64,000 nt of DNA from Candidatus Bathyarchaeota archaeon (lineage in GTDB: Archaea > Thermoproteota > Bathyarchaeia > 40CM-2-53-6): contig CAVTBR010000001.1 in NCBI GenBank assembly GCA_963733055.1, positions 256,001 through 320,000 on the forward strand. The letters run 5' to 3'. A program made the position numbers and the translations under genes. The notes beneath the pieces are model-generated. The model did no database searches. It was given only the letters and a program-made list of their open reading frames with translations, and was not told the DNA's origin. Shown piece after piece: positions 1-64,000 of this stretch. Positions within the stretch are counted from its first letter, which is position 1; every line of letters starts with the position of its first letter.

Positions 1-127
1 TTCTAATGATTCCCGCCGCCGCGTCCAGAGTATCGACTATCACAGTTTCCGGTGGAATGATTGAGATAACCGGTTTTACGTCTGGAGAGAAGAAGTATTG
101 CACGTTATCTGCGGTCAGCTTCTTCAT
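1..127 (-). CDS. Acetamidase/formamidase family protein, N-terminus (runs off window edge)
   Basis: Manual translation from ATG at 127: MKKLTADNVQYFFSPDVKPVISIIPPETVIVDTLDAAAGIIR, resembling the FmdA/AmdA N-terminus (F-S-P-x3-P-V...T-x-D-A-x-x-G). Confidence 0.6.
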   Translation of the reverse strand, partial: MKKLTADNVQYFFSPDVKPVISIIPPETVIVDTLDAAAGIIR

Positions 128-172
128 TTAAGAAATCGGCTGGACTCACGTAAACAAACATTTAACGCTTGT

Positions 173-1012
173 CTATAATACCATTGATTTTCGCACGTGC
201 GAAGCTGATCTCGTAGCGCTGACCCTTGCGCGGGAGTAATTCTTGGAAACTGACCAGAGCCTTTCGAATAAAGCATAAATTCCTCCTATGAACCGAGGGT
301 TGTTAGTGAAGAGATCTAATTCCTTCAGTCTCGGATTGCTATCCTCGTCGATTCGATCAAAGATGGGGCCAAAGAACATTTGCTCTTTGTCTATAATGTC
401 AGCATAAAACAAGACATTCTTTGAAAGTCGAACCTGCGCATATCTAGACAAGATATTTGCAGCCTTGATGTTGGATTTATCGATCTCAGTGATCAAACGA
501 ACGTTGACGTTTCTCTTCCTTGCAGATATGATTGCCTCAGCTATTCCGCGTTCTACAGACTTCGAAAAACCATATTTGCCCGAAATGCCTGCATAATCGT
601 TTTTTGCTAGGGCTAGCGTTTTGATGAATCGTTGGTCTAATTGAACCCTATTAATCAGACTTATGTGATTGAACTTTGGATTAACTTGAACATTCCGCGA
701 TAAAGATCTAATCAAATCATCCTTACTTGTCTCTAGGCTAGCACAGGTATCCCGCAATTGCTTGATCATTAGAGGTAACGCTACCGCTGGTAGAGTCGCA
801 GTGAAAGTTGAAGGCCACGATAGGTTACGCTGCACCAGACCCTTCGTCGAAAGTTCACGGAGGACCCGATAAACTTCGGGCCTAGCAATTCCTAACGCAG
901 TGCCAATTTGAGGTGCCTTGAGCGTTCCGAAGCGGATAAGCGCAAGGTAAATTCTAGCTTGTAGTAATGTTAGTCCGAACTTCATTATTTCTTGTGCTTC
1001 TTCGTGGGACAA
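173..1012 (-). CDS. TrmB-family transcriptional regulator
   Basis: N-terminal FGLTLLQARIYLAL...IARPEVYRVLRELSTKGLV wHTH; C-terminal ARKRNVNVRLITE / IIDKEQMF PLD-like effector domain. Confidence 0.85.
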   Translation of the reverse strand: MSHEEAQEIMKFGLTLLQARIYLALIRFGTLKAPQIGTALGIARPEVYRVLRELSTKGLVQRNLSWPSTFTATLPAVALPLMIKQLRDTCASLETSKDDLIRSLSRNVQVNPKFNHISLINRVQLDQRFIKTLALAKNDYAGISGKYGFSKSVERGIAEAIISARKRNVNVRLITEIDKSNIKAANILSRYAQVRLSKNVLFYADIIDKEQMFFGPIFDRIDEDSNPRLKELDLFTNNPRFIGGIYALFERLWSVSKNYSRARVSATRSASHVRKSMVL

Positions 1013-1047
1013 GTAGTAACGGCTCCTGCTAACAAGTGCTTATGTGT

Positions 1048-1066
1048 GGATTGTAACTTACAATCC
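1048..1066. promoter_or_regulatory. Perfect 19-bp palindrome GGATTGTAA-C-TTACAATCC between divergent trmB-like and parB-like genes
   Basis: 9-bp perfect arms read directly; immediately 5' of TATA-like TTTATA (1069-1074). Confidence 0.7.
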
Positions 1067-1102
1067 TATTTATACGGTGGTCGCTAAGATACGCAGGGTG
1101 CA

Positions 1103-1903
1103 GTGCAGGAAGACCAAAGTATTGTAGCTCTCCAACTTGACCAACTCAAGTTTCCGTCCATTACCTTAAGGCCGGTAAATGAGAAACTGGTTGTCGAGCT
1201 AGCTAGGTCTATTGAAAACACAGGACTTCTACAACCAATTGTTGTGCGAAGACAAAATGCGGATTACGAAGTCGTATTCGGAAATCATCGGGTTGAAGCG
1301 TGTAAACGCTTAGGAATGAAATGGATAAACTCACTAATTATCTCATTCACCGACGAGGATGCTTTCTTAGCGCGTATATCGGAGAACATTCTCAAGAATA
1401 CGCATGTGGATCCCTTGGAGGAGGCGAGAGGATACAGGATGCTAATTGAAAAGGGATGGACGGTCAACTCGATTGGTAAAAAAGTAGGGAAATGTGACAG
1501 CTACATCAGCGAGAGGTTGGCCCTACTGGACAATCTCCCTCGAAAAATCCGGTCAGATGTTAGAAGTGGTTTCTTGACTCCAAGTCATGCAGAGCTACTT
1601 TCGAGGATTCATGATGCAGATAGGCAAAGCGCTATCGCCGAGTTGGTCAAGAACAAAAAGTTGAGCGTACGATCGCTAGAGAACTTACTGAAAAAAACAC
1701 CGCACCCTGTCAAGACAGAGGTGTGTTGTTTGCCGAACGAGTGCACTCTAAAAATTCCTCCACAGTTTGCGGAAGCCATGGGCTTAGGAATGGGTAAGGG
1801 AGTCTTCATGTACATGCAGGGACGAAAATTAGTAATTGAGGCCACGCGTGCAACACGGGGTGGCAACAGCCAGTTCGAACACAGAAACCAACCGTACGAA
1901 TAG
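1103..1903 (+). CDS. ParB/RepB/Spo0J family protein with C-terminal AbrB/SpoVT-like domain
   Basis: GLLQPIVVR...YEVVFGNHRVEA ParB N-domain, ISEN/DPLEEARGY, HTH, then LKIPPQFAEAMGL...GRKLVIE swapped-hairpin signature. Confidence 0.85.
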   Translation: MQEDQSIVALQLDQLKFPSITLRPVNEKLVVELARSIENTGLLQPIVVRRQNADYEVVFGNHRVEACKRLGMKWINSLIISFTDEDAFLARISENILKNTHVDPLEEARGYRMLIEKGWTVNSIGKKVGKCDSYISERLALLDNLPRKIRSDVRSGFLTPSHAELLSRIHDADRQSAIAELVKNKKLSVRSLENLLKKTPHPVKTEVCCLPNECTLKIPPQFAEAMGLGMGKGVFMYMQGRKLVIEATRATRGGNSQFEHRNQPYE

Positions 1904-2233
1904 AACCCTTCAACTGGGAAACCAACAACATAAACGATTGCACATACACGAGGGAATTTGCCAGTGCTCCCTCAGGTTTCTGTCAGATAGGAGCGCGACA
2001 GGCTTCGAACTAGTTCGTTTGAGTTAGATTTTTCATATAAGGACATCGAAGGGTGGAGGTAGGACTGCGACATTTAGTAACGGAAAAACCTGGCAGTTTC
2101 GCGATGCTCCGACGACATTCAGTAATGGCAATTACCCACAAATCGCCGACAGGGAGTCTTGGACACGACAGTTACTAATGTGGATGAAAGCGTAGTCTGA
2201 ATTTAATATTCAAGATAGAGGAAAAGAGTTCCT

Positions 2234-2642
2234 ATGGCCTCTGTTCAAGTCAGATATATTGTGCACAACGTAGACTCTGCAATAGACTTCTATTGTAAAC
2301 ACCTTGGCTTCAATGAGGTTATGCATCCCGCTCCAGCATTTGCCATGCTCTCCAGGGGTGACCTTCGACTTGTGCTTAGCGCCCCGAACCCCCGGATCAG
2401 GTGGAGGCCAACCCATGCCGGATGGCAGGAAACAGGAGCCCGGCGGTTGGAATCGTTTCGCGGTCGAAGTCGATGATCTCGCGGCCACGGTCGAAATTAT
2501 GCGGAAGGCCGGCGTCCATTTCAGAAATGACATCATAACCGGCGTGGGCGGAAAACAGATCCTGGCCGAGGACCCTTCAGGTAATCCCGTCGAGCTGTTC
2601 GAACCGATCCTTCCTGAGGCTCGGCTACAACCGAAAAAGTGA
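2234..2642 (+). CDS. VOC/glyoxalase family protein, frameshifted near 2390
   Basis: ORF 2234 (VRYIVHNVDSAIDFY) joins the frame of ORF 2304 (GGWNRFAVEVDDL...EDPSGNPVELFEP) at a C-run around 2389-2393. Confidence 0.8.
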
Positions 2643-2762
2643 CGGACAACCCTCTTCACCCGGCAAAGTCGTTGGCTCAATAGAAGAGGCTCTTGTTAAT
2701 GGGAAGCCTGTCACTCTTCCCATGAGTGTTCGGATTACGGAGTAACGTGTCGAGGCAGGAAC

Positions 2763-3173
2763 ATGAAAGAATATGCAGTAAAGCCCATCGGGTTCATTCG
2801 ATCGCCGATTAAGAACCGAAAGGACGCACCACGATTCTACACGGAGGGAGCGCCCAACGCCGTTTTGGAGTTGATTCCTAAATACAGAGACGGTTTGGAT
2901 CAAATGAAAGTTGGAGACGAAGTCATCGTGATTACATGGCTTCATCGCGCCCACAGGAGGATTCTAAAGGTCCACCCTAGAGGCGACTCGTCTCGCCCGC
3001 TTACGGGCGTCTTCATGACTAGATCACCTGATCGCCCGAACCCGCTGGGTCTTCATCGAGCAAAAGTATTGGAGATAAACGCAAATAGTCTCCTTATCGG
3101 CCCCATCGAGGCTATCGACGGAACCCCAGTCGTCGACATAAAGCCCGTAGTCGAACACGCAAGCGATTCTTAG
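2763..3173 (+). CDS. tsaA: TsaA/TrmO (YaeB-like) tRNA methyltransferase family protein
   Basis: KPIGFIRSP, GVFMTRSPDRPNPLGL, EAIDGTPVVDIKP motifs. Confidence 0.9.
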   Translation: MKEYAVKPIGFIRSPIKNRKDAPRFYTEGAPNAVLELIPKYRDGLDQMKVGDEVIVITWLHRAHRRILKVHPRGDSSRPLTGVFMTRSPDRPNPLGLHRAKVLEINANSLLIGPIEAIDGTPVVDIKPVVEHASDS

Positions 3174-3238
3174 CCTAATTGTAGGTCTTTCACCAAAAGT
3201 GGTATGCAGGGCGGAAACGATCTCCGCCCACGGCGAGC

Positions 3239-3319
3239 TTAAGCTACCTGTTCCTCTTGTCTAACGTTCTTGTCGTGCTCAGAATCTAACCTCATCCGAA
3301 CTTTGCGTTTCTTACCCAA
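3239..3319 (-). CDS. Putative 26-aa small basic protein MGKKRKVRMRLDSEHDKNVRQEEQVA
   Basis: TTG start with GGAGGTG SD 8 nt upstream and TTAAAT box about 50 nt upstream; below the ORF-track cutoff. Confidence 0.45.
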   Translation of the reverse strand: MGKKRKVRMRLDSEHDKNVRQEEQVA

Positions 3320-3480
3320 ACCTCAAACACCTCCGTTCTTGTCCTGGGAATAAGTTGTGTCCTAAGTGCATTTAACCTGGCTTGGAGAGAAAGTCGGAAA
3401 GCGTAATTATACCGCATTTCTACTCAGTAGAATCTCTGCTTAGTGGAACAGTAGACGGTGGATGATTTTTATGGGCATCA

Positions 3481-4346
3481 TCAGCCGCTTACAAGGGAAC
3501 GCGCGAGCAAGAATACGTTGCTCTTGTGCTCGCGGATTCTCCGAACGGAGTATCCCCACCATCCTTTTCCAAAGGGTATGTAATCGCTGACCCTGTATCC
3601 AGCAGTTGTGCGAGTTCAATCTTCTTCTTGTCCCTAATCCCCATCAACATCTCAAACTCGAAATCTACTTGCCGAGCCTTACTCAGTTCCGCTGCTTCCT
3701 CAATCAATTTCTCATGATGCGTGGCAATAGCGAAACCTTGCCCTCGTTCAAACATCACTCGCATCAGCTTTGAGAAATTCTCGTTAATCTGATTCTTCCG
3801 TTTGAAAGCGATCGTTGGGCTCTCGTTGTAGGCGCCTTTAACTAATCTTATCATTCCCTTGGCGTCAAGGATTCGGTTGACGTCTTCTTCGCTTCTCTTC
3901 AAGTACGCTTGGATTGCGACCCCGACATTGTCAAATTTCTTCCTAAATTCCAGGTACGAATCGATGGTATTCGTTGTGTATGGGGATCCTTCGATATCGA
4001 TCCATACGAAGTTCCCGAGTGATTTCGCGGCCACCAGAATATTGCTCAAATTTTCCTCGTAGAGCTTCCTGTTGATACTCAGACCGAGCTGAGTTGGTTT
4101 GATTGAAATGCAGCTTCGAATCTTCCGTGCTTCGATTGCTTTCAGGATCTCTAGATACTCTGTTGTGGCTGCAGCAGTTTCCTCCCTTGTCTCATGCTCC
4201 TCTCCAAGAAGATTTATGATTCCCAGCATCTTCTCGGCGTTCGCTTGTTCAGCGCGCTCCAATGCCTCCTGGTAGGTCTCACCGGCTATCCAATGTTTGG
4301 CAATTTGGAATAACAGACCACTCCACAGAGTTGCCAAATTAGTCAC
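3481..4346 (-). CDS. Proline dehydrogenase (monofunctional), frameshift near 3600
   Basis: ISIKPTQLGL, VWIDIE, VAIQAYLKRS, RLVKGAY, ATH, FEMLMG; the C-terminal YIPFG..W.GYSVRRI.E motif is in another frame ending at TGA 3481. Confidence 0.9.
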
Positions 4347-4560
4347 CGCTCAGGCCCATGAGGCCGTCCCGAATAAAGTTGATTAGCATTTCTTGCCGCA
4401 GACAACATCCATTCTATGTGAAGCAGACCAGTGTGTGAAGAGGCAAAGTAGGTTCTCCCAACGGTTGAACCTTTCAGGGTTCTTGGCGAATAGATAACGC
4501 GTCGCCTATGTCCGTACGCCGCCAAAGAAATTATAACTCCCAATTGCGCATTCGAGAAAC

Positions 4561-5955
4561 GTGGATCCGAACGCGTTTTCTGAAGCTGACGTATCAGACC
4601 TGAAAGCGAATTTGCGCGGAGAAGTCGTTCTCCCTCAAGACGCAAGCTACGATCAAGTGAGGAAGATCTGGAACGGAATGATCGACAGACGCCCCCTAGC
4701 TATTGTAAGAGCGTTCGGCGCCAGCGACGTGATGAAGGCCGTCAAGTTTGCACGTCAACATCAACTCCCCTTGTCCGTGCGTGGCGGCGGGCACAACGTT
4801 GCCGGCAACGCTGTGTGCGACAATGGATTGATGATCGATCTGTCCCGGATGAGGAGCATAAGAGTCGAGCCGAAGAAGAGTCGGGTTCGAGTGGAGCCGG
4901 GGCTCACGTGGGGAGAATTCGACCGCGAGACTCAGACTTTCGGCCTCGCAACGACTGGGGGGTTAGTTTCCACAACCGGAGTCGCAGGGTTCACGCTCGG
5001 CGGTGGAGTAGGATGGCTCGTACGCAAATATGGCCTCGCAGCGGACAACTTAACCTCAGTGGACGTAGTGACCGCAGACGGCGAGCTTCTGACCGCAAGC
5101 ACAACTGGAAACTCTGATCTTTTCTGGGGAGTACGAGGCGGTGGCGGCAACTTTGGAGTTGTGACTTCTTTCGAATTGCAACTGCACCCTGTCGGTCCAA
5201 TTGTGTTAGGCGGGTTGCTTGCGCACCATGCTAGGGATGGACGCGAACTGTTGAGATTCTACAGAGAGTTCATCAAAGACACGCCAAACGAACTTACGAC
5301 GTTGGCGGTCTATCTTACAGCGCCCCCAGCTCCATTTCTCCCAACCGAGGTTCATGGCAAGCATTTGATGGCCATAGCCCTGTGTTATGCTGGGAAGATC
5401 GAGGAAGGAGAGAAACTGCTGGACCCGCTGAGGAAATTCGGTAAGCCCGTAGTCGACCATATCCAACCCATGCCCTATACTGTCCTCCAGTCGATGTTCG
5501 ACCAGTCGGCTCCACCAGGTGTTCAGAATTACTGGAAGTCTTCCTACATCAACGGCCTTACGGACACGGCGATCGACACGCTTCTGGAATGCGGCGCAAA
5601 GATAACGTCTCCTATGTCCGCCATTCACATCCACCAGCTAGGAGGAGCAATAACGTCGATTGCAGAAGACGCTACAGCCTTCAGTCACCGCAACGCGCCA
5701 TTCATAGTCAACCTTGTGTCGACGTGGCAGGACCCACGAGAGAACCAGAAGCATATCGCTTGGACGAGAAACTCCTTTGCCGCGATAGAGCCATTCGCAA
5801 TGGGAGCCTACGTGAACTTCATGGGCGAAGAGGGTGATGAGAGGGTGGTGGCGGCGTACGGAGAAAAGAAGTTCAAACAGCTTGCCTCACTCAAGAAGAA
5901 GTATGACCCGACCAACCTATTCCGTTTGAATCAGAACATCAAACCACTCAACTGA
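4561..5955 (+). CDS. FAD-binding oxidoreductase (VAO/berberine-bridge family)
   Basis: VRGGGHNVAG covalent-FAD motif, GGGGNFGVVT, C-terminal YVNF...KKKYDPTNLFRLNQNI. Confidence 0.95.
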   Translation: MDPNAFSEADVSDLKANLRGEVVLPQDASYDQVRKIWNGMIDRRPLAIVRAFGASDVMKAVKFARQHQLPLSVRGGGHNVAGNAVCDNGLMIDLSRMRSIRVEPKKSRVRVEPGLTWGEFDRETQTFGLATTGGLVSTTGVAGFTLGGGVGWLVRKYGLAADNLTSVDVVTADGELLTASTTGNSDLFWGVRGGGGNFGVVTSFELQLHPVGPIVLGGLLAHHARDGRELLRFYREFIKDTPNELTTLAVYLTAPPAPFLPTEVHGKHLMAIALCYAGKIEEGEKLLDPLRKFGKPVVDHIQPMPYTVLQSMFDQSAPPGVQNYWKSSYINGLTDTAIDTLLECGAKITSPMSAIHIHQLGGAITSIAEDATAFSHRNAPFIVNLVSTWQDPRENQKHIAWTRNSFAAIEPFAMGAYVNFMGEEGDERVVAAYGEKKFKQLASLKKKYDPTNLFRLNQNIKPLN

Positions 5956-5999
5956 CATCTGCTAGCATGAACCGGGACGAATAGGTATCCTCAGACAAT

Positions 6000-6710
6000 C
6001 TAGCCTGGCACGGGCGTAGGTGTCCCGGTCTGGTGGACATGTAATACTTTGAATCCAAATTGGACCGCTGGCCCAATCGCAATCGCGGCGATCAGGGTTC
6101 CCAGCCAGGCAGGTCCGCCCAAAAGCCAACCTACTGCAACAACTGTGATCTCTATGCATGTTCGGGCCACGCGCACGCTAATCTTCCCGACGCACGACAG
6201 GGCGAGCATTAGAGTGTCTCGGGGGCCCGCGCCCGCGTCTACTCCGATGTATATGGCGGTTGCAAACCCCATGGCCAATGTCCCAAGGAGTAGGTACAGC
6301 AATTGGACGGGAAGTAGGTGTGGGATTGATGGGACGTAGGGTTTCATGGCATCTACCCACAGGCCAATGAAGATCATGTTTGCGACAGTGCCCCACCCGA
6401 GCGGTTCTCTGAAAGCAATATCGACTAAAATGACTAGGAAAGCCACGACGATGCTTGACTCTCCGAGAGTGAGAGGCGCATGGTATGTTAGGGCCATTTG
6501 AAGAACGTCCCAAGAGTCAAGGCCTGTGCTTGCTTGAACTATGATGTCGATAGCTATGCCGAAGAGCAGGAAGCCTACCTGGATGACGAGGAAATCGCGA
6601 GCAAGTCTTCTCCAACCCTTCCATTGACCCCTAATGAATAGCGTGCTCAATGGCTCGTTCCCCAGTAAGACACTCGGTATGGGCGCCCTAATGGGGTCGC
6701 GTGATATCAA
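6000..6710 (-). CDS. YczE/YitT-family membrane protein
   Basis: GLDSWDVL, GWGTVAN, GAGPRDTLM, GGPAWLGT repeats and TM helices; start uncertain. Confidence 0.8.
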   Translation of the reverse strand: MISRDPIRAPIPSVLLGNEPLSTLFIRGQWKGWRRLARDFLVIQVGFLLFGIAIDIIVQASTGLDSWDVLQMALTYHAPLTLGESSIVVAFLVILVDIAFREPLGWGTVANMIFIGLWVDAMKPYVPSIPHLLPVQLLYLLLGTLAMGFATAIYIGVDAGAGPRDTLMLALSCVGKISVRVARTCIEITVVAVGWLLGGPAWLGTLIAAIAIGPAVQFGFKVLHVHQTGTPTPVPG

Positions 6711-6728
6711 GCTGAGAAATTCAACGTT

Positions 6729-7223
6729 TTATGCGCGTACTTTGGGCAACCATTTGCCCGTTTGCCGCTCATACATTTTGTATCGGTCACCGAATTTGGT
6801 CTCTAACAGTCGTTCCTCGTATGTTGCTATGTGGTCGTAGAAAACGAAAATTCCAACTACCAAGCATAGTGAGACGAGTGAAGCGGTGGCTATCGATAGG
6901 GCGAGGTAGAATAGAACACTAGCTAGGTAGATGGGATGGCGTACATACCTGAAAGCTCCGGCCGTCATGACGTTAGTGGGCCGCTGTTCTTGGCTGACAA
7001 TAACGTGGGCCGACTTCAGTAGCAACAGGGCGGCTACAAAGATTGAGGCGAATGCAAGGATCCGAATGGATAGGGGCGTGTAGTTGGATGGGAATGTCGA
7101 TGCGTGCAGGATGAAGGAGTCGGTGACCCAAACGACGAGAAAAACTACGAGGGAGATCTTCTGTCCACTATGACTCAGTGGGTGTTCCCCCTCGTCGTTC
7201 GCGTGGGAGGTGTGGTCATGCAA
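6729..7223 (-). CDS. Isoprenylcysteine carboxyl-methyltransferase/PEMT family membrane protein
   Basis: GAFRYVRHPIY and EERLLETKFGDRY motifs. Confidence 0.85.
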   Translation of the reverse strand: MHDHTSHANDEGEHPLSHSGQKISLVVFLVVWVTDSFILHASTFPSNYTPLSIRILAFASIFVAALLLLKSAHVIVSQEQRPTNVMTAGAFRYVRHPIYLASVLFYLALSIATASLVSLCLVVGIFVFYDHIATYEERLLETKFGDRYKMYERQTGKWLPKVRA

Positions 7224-7352
7224 GGTTGGCGATCCTCGACAATTTTGATTTTGAGTTACTCAGTGCTTCAAGAAAGCGCTCGCAAGCTGGGCAGATGAAT
7301 GTGCCCTCGAACCCAGCCGCCAAGCTAAGTTGATCGAGGCCCTTGTGTGCGG

Positions 7353-7949
7353 TTAATCTTGATCCGCTCCTTTCTGCAGCTTTTTCGTGATCTCTCGGAT
7401 TTGTTTCGCCACTTCATCCAGATCTCTCTTAGTTGAGTCGAGTAGTTTTTTCGAATGTTGCTTTCTCAGTTCGTGGTGCAGGCCCCTTGTAGCTTTGAAT
7501 AGTTCTCTGGGGGTTCTGCCTGTTTCTCCGGCGTATTCTCGGTGGTGGCCGTACCAGGCTCCTCCGAAGTGTTCGAGGTGTTTGTTGATTTCTTCTCTGG
7601 ATTTTGTCTCGGTTTCCAGGAACGTTTTACCTTCTTCGGTCAAAGTATAGCGTCTAATGCCGGGTTCTTCCTGTTCCGCCTCCTTGATGTACTTCTGATC
7701 CTGCAGCCACGATAGCAGGGGGTAGATGGATCCTGGGCTTGGTTTCCAGTAACCTTCGGTTTCACTTTCCAGTTCGGTCATGATTTCGGAACCCGACATG
7801 GGTTTCTGGCTGACTTTTTTCAGGAGTTCGTATCGGAGGAATCCCTTCGGCACCATAGCCGAGTGTTGCATCCACCGCCTCCTCCATGGCCCGTGCCTGT
7901 GGTGCATCCTTCCCCCGGTTGGGGTTTCCGTTTCGTATTCTTCATCCAT
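7353..7949 (-). CDS. PadR-family transcriptional regulator
   Basis: KPMSGSEIM...WKPSPGSIYPLL...RRYTLTEEG. Confidence 0.92.
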   Translation of the reverse strand: MDEEYETETPTGGRMHHRHGPWRRRWMQHSAMVPKGFLRYELLKKVSQKPMSGSEIMTELESETEGYWKPSPGSIYPLLSWLQDQKYIKEAEQEEPGIRRYTLTEEGKTFLETETKSREEINKHLEHFGGAWYGHHREYAGETGRTPRELFKATRGLHHELRKQHSKKLLDSTKRDLDEVAKQIREITKKLQKGADQD

Positions 7950-7960
7950 TCCTTATCGCC

Positions 7961-7996
7961 TACGATATCGTTAACGATATCACTTACGATACATAA
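7961..7996. promoter_or_regulatory. Three tandem 12-bp ACGATA-core repeats, probable PadR operator
   Basis: tacgatatcgtt / aacgatatcact / tacgatacataa directly upstream of the padR start; the first copy contains the palindrome ACGATATCGT. Confidence 0.6.
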
Positions 7997-8188
7997 ACAT
8001 TACCACCCCAACCCAAAACATGAACAAGCAAACCACCCCGGCCCGCCCGCGCCATAGAAAACTACGCCCCCCAAGGGGTCACCGGCGGAAAAAGTCACAC
8101 ACAACCAACCCTAATCCAAAGAACATCCTCACTCCGAACCTTCACGCAAGCTCTATTTGGAAGCGGAAACTTGCGTTGCTAGAACACA

Positions 8189-9106
8189 ATGAAACGAAAC
8201 CATCCCCCGCTGACTCTCAGGGCACTTTCCTTTGAGGCCGGAGCCCTAGCCATCATCGCCGTCATCATCCTCGCAGCCGCATTCTCCCTCGCATATCGCC
8301 CACTCGCCCCGAACATTTCACAAGCAACCACAACATCCCAGCCGAACACCGAACCCAGCCAACTCCCAGCCATGAACCAACAACCAACCAGCCGTGAGGT
8401 ATGGGTTCAGTGGACGAAAGGCCAGTCAGGGCAAGACAGGTTCAGCGGGAACTACATAATCGTCAACCAAGGGGACACGGTAAAGCTCACTTTCACCAAC
8501 AACGACACGGTGATCCACAACTTCGTCATAGGGGCACCCTACAACATAGAAGTGAACGCTTCAGTTCCAGGCTTATACAACGACCTAACCGGCGCGAAAG
8601 TTACAGGTCCAGCAACCAACAACTCGCCTGGAGTAGCGGTGACCGGTAGCCCCGGGAGCGTTACCGCGCGCTATACCTTCATAGCCCAATACGCAGGAAT
8701 ATACGAGTTCGTCTGCACCTACCACGTCACAATCGGAATGTTTGGCTACCTAGTCGTACTACCCAACGCTGCCTACCAATCAACAAACACAACTCTATCG
8801 ACAACACCCACAAGCCCCGCAACCTCTCAAGTGAGCATCCTCCCAGGCGCAGCCTACCCCAACTCAACCGGGTTCTCACCGCCCACCATAACCGTCGTCG
8901 TTGGGGTGAACAACACGGTACGATGGACGAACAACGACACCGCACCACACACTGTCACCGCCTCCGACCATAGCTTCGACTCAGGCAACCTCAACCCTGG
9001 TGACACTTGGACCTACACGTTCAACACACCGGGCACGTACACTTACGTCTGCACTTATCATCCGTGGATGAAAGGCACAGTAATTGTCGTATCCCCAACA
9101 ACCTAA
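8189..9106 (+). CDS. Membrane-anchored protein with two cupredoxin domains
   Basis: N-terminal TM; HNF...CTYHVTIGM and PHTV...CTYHPWM type-1 copper ligand sets. Confidence 0.88.
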   Translation: MKRNHPPLTLRALSFEAGALAIIAVIILAAAFSLAYRPLAPNISQATTTSQPNTEPSQLPAMNQQPTSREVWVQWTKGQSGQDRFSGNYIIVNQGDTVKLTFTNNDTVIHNFVIGAPYNIEVNASVPGLYNDLTGAKVTGPATNNSPGVAVTGSPGSVTARYTFIAQYAGIYEFVCTYHVTIGMFGYLVVLPNAAYQSTNTTLSTTPTSPATSQVSILPGAAYPNSTGFSPPTITVVVGVNNTVRWTNNDTAPHTVTASDHSFDSGNLNPGDTWTYTFNTPGTYTYVCTYHPWMKGTVIVVSPTT

Positions 9107-9124
9107 CAACATAGAAGAATCCGA

Positions 9125-10195
9125 CTAATCGGCCTTCAGTCTATCGCGCAATTCCAACTCATCAAACCGCCTATACTTCCAAATCAACACCGAGATTCCC
9201 CAAGACCCAAGGAAGATCAGTATGATCACGAACCCGACTGTTTCGAAGTCAAGTCCGTTAAGCCCGCTCCAAAATCCACCGGTTAAACGTAGTTCGCTGG
9301 ATAAGACCTGGAGCAACTCAACTGTTCCAATCGCAAGGGCAACTAGAACGGAGATCACGGTTACCGTTAAGTTGTAGTATATTTTGCGGATAGGATTGAG
9401 GAACGCCCACCCGTACGCGGCACGCATCGTCACGCCGTCCGTTGTATCTATGAGTACCATCCCACAGGTGAACATGAACGGTAGCACAAGAATCATCCAG
9501 ATTGGTACGGATGAGGATACGCCGATTCCGACGCTGATCGCGATCAATGCTACTTCGGTAGCAGTATCGAAGCCTAACCCAAACAGGACCCCGATTGGAT
9601 AAATCTGCCAGGGCCGATTGACGATTCTGAAGAGCGGCCGGAAATAGCGGTTTAGAAAACCGCGCTTATCGAGAAGCGCTTCGAGTTCGACCCCACTGAC
9701 CTTGCCCTTCTTCATCTCTACGAAGAAGCGATAAATATTCAGCACAATGACAACGTTCACGAGTCCCATTAGGATTAGGAATGTTCCCGATACCGTCGTC
9801 CCGATAATTGCTCCACCACTCTCCAGTGCCGGAATTTGTCCAATAACCGTTCGAGTCGCGATGATCAACGCGACGATGAGGGCAACCACAACTGTGGAGT
9901 GCCCAAGCGAGAACCACAACCCTACGGTGAACGGCCGTTGCTTATCCTGCATCAGTTTTCTAGTCGTATTATCGATCGCCGCAATGTGATCGACATCAAC
10001 CCCATGCCGCAACCCAAACACGTATGCGATTACGCCGAGGCCGGCGAGTAGCACCGAAAGCCGACCAACGATTGCGGAGGCCAGAAAACCCAGTATCGTC
10101 GCGAGAATTATGAGCGCATATACTGTGGCGATCTTTGCCTTCTCGCTACCTGAAAGTCCAACTGCCAACTCGATGCCTCCGCTGATCTTACCCAC
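9125..10195 (-). CDS. HoxN/HupN/NixA (NiCoT) nickel/cobalt permease
   Basis: GLRHGVDVDHIAAIDN, FSLGHS, GLGFDTATE signatures. Confidence 0.95.
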   Translation of the reverse strand: MGKISGGIELAVGLSGSEKAKIATVYALIILATILGFLASAIVGRLSVLLAGLGVIAYVFGLRHGVDVDHIAAIDNTTRKLMQDKQRPFTVGLWFSLGHSTVVVALIVALIIATRTVIGQIPALESGGAIIGTTVSGTFLILMGLVNVVIVLNIYRFFVEMKKGKVSGVELEALLDKRGFLNRYFRPLFRIVNRPWQIYPIGVLFGLGFDTATEVALIAISVGIGVSSSVPIWMILVLPFMFTCGMVLIDTTDGVTMRAAYGWAFLNPIRKIYYNLTVTVISVLVALAIGTVELLQVLSSELRLTGGFWSGLNGLDFETVGFVIILIFLGSWGISVLIWKYRRFDELELRDRLKAD

Positions 10196-10389
10196 CGTCG
10201 GGTAACCTTAGACGGACTTTTTTGGACTATGGAGTAATAAGAAGCGTTCACCCGGAAATCCGATTCAGGAAAATGAGTACAGCCAACATGGTTATTTCTT
10301 GCAAATCGAATTTCCACTTGCCCAAGAGCACTTCTACTTTGTAGAGACGATTTTAACATCACTTACGCGAATCTTTGTTCGACTAGTGC

Positions 10390-11025
10390 TTGAGTATGAG
10401 CCAGCCTATCGAAGCGGATCAATCTTCGCCGAGGAGTCGAATGGGTACGCTCATGGTAGTACTCGGGCTAATTGTGATAGCGGTTCTAAGTTTGGGCTTC
10501 GTGGCCTATGCTTCATTGAATCCCCACACCCTAATGATCACACAGCAACAATTCCTGACGAACACCCAGAACCAGTACGTCACTCAAACGGTCACTAGCG
10601 TAAGCACGGTGACGAATCTCGCAACAGTAACCACGGCCGCGAATGGCTTGTATACTGTGAATAATGGAGCTGGGTATATTGGCTCTGGATCCTATAACTG
10701 CGGGAATTACGGGTGCACCCCTCCTAGTCTTGGCGCGTATGGCAATTTATGCAGCTCATCGAGCGGAAATGGTACGGTTCAATGTTCAGGCATACTCTCT
10801 GAGCCTTCAGATGGATGCGTCGAACTCGCGATTCCATACACCAACCCCGATCTTCTGGACTCCACCGCCTATCAATGGTACACACTTAGAAATGCCCCGT
10901 CCACACTTCCGTCCCCTGGCACATGGGTCACGGTGACTGGTCAACTGTCTCAGGGCTACACCCAAGGCACAAACGGAGCCGCGTGTCCAGGAACCTACAT
11001 CAACGTGAACTCAATATCCCACTGA
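10390..11025 (+). CDS. Hypothetical membrane-anchored Thr/Gly/Cys-rich extracellular protein
   Basis: N-terminal TM helix, Thr-rich linker, six Cys in the C-terminal domain. Confidence 0.65.
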   Translation: MSMSQPIEADQSSPRSRMGTLMVVLGLIVIAVLSLGFVAYASLNPHTLMITQQQFLTNTQNQYVTQTVTSVSTVTNLATVTTAANGLYTVNNGAGYIGSGSYNCGNYGCTPPSLGAYGNLCSSSSGNGTVQCSGILSEPSDGCVELAIPYTNPDLLDSTAYQWYTLRNAPSTLPSPGTWVTVTGQLSQGYTQGTNGAACPGTYINVNSISH

Positions 11026-11066
11026 ACGCGAAAGTAGGTCGCTCTATCCCGGGATCATACAACGCA

Positions 11067-11525
11067 TCAATACTTGCGTGATTGTTTAAGGAGAACAGCG
11101 CACAGGACGATTAGTAGGATCTGGCCGAGTAGGACTTGAACCGTGCCAAGGGGAAACCAACCCCAAGACCAAGGTATGATTCTCCCCAAGAAGATGTTGA
11201 TCATCGTTCTAGTGTAAATCAATAGCACGTTATCCACAACAGCAAGTATAATCAAACCAACATTTGCCAACTTGAAGAGCTTACCAGAACCGACGAATAG
11301 GCCTCCCAGAATGTACACGACCGTTGCGATGAGGAAATAGGCGCCTATCGCGGAGAATGGGAAGACCGGATGAAAGATAACCTGGCTTGTAGGCGGAGGC
11401 GGCGGTGGCCGGCCACCCGATGGTCTGAAAAGGAAGGAGAGGCCTAGCGAGAGCGTAACATGCCCATACGCCATAAGGAACGAATCCAAGGCAACAATAA
11501 TCCGCAGAGACTTCGAAGCGGTCAT
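11067..11525 (-). CDS. Hypothetical 4-TM membrane protein (paralog A)
   Basis: Hydrophobic helices; strongly similar to 11616-11993. Confidence 0.75.
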   Translation of the reverse strand: MTASKSLRIIVALDSFLMAYGHVTLSLGLSFLFRPSGGRPPPPPPTSQVIFHPVFPFSAIGAYFLIATVVYILGGLFVGSGKLFKLANVGLIILAVVDNVLLIYTRTMINIFLGRIIPWSWGWFPLGTVQVLLGQILLIVLCAVLLKQSRKY

Positions 11526-11615
11526 TCGATATCGCCTTGGACCTTATGAACGCACTCGACAGTCCTTACCGTGTATCAACTGCACCTTAGGAGCAACGTA
11601 GGCCACCGTCTTGAT

Positions 11616-11993
11616 CTACTTTTTGCGGAGCAGGGCCGCGCAGAGGACTATGATGATAATCTGACCGATGAAGATTTGAACCGTACCGAGCGGGTACCAA
11701 CCCGTAGACCAGGATAAGATTCTTCCGAAGAAGACGTTGGGCATCGTTCGCGTGTAGATCAGAAGCAAGTTATCGATTAGGGCAAGAAATATCAAACCTG
11801 CGTTCGCTAACTTGAAGAGTTTACCCGATGCAACAAAAACTCCTCCGAGGACGTACACGATCGTCGCAATGAGAAAGTATAGCGGTATCTCGGCGAATGA
11901 AGCGGAAATATGCATAGCGATCGGCGCATGGCCGAGCGCCATTAGAAACGCGTCCAACGCAACAATAACCCGAAGAAGTCTGGAAGCAGCCAC
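11616..11993 (-). CDS. Hypothetical 4-TM membrane protein (paralog B)
   Basis: Shares VALDxFLMAxGH, SGKLFKLANxGLI, DNxLLIYTRTM and PLGTVQ with its neighbour. Confidence 0.75.
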   Translation of the reverse strand: MAASRLLRVIVALDAFLMALGHAPIAMHISASFAEIPLYFLIATIVYVLGGVFVASGKLFKLANAGLIFLALIDNLLLIYTRTMPNVFFGRILSWSTGWYPLGTVQIFIGQIIIIVLCAALLRKK

Positions 11994-12063
11994 TCAACAC
12001 ACCGACTACAACACGTAGTTAAACTTCGAATTAATAAGACCTTCGCGTTTCTCAGGGGTTCAA

Positions 12064-12378
12064 TTACTCTCGTACGTTTCCTTCCTCGAACAATGCGATT
12101 CGATAGGGGAATATTTCACCCTTGAAGACGTTGTTCATCACCGCTGGATCTTCAATAAGGATCCGATGGGCCGCTTCTGCCGACTCCGAATTGAAGATAA
12201 CGATTCCGAAACTGCTGGTGTCGGTATTTAGGGTTCTTCCAGCGAGAATGACGATTCCCTCATCCACCAACCTCTTCAAGTATGAGAAGTGTTGGGCAAT
12301 TATCTCCTTCTCGTCCGCAGTTGGCCCTATCGTAAGTACCTCTGGGCGCACGGGTTGAATTTTGTAAAGAAACTGCAC
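12064..12378 (-). CDS. YciI-family protein
   Basis: HFSYLKRL...ILAGRT...FGIVIF...DPAV. Confidence 0.85.
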   Translation of the reverse strand: MQFLYKIQPVRPEVLTIGPTADEKEIIAQHFSYLKRLVDEGIVILAGRTLNTDTSSFGIVIFNSESAEAAHRILIEDPAVMNNVFKGEIFPYRIALFEEGNVRE

Positions 12379-12382
12379 TTAC

Positions 12383-12961
12383 CTACCCACCCTCTGATCT
12401 GGGCTCATATTCCATTAGTTCCATCACCTGGGTTCTGACCTTCTCACCAAAGAAGTCGCGCACGATTGCGAGAGCCAAGTCTATGCCCGCGCTAATCCCT
12501 GCCGATGTACTCACTCGTTCCTCCCTTGTGTATCTGACCCCCGGCAAGACTTGGATGTTTGGGTATTCCCGAAGTGACTCAATCGCTGAATGATGCGTCG
12601 TCGCTCGATGGCCTGCGAGGATTCCGGCCTCGGCGAGAATGAGAGCTCCTGTACACACACTGACGATCTGAGCATTGGAACTCTGTTGGCGAAGAAATGA
12701 GATGGTTTCGGAATCGTCCTTAACCTCACGGGCGCCCCTACCGCCTGGCACTATGAGCAAATCGAGCGCCGGACAATCACCGAAGCTGCAGTTGGGCTGT
12801 ACCTGCAGTCCATACCTGCACCGAACCTGCCGGCCTTGCCGCGAGACCGTCACTATCTCGATTTGTTCTGTAAGCCCTGCAGCGGCGCCGAATACCTCCA
12901 AGGGACCAGCAAAATCTAATTCCTCGACATCATCGAACAGCAGTATCCCTACTCGCATCAT
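12383..12961 (-). CDS. DJ-1/PfpI family protein
   Basis: ELDFAGPLEVF, IVPGG, SVCTGA, ATTH, SAGISAGID; start moved to ATG 12961. Confidence 0.92.
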   Translation of the reverse strand: MMRVGILLFDDVEELDFAGPLEVFGAAAGLTEQIEIVTVSRQGRQVRCRYGLQVQPNCSFGDCPALDLLIVPGGRGAREVKDDSETISFLRQQSSNAQIVSVCTGALILAEAGILAGHRATTHHSAIESLREYPNIQVLPGVRYTREERVSTSAGISAGIDLALAIVRDFFGEKVRTQVMELMEYEPRSEGG

Positions 12962-13339
12962 CTTGGACACTAACATTGTCAACAAATCGTCGGGCGACAT
13001 AACAAACTTTCTAGCGTCCAGGAACGGCAAAAAAAGCCTTGGAAATTAATGGAGAGATTCAGAAAGTCTCGAACCTATTGCCGTCAAATGCCGGCGATTT
13101 CAACATCAAAATGATCCGACCTGAACGCATATCCCAAATTTTCCTCCAATAAGAGAATAGGTTTACCGTCAGATCACGGTCATCGCCTAATACGGCTATT
13201 CGGAAACGGGCACAGACAAAAAGGCTTCCACAAACGTCCCGTGAAAAACTTGTGGATAACAATCGCGAAACCACTTTCGAAAATTTTGTGGAAATGATTA
13301 AACGAAAAGTTCACGATTCGACTTGACTGTGACTAGGAA

Positions 13340-15754
13340 ATGTCACAGAAAATATTCAAAGAAATAACAACAGGCATAGCCTTAGCACTTCTAATCTACG
13401 TCACCGCGTCCACTGCAATTCCAGTGTTATTCAGTAATGCGTACGCCCAAACGCCACCTCTCTTTTCCGCCACTTTGATTGCTCCGACAGGTGGAAACTC
13501 CGCGAGGAGACAATACGCGAGCATCATCACCAGTAACATGATATCCGTGGGAATCGATGCGAAGCTGTTCTACGTAAACTTCGACCAGCTCTCAAATCGA
13601 CTCTTCGCACTCTCCGCCGCCCCGGGTTCATCGTTTGCCCAGGGTGGGTATGATATCGGATTTATCGGATGGGGCCAAACGGCCTACGTGCCCGATTTTA
13701 GGTCAAACTTCGATGGCAGACCATCATTCCTTCCACCCACCGGAAACAATTACGCGTATTACAACAGCCCAACAGTTAACGGAATCTTCGACAAGCTCTA
13801 CAGCACCACAGACACCGCGACACAGCTTCAATTGACGCACCAGTTTGAGGATCAACTCTTCAATGATGCTCCATACAATTACATATTCGACCCCGTTCAG
13901 ATAGTTCCGAGAGCATCAAAGTTTACAGAATGGGGTAACTCTACTCTCTACAGCGACGTCACGTTCCCCGGAGGAGACCTTCAGCACTGGGGAGGCGCTA
14001 ATAGCCTCATTTTGGCAGAATCAGCTAACATCTTCCCAGGCAACAACCTAAACCCAGCCGTCACGGCCTCATCGAACAGCCAATATGCGTACTACGTATT
14101 CCAACCCATCATCGGCGCAGCACTACAGGAGTCAGATCCTCGTTGCAGTTGCTTCGTGCAGGGCACAGCGCAGAATATCACCTCAAGCCCCGACGGAACG
14201 ACTTGGACCGTTAACATCAGACCTGGTGTAATGTTCCAGGATGGCGTTGAAGTTACAGCTGACGACTTCGTCTTCACATCATACGCGGAGACGAACCCGA
14301 GCACTGCCAGCGTGAGTCTGGGCGGCAACGTCCAATATCTTGGCAGCAAAGTCACCTTCACCTTCCTGAACGGAACCTCTAGGGTTGATGACAATACTGG
14401 CCCAGGTGTTCCGGAGACTGATGGTTGGTGGAAGTCAACTGGCAAGTACCAATTCCAGTTCCACATCCCTGCAATCTACGCATTCACAAGCGACGTCTAC
14501 GCGGCCTTTGCTCCGCTACCCATGCACATTATGGAGAAGTTCCCCTTCTCGACGTGGGACAGTCAACCGTTCAGCACCGCGTCTGGCCCGTACACCTACA
14601 CTTGGAATACGCAGCAGTACGGTGGGTCAGGTAGTTACACTGCCGTCGGTCCGGTAGGTGCGGGACCGTATGAGCTACAGAGCTACGACTTCACAAACAA
14701 CATAGCAACCCTAACCAAGTTCCCAGGCTACTGGAACGCCTCCGGGTTGGAGTCGATGGGGCAGTTCTCGGTTGACACGTACAAGGTTCAGTGGATCAGC
14801 AGCAAAGACGCAGCCATCGCAGCCCTCAAGAACGGACAAGTGGACATGCTCGATTCACAGTACGGCCTCGGCAAAGACAGGGCAACGCTTCAAGCAATCC
14901 CCAACGTCAATGTCATCCGAGCGGTTGAGCTGGGTTGGCAGGAGATGGGATTCAACATGAACAACCCCGTCTTCGGCACCGGAACAGCGACACCGGCAGG
15001 AACGAGCGACCCAACCAAAGCAGCCGAAGCAGCCCGCGACATCCGCAAAGCAATCAGCCACATGATTCCACGTGACCTGATCATCAACTCACTCCTGAAC
15101 GGAGGGGGAGAGCCAATCGCAGTAGCTCCCGGGCCAGGTTGGGGTGTATGGTACGACTCAAGCCTAACACCTGATTCCTACGACCTCAACGCAGCCGCAT
15201 CACTCCTACAACAAGCCGGCTATACTGTCAGCGTTACACCCCCAGCGCCAATAGCGTACGTGGGAAGCCCGATGCTGGGTAGTGGTTCCGTAACTATATC
15301 CGGCACAGGACCAGCTGCAGATATGTTGGTTATGGTTCAACAGAGCACTGATGGCGGAAATACATGGACTGATTTCGCTCCGCTCCTGACCGACAATTCG
15401 AGCCGCTATCAAACTGCAGCGTCAGCACCACCAGCCTTCGGCACCGTATGGTACCGAGCGAACTTTACCGGCATCGTCCCAACACCCGGCATCGTAGCTG
15501 GAATCCAGAACGGCACTGTAAAACTTGACGAGATGGAATACCAAACACTGAGCACCACCAGTGCTGACTGGCTTAACGGCCGAGTGCTATGGACACCGCT
15601 ACCCGGTCAATCGCAGACCACAGACCCAATCGCCGTATCGTCTTCGTCTACGGACGCAATGGTTGTCGCCGTACCGATCGTCGTAATCATTGCAATCGTA
15701 GGCGCAGCCCTCTGGATGCGAGCTCGCAAAAAGAAATCAACCAAGGCAGCCTGA
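13340..15754 (+). CDS. ABC transporter substrate-binding protein, family 5 (peptide/oligosaccharide), with C-terminal membrane anchor
   Basis: GVMFQDGVEVTADDFVFT, VGAGPYEL, IRKAISHMIPR; signal peptide and C-terminal TM followed by basic tail. Confidence 0.88.
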   Translation: MSQKIFKEITTGIALALLIYVTASTAIPVLFSNAYAQTPPLFSATLIAPTGGNSARRQYASIITSNMISVGIDAKLFYVNFDQLSNRLFALSAAPGSSFAQGGYDIGFIGWGQTAYVPDFRSNFDGRPSFLPPTGNNYAYYNSPTVNGIFDKLYSTTDTATQLQLTHQFEDQLFNDAPYNYIFDPVQIVPRASKFTEWGNSTLYSDVTFPGGDLQHWGGANSLILAESANIFPGNNLNPAVTASSNSQYAYYVFQPIIGAALQESDPRCSCFVQGTAQNITSSPDGTTWTVNIRPGVMFQDGVEVTADDFVFTSYAETNPSTASVSLGGNVQYLGSKVTFTFLNGTSRVDDNTGPGVPETDGWWKSTGKYQFQFHIPAIYAFTSDVYAAFAPLPMHIMEKFPFSTWDSQPFSTASGPYTYTWNTQQYGGSGSYTAVGPVGAGPYELQSYDFTNNIATLTKFPGYWNASGLESMGQFSVDTYKVQWISSKDAAIAALKNGQVDMLDSQYGLGKDRATLQAIPNVNVIRAVELGWQEMGFNMNNPVFGTGTATPAGTSDPTKAAEAARDIRKAISHMIPRDLIINSLLNGGGEPIAVAPGPGWGVWYDSSLTPDSYDLNAAASLLQQAGYTVSVTPPAPIAYVGSPMLGSGSVTISGTGPAADMLVMVQQSTDGGNTWTDFAPLLTDNSSRYQTAASAPPAFGTVWYRANFTGIVPTPGIVAGIQNGTVKLDEMEYQTLSTTSADWLNGRVLWTPLPGQSQTTDPIAVSSSSTDAMVVAVPIVVIIAIVGAALWMRARKKKSTKAA

Positions 15755-15769
15755 TATTCCTACCAACGC

Positions 15770-15821
15770 GATAACGCATGGGTAACAGTAACACGCCCCA
15801 TGCGCTATCACTCCTTTTTTT
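15770..15821 (+). terminator. Hairpin plus T-run downstream of the binding-protein gene
   Basis: GATAACGCATGGG / CCCATGCGCTATC stem (one mismatch) followed by T7. Confidence 0.55.
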
Positions 15822-15899
15822 GTATTCAGAAATGAAGCCTATATCCTCTCAATTAAGTCCAGCTTTTCTCTTTGTGTTCGACAGTTCTCCGAGTCATCA

Positions 15900-15915
15900 G
15901 CCGTCATGTGACGGC
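15900..15915. promoter_or_regulatory. Inverted repeat GCCGTCA-TG-TGACGGC upstream of HTH-10 regulator
   Basis: 7-bp perfect arms about 60 nt upstream of 15978. Confidence 0.45.
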
Positions 15916-15977
15916 AATCGCGAAGTCTTTTGTGGGCAGCCTTTTGTGGCAACAAGGCTAGGATCAAGTGACCAGCC

Positions 15978-16685
15978 TTGTATGAGGTCGCGTATCGCAT
16001 CAAGCATCAAAATTGCCCCTATAGGGAGCTGTCGGCGAAACAGCCGAATGCGAAGATTTGGCAGTGGTGCAACTCCAAAGTCGACTTCTTCGAGATTCGA
16101 GGTGAGGGATCCTCTCAGGTCGCTAGAGACTTGAGGCGGATGATTAGGCAGGTGAAGAAAAAAATCAAGCTTGAAACATTCACAAAACGCCAGGGAGTGG
16201 CTATTATGGCGACGGTAACCTGCCCATGTAATTTTTTGTTACAAAGAGCCAATTCGCCAGTCATTCCCTTCCAAATTGATCGTTTCCATTGCGCTTCGAT
16301 AGGTCCAGTGGTTTACGAGGATGGTTGGGAGTACCATCGAATCGCGGCCCCACATCCAGTTGAGCTAAAGGGGTTACTCGAGGCTCTAAGCCAGATGGGC
16401 GAGATGGACGTTCTCTTGAAAAAACAGTACCATGGCGATTTCGCACAAAACACATACACACTCTCTATCGCAGAATTGTTTCGTACGTTGACTGAGAAAC
16501 AGAGGCGAGCACTTGTAAACGCGTTAGAAAACGGCTACTACACGATTCCTAGACGCACAACGGTGGGTAAGCTCGCGGGTGCGGAGGGTGTCCCGCGAAC
16601 GACGCTTGAAGAACACCTCCACAAAGCGGAAAGCAAAGTCTTGCGATCTCTTAGTCCATACCTACGCGTCTTTGACTCAACTTAG
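15978..16685 (+). CDS. Bacterio-opsin-activator-type (HTH_10) transcriptional regulator
   Basis: LTEKQRRALVNALENGYYTIPRRTT...TLEEHLHKAESKV. Confidence 0.92.
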   Translation: MYEVAYRIKHQNCPYRELSAKQPNAKIWQWCNSKVDFFEIRGEGSSQVARDLRRMIRQVKKKIKLETFTKRQGVAIMATVTCPCNFLLQRANSPVIPFQIDRFHCASIGPVVYEDGWEYHRIAAPHPVELKGLLEALSQMGEMDVLLKKQYHGDFAQNTYTLSIAELFRTLTEKQRRALVNALENGYYTIPRRTTVGKLAGAEGVPRTTLEEHLHKAESKVLRSLSPYLRVFDST

Positions 16686-16780
16686 CAGCCCACCAGCAAT
16701 CGAGCCGGCAGCGAGAGACCTGTTCAACCCGTATTCCACTATTACCGACCAACCTCACCTTAAATCAAACAAAAATCGCT

Positions 16781-17536
16781 ATGCTCTGGACATCCACTTT
16801 GAGGTTAGCTGTATTCTCGGACGTTCACGGGAACTGCGTGGCGCTCGACGCAGTTCTTTCGGACATCGGTAAGGAGTCTGTTGATGGGATGGTCTGTCTC
16901 GGTGATGCAATCCAGGGAGGCGCTCAACCCGCTGAAACCGTGTCCCGCTTGCGGGAACTACGCGTGCCGACGGTTATGGGAAACTCAGACGCGTGGCTGC
17001 TCACCGGAGAGGACCCGTCTGCAAAGGAAACCGTTTCTGACGCCCAGAAGGAAGTTAGAGCTTGGTCGCTTTCAAGGCTGATGAAGAAGGATCTCGATTT
17101 CATCAGACAATTCAAGAACATCATAACGTTGTCTCTTGGTGATGAAAAGCTTGTATGCTTTCATGGGTCCCCTGCATCCTTCGACGATCTAATCTGGCCC
17201 ACGACCGCTGAGGAGGAGTTCGTGCGAGTGGTAAGCGGATTCGGAAGTTCAATACTTTGTGGGGGTCATACGCACTTGCAACATTTGCGTAGGTTCAAAG
17301 GCTCTTTCTATTTCAACCCCGGTAGCGTCGGCTTTTCATACGATCACTCCAAGAGTCCCGAGGAGCTTAGCGCCGATAACTGGGCTGAGTATGCAATAGT
17401 CTCTTCGGAGAAAGGATGCTCAGGCGTGGAGTTCAGAAGAATACCATTCGACACAGAAGAGTGGATAAAGGTAACAACTAGAAGCGGGAGGCCCGGCGCA
17501 GACAAAGTATCGCGGGCATATTCGGCGAGAGCTTGA
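16781..17536 (+). CDS. Metallophosphoesterase (YfcE/MJ0936-like)
   Basis: SDVHGN, LGD, GNSD, HGSP, GHTH, NPGSVG. Confidence 0.92.
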   Translation: MLWTSTLRLAVFSDVHGNCVALDAVLSDIGKESVDGMVCLGDAIQGGAQPAETVSRLRELRVPTVMGNSDAWLLTGEDPSAKETVSDAQKEVRAWSLSRLMKKDLDFIRQFKNIITLSLGDEKLVCFHGSPASFDDLIWPTTAEEEFVRVVSGFGSSILCGGHTHLQHLRRFKGSFYFNPGSVGFSYDHSKSPEELSADNWAEYAIVSSEKGCSGVEFRRIPFDTEEWIKVTTRSGRPGADKVSRAYSARA

Positions 17537-17619
17537 AAACCGTAGAATTTAAAGCAGTTGTGACAAGGCCACGTGGTTATTTCATTTACACATCGAACTG
17601 CGCTCTAGACCACTAGGTT

Positions 17620-17713
17620 TCTGGAGCAGATCACTAGGGTGAACATGTCAAAGCTTATCGAATTCAACGATATCGTCCTAGAGTTCCTAAAGAATCAGGA
17701 GAATCAAGGCTGA
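17620..17713 (+). pseudogene. Relic C-terminus of an alpha/beta hydrolase
   Basis: Broken frame GADH*..VNMSKLIEFNDIVLEFLK resembles the catalytic-His end of AB-hydrolases. Confidence 0.35.
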
Positions 17714-17760
17714 ATAAAGTAGGTTTTTCCTTGAAAACAAACCTCGCTAGAACCTGTTCG

Positions 17761-18417
17761 CTAATTCGCGAATACTTGAGGATAAGATGTATGGACTTCC
17801 GTTATCAGGAGGTCTCTCGACGACGGGCGCCCGAACCTAATCCGGTCAAAGTCTGTTTGGGGAAGTTCAAGAATATCCAGCATGTCCACGTTCTTTCGGA
17901 GCGCTATTCGCCATTCAGGGTCCGCTGGTTTAGGTGAGGAAATCAGTTTCTTTACGGCGTGCATCAAAAGATCCTTTTTGATAATGGTACCGCACATAGG
18001 TTCCTTGAGACATATCCCATACTCACCGCTGCGAAAATCAACCCAAATCTTCTGAACAAGGTCTTCGATTCCTTCATTCGATATCCCTTCAAGATTTACG
18101 ACGATGCTGAAGCTGTCCTTATCCCTTCGTTTGAGGTTCTCTAAGGCTCTCCTTAGCTGGTTACGGAACATTTCAGCGAACGACGCCCCTGCATCCTTTG
18201 CTTGTAGCATGAGCGCTGAATAGGTTGGAGGATACCATTCAGTGCCGTCTTCAAAGACGTAGGTCGGTTTCGGGAAAAGCTCCGACTCGACAAGTATCCT
18301 TAGTTGCCCAACCGAAAGACTTGTTCTGGAAGCCAATTCTTCCGCCGTTATGAAGTTGCGGCGTACGTAGGCTTTGTCACTCCAACTCATTTGTTGCCTA
18401 ACGTTATCATCTACCAA
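17761..18417 (-). CDS. Hypothetical protein, DUF6058-like (N-terminal HTH-like)
   Basis: YVRRNFITAEELA...LFPKPTY and WVDFRSGEYGICL pattern, recognised from memory. Confidence 0.6.
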   Translation of the reverse strand: MVDDNVRQQMSWSDKAYVRRNFITAEELASRTSLSVGQLRILVESELFPKPTYVFEDGTEWYPPTYSALMLQAKDAGASFAEMFRNQLRRALENLKRRDKDSFSIVVNLEGISNEGIEDLVQKIWVDFRSGEYGICLKEPMCGTIIKKDLLMHAVKKLISSPKPADPEWRIALRKNVDMLDILELPQTDFDRIRFGRPSSRDLLITEVHTSYPQVFAN

Positions 18418-18433
18418 TTACTCTATCTCCTCG

Positions 18434-18859
18434 TCAGTACCCGTCGCGGACTCTGTCGTCTTGCGGTCTTGGGCTGAGATAAAGCCCAATCCAATTTCCG
18501 TCCGGGTCTTTGACGCAAGCTATCCAACCATCCGTAGCGCTAGGGGTTACTTCGGTAGGCTGAACGCCTTTCCTGAGGAGATTGTCGTATGTTTCAGTCA
18601 GATTATCGACTGAAAAGGCGATATGGTCAAGGCCTTCACCGGGTTCATATGGGGTTGCAAAAGTCGAACCCTCTGGATACCAATTTAATTCAAGTTTTTG
18701 TCCGGACTTCAGATCTCTGAGGAGAATGTACAGGCCGGCGCCATGTTTTCGACTTCTTGCATCACCTCTTGCAATCTCCTTCAAGCCGAAGAGTCCCGTG
18801 TAGAACTTCACCGATTTTTCGAGGTCAGTGACTCTGATTCCAACATAGCTCATATACAT
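18434..18859 (-). CDS. VOC/lactoylglutathione lyase-like protein
   Basis: GIRVTDLEKSVKFY, LELNWY, LDHIAF, DPDGNWI. Confidence 0.9.
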   Translation of the reverse strand: MYMSYVGIRVTDLEKSVKFYTGLFGLKEIARGDARSRKHGAGLYILLRDLKSGQKLELNWYPEGSTFATPYEPGEGLDHIAFSVDNLTETYDNLLRKGVQPTEVTPSATDGWIACVKDPDGNWIGLYLSPRPQDDRVRDGY

Positions 18860-18910
18860 TCAGCGAACACCAACAGACATCCCATGGTCACAGTTCTTGA
18901 AATAAATCGG

Positions 18911-19693
18911 TCAGTATCCTCCGCTTCGTGATATCACACTACATGCAGGATTGGGACAGTCGGGAAGTCCGGGAATGGTCGCGTTCAACACGTTAAAGCC
19001 GCTTGTGCCAACAATTGTTGACGGCACCGTGTCCTCAGCAGACATCATTACTCCAGTGTACCCCCAAATACTGAGTGTAGACATGTTAAGATCCTTTGAG
19101 TCAGATCCGATGTCTAGGGCGGGGTAGATTCCGAAATAGTACGGTGGCGTGATAGCATAGTAACCTGTCGAGTCAACCGATGAGTTTACTGTGTATCTGT
19201 AGATGATCCATCCGTTATCTTGATAGACAACCACACCCTCAGAGAATCTAACTCGGCTCGTGTTCACCGTCGCGGAAGCGACTGAAAGTGCGAAGGGCAC
19301 AAGGCTAGGTGGCACCGTCGGAAGCGGCCCTACGTGGCCTATGGTACTGGCGGATAGGTGGTAAAGAATATCCATCGTGCCAGTTTCCCCTGGTTTCAGA
19401 ACCAACACAGGAACATAAAATTCTGGAACATGGTTCACTAATCCCCCTCTACCTCCCCCCAAAAGAACAAAATTCGAGTTCGAAACCACAATGTTCAGCG
19501 ATCGCAGGCAAAGCTGTCCCGCAGGGGCGCCAATTTGGCTTGCGAGGAGAGTATCACAGGCAGGCGCGTGTGGGCTTGCGCTTGAGAGAAAGTAAGTAGT
19601 AGCCCCCATCACAAGGACAAGAATGAAAATGAGCCCAGCGGCCGACATCAGAGCATCAGACTGGGGAGGTTTATGGATGCTCTCGCGAGACAT
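18911..19693 (-). CDS. Hypothetical membrane-anchored protein
   Basis: TM helix after ATG 19693, then a beta-rich extracellular region. Confidence 0.6.
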   Translation of the reverse strand: MSRESIHKPPQSDALMSAAGLIFILVLVMGATTYFLSSASPHAPACDTLLASQIGAPAGQLCLRSLNIVVSNSNFVLLGGGRGGLVNHVPEFYVPVLVLKPGETGTMDILYHLSASTIGHVGPLPTVPPSLVPFALSVASATVNTSRVRFSEGVVVYQDNGWIIYRYTVNSSVDSTGYYAITPPYYFGIYPALDIGSDSKDLNMSTLSIWGYTGVMMSAEDTVPSTIVGTSGFNVLNATIPGLPDCPNPACSVISRSGGY

Positions 19694-20205
19694 TCGTGAA
19701 GAATCGTGCAAGATGATCGACGTCAGATAAGTTCGCGCTTCGAACGTCAGATAAAGTTTCTGCCACCAGATGACGGCAGTCTTGATTCGGAACGTGATTT
19801 TTCGATATCCCACGATCGCTAGTCGGCAACTCTACATTCCAACTACGAACCGCACAGGAGTGAATCAGAAAATCACTCTAGCGAACAGTTCAGCCAAGTG
19901 ATGATGGCTGTAGAAACCAATTCTTGCTTAGGGGAAGAAAAACGGGTTTTCCCGCGACTTCCCCTTCATCGCGTTTAGGCAGCACAGTTCTGGTCTGACT
20001 TTACGCTATTTATCAACTATCTAGATGAATGCAATTAAGCAGGTGAAGAGTAGGTGAGACACGCGATACACCTGACCGGAGGATGCTTGGAGACGATTCG
20101 AATGCGAATCTCTCGATTTTGCAATCGACTTCCATTGCAACCGAAAAGCCGAATCATTATTCTAGGGCTCTAAAGCATGGAACCTTAACGAGGGAGATTG
20201 TTCAG

Positions 20206-20904
20206 TTGACAAAGAAACTCTTTTGGGAGGACATGTACACGAAAGAGTTCAAGGCTAAGATAGCCTCGGTCGCAGACAACAAAGTCGTGCTCGATCAGAC
20301 CGCGTTCAATCCCCAAGGCGGTGGCCTTGTTGGCGATATTGGATGGTTGGATACTGCGAAGGTCGTCGACACCGTCAAGGGCAATGACGATTCCATCGTA
20401 CATCTGTTAGACTCGCCGGCAAATTTCTCCGTTGGAGCAGAAGTTCAAGGGAAACTTGACTGGGACAGGCGCTATAGAATCATGCGAATGCACACCTCTG
20501 CACACCTCCTCAGTTCAATCTTCCATAAACAAACCGGCGCGCTAATCACAGGAAATCAAATTCAACCCGATAAGTCCAGGCTTGATTTCAGCCTTGAAGA
20601 CTTTAACAGGGAAAGAATGCTCACCTACTGCAGCCAGGCGAACGAAGCCATCACCAAGAATCCCGCCGTGAAGACCTACTTCATGAAGAGGGAGGAAGCG
20701 ATGAAGATCCCGGGTATCACGAAATTAGCTACCGCTGCACCACCAGACGTGCAAGAGCTGCGCATCGTGGAGATTGAAGGTTACGATATTCAAGCGGATG
20801 GAGGCGTCCACGTCAAGAACTTGGGCGAGGTCGTTAAGATAGACCCTATGAAATTCGAGAACAAAGGCAAGAGCAACAGAAGACTATACTTCACCATCCC
20901 ATGA
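20206..20904 (+). CDS. alaX: Alanyl-tRNA editing protein AlaX
   Basis: LDQTAFNPQGGG, RMHTSAHLL, ADGGVHV; likely TTG start at 20206. Confidence 0.92.
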   Translation: MTKKLFWEDMYTKEFKAKIASVADNKVVLDQTAFNPQGGGLVGDIGWLDTAKVVDTVKGNDDSIVHLLDSPANFSVGAEVQGKLDWDRRYRIMRMHTSAHLLSSIFHKQTGALITGNQIQPDKSRLDFSLEDFNRERMLTYCSQANEAITKNPAVKTYFMKREEAMKIPGITKLATAAPPDVQELRIVEIEGYDIQADGGVHVKNLGEVVKIDPMKFENKGKSNRRLYFTIP

Positions 20905-20942
20905 CGGCGTCGGCCCGAATATCGTTCGCTTTGAAGACTCCG

Positions 20943-21197
20943 TTAACTGAAGACGGCGCGCCTCAAGACCATCTCAAGAGTATTCTGATCCGAAAGTGTT
21001 GAACCCCCAAGCCTAATGTTACCATTCACCTCGACAACTGGGATCACGTTCTTGTAACGTTCGTACAGCTCCGGACTCTCCGTTATGTCTCTCGTGAATA
21101 TTTCCAGAGGACCCTCAATAGCGAGTTCCCTTAGAGTGGATATTACGTTCTCGCATAGGTGGCAACCCTCTTTCGTGTAGACAACGACACTGGTCAT
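20943..21197 (-). CDS. Glutaredoxin-like protein (DUF836)
   Basis: VYTKEGCHLC...DI...IPVV. Confidence 0.85.
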   Translation of the reverse strand: MTSVVVYTKEGCHLCENVISTLRELAIEGPLEIFTRDITESPELYERYKNVIPVVEVNGNIRLGGSTLSDQNTLEMVLRRAVFS

Positions 21198-21297
21198 TCC
21201 ATTCACCGGCGGGCGCGTTTTAAACAATGATTTTCGGACATTGAACCGGAAAAGAAGGAGTAGAAAAAAGGTTTCGTTGGCCCAACCATCAAGTGTT

Positions 21298-21504
21298 TTA
21301 CTTGACGAGTTCGCCAGTTGCGAATCGTGGACCAACAGTGTTGATCTTGACCTTCACCTTATCGCCAGGCTTGGTTTGGGGGACAAAGACTACGAAGCCT
21401 TCGATCCTAGCGACTCCGTCGCCACGGCGACTGGTCTCCTTGATTTCAACTTCGTATTCCTTCCCTTCCTCGACTGGCTTATGGAAGGAGCGTTCATAGC
21501 TCAT
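21298..21504 (-). CDS. Single-TRAM-domain RNA-binding (archaeal cold-shock-type) protein
   Basis: KPVEEGKEYEVEI...RGDGVARIEGFVVFVP...GDKVKVKI; GAGGTG SD before ATG 21504. Confidence 0.92.
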   Translation of the reverse strand: MSYERSFHKPVEEGKEYEVEIKETSRRGDGVARIEGFVVFVPQTKPGDKVKVKINTVGPRFATGELVK

Positions 21505-21843
21505 GCGTTTCACCTCGACTTTTCGTTCGTTCAGCTAGTTCGTCGGGAGAAAACTGGCGCGTCGGAACGTTTCATTACGTATAAGACGGTCGGCTTCAGC
21601 CCGTACATCATAGCTTACAACACACTGACTTTGGTGAACTTAATAATCCTACCTGACCAATGGATGGTTCATTGCGCACGAGATTCGCCAACCATTGTTG
21701 ATGTGCACCACATCGTACACATTTTCTATCCACGTTTCGTTTTTTGAATCAGTCGATTCACGTAAGAAGGCTTTTATTGGCTGTCGAGCTTCTGCCGACG
21801 TTACCAACACTACCAGTATACTTTCACCGGAGGTGAACTACGC

Positions 21844-22170
21844 TTGACAGAACAAAAAACAGTAACAGAAAGACCCCCTTCCACCCGAGGCAATATTCCA
21901 TCCAACACAGTCCTTATTGGCCAAAAACCACTCATGAGTTATGCTACTGCTATCGTGATGCAAATCAACAGTGGCAGTAAGGAACTTTCCGTAAAGGCGC
22001 GCGGCCGCGTCATCTCCAAGGCAGTCGATGTGGTTGAGGTCTGCCGCAGACGCTTCTTCGAGGGCAAACTCGAAATTACGGGAGTCAACATTGGGACTGA
22101 AGTGCTAGGTGAAGAGGGCCAAACGAGAAACGTCTCCACGATTGAAATTAAGCTCGCGAAGAAGGCTTAG
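21844..22170 (+). CDS. albA: DNA/RNA-binding protein Alba
   Basis: VLIGQKPLMSY, KARGRVISKAVDV, NVSTIEI. Confidence 0.95.
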   Translation: MTEQKTVTERPPSTRGNIPSNTVLIGQKPLMSYATAIVMQINSGSKELSVKARGRVISKAVDVVEVCRRRFFEGKLEITGVNIGTEVLGEEGQTRNVSTIEIKLAKKA

Positions 22171-22211
22171 CCTTTTTGATTGTGGAAATCTAAAATCCTT
22201 TTTTCTTAACT

Positions 22212-24178
22212 TTATTTTTGAAGTTCAGGTCGAATCGCTTCGAAGTAGTCGAGCGATTCTGGGTTGCTTAGCGCGTCCCGGTTTGAGATGGGTTTGCCGT
22301 TGATGATATTTCTGACGGCGCTCTCTACCTTCTTCATGTTGAACGTGTACGGGATTGCTGGCGCATCGAGTATGAACGCCGGCACATGACGTGGTGAGGC
22401 GTTCTCACGGAGAGCTTTGCTTATCCTTGCCTTCAAGTCCTCTGTTAGATGTTGACCTGGCGACAGTTGAACGAAGAGTATGACACGTTGATCGTCTTTC
22501 CAGTTCTGCCCAATTACAAGGCTGTCAGCAATTTCGGGGAACTTTTCAACGATACTGTAGACCTCCGCTGTACCGATGCGAACTCCTGATGGCTTAAGAA
22601 CGCTATCTGAACGGCCTAGGAAGGTTACGCCTCCCGTATCGCTATGGATCACTACGTAATCGCCGTGTCTCCAAACATTCTTTCCCGCGGTAGCGTAATA
22701 GTTGAAGTAGGCTTCTTTGTACTTCTCATTGTTCGGGTCGTTCCAGAAGTAGAGCGGCATTGAGGGTGACGGAGCTTCGCAAACAAGTTCGCCCTCCCTG
22801 TCTAATACAGGGGTACCATCTTCATCATAGGCCTCGATTTTCATGGCCAGCCCGGGAGCCTGGAGTTCACCGGCATAGACTGGGAGCGTGGGGCTTCCTC
22901 CGGCGAAGCAGCCGTTGAGGTCTGTTCCGCCCGCTATCGAATTGAAATGCAAGTCTTGTTTAATTTCGTTGTACACCCACTCAAAACCCTCCTTGGAGAG
23001 AGGCGAACCTGTTTGCGAGATTTCTCTCAGAGAAGTGAGGTCGTAGGTTCGGCCGGGTTTAGCGTTCAAGCTTCGAAGATAGTTTATGTAACTTGCACTG
23101 CAACCAAAGATGGTTATCTTCTCCTCTTGGGTTAGCTGCCACATTCTTCCCCAGTCGGGATAATTCGGGTTGCCATCGTACAGAATTATGGTCGGCCCGA
23201 CCGCCAACGAACTCATGAGCCAGTTCCACATCATCCAGCTGGGAGAGGAGATGTACGTGATTCTGTCGCTTCGGGTGAGGTCGGAGTGAAGTAGGAGTTC
23301 CTTGAGATGGTTAAGCAGTACACCTGCACCTTGAACCATACACTTTGGTTTGCCGGTGGTGCCCGAAGAAAACATTACGTAAACCGGATGGTCGAAGGGC
23401 AGTTGCTCAAATTCAATATCAGTTGACTTTTTGCGGAGAGGAATTGATCGAACGGCACCGCACCTGGAATATGTTCAGCGGTTGATTCGCTGTCTACGTA
23501 TGATGCTACGACTACTTTTTCGATTGACGGAATCCCGTCGACAACTTTCTGGGCGTTCGAGATTGTGTCGAAGACTTGATTCTTGTAGAAGTATCCGTCA
23601 GCCGTGAAGAGAACCTTTGGTTCAATCTGAGCGAAACGGTCCAGAACAGCCATGGGTCCCAGCTCCGCACCGCAAGAACTCCAGAGAGCTCCCAGACTCG
23701 TAGCTGCGAGCATGGCGGTTGTTGTTTGAACAATATTAGGCATGTAAGCGCACACCCGATCTCCGCGCCGGACTCCCATCTCGCGGAGCGAAACCGCCAA
23801 ACGCGCAATCCGGTCGTAGAGTTCTGCGTACGTAACATGATCAGTCTTTCGCGTCTCTCCCCTAAATACGAAAGCTGTTCGTTCATCCTTGAATCGCAGC
23901 AGGTTCTCGGCGAAATTCAGTTGTGCACCGACGAACCATTTCGCACCAGGAAAGTTTGCAAGGTCATCGACGACCTGATCGTATCCCTTAGATGATCTAA
24001 TGCCTGCATACTCCCACATTGCGCCCCAGAAGTTTGGTATCGCCTCGATTGACCATTTGTAAAGGTCCCGATAAGACTCGAGCCTTACTCCGTATCTCTT
24101 GTTCACAAACTGAAGGAACGCAACCATGTTGGAACTATTAACACGTCCTCGCGAAGGAGTCCAAAGTAATTCTCCCAT
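22212..24178 (-). CDS. Acetoacetate--CoA ligase, split by a frameshift near 23430
   Basis: N-half (LLWTPS, WFVGAQLNFAENLL) and C-half (FSSGTTGKPK, GGTD, WRHGD, GVRIGTAEVY, KKVE) in two abutting ORFs. Confidence 0.9.
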
Positions 24179-24427
24179 GAGACATCCCTCTACAGGCTTG
24201 AGGTTGCTTACCAACTAGAGAGTAGAGTATGGTACCGGTGTGTTAGACCCCGTTATGTTTCAACCAAGGTTTAAATGATAGTGTGGCTTGTCGGCTTACA
24301 CGAACGGAAACCGTGCGGACGATAGAGAAGTTCTGCACAGCGAAACTAGAACGCGGTTATCCCGTAGCGCGGAAGCTTAGCTGTTCTGTTTTCTGAAAGC
24401 GGTTTACGTAGGAAACAAGAAATCAGA

Positions 24428-25603
24428 ATGCAAAAATTCGAAGAACTCCCGATAGCGGGAGAAATAGTTCAGAGTCTGAACGAAATTGGTCTTCGGGAAA
24501 TGTTCCCGATTCAGTCTGCCGCAATCCTTCCACTATTACAACGCAGGGATGTGATTGGACAGGCAAAAACAGGCACAGGCAAGACCGCAGCCTTCGGCGT
24601 ACCCATGGTTCAGGGCGTCGACAAATCACTGGACGCGGTTCAGGGGCTTGTTTTAGTTCCCACCAGGGAATTGGCAGTTCAAGTTGCATCCGACCTCAAT
24701 AAGTTCGGGAAGCATCTTTCGGTCAAGGCGCTCGCCGTCTACGGTGGCCAACCGATCTACGGCCAGATGGAGGCGCTTCAAAGAACAGTTCACATAGTAG
24801 TCGGAACACCGGGTAGGATAATCGACCATCTCCGAAGGGGAACCCTACTCCTCGACAACGCGACCTTCGTTGTTCTGGATGAAGCCGACCGCATGCTCGA
24901 CATGGGTTTCATAGAAGATATCGAATTCATCCTAAGCCGAACATCTCCCGACAAACAAACTGCGATGTTCTCTGCAACCATGCCCGACGAAATATTGTCC
25001 CTAGCCTCAAGAAACATGTACAACCCTGAGAAGATTTTGGTCAGCAGGGACGAAATTGCAGTTGAGGAGATCGAACAACTCTACCGACAAGTAGACCCCG
25101 AACGCAAGTTTCAGGCACTCTGCGACATTATGGACCAGAAGGCCGTCGACCGTGCTTTGATCTTCTGTTCAACGAAGATCGGAGCGGACCGTCTCGGATA
25201 CAAGCTAAGCAGAGTACGAAGAGACGTGGCAGTAATACATGGGGACCTCACGCAACCTCAACGAGAAAGAGCTTTGGAGAATTTCCGTAGAGGCCGAGTT
25301 CGATTCCTAGTCGCCACAGACGTTGCATCACGCGGACTAGACATTAGCGGCATAACCCATGTCGTAAACTACGACGTGCCCAGCGACCCACTGCTCTATT
25401 TCCATAGAATAGGGAGAACAGGGCGCGCAGGTGCAAGCGGAGTCGCAGTAACACTGGTCTCTCGCCGAGAAATGATGGACTTAAGACGCATCCAGAGCAT
25501 GACCAACACTAGGATGCATGAGTTACCCGACCTGTGGAACCGGGCGCCAGCAAGAAACACATCGGACTTTCATCGAGTTCCATTTGCACAGGCCACACAC
25601 TAA
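24428..25603 (+). CDS. DEAD-box RNA helicase
   Basis: Q motif, AKTGTGKT, PTRELA, DEAD, SAT, HRIGRTGR. Confidence 0.97.
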   Translation: MQKFEELPIAGEIVQSLNEIGLREMFPIQSAAILPLLQRRDVIGQAKTGTGKTAAFGVPMVQGVDKSLDAVQGLVLVPTRELAVQVASDLNKFGKHLSVKALAVYGGQPIYGQMEALQRTVHIVVGTPGRIIDHLRRGTLLLDNATFVVLDEADRMLDMGFIEDIEFILSRTSPDKQTAMFSATMPDEILSLASRNMYNPEKILVSRDEIAVEEIEQLYRQVDPERKFQALCDIMDQKAVDRALIFCSTKIGADRLGYKLSRVRRDVAVIHGDLTQPQRERALENFRRGRVRFLVATDVASRGLDISGITHVVNYDVPSDPLLYFHRIGRTGRAGASGVAVTLVSRREMMDLRRIQSMTNTRMHELPDLWNRAPARNTSDFHRVPFAQATH

Positions 25604-25645
25604 GGCTAACATTGAATAGACACAGCGTCAAACTGAAACCTGAGA

Positions 25646-25837
25646 GTGAAAAATACGCCAAGACAAATTAGAAACAGAAACGTTCGCTCCGAGATGAAAA
25701 CCTTAGAGTGCTTACGCTGCCATAAAATGGTCAGACTAGACGAATACAAATCCCACTTGTCCACCTGCGGCGTCGCACAACCACCTGCTGCGGCCCCACC
25801 TGCCCCGGAAGTACCCCAAACAAAGCAAGAAAACTAG
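25646..25837 (+). CDS. Small C2HC zinc-finger protein
   Basis: CLRC-x11-H-x3-C followed by a Pro/Ala tail. Confidence 0.55.
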   Translation: MKNTPRQIRNRNVRSEMKTLECLRCHKMVRLDEYKSHLSTCGVAQPPAAAPPAPEVPQTKQEN

Positions 25838-25852
25838 AAACGCTGTTTCCTC

Positions 25853-26815
25853 TCAACGTAGATACTCAAACTTACCCTGCTCGAAACCCAACGCAGTCTG
25901 AAGCCCCTCCATATCCGGACTATTCTCGTAATCGCCTCGAACCGATACGACTAGCGCCGCGCTGGTCGCCGCCGCGAGCAGGCTGTCTTTCAATTTCCAC
26001 CCCTTGAGTTGAGTCGCGAGAAAAGTTGCCGCAAACGAATCACCCGCCCCAGTCGCATCCTCTACATACGCTGGGATCATTGGTTGGGTTGCCACGTCCC
26101 CACCTGAACTAGCGTACGCGCCTCTTTCTCCGAGCTTCACGACCACTGTTTTGATCCCGGCTTTGTGAAGAATCCTCGCGATCTCCTCAGGCCTATCCTC
26201 GCCTAGAATAATCTTGGAATCGGGACCGCTTGTGAAAACGATGTCCGCAATCTTGCATAGCGGGAAGAGAGCTGAACGAGCTGCTTCAATGTTCCATAGC
26301 TTCAGACGCACATTGGTGTCTAAGGAAACCTGTACATTGTTTCTTTTCGCGGCCTTTACCGCAAAGAGCGTTGCCTCCCTAGCGCTGTCGCTGAGGGCAG
26401 GTGTGATGCCAGAAATGTGAAAGACCTTAGCAGACGAGACGAAATCCTCGTCAACATCGTTTGCGCTTAGTCTGCTTCCTGCAGAATTCCTTCGATAGTA
26501 GAATGCTTCGCTCTTGTCAAGTATTGGATAGCCGCGCTGAATGAAGAACAACCCCGTCGGGGCCCCTTCGTCAACCACCACATGTGATGTATCCACCCTC
26601 TCAGCCCTAAGTGCACCGAGCAAGAATCGACCAAATTCATCATTGCCAACTCTCGATATAATTCCGGAACTACACCCAAGCCTTGAAACACCGATCGCGA
26701 CGTTACCCTCAGCTCCTGCAGCATGCTTCTCAAACAACACCACGTCTCTAAGCGGCCCGCGAGTTAACGCATTCATTTGAACCATAATTTCGCCCATGCA
26801 CACCACTTCGGGCAA
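25853..26815 (-). CDS. PfkB-family sugar kinase (KDG kinase-like)
   Basis: AGAEGNVAIG, DTNVRLKLW, DATGAGDSF. Confidence 0.92.
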   Translation of the reverse strand: MPEVVCMGEIMVQMNALTRGPLRDVVLFEKHAAGAEGNVAIGVSRLGCSSGIISRVGNDEFGRFLLGALRAERVDTSHVVVDEGAPTGLFFIQRGYPILDKSEAFYYRRNSAGSRLSANDVDEDFVSSAKVFHISGITPALSDSAREATLFAVKAAKRNNVQVSLDTNVRLKLWNIEAARSALFPLCKIADIVFTSGPDSKIILGEDRPEEIARILHKAGIKTVVVKLGERGAYASSGGDVATQPMIPAYVEDATGAGDSFAATFLATQLKGWKLKDSLLAAATSAALVVSVRGDYENSPDMEGLQTALGFEQGKFEYLR

Positions 26816-26866
26816 AGCTTCAATCTCCTACGGAACGGCCTCTGAACGGAACCCACTATTCAAAAT

Positions 26867-27904
26867 ATGTATAATGAACAGAGAACTAGTAAACTAATTC
26901 CGGAGGGTTTCGGGTCGGGATCACTAAAACAGCTGGGCGAGCTTGAGGTAATCCGAGTCATAGAACGCTCTCTCGGTACGAGCCCACGAACTGTAGTTGG
27001 TTTCGGCGATGACGTCTCCGCCGTTAGCATCGCCAAGCATCAGGTCGCGGTACTGAAGACCGACATGCTGGTCGGCAGCACCGATGTCCCGCCTGGAATG
27101 AGTATGCGGCAGACGGCTCGCAAGGCCGTGGTCGCAAACGTCAGTGATCTGGCAGCAAAGGGCGTACGACCTTTTGCAGGAATTGTGGCCCTAGGATTAC
27201 CCGCGAGACTCACTCGGAGAGACGTGATGGAGATAGCTGCTGGGTTGGCCGGGTGTGCAAGGGAATATGGGTTCCCTTTGGTAGGCGGCGACACTAACGA
27301 ATCGAACGATCTTGTGATCTCGATCGCGTTGTTCGCACTCGCAGACGAGAGACGGATCATTCTGCGGTCCGGTGCTAGAATCGGCGATATTGTCGCGGTA
27401 ACCAATGACTTCGGAAATGCGTCCGCAGGTTTGAAAGCACTTCTGGAAAGGAGAATTCGCCCAGATAAGTTACCGCCCGCCTTGGCTAAAGCCGTTTACC
27501 ACCCTCGGGCGGAATTAGAATTGGGCCTGCGGCTCGCTTCCTCGAGAGCTGTGAGCGCGTCAATAGATTCTAGCGACGGCTTAGCCTGGAGCCTCCACGA
27601 ATTAGCGCAGATGAGTAAGGTGGGAATACAGGTTCAACACTTACCGATCAGTAAAGCCGCGAAACAGTTCGCGTTCGACTGCGGATACGACGCCGCTGAT
27701 CTAGCGCTATATGGGGGAGAGGAGTACAACCTCATAGTCACTGTCAGGCCCAACCAGCTTCGAATCGCTGAAAGGGCAGCTCGCGGAAGGTTGAAACCAA
27801 TCGGGGTTGTAACTCCGAGAGCTAGCGGTGTACGTCTCGTGATAAATGGACATGAAGTCAAGATTGCGATGAAGGGCTGGGAACACTTTCGACGACGGAA
27901 GTAA
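26867..27904 (+). CDS. thiL: Thiamine-monophosphate kinase
   Basis: GDD, ANVSDLAAKG, GGDT, DSSDGL, GGEEY, GWEHF. Confidence 0.95.
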   Translation: MYNEQRTSKLIPEGFGSGSLKQLGELEVIRVIERSLGTSPRTVVGFGDDVSAVSIAKHQVAVLKTDMLVGSTDVPPGMSMRQTARKAVVANVSDLAAKGVRPFAGIVALGLPARLTRRDVMEIAAGLAGCAREYGFPLVGGDTNESNDLVISIALFALADERRIILRSGARIGDIVAVTNDFGNASAGLKALLERRIRPDKLPPALAKAVYHPRAELELGLRLASSRAVSASIDSSDGLAWSLHELAQMSKVGIQVQHLPISKAAKQFAFDCGYDAADLALYGGEEYNLIVTVRPNQLRIAERAARGRLKPIGVVTPRASGVRLVINGHEVKIAMKGWEHFRRRK

Positions 27905-27940
27905 GTTAGAACATTCAGATAGGAAGATCGAGAGAGCGCT

Positions 27941-28579
27941 ATGACGAGGTTCAGGGTTCCGTACTATCAACAAAGCTCCGAGTTTAGTTGTGGTCCGGCT
28001 TGCGTAGTAATGGTGATGAAGCATTTCGAACCGCGCCTCGAAATTGGGAGAGGCCTGGAGTTCGAGGTCTGGCGTCAATGCAACATGATTGGCATAAAGG
28101 GTGCAGACGCTTACGGACTTTCCGTTCCAATGATCGATGCCGGATACGAAGTTCGCTTGGTGACTCAGCGCAGGCGAGTCATCGATCCTGCGCCTTGGAG
28201 GAGAAGATTGCGCGGGCTTTTCCCCGCCGAGGATATCGAACTTAGCTTATTCGGAATGAAACAGAACCAGAAGCGGGCACTACGCCGGCATCTGCAGGTT
28301 GCTTTCAAGCGACCTACAGTTGCCGATATCGTGAGAGGTGTTGGAGAAGGCTTTGTTCCTATTGCCCTCGTTCACATGGGAGTCGTGCATTCTTTGAACA
28401 TCCCACACTGGGTCGTAGTTACTGATGCAGACGAGACCTCTGTAGTCTTCAACGACCCCTATCCACCCAAAGGACGAAAAGGGCTAAGATTGCCTCACGA
28501 AAAATTCCAGAAAATACTTGATGATATCGGAGTGAGGATAGGGCTCAGTCCTTCAATTCTCTTCGTTCGCCGAAAATGA
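27941..28579 (+). CDS. Peptidase C39-like protein
   Basis: YYQQSSEFSCGPAC, HWVVV, NDP (Cys-His-Asp triad). Confidence 0.85.
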   Translation: MTRFRVPYYQQSSEFSCGPACVVMVMKHFEPRLEIGRGLEFEVWRQCNMIGIKGADAYGLSVPMIDAGYEVRLVTQRRRVIDPAPWRRRLRGLFPAEDIELSLFGMKQNQKRALRRHLQVAFKRPTVADIVRGVGEGFVPIALVHMGVVHSLNIPHWVVVTDADETSVVFNDPYPPKGRKGLRLPHEKFQKILDDIGVRIGLSPSILFVRRK

Positions 28580-28674
28580 CCATTACCAAGCGGGGTTTTG
28601 GTAGACCCACCATCGGAAACCAACAGTGAACCTAAAACCCTCCTAAATCCCCCCGGCCGTTCAGCTGAGAACAT

Positions 28675-30378
28675 TTGGATTTAACCCTTCGACTTGCAGG
28701 GGAGTCAGGCGATGGAGTCATCCTGGCTGGAGAGGTTTTGACATACACGATCTCCCGCATGGGTTTGAAAGTCTTCACATTCAGAGCATATCCATCCTCG
28801 ATTCGAGGCGGTCAATGTATGTATCAGATTCGGGCGAGCGACTGGCACGCCTATTCTCAAGGAGACACATTGGACTTACTCGTAGCATTCGACACGGAGG
28901 CCGTTTCATCTAACATAAAGGACCTGAAACCCGAGGGAGGTGTGGTATTTGACCAAGACCGAACCCCCAAGAACTCACCGCCCCTTCCAAAGCGAGCGTT
29001 TGGCGCGCAGTTCACATCGATCGCCAGAAATCAGCTTGCATTCCCCAAGGCTAGAAACTTGATCATTGCTGGGTACGTTGCGGGAATCATCGGCGTCTCC
29101 GAGGCAATCATGAAGGAGGTCGTGAATGCAAAATTGGGATCGCGCGGAACCGCCATTCTTGATAAGAATATTTCAGCAATCACGTTGGGGTTCAGCCTTG
29201 TCCCCAAAGAAACAATTCGAGCTATACCAACCGGAGAGGCGAACAAGGTCATATTATCTGGGAACGAGGCCATTGCTCTCGGCGCGATCGTAGCTGGCTG
29301 TCGATTCTACGGAGGCTACCCGATTACCCCCGCTAGCGACATCTTCGAATCGCTTGGAGAGCTTCTACCCGGAGTAGGCGGACGCGTTTTTCAGGGTGAG
29401 GATGAGATGGCGTCAATAGGTGCCGCGATAGGCGCATCCTACGCTGGAGTAAAGTCCATGACTGCAACTTCCGGTCCCGGATTCTCACTCATGACCGAGA
29501 TGATAGGCATGGCGTCTATGGCTGAGATCCCTGTTGTAATCGTCGACGCGCAAAGAGGCGGCCCCTCTACTGGATTACCGACCAAGACTGAACAGTCAGA
29601 TCTTAACCATGCACTCTTCGGAGGTCACGGCGACGTGCCTAGGATAGTGCTTGCGCCCGGAACTGTCGAAGACTGTTTCTACCAGACAATCCGAGCCTTT
29701 AACCTGGCAGAGCTGTACCAACTCCCAGTCATTCTATTGACAGACCAATCGTTAGCTCAGTGCACGGAGGGGGTGCCTCTACCAGACCTTGATAAGCTGC
29801 AAATTGTGAACCGTGATAAGGCCAACCTGGTTGACGATGGCAAGTTTCGCAGATATGCATTCACGCCTAATGGTGTGTCTCCGATCTCAACCCCCGGTGA
29901 TTCCCGAGGCGAGTACGTCGCGGAGAGCGCAGAACACGACGAGCGGGGTCGAGTCAACTTCGGTACCAACGCTCACTCCCAAATGACCGCGAAGAGATTC
30001 AGAAAACTAGAGACAGCCGAAAATGACCTTGCGGATGACCCACTCAACTTCACGATAGTCGACGACGAAGCGAAGCTGGCTGTGATGGGCTGGGGTTCCA
30101 CCCAGGGAGCAATCCATGAAGCTGTACTCAAAGCAAAAAAGAAACTCATTCGGGTCAAATGGATGCAATGCAAAATGCTTAACCCACTCCCCAGAAAGCG
30201 GATAAACGCCTTCCTCGAAGGAGTAGACCACACGCTGGTCCCTGAACTGAACTATACTTCGCAATTCGCCAACCTCTTACGCATGAATTTCGCAATCGAC
30301 CCAATCACGATAACAAAGACAGAAGGCACCCCCTTCACCCCAGGCGAGATAACCCAGAAAATAGAGGAGCTGTCATAG
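28675..30378 (+). CDS. korA: 2-oxoacid:ferredoxin oxidoreductase alpha subunit (gamma-alpha fusion)
   Basis: GESGDG, GYPITPAS, TATSGPG, QRGGPSTGLPT. Confidence 0.92.
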   Translation: MDLTLRLAGESGDGVILAGEVLTYTISRMGLKVFTFRAYPSSIRGGQCMYQIRASDWHAYSQGDTLDLLVAFDTEAVSSNIKDLKPEGGVVFDQDRTPKNSPPLPKRAFGAQFTSIARNQLAFPKARNLIIAGYVAGIIGVSEAIMKEVVNAKLGSRGTAILDKNISAITLGFSLVPKETIRAIPTGEANKVILSGNEAIALGAIVAGCRFYGGYPITPASDIFESLGELLPGVGGRVFQGEDEMASIGAAIGASYAGVKSMTATSGPGFSLMTEMIGMASMAEIPVVIVDAQRGGPSTGLPTKTEQSDLNHALFGGHGDVPRIVLAPGTVEDCFYQTIRAFNLAELYQLPVILLTDQSLAQCTEGVPLPDLDKLQIVNRDKANLVDDGKFRRYAFTPNGVSPISTPGDSRGEYVAESAEHDERGRVNFGTNAHSQMTAKRFRKLETAENDLADDPLNFTIVDDEAKLAVMGWGSTQGAIHEAVLKAKKKLIRVKWMQCKMLNPLPRKRINAFLEGVDHTLVPELNYTSQFANLLRMNFAIDPITITKTEGTPFTPGEITQKIEELS

Positions 30379-30379
30379 A

Positions 30380-31207
30380 TTGACGACACCAATACTCGGC
30401 GAATACAGGTCAGATTACAACCCTAGCTGGTGTCCGGGCTGCGGTGACTACGGGGTCCTCAAATCAATCGAGATGGCTTTCGCTGAACTTAGCTTGCGCC
30501 CCGAACAGGTGGTGGTCGTATCAGGAATCGGATGCAACGGCAGATTCCCACATGGCTTCAAGACATACGGATTTCACACACTTCACGGAAGAGTACTCCC
30601 TATAGCCCAAGGGATCAGCATGGCAAAGCCGGCGTTAAGCATAGTTGGAATTTCTGGAGACGGAGACGCGTTCGCAATAGGCGGAGGACACATTCCGCAC
30701 GCTGCCAGGAGAAACCCTGACCTAGCATACATAGTGTTGGATAATGGCATCTTTGCACAGACGAAGGGCCAACCGTCCCCCACAACCGCTCTAGGGGTGA
30801 GAACGAAGACGTCGCCCGCCGGAAGCACCGAAGACCCGATCGACATCAGCCAGCTAGCACTTGCGTATCACGTCTCATTCCTTGCAAGAGGTTTCCCAGG
30901 TAAACCAAACCACTTGGCACGTATCATCGCAGAGGGGATCAAACACAAAGGTTTCGCGCTCATACATGTGTTGAATCCGTGCCCCACGTTTCACGACACA
31001 TGGAAAGAGTACGCAGCGAAAGTATCTGAAATAGGTCCGGAACACGACCCTACCGACCTCGACGCGGCATGGAAATTGGTCGAAAGGGAGGACAAGCTCC
31101 CGATAGGCGTCATCCTCAAGCAGAACCGTCCAACACAGGAAGAAAGAGCAAGAATTCCAGCCGGGTCAAACTCGGACATCAATAGCATCTTGGCTTCCTT
31201 CCGATAA
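30380..31207 (+). CDS. korB: 2-oxoacid:ferredoxin oxidoreductase beta subunit
   Basis: WCPGCGD, GIGC, HGR, GDGD TPP-binding motif. Confidence 0.92.
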   Translation: MTTPILGEYRSDYNPSWCPGCGDYGVLKSIEMAFAELSLRPEQVVVVSGIGCNGRFPHGFKTYGFHTLHGRVLPIAQGISMAKPALSIVGISGDGDAFAIGGGHIPHAARRNPDLAYIVLDNGIFAQTKGQPSPTTALGVRTKTSPAGSTEDPIDISQLALAYHVSFLARGFPGKPNHLARIIAEGIKHKGFALIHVLNPCPTFHDTWKEYAAKVSEIGPEHDPTDLDAAWKLVEREDKLPIGVILKQNRPTQEERARIPAGSNSDINSILASFR

Positions 31208-31234
31208 CCCGTAGGCTTCGGCAAGGCAGCAGAC

Positions 31235-32077
31235 TTGACCTTCGTGTATGCATGCATTGCACCACACGGCAGCGAAACCATCAAACAACTTGCCAGTAAA
31301 ACCGCGGCGAACAAGTTTCGCAAAACACGAGACGGACTACGTAGGCTCGCTGTAGAGATGGGTAAAGCGAGGCCAGACACTATTGTGATAGCGAGTCCGC
31401 ACAACCTAAGATTGTTTGGTAATATTGCGGTTGTACTTTCCGAAAATTCCTCTGGAACCTTGCAAGCATCACCGCGAAACAAGAAAACAGTTAGCCTCAA
31501 AACTAAATGCGACGTCAAATTCGCAAAGGACCTGCTTGAGCGTTCGGCGAGAAGCCAGTTACCTGTCGTGGGAGCGCATTATGGAACCACCGAAGGGATC
31601 ACGTCGGATATGCCTATGGATTGGGGAACTCTGGTTCCTCTATGGTTCATGATCCCTCGATGCAGAAAGAGACCTAGAATTGTTATCGTAACGCCATCGC
31701 GCGAGATCCCGTTGTCGAAGAACTTTGAGTTCGGTCGAATGATTGCGAGACAAGCCGAAGCCGACCCTTCAAAGAGAGTAGTATTTGTCGCGAGCGCTGA
31801 CCAAGCACACGCGCACAAACACACGGGGCCTTACGGTTTCAGCAAGCAAGCGAAGAACTACGATAAGATGGTCTTGAGCGCACTGATGAACAACCGATTC
31901 AGCAGCATCATGACTTTCAAAGAGGATTTAGTTAGGGCGGCAAAGCCGGATAGTTTGTGGCAAATGGCAATGCTCGCCGGAATATCTGATGAGATCCCGC
32001 TTCAGTCGGAGATTGTCTCCTACGATGTTCCATCTTATTTTGGTATGATTTGCGCAAGCTTCCATAGAATATATTGA
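31235..32077 (+). CDS. LigB/Memo-like extradiol dioxygenase family protein
   Basis: APHG, SPHN, DWG, SADQAH, PSYFGM. Confidence 0.8.
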   Translation: MTFVYACIAPHGSETIKQLASKTAANKFRKTRDGLRRLAVEMGKARPDTIVIASPHNLRLFGNIAVVLSENSSGTLQASPRNKKTVSLKTKCDVKFAKDLLERSARSQLPVVGAHYGTTEGITSDMPMDWGTLVPLWFMIPRCRKRPRIVIVTPSREIPLSKNFEFGRMIARQAEADPSKRVVFVASADQAHAHKHTGPYGFSKQAKNYDKMVLSALMNNRFSSIMTFKEDLVRAAKPDSLWQMAMLAGISDEIPLQSEIVSYDVPSYFGMICASFHRIY

Positions 32078-32227
32078 ATATGCTTGGCCTGTTAGGTCAG
32101 GTCGCGTCTATTTATCTGCAAATTTCTTCGACGCTGTACACCATAGCTGGAAAGCAACCACAAGCCATTTCCTCATTTTATTCCCTGTCCGCTCGCGAAC
32201 AAAAAAGGAAATTCTACGAGCCGACCC

Positions 32228-33286
32228 ATGATGCTTGATAAACCAAAACTCTTCGGTAGCCTGATCACTCAGGTAATTCGCCCTAACCTCTGCAGTTTCT
32301 GCGGTGCCTGCATGGCTGCTTGCCCGATTAACGTTCTTTGGCCTTCTGGAGAACAACCAACACTCGTCGGAGCTTGTGCTCTCTGCGAGATCTGCTACTA
32401 TCAATGTCCTAACGTGGATTTCTTGAGCGACGACGTGGAAATGCTCCTACATAACCGAACCAGACGCCCCGACGAACCCCTTGGAATCTCGCACGGAACT
32501 TTCGTCGGCAAGGCGACCAAAAATGAAATTCTCTGCAAGGCTCAGGACGGAGGCGTTGTCACAGCACTTCTCGCATACGCGCTGGAGAGTAAGTTGATTG
32601 ATGCCGCTGTTGTTGCGGTTAGGGATTCGAAATGGCGGGCAAAGCCAGAGGTCGCAACGAAATATGACGACCTGGTCAAGGGCGCTGGGACGAAGTATAC
32701 AGCGAGCCCAACACTACTCGGCGTTCGATCAGCCGTGGATGAGTACCAGAAGACTAAGATTGGCCTCGTGGGAACGCCATGTCAAATCAAGGCGGTAAGG
32801 AGAATTCAGACTTCACCACTCGGAAATGTCCGACTAGCACAGGCAATGACGCTCTCGATAGGTTTGTTCTGCATGGAAAGTTACGCATACGATCCACTCG
32901 TCCAAAACTACCTAGTAGGCAAAGGAATCGATCCACTCTCGGTAACTAGAATGGGAATAAAGAAAGGGTCCTTCATCGCATGGTCAGGAGAGACTGAGGT
33001 CCTTCACGTGCCCCTAAGAGATGTCGACGCTTTCGTGAGAAACAGTTGCAAGCATTGCGAAGATTTCACCGCAGAGTACTCGGATATCTCGGTTGGTGGA
33101 GTCGGTTGCCCTAGCGGCTATTCGACAGTTATCGCAAGGACCGAAAAGGGACTTGAACTACTGAAGAACGCTGAGAAGGCCGGGTACATAGAGCTCCGCG
33201 AACTGAAGCCAGAGGAGAAGGGGTACCTGAAAGTCGTAAACATGGCCCAGACAAAGAGACTGAGGAAATCAATCAAACCGATTTAA
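32228..33286 (+). CDS. Coenzyme F420 hydrogenase/dehydrogenase beta-subunit family protein with N-terminal 2x[4Fe-4S] domain
   Basis: CSFCGACMAACP and CALCEICYYQCP; QDGGVVT, GTKY, GTPCQ, GLFC, CKHCEDF. Confidence 0.9.
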   Translation: MMLDKPKLFGSLITQVIRPNLCSFCGACMAACPINVLWPSGEQPTLVGACALCEICYYQCPNVDFLSDDVEMLLHNRTRRPDEPLGISHGTFVGKATKNEILCKAQDGGVVTALLAYALESKLIDAAVVAVRDSKWRAKPEVATKYDDLVKGAGTKYTASPTLLGVRSAVDEYQKTKIGLVGTPCQIKAVRRIQTSPLGNVRLAQAMTLSIGLFCMESYAYDPLVQNYLVGKGIDPLSVTRMGIKKGSFIAWSGETEVLHVPLRDVDAFVRNSCKHCEDFTAEYSDISVGGVGCPSGYSTVIARTEKGLELLKNAEKAGYIELRELKPEEKGYLKVVNMAQTKRLRKSIKPI

Positions 33287-33374
33287 CAGATATTCACTAG
33301 CAACCAACTAATGTACCTAGGACACTTTCCGACTTAAATCCAAGCCTCGCGATGGCATATCGCGGGCTGGATCG

Positions 33375-34245
33375 TTGTCACAGCTAGACTTCAAACTCGG
33401 CCCAGTACTGAGACTGGGTCCCATTTGCCTGAGAGTGAACGACCTGGCATTAATGCTCTCATTCTACGGGAAAGAGTGCGGACTCAAAGTAATCAAACGT
33501 GATGGAAACTTCACGGCACTCGCGTGCGGACAATCGGAGCAACCAATCTTAATTCTCAATCACGATGAAAAGGCGTTAAAGCCCCCCGCGGACTGCGGCA
33601 GGCCTATATCACTACGCGCTCCTTGTTCCAAACCGAAAGAGCCTTGCTGCCGCGTACGTTTCGCTCGGAAACAACGGCGTAATCTTCGACGGATACGCTG
33701 ACCACAATGTCAGCGAGGCACTGTACTTGAGTGATCCCGAAGGCAATGGAATTGAGATATACGCTGATAGACCGAGAAGCGAATGGAAATTTCATGATGG
33801 CGAGGTTCAGATGGCGACTGAGCCCTTGGACTTGGAGTCGGTCCTCAAAGAATTGCCGAAGGATACAGAGGATAAGATAGATGGGATCGCTGAGGGAACT
33901 CGAGTCGGCCATGTGCACCTGAAAGTAACTGACCTGCAGACTTCGATGGCATTCTACCGAAACGTTTTGGGGCTGGAATTGATGAGCTATTTGGGGAGTG
34001 CGGCGTTCCTATCCGTTGATGGGTACCATCACCACATCGGCATGAACACATGGGAGAGCCTCGGCGGACCGAGAGCTCAGAAATCTAAGCTGGGCCTAGA
34101 ATACTTCGTTCTAAACATTCCCATAACAAACTTGAATGAACTCGCCTCTAAACTCGGAGGAAATTTGAGCGCGCAGAACGAGGAACCTAGAAGACTCTTC
34201 GTCTCAGATCCTGATGATATCTCGCTGATTTTCAGTGCACTCTGA
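33375..34245 (+). CDS. VOC family CatE-like (catechol 2,3-dioxygenase/glyoxalase), frameshift near 33595
   Basis: The joined frames give GLYHYALLVP...DHNVSEALYLSDPEGNGIEIY, GHVHL and GYHHHIG. Confidence 0.88.
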
Positions 34246-34666
34246 TTCTTGAGTTCTTAACCCCGCTTATCACAAAGCATGACTCTCTACAACCGAAGAG
34301 AGAGTAACGCCTACCCGCGATGAAATTGTAGGCTCTCTCCGCCAATGAGGTGCTGAACAGTCTACAGACGAGTTTGAAGGGGGCAAGGAAGTTGCAGATT
34401 TCTGTGATTGCAGCCGGCCCGCTCATTAGTGAACCGTCGTCTCGGATCAGATGCATTCGCCCTTGAAGTTGTTGATCATTCAACCCATACTTTTGCCTCA
34501 TCCGAGAGCCAAGTTCTTGGAAGGGCTCGTACTGGATAGTTTTGTTGCGGTCAATTAGGTTGAGGAACCGAACCGCGCCAGTGCAAAGGTTGCAGATGCC
34601 ATCGTAGACCAATTGCGGCTTTTGAACCAATTTGAAGCTGCCAACCTTGACGTCTTTGAGACTCAA
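34232..34666 (-). CDS. DCC-family thiol-disulfide oxidoreductase (DUF393)
   Basis: YDGICNLC ... YNFIAGRRY..FG. Confidence 0.88.
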   Translation of the reverse strand: MSLKDVKVGSFKLVQKPQLVYDGICNLCTGAVRFLNLIDRNKTIQYEPFQELGSRMRQKYGLNDQQLQGRMHLIRDDGSLMSGPAAITEICNFLAPFKLVCRLFSTSLAERAYNFIAGRRYSLFGCRESCFVISGVKNSRIRVH

Positions 34667-34827
34667 TGACTCTTGTTTATGCTCGCGTAGAGCAAGTCAC
34701 CCACGTTCATGGGCGGAGGGGTGTAGAGATGAACAAACTTGCATTCATCGCAGTAGCTTCTTTGACATTCCACACAGAAACCTATTGGCCGTCTTCCACT
34801 TCCACAGGAACAGGTTTGCATACTCAT
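34663..34827 (-). CDS. 54-aa B-box-like zinc-finger protein (missed by ORF track)
   Basis: MSMQTCSCGSGRRPIGFCVECQRSYCDECKFVH...; its stop overlaps the TTG start of the DCC gene. Confidence 0.65.
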   Translation of the reverse strand: MSMQTCSCGSGRRPIGFCVECQRSYCDECKFVHLYTPPPMNVGDLLYASINKSH

Positions 34828-35056
34828 GAGAACTCGACCCTCTCGCCACGAACTCTAGTCATCGACGCTGTGAGTCGAGGCGATGAATTATCCTTTGCCC
34901 TCATCGCGCTCAGTAAAATGTGCAGAACCACAAGAATCAGTTGCCGATTTTCAATTGCTAAGTTCGTTTTGCGATATTCGAACGCTTAATCGACCCCAAG
35001 ATTTGATGAGAGCATGAGGCAGGTGGCTTTTTGTCACTACAATTATATACGGTCCC

Positions 35057-36556
35057 TTGCCTCGTTTCAACTTCATGTCTCAGAATCAGGTCGTAATGGA
35101 GATCGCCGAGAAGTATAAGCCGCTATGGGCGCTCGATAGTGTGAGCTCACTACTTGATTGGGACATGGAAACCTACATGCCAGTAGGTTCCTCCGAACAG
35201 AGAGGTTTCGCAATCGCCCAAACCCAACTGATAAGACAAGAACGCATGACCCAGCTAGTAGACCTGGCACAAAAGGCAGAAAGATTATCCGGACTCAACG
35301 ACTACGAAAAGGGCTTCGTAAGGGTACTGAGACATGACCTCGATTATTACTTGAAAGTCCCTCCCAACCTATTGGAAGACATCTATAGAACCGGAACCGA
35401 GGGGACGGTAGTTTGGCGAGAGGCAAGGCGAAAATCCGACTTTTCGATGTTTGAACCGTATCTGAAAAAAATGGTTGCCTTGAAGAGACAGGAGGCAGAG
35501 AAACTCGGCTACAAGGGGCACCCCTACAATGCGTTGATGGACAGATTCGAGGAAGGATTTACAACCAGCGACGCGGACAGGGTATTTTCTCAACTAACTC
35601 CCGCTCTGAAAGGAATACTCGACAAGATTCTAGCAGCGGGTAAATTCCCACGGACTCACCCGCTCGAAGAAATGAGCTATGAAGAAGTGGCAATGAAACG
35701 AGTGAACGAAGACGTTTTGAAGATATTGCAAATGCCTGAGAAAACATTCAGGATGGATATCTCAACACATCCCTTCACGGCCAGTATGTCCAACGAGGAC
35801 GTGAGGATAACAACTCGTTACGAGGGGAAGGACTTCAAATCTTCCCTCTACTCGACGGTGCACGAATCGGGCCACGCAATTTACGACTTACAAATCGACC
35901 CGTCCCTCAACTATACCCCTCTTTGTAGAATAATTTCATCGGGAGTGCACGAATCCCAATCAAGATTCTGGGAGAATTTCATCGGAAGAAGTAGAGAATT
36001 CGTGAGATTAGTCTATCCGACCTTGAAATCGAACCTTCCCTTCGTCGCGAAATACAACGAGGATCAAATCTATCGCTATCTGAACACGGTGAAACCCAGC
36101 CTCATCCGCGTTGAAGCAGATGAAGTGACTTACAACTTCCACATCATGGTCAGGTATGAATTGGAAAAGAAACTCATCGGCGAAGAAATCCAAGTGTCGG
36201 AAGCGCCTTCACTCTGGAAAGACCTGATGGAAAAGTACGTAGGCGAACGGCCCAAGACCGACGCTGACGGAATCCTTCAAGATGTTCATTGGAGCGGAGG
36301 CCTGTTTGGATACTTCCCCACCTACTCTCTAGGAAACGTCATCGCGGGAATGTTCTACAACCGCATACGGAAGGACATGGACCTCAACGCCACGATTGCG
36401 AAGGGTGAATTTGGTAGGGTTAAGGACTGGCTGAAAGAGAAGATCCACAGACACGGCGCAATATACTCGCCCAAGGAACTACAGAAGAGGTTGTTCGGCG
36501 AAGAATACAACCCGCAATGGCTGATCAACTACTTGCAAGAAAAATACCTAGAGTAA
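35057..36556 (+). CDS. Carboxypeptidase M32 (Taq-type)
   Basis: HPF, HESGH, HESQSRFWEN, IRVEADE, QDVHW, GYFPTY. Confidence 0.97.
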   Translation: MPRFNFMSQNQVVMEIAEKYKPLWALDSVSSLLDWDMETYMPVGSSEQRGFAIAQTQLIRQERMTQLVDLAQKAERLSGLNDYEKGFVRVLRHDLDYYLKVPPNLLEDIYRTGTEGTVVWREARRKSDFSMFEPYLKKMVALKRQEAEKLGYKGHPYNALMDRFEEGFTTSDADRVFSQLTPALKGILDKILAAGKFPRTHPLEEMSYEEVAMKRVNEDVLKILQMPEKTFRMDISTHPFTASMSNEDVRITTRYEGKDFKSSLYSTVHESGHAIYDLQIDPSLNYTPLCRIISSGVHESQSRFWENFIGRSREFVRLVYPTLKSNLPFVAKYNEDQIYRYLNTVKPSLIRVEADEVTYNFHIMVRYELEKKLIGEEIQVSEAPSLWKDLMEKYVGERPKTDADGILQDVHWSGGLFGYFPTYSLGNVIAGMFYNRIRKDMDLNATIAKGEFGRVKDWLKEKIHRHGAIYSPKELQKRLFGEEYNPQWLINYLQEKYLE

Positions 36557-36577
36557 ACTAGACCAGGTGAGACAGCC

Positions 36578-36967
36578 ATGCCAAAACGATATCGTCTCGT
36601 CTACGCCGGAATACGGGTGAGGGATCTAAAGAAATCAACCGACTTTTACAGAAGGATCATGGGAATGCGAGTCACGAGGCGAGGAACGATGCCCCACGGA
36701 GGCAAGTATGTAGCTCTAAGAAGCCCCGGATCCTCACAAGAACTCGAGTTGAACTGGTACCCGTCTCGAAGCAAATTCTATTCCAAATACCGGAGAGGCG
36801 ACGAGTTAGATCACCTGGCGTTCGGCGTGGGCAACGTGAAAGCAGCGCTAGCCAAACTTGTTTCCAAAGGAGTCGAGGTGGCCGTCTCACTCTCTGAGGC
36901 CAAAGGAGTCACGGAGGTCTACGTGAAAGACCCCGACGGAATCTGGATAGAACTTCTAAACTGGTAA
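36578..36967 (+). CDS. VOC family protein
   Basis: GIRVRDL, LELNWY, LDHLAF, DPDGIWIEL; paralog of 18434-18859. Confidence 0.9.
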   Translation: MPKRYRLVYAGIRVRDLKKSTDFYRRIMGMRVTRRGTMPHGGKYVALRSPGSSQELELNWYPSRSKFYSKYRRGDELDHLAFGVGNVKAALAKLVSKGVEVAVSLSEAKGVTEVYVKDPDGIWIELLNW

Positions 36968-36995
36968 CGCGCTAGCACCTTCGAAGGGAATCGAT

Positions 36996-37568
36996 CTGAG
37001 CGACGCTCTGAGAAGATGCGGCTGGGCGCGGAATGACCCTCTGCTTAGAGTATACCATGACGAAGAGTGGGGCGTTCCTGTGCACGACGACCTCAAACTG
37101 TTCGAGTTTCTCATACTCGAAGGGGCGCAGGCTGGGCTTAGTTGGCTAACCGTACTGAAGAAACGAGACGCCTTCCGATCCGCCTTCGACGGATTCGACC
37201 CAAAGAAGGTTGCCAATTATTCGAACTCCGACATCAGGCAGCTGCTAACCAACCCCGCAATAATCCGTAATCGTCTCAAAATATCAGCGGCGATAACAAA
37301 CGCCCGGCAACTCCTAAGCGTACAGGACGAATTTGGAACCTTCGACAATTACGTTTGGAGGTTTGTCGGTGGCAGGCGGATTGAACATCGGTTCAGGTCG
37401 ATGTCAGCCATTCCCGCGAAGACCAGGGAATCTGACGCCATGAGCCGCGACATGATTAGGCGAGGGTTCAAGTTCGTTGGCTCAACTATTTGCTACGCCT
37501 TCATGCAAGCCGTAGGAATGACAAACGACCACACGATAAACTGTTTCAGATACAAGCAGCTGAAATAA
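36996..37568 (+). CDS. tag: DNA-3-methyladenine glycosylase I
   Basis: RCGW...YHDEEWG upstream in frame, LEGAQAGLSW, IIRNRLKI, FKFVG, NDH...C; start approximate. Confidence 0.93.
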   Translation: MSDALRRCGWARNDPLLRVYHDEEWGVPVHDDLKLFEFLILEGAQAGLSWLTVLKKRDAFRSAFDGFDPKKVANYSNSDIRQLLTNPAIIRNRLKISAAITNARQLLSVQDEFGTFDNYVWRFVGGRRIEHRFRSMSAIPAKTRESDAMSRDMIRRGFKFVGSTICYAFMQAVGMTNDHTINCFRYKQLK

Positions 37569-37666
37569 TCTGCGAACTGCGTTAACGCGAAATCCGCGTC
37601 GAAGATACTCTTTTCAAGACATAGATTGGTTCCTAAGTCGTCAGTGCAGATCCTAATCAGAGTTTT

Positions 37667-37984
37667 TCAAATGAAGTGCGCGACGAGGCCTAGAATGCCA
37701 CCGATCAGGACGAGAAGTCCGCCGATTCCGCCCCCGACGAAGCCGACTATGATCAAGACGATCGCCCAGATCAATTCGGTCACCCGCTTAGATCCTACGA
37801 CGGCCACAATTCCCAGGATTATTGTGATGATACCGCCGAGGCCGAAACCTTCCACGGGTGAGTGAAATGGGATAGATACAGCGTATCCGACGAGGGATAG
37901 GAGCCCAAAGATAATCATGAGAATTCCGCCGATGATGGCGAGAATATACCCGAAATAGCCTATACTTCCTTTCCCGTGCTTCAT
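37667..37984 (-). CDS. Small Gly-rich membrane protein
   Basis: Four hydrophobic Gly-rich helices. Confidence 0.65.
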   Translation of the reverse strand: MKHGKGSIGYFGYILAIIGGILMIIFGLLSLVGYAVSIPFHSPVEGFGLGGIITIILGIVAVVGSKRVTELIWAIVLIIVGFVGGGIGGLLVLIGGILGLVAHFI

Positions 37985-38131
37985 TATTCTTCAAGCTATA
38001 ACCCGCGGACTTTGCTTTTATAACTTTGTAGAAACAGAACCCCGGGAAGGATTAGGGTAGTCTAAGTTGAATACAAACCCGCGGTATGCGGAACCGAGTA
38101 CACCGAGAACATGAAAGGGTCAGGTTGAAAG

Positions 38132-38626
38132 TTGCCTGTAACGCAACTGCTGAACATCCTCGTGCTTTGGGTTCATCTGTTCAGCGCGGTTCTATTCGTT
38201 GGAGGTTCATTCTTCATGTGGTTAGTCATCGTCCCTGCCTCACATCTCATAACCACCGACGAATCGGAGAGGACGCGAATCGTTGGGAAGCTGGCCAAAG
38301 CCTTCGGTAACCTGACCAACCCCATCCTAATTGTCTTAGTGCTCACCGGGTTGTACAACGCAACATGGTACCTACAATCCGCAAATGCCCTCTTCGAATA
38401 CCCAGGCACGCTCCTACTGACGAAAGCAATCCTCGTAGCAGGTCTGCTGCTACTCATCTATGCCAATAACCTATACTTCGGAAAGAAAATCATCCGACTA
38501 GCCAAAGACGCAAAATTGAACGAACTCAAGGCGCTGCGTCAAACGAGCAGGATCGTTTCGGCAGCAAACCTGACACTAATGCTTCTGATCCTACTCCTCT
38601 CAACGATGATGCAAATGCCTCCCTGA
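38132..38626 (+). CDS. CopD/DUF4149-like membrane protein
   Basis: WVHLFSAVLFVGG...LVLTG...LTK pattern. Confidence 0.65.
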   Translation: MPVTQLLNILVLWVHLFSAVLFVGGSFFMWLVIVPASHLITTDESERTRIVGKLAKAFGNLTNPILIVLVLTGLYNATWYLQSANALFEYPGTLLLTKAILVAGLLLLIYANNLYFGKKIIRLAKDAKLNELKALRQTSRIVSAANLTLMLLILLLSTMMQMPP

Positions 38627-38672
38627 AATCGGATCTGCAGCCGCAATTCGAACAACGAGTCACCAATTGTGC

Positions 38673-40106
38673 TCAACTTTTTGGTACTCCGAATCCGATG
38701 CCCATCCAGCTGGTGTCGGGGGTTCGTGTGGCGTAGATGGCTAATGCAAGCGCCCAGAGCTCATCATCGTGAGTTCCATCCGGATGGCTGAATTGGGTTT
38801 GGCCGATTTTGGTGAGTTCGTAGTGTTCCACGTTGATTTGGGCGATTAGGTCTTGGTCTAGGTAGAGGCCGACACTTTCGGTTTCCATCATGTTCTTCAT
38901 GTAACCAAGGATCTCTTGCTTGGACGGGACCGTGAGCATAACGCCCTCGATTATGCTCTTGATGTGCACGTTCTTCATTTCCTCGGTAATGTATTCGCCC
39001 ACACCGGTTCGGTCTACTAGCACTTTCTCGACGCGTTGGAGTTTGTCGCAGATCACCTTCACGTAGCCAATTACGGTGGCGTATGGTGTCTCGAGGGGAA
39101 AGCGAACTACGCTCACGAGCTCTGCCGCCTCCTCTTTCGTGTTCCACTGAACCACCGCTATGACTGAGTTGTCAACTTTCTTGCCGAAGTCGACGCCAAC
39201 AAAGTATCGTCCCGCCGGGGCGATTACGTGCTTTGTCCAGTCGTCGGTGATTGGGGCGAGATCGCTGGCGATACATTGGGCGATTAGTTTCTGTGTGAAG
39301 TAGACGAGCTCGTCCTCAACGAACTCGGCTAGGTATTCTCGGCGGAACCTCTCGCTGGGGGTTCGTTGCTTCATCTCGTCGACGAACTTCTGCGTCGTGA
39401 GGCCGGTGTCCACGACTTCTTTGATTTTGACCCATTGTTTGCTGAACGCTTTTTCTTGGGTGAACTTGTAGAAGACCGAATCCTTGCCCCATGGCGTGCT
39501 GCTTGCGATCAGAGTCCCATCAGTTGTCTGCAGCATGGGGAAGAGGACACTGTAGAAGACGAGTTCGTCTTCACGAAAGAACGCTGCTTCGTCGGTGAGC
39601 ACGTTGCTGGCAGTATAACCTCTCAGGAGGTTGGGGTTGTTGGGTAACGCAACAATCTGCGACCCTTCCCGGAACCAGATAACGGTCCGCTGCATCTTCG
39701 CAACGATCAGGCGGCGCAGCGGTTTGTTAATTGAGAGAAGGAAACGGTGGATCCTATCCATCACGATCATGGATTGGCGGCGGCCCGGGGCCACGATGAG
39801 GCTGGTGGTGCCGGGGTGGGTGGCTGCGTACCAGATCATGCGGACTGCGAGTGTGGTTGTTTTCCCGGATTGCCTGGGCCATACCACCACGATGCGTTTG
39901 CTCGGGTCCTCAAGAAGCGCAACCTGGTAGGGGGTTGGGTTGAAGCTGAGAATATCCTGGGCGAACTTAACGATCTCTTTCCCGTAGTAGTCTCGAGTCT
40001 TCGAATCCCAGATTATGGTTTTCTCAGGCCTCGATGCGTCGCCGCCTGGCGCGTTTTCAGCTTCCAGCTGTTCCGCTGCTTTTTCCAGTTGTTTTTTCAA
40101 GTTCAT
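38673..40106 (-). CDS. Viral terminase large subunit
   Basis: Walker A RQSGKTT, Walker B VLTDEAA, coupling motif SSTP, RNase-H nuclease GVDFG, VDRTGVG, HDD.LWALALA. Confidence 0.93.
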   Translation of the reverse strand: MNLKKQLEKAAEQLEAENAPGGDASRPEKTIIWDSKTRDYYGKEIVKFAQDILSFNPTPYQVALLEDPSKRIVVVWPRQSGKTTTLAVRMIWYAATHPGTTSLIVAPGRRQSMIVMDRIHRFLLSINKPLRRLIVAKMQRTVIWFREGSQIVALPNNPNLLRGYTASNVLTDEAAFFREDELVFYSVLFPMLQTTDGTLIASSTPWGKDSVFYKFTQEKAFSKQWVKIKEVVDTGLTTQKFVDEMKQRTPSERFRREYLAEFVEDELVYFTQKLIAQCIASDLAPITDDWTKHVIAPAGRYFVGVDFGKKVDNSVIAVVQWNTKEEAAELVSVVRFPLETPYATVIGYVKVICDKLQRVEKVLVDRTGVGEYITEEMKNVHIKSIIEGVMLTVPSKQEILGYMKNMMETESVGLYLDQDLIAQINVEHYELTKIGQTQFSHPDGTHDDELWALALAIYATRTPDTSWMGIGFGVPKS

Positions 40107-40596
40107 GTAGGCCCGCCTTCACACGTTCCAGCAGCGGCGCAACGGCCGCCTGATCTTGGTACTTGAGGATCTCGAGGTGGACGTTAGCTGTAGCAGCCAT
40201 AACTTCCATCACGTGAATTCTCGCTTTCGCATTCTTCGCGGCCTCCTCAGTCTTCATGAAGTCGGCAGCGTCCTGGATTGCTTTCCAAATGAGGGCTTCA
40301 AGGTCGTCTCGACGCTTGTCACTAGGAAGCCCACTGGCGATTGGGATGCCTAACGGTAGGCCCATGCTTAACGCTAGGTCAGTGTACTCTTTGACGTGGT
40401 GGCTGAACTGCAATGCGGCTCCGCCGAACTGCATCGCAGTTCGTTCCCTAGTCTTCGCTTGCAGATGTCCCCTGATGACTTCCTCACGTAGGTATTCGGA
40501 TGGAGTCATGTGTTTTTCAAGCGCAAGCAGGCGGATAGCTTCAAGGTACATGGGTTGAAGCCTGAAGACGACGTTTTGGCCGATCTTAGGATTCAT
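40057..40596 (-). CDS. Hypothetical protein with N-terminal ribbon-helix-helix, in the small-terminase position
   Basis: NVVFRL...AIRLLA...TPSEYLRE RHH pattern; overlaps the terL start. Confidence 0.6.
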   Translation of the reverse strand: MNPKIGQNVVFRLQPMYLEAIRLLALEKHMTPSEYLREEVIRGHLQAKTRERTAMQFGGAALQFSHHVKEYTDLALSMGLPLGIPIASGLPSDKRRDDLEALIWKAIQDAADFMKTEEAAKNAKARIHVMEVMAATANVHLEILKYQDQAAVAPLLERVKAGLHELEKTTGKSSGTAGS

Positions 40597-40683
40597 TCAC
40601 AAACATCCCGTTCCTGAACAACCATGTAGCCCACAAGGCATTTAACTAAAATCGTATATTATGATGCCTTAGGTATACTATTA

Positions 40684-41175
40684 TTGTTAACCGAGAAAAT
40701 GCGTCGCCACGTAGAAACGAACTGGAAACGTGTGCCAAAGGAACAATTGAAGACCTACCGGAGCCGTCTACGCTACCAAGCGGTCGCAGCGTTGCTAGAC
40801 CTAGCGCTGGTAGCAGAGAGAGAGCCTGAAGAGCAGCTGCAACAGATATTCACCCCAGACACCGTCGGAATATTGATTCAGGCCTTGACAGGACACGGGT
40901 GCGAAGCAATCCACGCCCGACACCATGAAATCGCCCGCGTAATGCTCAACGCAGCATACAAACGCCTCCAAATCCTCATCGACACCGATTACCGACCCAT
41001 GGTTGTAGAGCCTCTTAACAGGGGTGTGGCTCTCCTAACAATGATCCCCGCCCCGAAAGAACCCCGACAAATGCCACCCGCCACAGTCAACGATCAACGC
41101 GAGAAAACGCAACACCAACGAAGGCGGATTATGCACGATCATCTGGGTCGCCAGCTCCTGGAGGAACACGAGTAG
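40684..41175 (+). CDS. Hypothetical protein
   Basis: 163-aa helical ORF divergent from the terminase operon. Confidence 0.55.
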   Translation: MLTEKMRRHVETNWKRVPKEQLKTYRSRLRYQAVAALLDLALVAEREPEEQLQQIFTPDTVGILIQALTGHGCEAIHARHHEIARVMLNAAYKRLQILIDTDYRPMVVEPLNRGVALLTMIPAPKEPRQMPPATVNDQREKTQHQRRRIMHDHLGRQLLEEHE

Positions 41176-41390
41176 TAATATCCAGAAATGAATGGCAAGC
41201 ATGGGACGGTTAGGTTGGATAGAAGTTACCTCAACAGCCAGATCCTAACGAGGATACCATGAGTAGTTATGGCGACGTCAGGCGACGGATTCCGCATATT
41301 GTGGCCGCTGGTCTTTCTCGCGAAAGGAAGCGGGCACTTGAAAAGTAGTCGTACCAGAGTTTCGTTAATCGTACTGGCAGACACTATTAG

Positions 41391-41843
41391 TCAATTCTCA
41401 TTCGCTTGCAACTGGCGGCAGACGATGCTGTAAGCCAGTTTACTAGCGGCGACCATTTCATCCATAATTCGCTCTACTTCTTTTGCACCTTGATTCTCTG
41501 CTCTTGCGGTACCGAACGTATGAAAGAATTCGTTTCTATGCTCTTGAAACTGACGTATAATTCGAAACTCTTCAGGCGTAACGACTCCCATTTTCTTCAA
41601 GAAGTCAAGCTTTCTTCCGAAAGGTGAGCCGACCAAGAATTGGACTTTCTTGTTTGGATACTCGCAGTCCATGTGGAACTGGTTTGTTACAAGTCGGTCT
41701 ATGTCGAACTCAATACTGCTCCACGCTGCAAGAATCAATTCGTGGAAGCGTTTCTCTTTCCTTAGAATGTCAAAATAAAGCTCGTTCGTCGCTGGCGTAT
41801 CAATGGGTTGTTCAGTCATCTCGTTCGTCCTTGGTTCTCTCAA
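41391..41843 (-). CDS. HEPN-domain protein
   Basis: AWSSIE helix and RNEFFH (Rx4H) motif. Confidence 0.65.
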   Translation of the reverse strand: MREPRTNEMTEQPIDTPATNELYFDILRKEKRFHELILAAWSSIEFDIDRLVTNQFHMDCEYPNKKVQFLVGSPFGRKLDFLKKMGVVTPEEFRIIRQFQEHRNEFFHTFGTARAENQGAKEVERIMDEMVAASKLAYSIVCRQLQANEN

Positions 41844-41896
41844 GTCTTATAATTCAACCGGAGGTGATTTATCCGTGCTGCCTTGATTTCTCAGAT

Positions 41897-42283
41897 ATGG
41901 TCGATAAATCTATCTTCGTCTACACGATTGGCCTACCTTTGCTTGTCCTTACGCTCACTATTGCCACTCGATATCCGTTGAAGTCAGAAATTCCAATAGA
42001 GGAAGATAGAGAAAGCGCACTAGCTAGATTCGGGGTGGATACGGGTTTGGACTCTTACTTTGTCGGGTTAGTCGCAGTCGTATCCGCAACTATTGCTAGA
42101 TTCGGCTCATCGGTGCCCTCTCTTGAAGTGTTTGTGATGATCGTCTACGTCGCAATCTCGGCGATAATCGGCCGACTATACAAAGTAGGTTGGAAACGGA
42201 TGAAAAATCACTGCTTCTATGTCGGCATTGCGTCTCTGCTCTTCTCTATCTCGTACGCCCTCTACCTTTTCTTCCTGGTATGA
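41897..42283 (+). CDS. Hypothetical 4-TM membrane protein
   Basis: Hydrophobic helices from ATG 41897. Confidence 0.55.
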   Translation: MVDKSIFVYTIGLPLLVLTLTIATRYPLKSEIPIEEDRESALARFGVDTGLDSYFVGLVAVVSATIARFGSSVPSLEVFVMIVYVAISAIIGRLYKVGWKRMKNHCFYVGIASLLFSISYALYLFFLV

Positions 42284-42351
42284 ATCTTGGCAAGATTCCA
42301 GACAAGCTTTTATATAAAGGTCCTAGTATAGGACAAGGCGGTGGAAGCGCG

Positions 42352-42693
42352 GTGCTTTCAGGTACAGGTAACATAGACAAAGTCGGACGTTATGGGGGCG
42401 CAAGGGTCTATATCCCGTCCAAGGTTGCATTTGATAGCACACTTCCGTTCAAAATGGGAGAAGAAGTAAAGATCCAGATAGATCCAGAGATGAAAACGCT
42501 GCTTATACTTCCCGCTAACGATCAACGCAGCCTTACAGTAATCGAAACAAGAGCGCTCAGGGAACTGTCAACCGAACTCAGGCACTTCATCTCACTGTTC
42601 AGGGACCTGCCAACAGAACTGTCTAACAGGCCGGACGCAAAACGACAGGCGTCCAGGATCGAGAGGAAGCTGGATGAGTTAGTTCTGGCTTAG
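42352..42693 (+). CDS. AbrB/MazE-like DNA-binding protein
   Basis: ARVYIPSKVAFDSTLPFKMGEEVKIQID; TATA box TTTTATATAAA at 42308-42318. Confidence 0.7.
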   Translation: MLSGTGNIDKVGRYGGARVYIPSKVAFDSTLPFKMGEEVKIQIDPEMKTLLILPANDQRSLTVIETRALRELSTELRHFISLFRDLPTELSNRPDAKRQASRIERKLDELVLA

Positions 42694-42919
42694 ACTCAGA
42701 GGCACACCAAGCTTACCAAACACTCTCCGCCAGGCTCGCGGTAAGGCACTCTACTTCTTCTGACTCTGTGAAGGTTCTAACCCGAGACTTGGCCGGTGAG
42801 TTCGAGAAACTTTGTGCACTTCTAGCCATATCCGAGAGGGAAGCTGCGGAGCTAGCTATGCGAACCTGGGTCAAAGGAAACTGGGATTAAGCACAGAAGA
42901 AACTTGACCTCTACGCTGA

Positions 42920-43353
42920 GAAGGGCGGCCAACCTGTTGGGTGATTACCCTTCCACCAGGTGGCAGGGCTCAAGCGACTTCGCTTGGTTCAAGGTCTTCA
43001 TGATGATTCAGCACCAAATCAAAGCTACCGTCCTGAAAAGGAAATTGCACGCTTCGACATTCAACCACCTCGATTCCGAACTTGGTTAAGCGTTTCTTTG
43101 CAACGGGAACGTTGACCTTCCATTCTTCTGTGGCAACAACCCGATTCGGGAGACTGGAGAATACTTCCGCTAGAAACTCGCCCCCTCCTGTGCCCATGTC
43201 CAGAACAGATCTGGCGGATTTAGCTGCTTCACGAACTAATGAACCATAGTTCCAAGGCGGCGCAGCACCGACCCGTCGCCACGAGTCATTCGAGAAACTC
43301 CAGCCGGAGAAATGGCGCGCCCGTTCAACGTAAGGTCGCAGTGAATCTATCGC
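42920..43353 (-). pseudogene. Fragment of a class I SAM-dependent methyltransferase
   Basis: FSGWSFS...PPWNY...VLDMGTGGGE...FPFQDGSFDLVLNHH, then a stop/frameshift into PGGRVITQQVG; no start codon. Confidence 0.7.
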
Positions 43354-43354
43354 C

Positions 43355-43639
43355 TTAGTGATCTGTCGGCATTTTCTTCTGGGCGATCAGCTTGAACTCG
43401 AAGTGGAATTGGTCGGGCTTCTGGTTCAGCTGATTGATCTTCTCCGACAAGTAGTGGGGTCGGAGTCCCACGCTCATGTCGCAGATGTCGTAGTACGCTT
43501 GACAGATGTTAGGCGGCACCCTCATGGTCCCTAGCTTCGTGAAACCCATCTTAAGCATCTCTCCATCGAGGTCTTCCTGCGCTTCTAGGAGTGTGGCCTC
43601 GTTAAGGTGTTGGATCTCGACCAGAAGTAGCATGCTCAT
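43355..43639 (-). CDS. Hypothetical protein (94 aa)
   Basis: Non-overlapping 3' part of ORF 43355-43864, from ATG 43639. Confidence 0.45.
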   Translation of the reverse strand: MSMLLLVEIQHLNEATLLEAQEDLDGEMLKMGFTKLGTMRVPPNICQAYYDICDMSVGLRPHYLSEKINQLNQKPDQFHFEFKLIAQKKMPTDH

Positions 43640-43699
43640 CCACCACGCTTCACTATCGATAGCGAGAACATAAGCGTTCGATGCTGACATATCGAGTGC

Positions 43700-44275
43700 G
43701 TGCGGTGGTGTTTGGTGGAGGACCCTCAGGCTCATTGGAAAGCGATGGGTCACCTGTGGGAGGTGGCTGCCGAATCTCTGCTCAAGAAAATGGGGTATCG
43801 GATACTGAGAGCCCAGCACCTTGACATCAACGTGAAGCGCGAGAGACGCCTGCGCAATCTTCACAAGGACAAAGACTTCGATTGGTACTTGTGGAAATAC
43901 CCTGACTATATCGTCGAACGGAAATCCACCATTGGTCTCGTGGATGTGAAGAGCAAGCCGCTTCTGCCCCTTCTCGGGAGATCGTCAAGATGGGGGGATT
44001 ACGGAGCCGGCTCAATCTCTTTCACTGGGATGGAGATGAGAGCCTATCCCGAGTCGAGGATCCCGGTCCAAGTTTTGCTAATTCGCTATCGTGATAGAGA
44101 CGACTTGAGGAGACTCGGCCCCGTTGAGTTTAGCCTTATTCCCTTTACCGAGTTCGAATTCAGGCCGGACTGGGCTGGTGGTTTCCCGCCCGCATCAGTG
44201 CGCTGGAAGACGCTGAGTTCTCGAGCAGCCTACAGCATTCTGCCAAAGGCTGTAAAGTCTCTTGGTGTAAAGTAG
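43700..44275 (+). CDS. PD-(D/E)xK nuclease superfamily protein
   Basis: GHLWE...YPDYIV...LVDVKSK. Confidence 0.7.
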   Translation: MRWCLVEDPQAHWKAMGHLWEVAAESLLKKMGYRILRAQHLDINVKRERRLRNLHKDKDFDWYLWKYPDYIVERKSTIGLVDVKSKPLLPLLGRSSRWGDYGAGSISFTGMEMRAYPESRIPVQVLLIRYRDRDDLRRLGPVEFSLIPFTEFEFRPDWAGGFPPASVRWKTLSSRAAYSILPKAVKSLGVK

Positions 44276-44327
44276 GTGCAGTCTCCGTGTCTGATCATTA
44301 GATTTGACCAAGCTGACATGTCTCACG

Positions 44328-44834
44328 TTATCCAGACTGTTTCCATCTTTGGGTTGCTATTCGTATGATGAGGTCTCTGCAAGTGACTAGGTCACTCCAT
44401 GCTTCCTCATCAGAGACCCAGAGCTGTACTGGCTCGAGCATTCTGGTTGAATGGGCTTGTTCGTAGTACGCTCGGTCTATGCGCTGTGCGAGGTGGGCTC
44501 CAAGGTTTCCATGCTCTCTTGCAGCATCGATTCGTTTTGCGAAATCCTCATCGATCAGGTGGTTCGTCTTTGCCCACTCGAAATTTTCCTGCCACACAGT
44601 ATTCTTTACGAGCTCGTGTGAAGCTGAGCGATCGGTGATCGTTGGCGTAGTTTTCGCTGTATGAAGTAGCGTCTCCATGGACGCTCTAGTGCATAAGCAG
44701 CAGGCGAGATTGGCGTGAGCATAGAAGCACCGGACCGCCTCCCCGAAGAGGTCTGCAGCTTTCGATAGTACGAACCACTTATCGACCACGTTCTTGTTCG
44801 TGGTCAGGGAAAACCAGAGTTCACTGTAAGCCAA
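44328..44834 (-). CDS. DUF4145 (HEPN-like) protein
   Basis: EAVRCF...ACCLCTRASME...AREHGNLGAH. Confidence 0.75.
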   Translation of the reverse strand: MAYSELWFSLTTNKNVVDKWFVLSKAADLFGEAVRCFYAHANLACCLCTRASMETLLHTAKTTPTITDRSASHELVKNTVWQENFEWAKTNHLIDEDFAKRIDAAREHGNLGAHLAQRIDRAYYEQAHSTRMLEPVQLWVSDEEAWSDLVTCRDLIIRIATQRWKQSG

Positions 44835-44864
44835 TTGTGTCTACCCGCTTCTTAGTGAGGTGGT

Positions 44865-45599
44865 CTATTTGATTATTTGACCAGTTTTGTTTGACCATAT
44901 CAATAGGTCAAGATCGTCCATCGGAATGGAGCTGTCCCTAGCCAATTCCATCATCCTCTTCTCATATTCAAGATACTGAGACTTTCTCAGAGCTTGCTCG
45001 TAAATCTTAGAAACGTAGTTAAACTTCTTCAACTCCCTCTGGATATGTCGGTCCAAGAGCGCGAGCCCGCAACCCAATCCAATTCCAACATTTCTGAGAA
45101 ACTGACTTGCGACTTTCCAACCAACACCACTCTTCTGAGATGCGAGATATTCTCTAGCGCCTAGGATCTCCCAATCATTGGTTCTCTTGAATTTGCCTTC
45201 GAGAACATACTTGATTCTCATGGTTTCTTGATTGGCGAATTTGTCACGCCAACTTACGATGTGTATGGACCTATTCCAGAGCGCATAATGGTGCTGTCTT
45301 AGGTAAGTTTGGATTTGCTCATTTGTACCGTCAAAGAGCAACCTACTGCTCTCAAGTTCGGCAACCAAAGGGAGCGTTCTCGCAGCATCCTGCCTTGCTA
45401 GCAAAATGCCATAGCAAAGTTCGGCAAAAACGCCTTCATCGCTTTTGCCCCATCCGGTTCTCAATTCTTTAAGCCGCTCTTGAATCAAAACGCGCTTTGT
45501 TTGATATGCTTGCTGAAGGTCTTGCACTGTCATTGGGTTGGCGCGTTGTACGATTATCGGTTTAACGTAAACTGATTCAGCCGACATATCACAGGCCAC
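44865..45599 (-). CDS. 8-oxoguanine N-glycosylase/DNA lyase-like protein (OGG2 type, HhH)
   Basis: FAELCYGIL, GVGWKVASQFLRNVG, ALLDRHI, YLEYE, LDLLIW, terminal Lys. Confidence 0.82.
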   Translation of the reverse strand: MACDMSAESVYVKPIIVQRANPMTVQDLQQAYQTKRVLIQERLKELRTGWGKSDEGVFAELCYGILLARQDAARTLPLVAELESSRLLFDGTNEQIQTYLRQHHYALWNRSIHIVSWRDKFANQETMRIKYVLEGKFKRTNDWEILGAREYLASQKSGVGWKVASQFLRNVGIGLGCGLALLDRHIQRELKKFNYVSKIYEQALRKSQYLEYEKRMMELARDSSIPMDDLDLLIWSNKTGQIIK

Positions 45600-45640
45600 T
45601 CTCGACAGTTTCAGCCACGAACCAACTTAGTCACGAAGAG

Positions 45641-46276
45641 CTAAGCGACGGAGTTCCCGTTCCTATTCAGAGCATCATTCAACGCTTCGAAAACAGGTAT
45701 CGAAGCTGCAACTATCCGTTGGGCTGTGGGTCGATCAACATCGACTTGGTGGAGCGCTCGATTGCAAATCCTTGTTATGCTCACAATTGGTTCGACCAAG
45801 TTATCTGAAAGTATCCCTCTGCTAGCAAGGATCTTTACAATCTCTCCAAGTGGATATTTCACGGGCTCGTCAGGTCCAGATAGCTGTCTAAGGACCTGTT
45901 CAAGTCCCATACGGATCGATGCCAAAGCTAGATTCGGATCTTCATCAATCACCCTGTAAGCCAGTGCAACTTGGTTCGGAATGAGCGGCGCGATCGGTCT
46001 AGAAGTAACGATCCGTACAGTTTGCCTTTCCAGTGCTTCAACTTCTTCACGAATCTCCAATCCCCCTCCCCCGGGGAGCGATATCTTCGTCACAAAAGGG
46101 AAAAGCCAGGGAGATACGAAAATCAGAAAGAACACAACACTCGTAGTGTCAATTTGTCCCCATGACGCAGCGTGAAAGACAATCATTAACCCTGCCGCTA
46201 GAGAAATTAACAGTGAGGTCGCGTAGTATCTTCTTCCTCTAAACAATTTGCTCGACAATTGCTGCGATGACACCAC
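45641..46276 (-). CDS. 2-TM protein with C-terminal DUF4145/HEPN-like domain
   Basis: Two N-terminal TM helices; ALASIRMGLEQVL...RICNRALH. Confidence 0.65.
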   Translation of the reverse strand: MVSSQQLSSKLFRGRRYYATSLLISLAAGLMIVFHAASWGQIDTTSVVFFLIFVSPWLFPFVTKISLPGGGGLEIREEVEALERQTVRIVTSRPIAPLIPNQVALAYRVIDEDPNLALASIRMGLEQVLRQLSGPDEPVKYPLGEIVKILASRGILSDNLVEPIVSITRICNRALHQVDVDRPTAQRIVAASIPVFEALNDALNRNGNSVA

Positions 46277-46329
46277 GTGCGTATTCTATCCATCGCATTA
46301 ACTTGAATCTTTTCGGAGTTACCAGCGCG

Positions 46330-47771
46330 CTAATAGAACTGCCAGAACCGACGGAAGCCTTCGGCATCACCGATGCTGAGCATCTGCATGAGAGATCTCA
46401 GTTCACTTCCATCTACGAGCTGCACACTCCTCTTGTTACATTCTTCGCGCGCGTGACTCGTGTCTATCTTCGTCGTTACCATAGCTGCCCGCACTTTACC
46501 GGAATTGCCGTCGAAGAGCTCTTGGCTCAAGTATTCAGCGCATTCTTTGATGCTAGAGATTTCTTTATCCTGGGGAAGATCCATGGTACATGAAACGACG
46601 TAAATAGTGCTGTACTGCGGAGCATATGCAATCAGGTCTGCGCTACCTTTAGTGAACTTTGACTCTTTGATAATCAGTTTCTCGAACTCGTCGAGCTTGA
46701 CGACGCAAAAGACACCGGAGGAGGAGAGAAGCCATGATACCGCTCGTTCGAATACCCTGCTAGGCCGTGAAACCTTCTCGGGGGAGAGTAATTGTTTGCT
46801 CAAATCCTCGACTGAACAAAATCGGTCTAGAACCAATCTTAGTGGAAATTCAACCCCGAATACCCTGTTCGGATGCTTGAGGAGAAGACCTGAAAGTTCT
46901 CTGCCTTCTTCATCGAGATTTAGTCCACCAAGAAGCAAGCGCGCATCTATGTGGTCATGGATCGCCCAATGTTGCAGCTTAGTTGAGAGAGTAACTCGAT
47001 TAATAGAATTACCAAGTTTTTCAACTCCAATATTTTTCAAGCAGAATTCATATTCCTCCTTCGGCGGTCCGCTTCGCGCACCCCACCCCTCGCCAGACAA
47101 CAGATGAACGACCAGTCTAGCGCTGTTGAAGCGGTCATGGAAAGATATCGTTGATGAAAAAGTTGATCCGTCAAATGAAACAGCGTCAATCCGAGCATAA
47201 ACTGGCAACGATACGAAAATACTGTAACCAGCATTCATGCTTTGATCTAGGTGAACCTGAAGGCAGGAGCTCACCGCCTGATAGATGTCTCTATACCCAA
47301 GCGTTCTGACGTCGAAAGAGGCTCGGTCCAACGTCTCTTGGTCGGGACCGGCGTCTCCACGATTTATCGCTCCGCCATATTGCGCCATTCCTTTTCAATG
47401 AAGTATGTCGAGTATCTGGACAGACCACAATTCAACGATGCGATATCGGGCACCGGTTTTATGGCGACAGGCACTTCTTGAAGCTCAACTTTACCCGATG
47501 CGAAGGCTTGTTGGAAATCCTTCCAATCGTCCTCCACTGTCCCGCTCGCATAGTATGTTCGAAAGCACCGAGTAACAATAGGCTTGGTTCGTCTTACGGT
47601 TGTAGACCCGTCGCAGAGGAAGCGAATCGACGATGCGTAGTTTACCCACTCATCACCTTGTCGAAAACATGCAAATCGCACGTCAACTCGGCTAAAGAAA
47701 TGAGACAGTTCTTCAAGAAGTTGTCCGAACTTAACAGCAGACATACTAACGCTTAGGATCAGCGCAGACAA
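46330..47771 (-). CDS. Restriction-endonuclease-like protein (C-terminal Mrr-like PD-(D/E)xK fold), split near 47380
   Basis: Overlapping ORFs 47364-47771 and 46330-47388; FERAVSWLL...ADLIAY...VVSCT...LVDGSEL. Confidence 0.55.
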
Positions 47772-47862
47772 AGAGTTTCCTAAATTTGCAACGCTCGTCT
47801 CCGATTGAGGAACTAGTCGAAGGCGACAATGCTTTGTCCCACAAAATGTCTAGTTTTAGAGT

Positions 47863-48972
47863 GTGTACCACCAATCATGTTTCGAGACCACGTTGGTAGA
47901 CATACGGGCTTCGGAGCGAAGAACCATGCTGACGCTTGCACCAGTCTTCAACGTTGATTTTGAACAACCTCAGTTGGAGCTTTCAGAGAACCTGTGCTTA
48001 CGCATTTTGACAAATGAGGAAGTTCAGGTCATTCGTGAGAATGAGAACAGATTCAGAGCGCTTCCTCTCAACGCGCTTACGAAACTGAAATTTGCTATAG
48101 CCTGTATCACTGAAGTATCCTCCCCATGGGATCTCCTAACCCAGAGCAGGGCAACCAAACGGATTAACCTCGTAATTGCCGCTTTCCGACTCTGGAGCGG
48201 TGTCAATCTCCGATCACCTCTCAGATTTCAAAGGATAGAAGTAAGCAACGTTTTGTACAATCTACCAATCGGCGATCGAGAGAGAGAATCACTCTTAAAG
48301 AAGATTAATCCATTTTCTATCACTAAATTGAGCTCTCCTGAACCCTTTGCAGTAAGCGAAGTAAATCGATTCTCAAAGGCGGATGCAGAAGCGTTCGCTC
48401 AGCTTTTCAGAAGTATGGAGAAAGACAATCAAGGCAATTTGAAAGTGGCTTTTCAACGGCTGAAAATGTTCTCAGAGGAAGAATGGCCTGAGAAGATCAT
48501 TGATGCAATGATAGCCTTCGAAGCCCTTTACGTCAAGAGAGGAGATAAACGGTCCAAGTCTGAACAGATCGCCTCAGGAGCTGCAAAGCTCATAGGGCAA
48601 ACCCCTGCTGTGGCCGAATTGCTTCACGCTGCATACAAGCTAAGGAATAGAATCGTGCATGGAGAAGATGTGACCTCAGACCACTGGAATGAACTCACTA
48701 GACTGGCAATCATGAACGACCCTGATTTGAAATCCTTGATATCTGAACCGACTACGGACAGTCACGAAGAACTTCCACCAAACGCCCCCGTCGAAGCGAT
48801 AGGCAACTGTTTGTGTGAATCGATTAGCGCTAAACTAACACATGAAATCGACAACGAGGATAGACACGCAAGAGAGGGGGCCGGAGCGGAGCAGGGCTCA
48901 ACGTCACAGCCGCAACATGACCAAAGAACCGAGCTTTACCATAGCGACGATTATGATGGTTATCAGGATTAA
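47863..48972 (+). CDS. ApeA-like HEPN protein
   Basis: IIDAMIAFEALY...AYKLRNRIVHG; C-terminal tail may be degenerate. Confidence 0.75.
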   Translation: MYHQSCFETTLVDIRASERRTMLTLAPVFNVDFEQPQLELSENLCLRILTNEEVQVIRENENRFRALPLNALTKLKFAIACITEVSSPWDLLTQSRATKRINLVIAAFRLWSGVNLRSPLRFQRIEVSNVLYNLPIGDRERESLLKKINPFSITKLSSPEPFAVSEVNRFSKADAEAFAQLFRSMEKDNQGNLKVAFQRLKMFSEEEWPEKIIDAMIAFEALYVKRGDKRSKSEQIASGAAKLIGQTPAVAELLHAAYKLRNRIVHGEDVTSDHWNELTRLAIMNDPDLKSLISEPTTDSHEELPPNAPVEAIGNCLCESISAKLTHEIDNEDRHAREGAGAEQGSTSQPQHDQRTELYHSDDYDGYQD

Positions 48973-49060
48973 CAAATGGAGCAATCGAAGAAAACTTCAA
49001 AAAAACGGCCCAAAATGAGGAGAAATCCGTAGAAAATGGTCTATCAATCCCATGAGATGA

Positions 49061-49085
49061 TGGGGCTGGTGGGATTTGCACCCGC
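49061..49085 (-). other. tRNA 3'-end-like fragment (T-arm plus acceptor strand)
   Basis: Minus strand GCGGG-TGCAAAT-CCCAC-CAGCCCC-A. Confidence 0.55.
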
Positions 49086-49437
49086 CGGTGTCCGCTAGGT
49101 TCAGCCTGCAGACTCACCGGTCTATCTTCCGAGTCAGCTTTGCACATGTAACTGACACCGATCGGTATAGTATACGAACCTGGAACATAAGCCTCTGGGA
49201 TAACATCGCCAACATGAATCGTCTTGAGGTGATGGAAGGCAAATTACTCTCATTATAAGTCGATTCAGCAGCGCAGAATTCCGGACTACGATGCCATACT
49301 TAGGAGCTAGGATAGCTCCCTTGATCTCCTATGCCTCGCCGGCAGGGTCGCACATGGGCGCAGTTGTGGAGACAACTGAAATCGGATTCAACGTACACGA
49401 CCCTGATCTCCTGTTCAATGTATCCTCTGGAATCAAT

Positions 49438-49824
49438 CTAATTGAAACACACATCTACTCGTGCCTTGGATAAGAGGAATTCTTGAAGTCTTTCCGTGCT
49501 GCTGAAACTTCTCTTGACCCCGACTTCGGATCTCGATAGTAGGTATACATGTGATTTGTCTAAAGCAACGTTTTCGTCCTCCCCTTGTAAGCTGACCAGA
49601 GCCAGTATATCGTATAATTTCCGCTCCTCGGGAGCTGGCCATTGATCATTCACGGAAGTCTTCACCTGTATAGTCCGTAAACTGAGTCCTTTAGCTGCTA
49701 TGAGATCGTTTCCACTATCCTTGAGAGTGAACGATGCTTGGACTCCATACTGAAGCAGTCGCATAACCACAAGCAATTCTCCTATTGTTCCCGTCTTTAG
49801 ATTCTCATCCAACGGATTTGCCAT
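49438..49824 (-). CDS. Small PD-(D/E)xK endonuclease
   Basis: GTIGE...GNDLIA...IQVKTS. Confidence 0.8.
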   Translation of the reverse strand: MANPLDENLKTGTIGELLVVMRLLQYGVQASFTLKDSGNDLIAAKGLSLRTIQVKTSVNDQWPAPEERKLYDILALVSLQGEDENVALDKSHVYLLSRSEVGVKRSFSSTERLQEFLLSKARVDVCFN

Positions 49825-49976
49825 GACGATGCGTAACCTCGGTCGGAGATTTACGTACTACCTAAATTCTCTCAGGCCAACAAAATGCGAGTAGTTTCGC
49901 TGGTTTTTTCAGGTAATAATAGGAGAGGAGCGCATTTCGAGCAACAGGCGCACAATTTACTCAACCGGTGAGGTAG

Positions 49977-51200
49977 CTATTTTGATGATTTGAGATACTC
50001 AAGCGCGTCGCTTATTGCATCCAATTCTTTCTCACGCAAACCGCCGTATTCGAATATGGCTCTCACGGACGAGATCGAATACTTTTCCAATGCGAACTTC
50101 CACAACACGCTCAACATCAAATCAGCAAGAAGTTTGCTGAAGATTAAGTCATGGTGGCCGATCAACTCCAACTTACCTTCATGAACCATGGAATTACGTT
50201 TGAGCAATGTCACGTCTACTTCGGATTCAAAGGCTGGAGATTTGTTCACGAAATATTTGCGAACTCTGTCTTTGAGGACCTTCTCTGGAGTTATCTGCCT
50301 CAAGGTAGCAATAGTCTCAACTACGATCCAATACTTCAGAAAAGCAAAGGCAGCATCGGTTTCAGTCACAGCAGAGCTGTACACATCGAGAGATTCAAGT
50401 AACAGACTCGCAAGGTTGCTATCCTCGAGTGGATAATACATCTCATCGAGAACTTTCTTGAATCTTGCCACATCAAGCAGCTTTGTTCCTGTCAGGTAGG
50501 GATCTGGAATATCAACAACTGTCCAATCGATCAAGCCTTTCTTTTCGAATGCGAATATACTTCTTGAAGGTCTGAAATTCGTTAGAGGTGTGTTGGACAA
50601 TGGATGGATTGTTCCTCCGACGCATTCATAGTTCACGAGTGCAAAGAATCTACTTACGAGATTAGACAACTCTCGAAACGCAAAGGAGGCATCTCGAGCC
50701 TGAATCTTAGAGCTAACCCAGACCAAATTCGCCAAAGAAGGAACGTAACCTGATGCCAACTGAAAATACTCTTTGATCCGATCCTCTGCGATGGTCGACA
50801 GGTCTGAATGTGTCTCAAAGTCCAGCTTTTGCGCACGGACATCGCAGGTCGGGCCGAATTGCTTCACGAAATCAGCCGGTAGCGGAGTCGGGGAGATTAC
50901 GATCAGCTCTTTCATGGGTAATGAGTGCAGGCTCGCGAGTTCGTTCTCTATCTCTCTGACTAGTGATGGAATCGAGTCAACGCCGTTTCCTTTGAATTTG
51001 CTGATTGCTTTTTCCACGACGGCAAGAGTCTGGTTGCTTCTCAATTGCCAAACTCGCTTGCGAACGTTGTTGCCGTCGGACAATTGTAGACTGGCAGCTA
51101 TGATCTCACAGCAGTGCTGAATTTCATGTATCCGATTTGGTCGGCCCAAGAATTTCAGAGAGTGATTTGCTAGTGCAAGGAACGAATCATCTGACTGCAT
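49977..51200 (-). CDS. ApeA-like HEPN protein
   Basis: AFLKYWIVVETI...KRNSMVHEG. Confidence 0.72.
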   Translation of the reverse strand: MQSDDSFLALANHSLKFLGRPNRIHEIQHCCEIIAASLQLSDGNNVRKRVWQLRSNQTLAVVEKAISKFKGNGVDSIPSLVREIENELASLHSLPMKELIVISPTPLPADFVKQFGPTCDVRAQKLDFETHSDLSTIAEDRIKEYFQLASGYVPSLANLVWVSSKIQARDASFAFRELSNLVSRFFALVNYECVGGTIHPLSNTPLTNFRPSRSIFAFEKKGLIDWTVVDIPDPYLTGTKLLDVARFKKVLDEMYYPLEDSNLASLLLESLDVYSSAVTETDAAFAFLKYWIVVETIATLRQITPEKVLKDRVRKYFVNKSPAFESEVDVTLLKRNSMVHEGKLELIGHHDLIFSKLLADLMLSVLWKFALEKYSISSVRAIFEYGGLREKELDAISDALEYLKSSK

Positions 51201-51379
51201 AATAGGATGACCGTCGTAGCCGTGTTTTCAAGCCTTTGCTGACGTTCGTCTGTTCCTGATCATCGAGAGCCTACCTTTATTTCAGCAGCTAGAACAGAGT
51301 ATTGACAAGGAATCGAGGGTAGATTCTGTTGAGTAATCTAACTTCTGTGATTTTTCAATACGCAAAACAGGTGCGGCGG

Positions 51380-51413
51380 TAACGAAATGCGTATATAAAG
51401 TGCTATTGCGTTA
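51380..51413 (+). promoter_or_regulatory. TATA box (TATATAAA 51392-51399) flanked by inverted repeat TAACGAAAT...ATTGCGTTA
   Basis: 8/9 matching arms bracketing the TATA box, upstream of the HTH array. Confidence 0.6.
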
Positions 51414-51432
51414 TAGAGTAGAGCTGAATTGT

Positions 51433-51789
51433 ATGGCTGACGAAAACGAAGAACTCGGACTGCTGAGGGAAATCAACGAGAATTTGAAAGTGATTAGAAA
51501 GCTCACTGAGATACAGCTTCACGGACCAATCAAGGACGAACTGACAAAGTTCGCCTCGTCAGCAGAGCGGAGAAAGCTTTGGATGCTGTGTGACGGAACT
51601 ACTACCACCATAGAGATGTCGAGAAGAATCGGCGTTAGTCCGAGAGCCGTTCAGTATTTCGTCCAGGATGGACTGAAAGCCGGTTTCCTCAGAGTCGACA
51701 GACGGGGTTATCCAAGTCGAGCAATAGACTGGACTCCGCCAGAGTGGGAACGAGCTCAAGGCGAAACAAGGGAGAGCAGAAATGAGTGA
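51433..51789 (+). CDS. Small helix + winged-HTH protein 1
   Basis: LLREINENLKVIRKL helix; LWMLCDG...EMSRRIGVSPRAVQYF...GFL. Confidence 0.8.
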   Translation: MADENEELGLLREINENLKVIRKLTEIQLHGPIKDELTKFASSAERRKLWMLCDGTTTTIEMSRRIGVSPRAVQYFVQDGLKAGFLRVDRRGYPSRAIDWTPPEWERAQGETRESRNE

Positions 51790-52087
51790 GTCAGAATTCA
51801 AGCACTTGACAAAGCAGAATGACACGATCATTACACTGCTGGGACATTTGGCGTTCAAAGCGCAAGATATCAAGGACATTGTGACTAAGAAGAAGCAGAA
51901 CCCCGACAACTATGTCAAAGGATACAATGCCTGTGACGGACAACATACAGTATCTCAGATTGCTCAGATAGTGGATGTCAAATCTGGCACGCTCACGCCC
52001 ATTCTCCAGGAGTGGGAAGAATTGGGGATTATTCGTGAAATCGAAAAGCCTGGAGGCAGGTTCTACAAGAAGCTGTTTCCTATTTAG
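51782..52087 (+). CDS. Small helix + winged-HTH protein 2
   Basis: QNDTIITLLGHL; GYNACDG...QIAQIVDVKSGTLTPILQEWEELGII. Confidence 0.8.
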   Translation: MSESEFKHLTKQNDTIITLLGHLAFKAQDIKDIVTKKKQNPDNYVKGYNACDGQHTVSQIAQIVDVKSGTLTPILQEWEELGIIREIEKPGGRFYKKLFPI

Positions 52088-52095
52088 GTGAAAAC

Positions 52096-52332
52096 ATGGA
52101 CGAAAAACAGTTCACAGAACTCATGGGCAGGCTCGGTGTCCTAAGTAAACTCCTCGCTTGGAATATTCTCCAAGGCAAGGAAAGTCTAACTCAGCGGGCT
52201 CTGGCACTCTCCTCAGCCGGTTTGGAAAGGAAGGAGATTGCATGGTTACTGGGTCAAGATCCAGATCTGATTAGTCAGACACTATACCAGGCCAAGCAGG
52301 CAAAGGGAAGCAAGAAGGAGAGAGTCAAATGA
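52096..52332 (+). CDS. Small helix + HTH protein 3
   Basis: ELMGRLGVLSKLL; LSSAGLERKEIAWLLGQDPDLISQTL; AGGTGA SD. Confidence 0.8.
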   Translation: MDEKQFTELMGRLGVLSKLLAWNILQGKESLTQRALALSSAGLERKEIAWLLGQDPDLISQTLYQAKQAKGSKKERVK

Positions 52333-52598
52333 GCGATCAAGAACAATTCGCCAGACTGATTGAGCTGATTGAGGCGATCCTGAGAACGAGAATCACGGAG
52401 CTGTTGGACAAGGAGCTAGATGATCCCAAGAAGAAGAAACTATACGAACTTACTGGCAGAAAGAAAATAGTCGAGCTTAGCAAACTCACTGATCTCTCAA
52501 CAGGAACTATCTCGGGCCTCTGGCAGAGATGGTATTCGATGGGCATCCTGAAGAAACAAGGCAAGCTCTACGTCAAGTTCTTCGAGGAGGAGATCTAA
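52329..52598 (+). CDS. Small helix + winged-HTH protein 4
   Basis: RLIELIEAIL; KLYELTG...ELSKLTDLSTGTISGLWQRWYSMGIL; ATGA overlap. Confidence 0.8.
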   Translation: MSDQEQFARLIELIEAILRTRITELLDKELDDPKKKKLYELTGRKKIVELSKLTDLSTGTISGLWQRWYSMGILKKQGKLYVKFFEEEI

Positions 52599-52685
52599 GA
52601 CGACTGAAGAACCGCTGAGAAGAACTACAAGGAATAGAGAGACGTGCGTCTCTTAGTGTCTCCGGCAGAAGAAGAGGTGATATCG

Positions 52686-52850
52686 ATGCCAAAGAAGCCA
52701 AAAACAGTTGAAGAGCACCTCGAAATCATGGAGAATCTGCTCGCTGGTGTTATTCTAAAGCGTGAACCGAACGTGAAAAAGCTAGCCAAGATTATGGGTG
52801 TCTCCAGTGACAAGCTTACTGAATTGTATCCTACTTCCAGGAAGAAGTGA
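52686..52850 (+). CDS. Small helix + HTH protein 5 (54 aa)
   Basis: EHLEIMENLLAGVIL; NVKKLAKIMGVSSDKLTEL; GAGGTGA SD before ATG 52686. Confidence 0.72.
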   Translation: MPKKPKTVEEHLEIMENLLAGVILKREPNVKKLAKIMGVSSDKLTELYPTSRKK

Positions 52851-52875
52851 GAGAAAACCGAAGAGTGATTGACGG

Positions 52876-53577
52876 ATGTTGGATCGTGCTTCACTCATCA
52901 GCAATTTGAGAGCGTTCTGTGCTGGATCGCCCAAGAAAATAGCAATTTTGAAAGCCGTCCGAAAGCGAACATATTACAAGGAAGTTGCGAAAAATGTTCA
53001 CGCTAGAGAGGACTACTGTTCTAGCGTTCTTAATGGCTTACGGGCAAATGAGTTAGTCGAAGGAAAACGCGGTTTCTATCAGCAGACACCGTTGATGAAA
53101 ACCATCAACATAGATTCTGAGTTAAAGAAGCAAAGTGGAAGAGTACGAGTCGCACAAACAAAGCAAACTCCTACAGAGAAAATTAGAGTACTTGACCTAG
53201 AAAAGGCGCTTGATCAGCTAGACGTCGACTCGGTAATCAAGAGTGACTGCTTTCCTCTGCGAAAACCCTACAGAACTCATGTAGGGGAAGCGTATCTAAC
53301 TGTAGAGAATTTCATCAAACAAGAGTTGCGATTGCCCGATTCCCTCGTGGGTACAGATCTCGTTTCCGAGGCTGTCAAGAAGGGACTCTTCGATAGGTCG
53401 GTCAATTCTGAGAAAGAAGGTCTAGCTCTTCTCTTCAGAGGAGCCGTGCTTTGGCTTAGAAACCCAGCTCATCATAGGAAGGGAGACATGCCTAGAGAGG
53501 ATGCCCTTAAGATGATACTGTTTGCAGACTACCTGTTGAAGTTAGTTAGAAGGCAAAAAGAACTGAACAAACTCTAA
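52876..53577 (+). CDS. wHTH fused to TIGR02391/Ymh-like HEPN domain
   Basis: N-terminal wHTH; LVGTDLVSEA...EKEGLALLFRGAVLWLRNPAHH...DALKMILFADYLL. Confidence 0.8.
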   Translation: MLDRASLISNLRAFCAGSPKKIAILKAVRKRTYYKEVAKNVHAREDYCSSVLNGLRANELVEGKRGFYQQTPLMKTINIDSELKKQSGRVRVAQTKQTPTEKIRVLDLEKALDQLDVDSVIKSDCFPLRKPYRTHVGEAYLTVENFIKQELRLPDSLVGTDLVSEAVKKGLFDRSVNSEKEGLALLFRGAVLWLRNPAHHRKGDMPREDALKMILFADYLLKLVRRQKELNKL

Positions 53578-53715
53578 ATGATATTCGCAGTTTGACCATG
53601 CGCTCAACTCATGTCTATTTGGTCGATATAACAATCGTTCGCCGATATTGCAGATTTTTCGTGATCAAAACAGACATCAAGATAAGATTGATCGGAGCAT
53701 TTCTTTCGGAGACAA

Positions 53716-56238
53716 TTGGACGTTCAGGAGTGCCTAGAAGCCATCGTAGAGAGCATACGTAAGAAGAAGATGTCTATCTGGGTTGGAGCTGGAATATCTC
53801 TACCGTCTCTTCCTTTGGGAAATGAATTGAAGTTTTGCATACTTGAGGAAGTATGCGCCCATCCCTCACTTCGGAAATATGGAGATCGATTGCAACGAGG
53901 GCAGGACATAGCGAGAGATGTGGAGAAGCTTCCGCTCGAATGGATAATTCAAATCACATCCACCCTGGATTCGTCGATCCTTGCTTGCGTCGCCAACGTG
54001 TTTAGGGGCGGCTCTTCGAACAAGAATCATTTCCTGATAGCTCAGCTAATTGCGCAAGGTTTTGTCTCGCAGGTCATGACAACAAACTTTGACCTCCTGA
54101 TCGATAGAGTTCTCGAGAACGAGCTAGGATTACGAAGAGGATCCACTTTCAACCTACTGTATCGTGAGTCTGAATTTGAAAATATCAAAGCGATCAAAAA
54201 CCGACCCACCCTCTACAAGATTCATGGCAGTGCAGATGACGAATCTAGCATAAGAGTCACTTTGAACAATGTGGCGAGCAGGGGACTTTCGGACCGCAGA
54301 GCCGAAGCCTTGGAACACTTTCTCAGCTCGGGAGACATTCTTGTTCTTGGCTACAGCGTGCGAGATGACTTTGACATCAATCCGATTCTGTCGAAAATAC
54401 CATCGAAAGGGCGTATTTTCTACGTTAGACACGTAAGGGAAGGATTCAGCATAAGGAAGCTGCCAAAAGCATTCTCTAGGTTTCCAGGAACAACTATTCA
54501 TTTTGACACGGCTAAGCTGATTGACTATCTGTCGAAGTCAATTCTAGACCAAGATCCGAAGCAACTCTCGGTGAAGATGGGATTAGAATCTGGGAACTGG
54601 AGGAAAACGATCGAGGCATGGGCGGAAAGGCTCCAATTGTCTAAGAGATGCCTTATCATGGGATCGATTCTTCTTGAGATACGGCGGAATGATTCATATG
54701 AATTATTCAGAAGGGCGAGCAAAGCATGTGTCGTCGATCATAACCTTCCCGGATTAGCGACCGCCCTCTATAGTATGGGCATGATAGAGCAAGAAAGAGG
54801 CAGGTACAACAAAGCGCTGACATTTTTCGATCAGACGCTGCGGCTTGACCGTAGACTCAACGATCAACATGGGATAGCGGTTACCTTACGTTTGATGGGG
54901 AAAATCCAACTAGACGTCGGCAATTTTGCCAAGGCTGCAAGGCTATTCCTTCGAGGTGCAAATATTCTTTACGAGCTTGGGGATTTGTATGAATTTGCCA
55001 CTGCTGTCCAGGACTTGGCTGTTTTGGAGATGGACAATGAAAATTATCCTCGAGCGACAGCGTTCTTCGGTCAGGCAAAGGAAACCTTCGAGAAGTTAGG
55101 CAACGTGTCAGGAGCAGCGGGAGTGTCGCAAAATTTGGCGATAATTGAGGAGCGAAAAGGAAACCTGAAGGAGGCTTCAAGACTATGTCGAAAAGCCTTA
55201 GAGACCGCATCAAGCCTCTCAGATGAACCTGAAATCGGCGCTGCACTTCATCATCTCGGCACTATTGAGCAGAGTCTAGGAAATTATGCGACGGCCAAAC
55301 GATTCTTCGATCGGGCTTTGAAGATTCGACTAAGCCTGAAAGACTTGGCAGGATTGGCAAGTACAACCAGTGAACTGGCCAAACTCGAAGTCCTGTTAGG
55401 ACATTATGGTAGAGGTCGAATTCTGTACAACAGAGCGAAGAAGTTCTTCTGCAAGCTGGATCACTCATATGGAATCGCCAATTGCCTTCAAGAGCTGGCA
55501 ATAGTAGATGTGTACGAGGGGAAATATCAGAGGGCCGTCCAGTTGACGAATGAGAGCCTTGAGATTAGGAGGCAGGGTCCAAACCAATCAGCTGTCGCAG
55601 CATTGCTGGACCAATTGGGATCAATTGAGTTGCTGCAACGGAAATACGTTGAGGCGAAGACACATTGCAAAAAGGCGCTGCAAATATTTCGCAAACTGGA
55701 CGATCAAGCTGGAATTGCAGGAGCTCTTCATGACCTCGCCAGTGTCTACGAAGAGAGTGGTGACCTCCCTAGAGCCATAGCGATGTATAATCACAGCCTG
55801 AAAATTAAGCGGAGAATCAAAGATCGTCATGGAATGGCCAAAACTTTTCATCAGCTAGGTTTAATCGAGTATCGCAGAAAACACTACGACAGGGCCAGGA
55901 AATATTGTGACGATAGTCTACGAATCAAACGGAAGTTAGGCGACAAACACGGAATCGGTGCGACGCTGCTTCAGCTTGGTGCAGTCGAACATGCGAACAA
56001 CAATCTTGTTCAAGCAGAGCAGTTCTATACTGAGGCTCTGGCGCTTTTCCGCGCCATCGGAAGCCAAACAGCCGAATCTTCCGTTCTAACAAATCTTGGA
56101 ATACTCGAAGTGACTAATCAGAATTACGATGCGGCAGGGGAATTTTTCAAAGAAGCTCTGACAATAGAACGCAAGCCGGGCAATCGCCATAATGCTGAAC
56201 AGCTGCTTATGACACTACAGGGTCTCTCTAGACTCTAA
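53716..56238 (+). CDS. SIR2-like (NADase-type) domain plus long TPR array
   Basis: WVGAGIS, TTNFD, KIHGS, VLGYS..D.DI; then about 12 TPR-like 40-aa repeats. Confidence 0.88.
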   Translation: MDVQECLEAIVESIRKKKMSIWVGAGISLPSLPLGNELKFCILEEVCAHPSLRKYGDRLQRGQDIARDVEKLPLEWIIQITSTLDSSILACVANVFRGGSSNKNHFLIAQLIAQGFVSQVMTTNFDLLIDRVLENELGLRRGSTFNLLYRESEFENIKAIKNRPTLYKIHGSADDESSIRVTLNNVASRGLSDRRAEALEHFLSSGDILVLGYSVRDDFDINPILSKIPSKGRIFYVRHVREGFSIRKLPKAFSRFPGTTIHFDTAKLIDYLSKSILDQDPKQLSVKMGLESGNWRKTIEAWAERLQLSKRCLIMGSILLEIRRNDSYELFRRASKACVVDHNLPGLATALYSMGMIEQERGRYNKALTFFDQTLRLDRRLNDQHGIAVTLRLMGKIQLDVGNFAKAARLFLRGANILYELGDLYEFATAVQDLAVLEMDNENYPRATAFFGQAKETFEKLGNVSGAAGVSQNLAIIEERKGNLKEASRLCRKALETASSLSDEPEIGAALHHLGTIEQSLGNYATAKRFFDRALKIRLSLKDLAGLASTTSELAKLEVLLGHYGRGRILYNRAKKFFCKLDHSYGIANCLQELAIVDVYEGKYQRAVQLTNESLEIRRQGPNQSAVAALLDQLGSIELLQRKYVEAKTHCKKALQIFRKLDDQAGIAGALHDLASVYEESGDLPRAIAMYNHSLKIKRRIKDRHGMAKTFHQLGLIEYRRKHYDRARKYCDDSLRIKRKLGDKHGIGATLLQLGAVEHANNNLVQAEQFYTEALALFRAIGSQTAESSVLTNLGILEVTNQNYDAAGEFFKEALTIERKPGNRHNAEQLLMTLQGLSRL

Positions 56239-56250
56239 AGGGACGAAAAT

Positions 56251-59184
56251 TTGATGGAGTCTGTGTTGTTACTTGCAGGCTTGTTGCTCGCCAGATTACT
56301 TCTCGAGAAGCTTCCAGAAAGCGTTGCATCTGATGCAATTATAGATTCGGGGAAGGCGCTTGCCCATCGAATAGGTAGAAAGAATCTTGAAGAGCTCATT
56401 GTGGAATCGATCAAAGAAGCCGCTGAACAGTCTGCAAGAGAGTACGGCGATATCAGACAAGATATTTTCAAGAGTGCGTTGAAAGCGCTTGAGTGTCCTT
56501 CTGCAAAAGAGATTATCCGGAGAAGAAGCGATGCACTGCTTCGAGCAAAATTCACCTCCGAGGAATTCAAGCAGCTCTCTCAAGAGTTAGCAGCCACGAT
56601 CTATGTCAAGTCAGGTATTTCCAAAGAAGACATTGAACGCGTTCTGAGAGAATCTCTACGTTTGTTTCATGACCACTTACTTGCGAAGATCGCTGAAGAC
56701 CAGAGGCTTACGAATTTTCTTGGGCTTAAGTTAGGAATTCAAAATGCTCTTGCACTAGAGTCCCTCACGAGTGCTTTTAGAGCCTCCAGGAAAGATACTC
56801 AAAGTGCATTTCAACCGTTCACTATTCTACCGTTATCGGATTTGCGGAAACTGGACACGGTTCTCCATTATAACCCACCCCAATCAAGATTGCATGGATA
56901 CGTGCCGAGGGAAGAGATTGACTTCGATCCATCTGGAAGAAGGATCATTATTCTAGGAACTCCAGGATCGGGCAAGACAACCGCTCTGCTGAAAATCCTT
57001 GAAAGAGCAAAAAGCGGAACCATAGCGGTAATACACAGATCCTTTTCCGCCGATGATATCCTCGGACTACTCAACGCTATCTCGATTGGTGAGTCAATTA
57101 TTCTTGTTTGGGACGACCTGCATTGGGTCGGCGAACCGTCTCTCGTTCCGACAACTATTTGTAAGATCCTGGAAGTCACTTCTAACCCTACCTTAATACT
57201 GGCTGCAAGATCAAACGAATTCGAGTCATTACGTCGAAAGGTATCGGAACACTTCTGGTCTATGTTTGAAAAACATCAGCTCGTGGACCTCGACACCGAT
57301 CAGACAAGGAGGCTAGTAGACATTTGCAAACAGGAATTCGATGTGACGATGGATGAGGAACTTGAGAAACAGCTAATCTCCGTAGTCAAAGAAGCCGATC
57401 CTACTCCTCTCTATATTGTGTCGGCTATTCTAGCCTTGAAAGGGAAATCGCTTGAAGCGACCGACATCCACAGAATTCCTGCAAGCGCTAGGGACATTTG
57501 GGCAGGATTATTCTCCTCACTCGATTCCGACAACAAGAATGTCTTGAGGTCTCTGAAATTACTTGACGAAGCACAGCTTCCTCCTTTGCATTGGCTTGCC
57601 TCAGCAATATACGAATGCGTCTTTCGTGGAGACGAAACGAAATTCCAATCAGCCTTGGACCAACTTAGTAGCATGGGATGGGTTCGATCTCTTGGCTCAC
57701 GTATTCAGTGTCATGACCTCCAACTCGAAGCGGTTCAGATCGACGATCTTTCCTACGACAATTTGCGTTTTCTCTCATCTAGTCTCAACCTAACCCCTGA
57801 AGGCAAATTCACTGTTCTTCATCACTTTGGCATAGTGCTTGACCGAAGAGGTAGGTATAACGACGCAAGAGCGCTGCTCGAAGAAAGCCTTGCAATTGAA
57901 CGTGATGTTGGGAACAATTTGTCAGAGGCTTTAACGTTGCACCAATTGGGAAAGATCGAACAGGCGATAGGCAACTACGACGTCGCCCAGAAACTCTATG
58001 AACAAAGTCTCGAGATCAAACGGAAACTAAGAAATGAAGCTAGCATACCTTCAACGTTGCATCAGCTTGGCGTTTTAGCCTATCTTAAGGGCGACTATGA
58101 TGCTGCCAAGCGATTGTACGGGGAGGCAGAGAGTGCCTTTCGCAAGTTTGATGATCAATCCGGATTAGCTGGGGTACTGCATCAACTTGCACTCATAGAA
58201 AAGGAGAGGGGAAACCTTGATGAATCAGCAAAACTCGCCGAACAAAGTTTGAGGATTAGTCAAACACTAGGAGATCAAGAAGCAGTGCCTCAAGATGTGG
58301 TGCTTCTTGCTCAACTAGAAGATTCCAGAGGTAATCGTGATACAGCGAAGCGACTGTACGCAGAAGCTGAAAACGCTTTTCGAGAACTAGGCGATCAAGT
58401 GGGGCTAGCAATCGTGTTACACCAACTCAGTATGATGCTTCAAGACGAAGGCAACTTGGATGAATCTCTTAGATTGTGTAATGAGAGCTTGAGAATTGAG
58501 CAAAAGATCGGGCATCCATTAGGAATAGCTGGAAGCTTGAATCAGTTAGGTAGAATTCAATTTCAAAAAGGCAACTATGATGAGGCCCAGAGATTCTATG
58601 AGGCCAGCTTGGAAATTACTGGTAAACTTGGAAATCAATCGGAAAGCGCTCAGACACTGCATTCCCTGGGCGTAATCGAATACATGAGGGGCAACTACGA
58701 TAAAGCCACGAAACTGTACAATCAGGCCCTTGAAGTCTACGGTTTACTTGGGATGAAAGCAGAGATTGCCTCAGTTCTGTATCAGTTTGGCAACATGGCA
58801 GTGTCAAAGGAAAATTACGATGACGCAAAGACGCTTTATGAACAATGCCTAGAAATCGATCGGGAGGTTGAGAACCCATTAGGCATAGCGAGAACTTTAG
58901 TGGCACTGGGTAGAGTGGATGCTCTGAAGGATAACTTTGAGAATGCAAGGAAACTTTTCAATGAAAGCCTGGCGATTGCTCGCAAGCTTGGAAACATATC
59001 AGAGGAAGCGACGGCGAATGCTCAACTCGGTAGCCTTGCGGAGGCGGAGGGTGATGTGAAAAGTGCTGTCAAGCTGTGGTCACAAGCATTACAAATTTTC
59101 GAGCAGATAGGCGAGAGAGAAAAAGCGGACAATCTAAGGCCCGAGCTCAAGCGTCTAATGGACAGGTTACGACTTGGACAGTAA
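56251..59184 (+). CDS. P-loop NTPase (STAND-like) plus TPR array
   Basis: YVPRE, Walker A GTPGSGKT, Walker B LVWDD, ILAAR sensor, TPLYI (GxP-like), HDL (MHD-like), then TPR repeats. Confidence 0.85.
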   Translation: MMESVLLLAGLLLARLLLEKLPESVASDAIIDSGKALAHRIGRKNLEELIVESIKEAAEQSAREYGDIRQDIFKSALKALECPSAKEIIRRRSDALLRAKFTSEEFKQLSQELAATIYVKSGISKEDIERVLRESLRLFHDHLLAKIAEDQRLTNFLGLKLGIQNALALESLTSAFRASRKDTQSAFQPFTILPLSDLRKLDTVLHYNPPQSRLHGYVPREEIDFDPSGRRIIILGTPGSGKTTALLKILERAKSGTIAVIHRSFSADDILGLLNAISIGESIILVWDDLHWVGEPSLVPTTICKILEVTSNPTLILAARSNEFESLRRKVSEHFWSMFEKHQLVDLDTDQTRRLVDICKQEFDVTMDEELEKQLISVVKEADPTPLYIVSAILALKGKSLEATDIHRIPASARDIWAGLFSSLDSDNKNVLRSLKLLDEAQLPPLHWLASAIYECVFRGDETKFQSALDQLSSMGWVRSLGSRIQCHDLQLEAVQIDDLSYDNLRFLSSSLNLTPEGKFTVLHHFGIVLDRRGRYNDARALLEESLAIERDVGNNLSEALTLHQLGKIEQAIGNYDVAQKLYEQSLEIKRKLRNEASIPSTLHQLGVLAYLKGDYDAAKRLYGEAESAFRKFDDQSGLAGVLHQLALIEKERGNLDESAKLAEQSLRISQTLGDQEAVPQDVVLLAQLEDSRGNRDTAKRLYAEAENAFRELGDQVGLAIVLHQLSMMLQDEGNLDESLRLCNESLRIEQKIGHPLGIAGSLNQLGRIQFQKGNYDEAQRFYEASLEITGKLGNQSESAQTLHSLGVIEYMRGNYDKATKLYNQALEVYGLLGMKAEIASVLYQFGNMAVSKENYDDAKTLYEQCLEIDREVENPLGIARTLVALGRVDALKDNFENARKLFNESLAIARKLGNISEEATANAQLGSLAEAEGDVKSAVKLWSQALQIFEQIGEREKADNLRPELKRLMDRLRLGQ

Positions 59185-59407
59185 ACGTTCCAAATGATGC
59201 TCCGTCAGTCCACGTGATTTGGGTACTAAATATTAGCTGACCTTGGTAATAGAGTGATATCCAGCCTGCCATGCTTGTTGCGAGCCTCTGTGATATTCAT
59301 CGGCTCTTGTGATTTTGAACTTCACCCACCACCTTCTTCTCACATCTCAGGAATGCGTTTCGGCTCAAACGGTAGGCAAGTTTTCAATTAATCAATCTGC
59401 GGAATCG

Positions 59408-59529
59408 TGGCGGGCCCGCGGGGATTCGAACCCCGGACCCCAGGCTTCTCCCGCTTCCTGAAAGCGTTTAGAGGGCCTGTGCTTTAGACGCTCAAACCAG
59501 AAGCACTATCCAGACTGAGCTACGGGCCC
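59408..59529 (-). tRNA. tRNA-Arg(UCU) with two 22-nt BHB-type introns (59484-59505 and 59446-59467), CCA encoded
   Basis: Spliced form GGGCCCG TA GCTC AGTCTGGATA GAGC A CAGGC CCTCTAA GCCTG GGGTC CGGGG TTCGAAT CCCCG CGGGCCC G CCA; A20 and G73 Arg identity elements. Confidence 0.9.
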
Positions 59530-59911
59530 AACCCGAATCCAGACCTGCCAAACTAAAAGCGTTGAGGCCCACGAGGTTCACGGGTTGATAGGCGTGAATT
59601 TCGCGCGTGCCTAACATAGTTTAGGCAAGTTATTTCTGGATGTACTCAGTTGCTGTTTGGAGAAGAGTTTGCGTTTGAAACTATACTTCTGTCCCGCGAA
59701 GCATGTGGACTAATCGCACGTGTGATCTTAACGAGCAAAATGGGGCAAGAACCGCTAAAGTAGCCGATTTCCGCCCCTTTCCGTTATTCAACCTTGAGCA
59801 TCGAAGTATGGGATACAAAATCTGGCTTGCTTTGACACTATCTTGTAACTAACTATCAAGTCAAACTACCTCCATCCCCATTCTACCTTAGAAACGTGTC
59901 AATGAGGATGT

Positions 59912-60505
59912 TTGAAGAAATTGGCTTACATGTGCTATTATCACCCAAACCTACCCGGGAACGCGGTATGTAGTCGCTGCGGGCGAAGAATTTGCGTTTC
60001 ATGCACTAAACCCTACGTCGAATTAGCTCTATGCCCAGGCTGCTACCACTCAGCCATGGTCAATCATCCAGCCCCACCACCGATGGCACCCACCTTGTAT
60101 GCGCAGGGAGGTTTACCTCCGGGAGGAATGGTATACGGTCCTTACCCTCACATGTTCCGTCGATTCTCGTGGGGAGCAGTTCTGCTACTGTTCACTGCAT
60201 CGTCGCTTATTCTCGCGAATGCGGCAGCCTTGCTTTGGCCGGCCTTCTTTGTATTCTGGGCAGGGTTCTTCCCATGGATAGTGCAGCTTGGCAATTTTAG
60301 CTTCATTCTCGGAACGGTCTTGGGCATAGTGCTCATTGGAGCTGTGCTCCTGTACATGCTAGGGTTCAAAGTTCTATCCGCATTCATGATCTTCCCGACA
60401 GCGATAGTGAGCCTGTTCATCGGCGGCGGCTTCCTAATTGGCCTAATACTTGCCGTCGTAACCGGGATCTACATGATAATGAACGAAAAGGGTTGGCACC
60501 CGTAG
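59912..60505 (+). CDS. B-box-type zinc finger plus membrane domain protein
   Basis: CYYHP...CSRCGRRICVSC...CPGC, Pro-rich linker, four TM helices with GGGFLIG. Confidence 0.75.
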   Translation: MKKLAYMCYYHPNLPGNAVCSRCGRRICVSCTKPYVELALCPGCYHSAMVNHPAPPPMAPTLYAQGGLPPGGMVYGPYPHMFRRFSWGAVLLLFTASSLILANAAALLWPAFFVFWAGFFPWIVQLGNFSFILGTVLGIVLIGAVLLYMLGFKVLSAFMIFPTAIVSLFIGGGFLIGLILAVVTGIYMIMNEKGWHP

Positions 60506-60524
60506 ACTGCGCCGCCTTGACTCT

Positions 60525-63419
60525 CTATTCTAAGAATATTGCAGGCCGATAGGGTTCGGCCATCTTCGCTCTTCCCTTCGGATCGTAAAGGGAAGCGTCT
60601 TCTTCACCGTGAACTTCAACGTTAGTCTTCAACTCCGCGCCGAAGAATCGCCTTGCCTCGGTGAATAAGCTTCGTTCCTCAACCTCCCCCACCTCCAATC
60701 TTCTCGCGCGTAGTTCGCTTGGCATCGTTTTGACTTGCTGTACGATTTTCGCCGCGAATTTTGGAAGGTCTTTCGTAGAAGCTACTTTGGCCGAAAGCAT
60801 GTCACGAATCAGCCCATCGAGAGTTTCTGGGTGTGAACTCGCTCGCGCCAGAGCCTCAGAGTACACTCGCCATTTCCATTCCGCAGCAACGTAATAGTGC
60901 ACCGTCTTCGGGCTCAGTTTTGTTGTAGCAATTATTTCCTGAGTATCCTGCAACGTTTGCCTGATCAGAACCTCTAGTTCATCGGAGCGTAGATCCACGT
61001 TGCCCTTCTCAAATTCCGGCCAGCCGGCGACGGCGACGAACCCTTCATGACCCGTCTTCTGCCAAACCTCTTCACTTAGGTGCGGGGCGAAGGGAGCCAA
61101 TAGTTGGATCCATTTCGAGATGAATGCGTCTACGGTCACGGAGTCAGGTATTGCGACCCGACGCTCGTACCATCTCAAATCGTTCCACATATCGTAAAGA
61201 GCGATTGATGTCGCTGTACGCGTTTTCAGCTTCGCAATGGCGTCAGCGATCAAACCTGCCTTCGCGTTGATTCTGCCCATCAACCAATTTTCTAGATGAC
61301 CATTCGCGGCTTGTTCCTTCGGCCTCCGGGCGATGTCTTCAATGAAACGTAGGAAACCTTCAAGCCTGCCCTTTACGTCTCGAACGTTCTCGGCTCGCCA
61401 GTCTGGGTCATCCATCCCCTCTGTGCCAAGGAGGACACCACACCGGACGGCGTCTGCTCCGAATTCCTCGCAAGCTTTCCACAGGGGGACAAAGTTGCCT
61501 TTAGATTTGTGAATGGTCCGCCCTTCCAACAGCATGAACCCGTTGACCCCAATAGCCTTCGGCCAATACCGCGGCTCGAAGAGCGCCACGTGATGGAAGA
61601 TGAAGAAGCTTAGATGATTGCCGACCAAATCTTTCCCTGAGTTGCGCAAGTCTACCGGGTACCAGTAGAGAAATTCGCTCCGAATCTCCTCCATTAGCTT
61701 CCGTTCTATTCCGGCGGTCTTAGCGACTTCATCCGGATTGCCGGTGCCATAGTAAATGAAATCGAAAACTTGGGGCGGCAATTGTGAAGCGTTGACTTTG
61801 CCCGCGTTGACGAACTTGCTTACCATGTAGTATGCCATGTAAATGGTTGAGTCGCTAAGCGTTTCAACGATCCAATCGGGGCTCCATGGGAGTGGAGTGC
61901 CTAGGCCGGTTCTGCGGGCACATGGCCAATCTTGCAGCCAATCGATAATTCCGTTGAACCATGCCCTAGCTTCCTCGGGGTAGAAGGACATTTGAGCAAT
62001 CGCTTGATGCGCGAGCTTCTTCCAGTCAGGGTCTGAATATTTGAGAAACCACTGATCTTGTATTATCTTGGCTACGCATTCGGTTGTGCACCTGCACACC
62101 ACCCGTTGCGGCAGTTCATACATCACATCTGCGATTCGCTTGCGTCTGAAATCTGCCACCAAGCCCTCCTTAACATCTGCAACTCTCTGCTTCGAGTATT
62201 CGCCGCAATTGTCTCTCATTATGCCGCTGTGAAATTCTGCTTTGTAAATTTCCTTCGTAGCTTCTTCAGCCAACGGATCCGTCTGGTTACGAATTCCCAT
62301 CCGATCAACGATCTCCATTGCCGGAAATTCTCCGTATCCCTCCACCGAGATTACTGAAATTGGTTGGATTCGCGCCAACTCAGTTGTAGTGATGGGGTAT
62401 CTCGATACAGTGTCCGGATTCTTTTGCACGTCTCTCAGTGCCAGTAGGTCGAAGGGTGCGTGCGCGGGGACGCTGTAAACCAACCCCGTGGCATGATTGG
62501 TCTTGACAAATTCTCCCGGTAGTATCAGTAGCGGTCGGTTTTGAATTGGATCCGTACACGTTTTCCCGATTAGTTCCGCGCCTTTCAAGCTTCTGATGAT
62601 GTTGACTTGCTTGAACTGATTTTGTAATTTTCCGGCCGCTGCTTGGCTTACGATCCATTTTTCTCCGTTGACATCAGCCTCTACATATTCGCCATCTGGG
62701 TTGATCCATAGATTCGTAACGCCATAGATCGTCTCAGGCCTGAAAGTTGCGCACGGTAGGAGTAGGTTCCCCATTTTGAATTTTACTAGCGTGAACTCCT
62801 CGGGCCGAACGCCTTCCCCTTCTAAACGATCGGCGTCACCGGTTGGGCTCTGATCCTTGGGGCACCAAACTACGGGATGCGTGCCTTTTGTAACGTAACC
62901 TTTCTCGCGCAAGCGCAAATATTGCCATGTGACGAACTTGCTGAACTCCGCGTTTAGAGAGCTCGTATGAAATTCACGCCGCCAATCTACGGAAGTTCCG
63001 AATCGTTTTATGGCGTCTCGGTTCACGTCGGTGTAGTATTGTGCCATATAGACGGGGTCAACGAATTTTCTAATCTCCGCTTCAGGGACCTCGTCGACCT
63101 CTCTGATGGGGCGTATGAATTCCTCGTCCCCGTTCTTGATGCGTTCAGCTGCGCCCGCAACGGTCTTCCCCGTCCAATGCCATGCCCAAGGGAAGAGGAC
63201 ATTGAACCCGCGCATTCGCATGTATCTAGCGTAGACATCGATTCTGGCTGCGGTGAAGCCGTTACCGACGTGTAACGGTCCACTCATGTAGGGGAAGGGA
63301 TAAGTTACGAAACACTTTTCACGTTTCGGGTCTGGATCGGCTTCGAAGATCCTGGCTTTTTCCCATTCCTTTTGCCATTTTCCATCTATCTCAGCCCAAT
63401 CCACTTCCACGATGATCAC
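60525..63419 (-). CDS. leuS: Leucine--tRNA ligase (archaeal type)
   Basis: PFPYMSGPLHVGN, ATFRPET CP1 editing domain, GKDL..NHL, KAEPYRPAI-like C-terminus. Confidence 0.97.
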   Translation of the reverse strand: MIIVEVDWAEIDGKWQKEWEKARIFEADPDPKREKCFVTYPFPYMSGPLHVGNGFTAARIDVYARYMRMRGFNVLFPWAWHWTGKTVAGAAERIKNGDEEFIRPIREVDEVPEAEIRKFVDPVYMAQYYTDVNRDAIKRFGTSVDWRREFHTSSLNAEFSKFVTWQYLRLREKGYVTKGTHPVVWCPKDQSPTGDADRLEGEGVRPEEFTLVKFKMGNLLLPCATFRPETIYGVTNLWINPDGEYVEADVNGEKWIVSQAAAGKLQNQFKQVNIIRSLKGAELIGKTCTDPIQNRPLLILPGEFVKTNHATGLVYSVPAHAPFDLLALRDVQKNPDTVSRYPITTTELARIQPISVISVEGYGEFPAMEIVDRMGIRNQTDPLAEEATKEIYKAEFHSGIMRDNCGEYSKQRVADVKEGLVADFRRKRIADVMYELPQRVVCRCTTECVAKIIQDQWFLKYSDPDWKKLAHQAIAQMSFYPEEARAWFNGIIDWLQDWPCARRTGLGTPLPWSPDWIVETLSDSTIYMAYYMVSKFVNAGKVNASQLPPQVFDFIYYGTGNPDEVAKTAGIERKLMEEIRSEFLYWYPVDLRNSGKDLVGNHLSFFIFHHVALFEPRYWPKAIGVNGFMLLEGRTIHKSKGNFVPLWKACEEFGADAVRCGVLLGTEGMDDPDWRAENVRDVKGRLEGFLRFIEDIARRPKEQAANGHLENWLMGRINAKAGLIADAIAKLKTRTATSIALYDMWNDLRWYERRVAIPDSVTVDAFISKWIQLLAPFAPHLSEEVWQKTGHEGFVAVAGWPEFEKGNVDLRSDELEVLIRQTLQDTQEIIATTKLSPKTVHYYVAAEWKWRVYSEALARASSHPETLDGLIRDMLSAKVASTKDLPKFAAKIVQQVKTMPSELRARRLEVGEVEERSLFTEARRFFGAELKTNVEVHGEEDASLYDPKGRAKMAEPYRPAIFLE

Positions 63420-64000
63420 TTCTTCAGCATTTCACTGACGGCCTTCTCGGAGTCTTTGAGGATAGAGTCTACCGCGCCTAGTTTTGTGCCGCCGCCTTGA
63501 CCGAAGTTGTCTTTACCGCCTCCACCTCCGCCTACTAGGCCGGCCAGCTTCGCAGCTAACTTCCCCGCGTGTACGCCATGCGCAATGGCGCCCTTTCCCG
63601 CACCGACCAGGACTCTCACTGAGTCTTTCGATAAGACTAGTATGACGACGGAGCTTGGATCCTTTTGGATGATTTCGTTGTTGAGTATAACTAGGTCGTT
63701 TTCTTCACCCGTCTCGTATTTCGTCGCAACTAGCTTGACCGGCCCAACCGTTCTTGCGGAAGCGGTGAGGCTTTGAGCCTCTTGCTTAGCCCAGACTTCC
63801 GCCAATCCTTCCAACCTTTTTTCTAATCGTGACTTTTCATCGACGAGTGTCTGCACGTACTTGTCGAGTTTTTCGATTGGTGCTTCGATTATCGTTGATA
63901 TTTCATTCAGTTTTCTTTCTTGTTCTTCAATGGCGCGTAGGGCTTGGGTTCCGGCAGCGAATATTATCCGCTCAACGCCGTCCTGAATGCGCTCCGTGCG
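63416..64000 (-). CDS. alaS: Alanine--tRNA ligase, C-terminal part (truncated by window)
   Basis: ERIQDGVERIIFAAG and DHHA1 domain GGGGGGKDNFGQGGG. Confidence 0.92.
   Translation of the reverse strand, partial: RTERIQDGVERIIFAAGTQALRAIEEQERKLNEISTIIEAPIEKLDKYVQTLVDEKSRLEKRLEGLAEVWAKQEAQSLTASARTVGPVKLVATKYETGEENDLVILNNEIIQKDPSSVVILVLSKDSVRVLVGAGKGAIAHGVHAGKLAAKLAGLVGGGGGGKDNFGQGGGTKLGAVDSILKDSEKAVSEMLKK

What the first reader, a model, noticed from the sequence alone, without database searches (positions are those of the whole stretch)
53716..59184. Split Avs-like pair: SIR2-TPR without NTPase next to NTPase-TPR without a recognisable effector
Seen: two genes 12 nt apart, both ending in similar 40-aa TPR arrays. 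The first has SIR2 motifs but no Walker A; the second has Walker A/B and STAND-like motifs with only a helical N-terminal region. Established: Avs/NLR-like proteins join effector, STAND and TPR in one chain, and SIR2 effectors deplete NAD+. Inference: a two-component sensor/executor pair analogous to paired NLRs, in an archaeon.
Basis: partly seen in the sequence, partly recalled or inferred. Interest (0 to 1): 0.75.

Follow-up and report, generated by a model that had tools for sequence, protein, structure and literature searches.

The report
SIR2-TPR and STAND-TPR defence gene tandem
Two back-to-back genes in a variable island of a soil archaeon encode a likely NAD-destroying enzyme and a switch-like ATPase, each with its own repeat sensor, but relatives of each gene occur alone, so they look more like two neighbouring immune genes than one split system.

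Summary
Gene A (53716-56238) is a SIR2_2 domain with the catalytic Asn and His, no P-loop, and twelve exact 40-residue TPRs. Gene B (56251-59184), 12 nt downstream, is an all-helical 215-residue N-domain with no family match, a true STAND NTPase (model Z 17.2 to Apaf-1 over NBD, helical and winged-helix domains) and eleven 40-residue TPRs.

Both genes lie in about 23 kb of extra, low-GC DNA beside an intron-bearing tRNA. That DNA is missing at this site in two same-genus genomes.

The split-Avs reading is only partly supported.
- Neither gene was found in 60 related genomes, nor clearly in 400 genomes sampled from the phylum.
- A SIR2-TPR homolog stands alone in another archaeal MAG.
- B-family genes stand alone at four haloarchaeal plasmid loci.
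- No fused SIR2-STAND form appears among 169 stored homologs.
- The two TPR arrays are no more alike than unrelated arrays of this type.
- Only one relative probably carries both genes on one contig.

Best reading (0.5): a co-transcribed tandem of two autonomous sensors, one DSR-like (SIR2-TPR) and one NLR-like (helical domain-STAND-TPR). A coupled sensor/executor pair remains possible (0.3). Both genes are new members of known kinds.

The parts
53716..56238 (+). Gene A: SIR2-TPR protein, 840 aa (P0001)
   Evidence: ORF. Pfam SIR2_2 and TPR_12. PADLOC ThsA and Dsr1 SIR2 parts.
53716..54420 (+). A residues 1-235: SIR2_2 catalytic domain (GAGIS 24, TTNFD 122, KIHGS 168)
   Evidence: PDB sequence hits 7uxt_B at E 1e-4 and ThsA 6lhx at E 0.034.
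54421..54750 (+). A residues 236-345: linker with no family match; the least conserved part of A (65, 55, 51, 32% identity to homologs)
54751..56190 (+). A residues 346-825: twelve 40-residue TPR_12-type repeats, followed by a 15-residue tail
56239..56250 (+). 12-nt spacer between the stop of A and the TTG of B; too short to hold its own promoter
   Evidence: No terminator-like site between the genes.
56251..59184 (+). Gene B: helical N-domain, STAND NTPase and TPR protein, 977 aa (P0002)
56251..56895 (+). B residues 1-215: eight-helix N-domain. The first ~20 residues are hydrophobic (Kyte-Doolittle 19-residue mean 1.84). No family match.
   Evidence: Atlas lead to NNH2 at 0.87 was not confirmed.
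56896..57801 (+). B residues 216-517: STAND module (NBD, helical domain, winged helix). Walker A at 236-243, Walker B at 284-289, RS at 320, DPTPLY at 383, CHDLQLE at 486.
   Evidence: Model pLDDT above 90 here. VIA-align Z 17.2 to Apaf-1 over 296 residues. Motifs.
57802..59181 (+). B residues 518-977: eleven 40-residue TPR repeats plus a capping helix
59411..59529 (-). tRNA gene with two long insertions; marks the right edge of the variable island
   Evidence: Rfam RF00005, 41 bits, E 3.2e-7. Conserved next to LeuRS in G415 and G418.
36578..59410 (.). About 22.8 kb of extra DNA compared with two same-genus genomes; the part from 44 to 60 kb has GC 0.46-0.49. Holds an orphan TerL, repair genes, Hypoth_Ymh, A and B.

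Best explanation
A and B are two self-contained anti-virus sensor proteins carried side by side, and probably co-transcribed, in a horizontally acquired island next to a tRNA gene.

A is a DSR-like single-chain system. Its TPR solenoid holds the SIR2 domain inactive until it binds a viral protein, after which the SIR2 domain hydrolyses NAD+ and stops the infected cell.

B is an NLR/Avs-like single-chain system. Its TPR array binds a trigger, the STAND module exchanges nucleotide and oligomerises, and the clustered N-terminal helical domains act as the effector, possibly on the membrane through the hydrophobic first helix.

Shown here: the domain identities, the intact catalytic and NTPase motifs, the STAND fold, the island context, and that each architecture occurs alone elsewhere. 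Inferred: the anti-virus role, the NADase activity, the triggers, and the effector role of B's N-domain.
For: - A has SIR2_2 above the Pfam cut-off with invariant N124 and H170.
- The SIR2_2+TPR fusion is a recurrent stand-alone architecture. Several Atlas clusters of 51-356 members, in Bacteria and Archaea, carry it.
- The G803 homolog is monocistronic, and its genome has no match to the B profile.
- B has the three-domain STAND fold. Z is 15-17 to Apaf-1, NRC1, NLRP9, MalT and an archaeal STAND-TPR over about 290 residues, whereas AAA+ proteins align over only about 193 residues at Z <= 14.2.
- An N-region of about 200 residues before the STAND module is the family norm: 118 of 149 homologs have >= 150 residues, median 197.
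- B-family genes stand alone at 4 of 4 haloarchaeal plasmid loci, with a transposase or integrase directly upstream in 3 of them.
- No fused or mixed forms occur among 169 stored homologs.
- The island is missing at this site in same-genus G415 and G418.
- Neither gene was found in 60 relatives (B) or in 400 other genomes of the phylum (B had one marginal hit at E 4.5e-4).
- From the literature: STAND proteins with non-enzymatic helical N-domains are listed in passages of bioRxiv 2022.07.19.500537. That SIR2 plus repeat-sensor proteins (DSR2) work without an NTPase is recalled; only the reference titles were seen.
Against: - The 12-nt spacing on one strand with no terminator-like site is typical of functionally linked operon genes.
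- A and B homologs are equally rare and fall into parallel identity tiers: A at 73, 60, 60, 44 and 42%; B at 74, 66-69, 62, 47 and 43%.
- B has no recognisable enzymatic effector, and A has no switch.
- The stand-alone B-family loci are only 24-30% identical to B, so they say little about this particular clade.
- Contig-length matching is indirect, and P0007 and P0008 are truncated within the TPR array.
- Nothing here shows anti-virus activity.
Confidence: 0.5

Rival explanations
1. This is a true two-component system. B is the nucleotide-gated sensor or scaffold, and A is its trans-acting executor. On trigger binding B oligomerises and recruits or releases A, for example through TPR-TPR stacking or B's N-domain, and this switches on NAD+ hydrolysis.
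For: - The 12-nt gap and likely co-transcription.
- Complementary domain sets.
- Both genes are absent together from all relatives searched.
- Parallel identity tiers, and one probable shared contig for P0004 and P0007.
- Trans-encoded effectors of STAND proteins are known in principle: the EAD concept (passages of PMC7159879) and Avs2-trypsin-MBL (listing abstract).
Against: - Adjacency is not conserved. G803 has A alone. Four of four plasmid loci have a B-family gene alone. No other contig-length matches were found.
- The two proteins share no adaptor domain other than generic TPR.
- The A and B TPR arrays are no closer than unrelated arrays.
- No fused ancestor was seen.
Confidence: 0.3
2. 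B is a MalT/AfsR-like STAND-TPR signalling or transcription regulator rather than an immune receptor, and A is an unrelated NAD-dependent enzyme such as a deacylase that uses its TPR array as a protein-binding scaffold.
For: - MalT is among the top structural matches, Z 16.4.
- NCBIfam gives partial TPR matches to AfsR and NsdA regulators.
Against: - No DNA-binding domain was found in B.
- All NCBIfam hits cover only the TPR part and lie far below cut-off, except NsdA_fam_reg in B (80.4 bits against a cut-off of 75), which is also a TPR-only match.
- The SIR2_2 clade is the defence-associated one: PADLOC matches ThsA, Dsr1 and Aga_SIR2.
- The genes sit in strain-specific island DNA beside a tRNA, with mobile-element neighbours in relatives.
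Confidence: 0.08
3. The genes are decaying cargo of a defunct mobile element and have no current function.
For: - The island is mosaic, with an orphan TerL and no detectable att repeat.
- Relatives show truncated or rearranged copies: P0007, P0008, the P0009 tail, P0015, and a 60-residue remnant in G551.
Against: - Both ORFs are intact over 840 and 977 codons, with all catalytic and NTPase motifs and perfect repeat register.
- Homologs at 60-75% identity keep the domains.
Confidence: 0.05

Closest known systems
DSR1/DSR2-type defence-associated sirtuins (single chain: N-terminal SIR2, C-terminal helical-repeat sensor)
   Same: A has an N-terminal SIR2_2 domain with the catalytic Asn and His, followed by a long helical-repeat region and no NTPase. 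The PADLOC Dsr1 model matches the SIR2 part at E 3.7e-7. DSR2 chains are weak PDB sequence hits at E 0.4.
   Different: The sensor is a regular 12 x 40-residue TPR_12 array, not the DSR C-terminal domain. Only the SIR2 part matches the models. Activity and trigger are untested.
Avs5 / AVAST type 5 (SIR2-STAND-sensor in one chain, e.g. EfAvs5, PDB 9jap)
   Same: The same three functions, SIR2, STAND NTPase and C-terminal sensor, are present in the locus. B's NBD aligns to EfAvs5 at Z 13.8 over 192 residues. The EfAvs5 architecture was taken from the listing abstract of PMC11897194.
   Different: SIR2 and STAND are on separate proteins, each with its own TPR array. No PADLOC Avs model matches at E <= 0.01. 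B is structurally closer to Apaf-1 and plant NB-ARC proteins (Z 16-17) than to EfAvs5. No fused relatives were found.
NB-ARC / AP-ATPase-type STAND proteins with an N-terminal helical domain (plant CC-NLRs; bacterial NACHT proteins with NNH domains; Pfam nSTAND_NTPase5)
   Same: B has the same layout: helical N-domain, then NBD-HD-WHD, then a repeat sensor. Foldseek's top hits are NRC2, CED-4, Apaf-1 and ZAR1. Weak nSTAND5 hits recur in B and in 10 of 45 scanned homologs. B has a hydrophobic first helix.
   Different: The nSTAND5 score of 27.3 bits is below the 34-bit cut-off. The NNH2 HMM gives no hit. Any likeness of the first helix to the plant CC alpha-1 helix is my own recalled analogy and was not tested.
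Trans-effector STAND systems coupled by effector-associated domains (Kaur et al. 2020, 2021)
   Same: An NTPase gene and an effector gene are adjacent (passages of PMC7159879 and PMC8195603).
   Different: Those systems share a small adaptor domain between the NTPase N-terminus and the effector. A and B share only TPR repeats.

Membership tests
SIR2_2 (PF13289) defence-type sirtuins | Profile match above the curated cut-off | tested here: met
   45.7 bits against a cut-off of 24.5, E 8.9e-12, residues 120-230 of A.
SIR2_2 (PF13289) defence-type sirtuins | Catalytic Asn (TTNxD) and His (xHGS), plus the Rossmann glycine motif | tested here: met
   TTNFD at 122, KIHGS at 168 and GAGIS at 24. N124 and H170 are invariant in 14 sequences. 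The assignment of these residues as catalytic is recalled.
SIR2_2 (PF13289) defence-type sirtuins | NAD+ hydrolase activity | not testable with these tools
   Needs an enzyme assay.
DSR1/DSR2 | Full-length match to the family models, including the C-terminal sensor | tested here: not met
   PADLOC Dsr1 matches only profile positions 14-209 of 1227. No Dsr2 model is listed.
STAND NTPases | Walker A and Walker B | tested here: met
   GTPGSGKT at 236 and ILVWDD at 284 in B; none in A.
STAND NTPases | Tripartite NBD, helical domain and winged-helix fold, as distinct from plain AAA+ | tested here: met
   Model pLDDT 83.6 overall and above 90 in this part. Z 17.2 with rmsd 3.8 over 296 residues to Apaf-1, and Z 15-17 to NRC1, NLRP9, MalT, NLRP3, NLRC4, NOD2 and 6mfv. 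AAA+ and RFC align over only about 193 residues at Z <= 14.2.
STAND NTPases | C-terminal repeat sensor | tested here: met
   Eleven 40-residue TPRs.
Pfam nSTAND_NTPase5 (PF25199) | Score above the gathering cut-off | tested here: not met
   27.3 bits against 34. Ten of 45 scanned homologs also score below the cut-off.
Avs (antiviral STAND), including Avs5 | Effector, STAND and sensor in one polypeptide | tested here: not met
   SIR2 and STAND lie on separate ORFs. No protein carries both HMM matches: of 169 stored proteins, 12 match SIR2, 155 match STAND and none matches both.
Avs (antiviral STAND), including Avs5 | Match to curated Avs profiles | tested here: not met
   No Avs or AVAST model is listed for A or B at E <= 0.01 in PADLOC-DB 2.0.0. 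Newer Avs families are not in that library.
Avs (antiviral STAND), including Avs5 | Protection against viruses | not testable with these tools
   Needs infection assays.
Two-gene (paired) STAND system | Conserved adjacency of the two gene families across genomes | tested here: not met
   A stands alone in G803. The B family stands alone at 4 of 4 plasmid loci. Only one probable shared contig was found, for P0004 and P0007. The G456 locus is cut by the contig end and is uninformative.
Two-gene (paired) STAND system | Shared adaptor (EAD-like) domain or a direct interaction | tested here: inconclusive
   BLASTP of A against B aligns only TPR to TPR. Physical binding is not settled by the tools used here.

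The most novel reading that the evidence does not exclude
A and B form an archaeal split NLR. A nucleotide-gated STAND-TPR scaffold (B) controls, in trans, a SIR2-TPR NADase (A) that carries its own sensor array, so that firing needs two TPR readers or hetero-oligomeric TPR stacking. This would be a paired sensor/executor logic not yet described for prokaryotic STAND systems.
Probability: 0.28. Interest if true: 0.7.

Novelty: new member of a known kind. Interest (0 to 1): 0.4.

Why it matters
If the two proteins are autonomous, the locus adds two uncharacterised archaeal members to known classes of abortive-infection sensors. One is a SIR2 enzyme with a repeat sensor. The other is a STAND protein with a non-enzymatic helical N-domain. 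It also shows that SIR2_2-TPR is a widespread architecture that has not been studied.

B's clade is very rare: only 2 representatives among 1.84 billion cluster representatives cover its N-domain. Its N-domain is a candidate new effector.

If the two are coupled, this would be a prokaryotic analogue of paired NLRs and a natural case of a STAND switch acting on a trans effector that has its own sensor. That could be tested directly with two genes and an NAD+ read-out.

Tried and rejected
- Complex prediction of B 1-520 with A 1-345: 'no answer', ipSAE 0.00 in two runs, controls not run (after queue refusals). This is evidence neither way.
- Metagenome scans with B as a single protein and with profile A1 found no relative. 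Viral-contig scans with A1 and with A's SIR2 part also found none.
- The genome-contig scan with A's SIR2 part gave one locus, cut by its contig end 381 residues into the gene.
- The first fold of B 1-520, with 5 sequences, was unusable at pLDDT 44.
- A PDB sequence search with profile A1 gave only P-loop noise, best E 0.048.
- The Atlas lead that B's N-domain resembles NNH2 (0.87) or NNH5 was not confirmed. The NNH2 HMM has no match in the genome at E <= 10, and Pfam at E <= 10 gives nothing above cut-off.
- No att-like repeat of the tRNA region occurs in the window; the longest match is 12 nt.
- Sequencing runs: no RNA holder is listed. The one holder (X1) carries only 8 short near-identical contigs of the same organism, and none bridges A to B.
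- The idea of a short motif shared between A's C-terminal tail and B's N-terminus, as in amyloid signalling, was dropped. The resemblance is a few leucines, and A's tail is not conserved in P0009-P0011.
- Recent duplication of the TPR arrays was rejected. A against B is 30-35% identical, the same as A against the distant A homolog P0010 at 33%.
- Hypervariable sensor arrays were rejected. B's TPR part is its most conserved part: 80% and 75% identity, against 70% and 56% for the N-domain.
- Literature: in the search for 'SIR2-TPR', 'TPR-SIR2', 'SIR2-STAND' and 'Avs5', the 15 papers listed of 49 held no 'SIR2-TPR' or 'TPR-SIR2'. The other 34 were not seen.
Full report
**Observation**

The window holds two + strand ORFs at exactly the stated coordinates: A at 53716-56238 (840 aa) and B at 56251-59184 (977 aa). 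They are separated by 12 nt, TAA-agggacgaaaa-TTG.

A carries Pfam SIR2_2 at E 8.9e-12, above the cut-off, and a strong TPR_12 signal. Its SIR2 part also matches the PADLOC ThsA, Dsr1 and Aga_SIR2 models. A has GAGIS, TTNFD and KIHGS, and no Walker A or B pattern. N124 and H170 are invariant across 14 aligned family members.

B has Walker A (GTPGSGKT, 236) and Walker B (ILVWDD, 284). It gives only a sub-threshold nSTAND_NTPase5 hit of 27.3 bits against a cut-off of 34. Residues 1-215 match no Pfam family above cut-off even at E <= 10.

Both proteins end in arrays with an exact 40-residue period. A has twelve repeats (346-825) and B has eleven (518-957), all in perfect register.

**What B is**

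A first AlphaFold model from 5 sequences was useless, at pLDDT 44. A HMMER search of 1.84 billion cluster representatives with B 1-520 gave 185 hits at E <= 1e-3. Aligning 106 of these and other stored homologs (A2) raised the model to pLDDT 83.6, with values above 90 across residues 220-500.

VIA-align places residues ~194-520 on Apaf-1 (Z 17.2, rmsd 3.8, 296 residues), NRC1 NB-ARC (16.8), NLRP9, MalT, NRC2, NLRP3, NLRC4, NOD2 and an archaeal STAND-TPR protein (6mfv, 15.2). AAA+ and RFC proteins align over only about 193 residues at Z <= 14.2, and EfAvs5 (9jap) at Z 13.8 over 192 residues (Foldseek list). B is therefore a genuine STAND NTPase with NBD, helical and winged-helix domains. The family motifs RS, DxTPxY and HDxQLEA sit where NB-ARC proteins have the sensor-1, GLPL and MHD motifs. 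That correspondence is my recalled knowledge.

The N-domain is modelled as eight helices at pLDDT 55-84. Its first ~20 residues are hydrophobic, with a 19-residue Kyte-Doolittle mean of 1.84. An ESM-Atlas lead to NACHT N-terminal helical domains (NNH2, 0.87) was not borne out by the NNH2 HMM.

In the wider family an N-region of about 200 residues is the rule: 118 of 149 homologs have >= 150 residues before the STAND module, median 197. Only P0005 and the fragment P0015 among the 150 listed representatives cover B's first 60 residues. Of the 45 homologs I scanned with Pfam (of 150 listed), most are NTPase+TPR proteins with no N-terminal family. Two carry DUF4062 and none carries SIR2.

**Context**

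GC is 0.46-0.49 from 44 to 60 kb, against 0.49-0.54 over most of the rest of the window.

ARAGORN found no tRNA. Rfam, however, finds a tRNA at 59411-59529 on the minus strand (41 bits, E 3.2e-7), with two long insertions, in the D-arm region and in the anticodon loop.

In same-genus genomes G415 and G418 the LeuRS gene is followed by this tRNA (90-94% identity). It is followed within 1.5-7.5 kb by the homolog of the window's peptidase M32 gene (35.0-36.5 kb) and then by genes matching 33.8-31.2 kb. Of 23 window proteins queried, only LeuRS matched; the 20 that lie between 38.6 and 59.2 kb did not.

The window's ~36.6-59.4 kb is thus about 22.8 kb of extra DNA abutting the tRNA. It contains glyoxalase, 3-methyladenine glycosylase, CopD, an orphan large terminase (38673-40106, Terminase_6N E 5e-19), DUF4145, Ogg, several ORFs with no family, a Hypoth_Ymh gene 139 nt upstream of A, and A and B. 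No att-like repeat was found.

A and B are each single-copy in the genome.

**Distribution and linkage**

- B (profile A1) was found in 0 of 60 related genomes: 22 same genus, 14 others of the same family, 24 same order.
- In a 400-genome sample of the phylum, B gave one marginal hit at E 4.5e-4 and A's SIR2 part gave none.
- Word-based searches of 5.8 billion proteins found few relatives. For B these were P0004 (74%), P0005 (62%) and P0006 (43%), plus the fragments P0168 (66%), P0169 (69%) and P0015 (46%). For A they were P0007 (73%), P0008 and P0009 (60%), P0010 (44%), P0011 (42%) and three distant hits.
- The identity tiers run in parallel. Adjacency is not shown, and P0007 stops in mid-repeat.
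The contigs of the full-length A homologs P0009, P0010, P0165 and P0011 (8.3-15.5 kb) carry no detectable B. The contigs of P0005, P0006 and P0015 (10.8-21.9 kb) carry no full A. This inference is indirect.
- Directly readable loci speak against obligate pairing. In MAG G803 a 604-aa SIR2_2+TPR_12 homolog (38%) is flanked by opposite-strand ORFs, and the genome has no A1 match. In G456 the homolog (47%) runs off its contig just as the TPR array begins, so that locus is uninformative. G551 keeps only a 60-residue remnant, near an integrase.
- tblastn against plasmids found B-family genes (24-30% identity, query residues 124-497 or less) in 11 haloarchaeal records. The 4 distinct loci I viewed have no SIR2 or TPR neighbour, and 3 have a transposase or integrase directly upstream. 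A's SIR2 part had no plasmid match.
- With local HMMs, of 169 stored proteins 12 match SIR2, 155 match STAND and none matches both. No fused form was seen that would make this a 'split'.
- The Atlas shows SIR2_2+TPR as a recurrent architecture, with clusters of 51-356 members in Bacteria and Archaea (a lead, with no alignments).

**The TPR arrays**

A against B is 30% identical over 437 residues. That is the same as A against the TPR array of the distant A homolog P0010 (33%) and as other cross-comparisons (30-38%). The likeness therefore reflects the TPR_12 consensus, not a special relation.

Between orthologs the arrays are not hypervariable. B's TPR part is 80% and 75% identical to P0004 and P0005, more than its STAND module (77%, 66%) or its N-domain (70%, 56%). 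A's least conserved part is the 236-345 linker.

**Mechanism**

I rank first (0.5) a co-transcribed tandem of two autonomous sensors.

A would work like DSR-type sirtuins: trigger binding by the repeat solenoid releases NAD+ hydrolysis. The DSR2 mechanism is recalled; I saw only its reference titles in PMC12803255.

B would work like NLR/Avs proteins. Trigger binding by the TPR array drives STAND oligomerisation, and the clustered N-domains execute, possibly at the membrane. STAND proteins with helical, non-enzymatic N-domains are listed in passages of bioRxiv 2022.07.19.500537.

The 12-nt spacing, the complementarity, the co-rarity and the parallel tiers support it. Trans effectors of STAND systems exist, as in the EAD principle (passages of PMC7159879 and PMC8195603) and Avs2-trypsin-MBL (listing abstract). 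But A and B share no adaptor beyond TPR, and the adjacency is not conserved.

Minor rivals are a MalT/AfsR-like regulator (0.08) and decaying cargo (0.05).

**Comparison and novelty**

A meets the tested SIR2_2 criteria but not full-length DSR1 membership. B meets the STAND criteria by motif and by fold, but falls below the nSTAND5 cut-off and matches no PADLOC Avs model. That library dates from 2023, and later Avs families ('at least 90', listing abstract) are not in it.

The locus does not meet the single-chain Avs/Avs5 definition. The EfAvs5 architecture was taken from the listing abstract of PMC11897194.

Each gene is a new member of a known kind. The tandem would be a new variant only if coupling is shown.

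Noticed in passing
window 59411-59529 (-): A tRNA gene with two long insertions (29 and 27 nt where the model has 4 and 5), probably introns in the D-arm region and the anticodon loop. ARAGORN missed it. It is conserved next to LeuRS in two same-genus genomes and marks the island edge.
   Followed up: partly
window 38673-40106 (-): An orphan large terminase gene (Terminase_6N, E 5e-19) inside the ~23 kb extra segment. Its neighbours had no Pfam family, so this looks like a provirus remnant rather than a complete virus.
   Followed up: partly
window 52876-53577 (+), 52329-52598 (+), 44328-44834 (-): A Hypoth_Ymh (PF09509) gene lies 139 nt upstream of A on the same strand. A small ORF has a weak Csa3-like match (PADLOC 5.9e-5), and there is a DUF4145 gene. 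These may be further defence-island cargo or regulators.
   Followed up: no
L011 (NZ_CP038633.1) 4986-9343 and L014 (NZ_LN831303.1) 3772-8343: In two Halobacterium species the B-family STAND-TPR gene sits directly downstream of a large transposase gene in a conserved block. This suggests the STAND gene travels as transposon cargo.
   Followed up: no
L010 (G551:C3) 7791-8114 and 5538-6938: A 60-residue remnant of the A-type SIR2 N-terminus (54% identity) lies about 0.9 kb downstream of a phage-integrase-family gene in another archaeal MAG.
   Followed up: partly
proteins P0009, P0010, P0011: P0009 diverges from A into an unrelated basic tail at about residue 795, just before the point where B would begin. 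The C-terminal capping helix of the A homologs P0010 and P0011 resembles the cap of B and P0006 more than A's own tail, which hints at exchange of TPR ends between the two families.
   Followed up: no
L004 / G456:C158 contig end: The contig breaks about 40 residues into the TPR array of the SIR2-TPR homolog. P0007 and P0008 also stop in mid-array. Repeat arrays probably break assemblies, which biases any co-occurrence count made from metagenome contigs.
   Followed up: no
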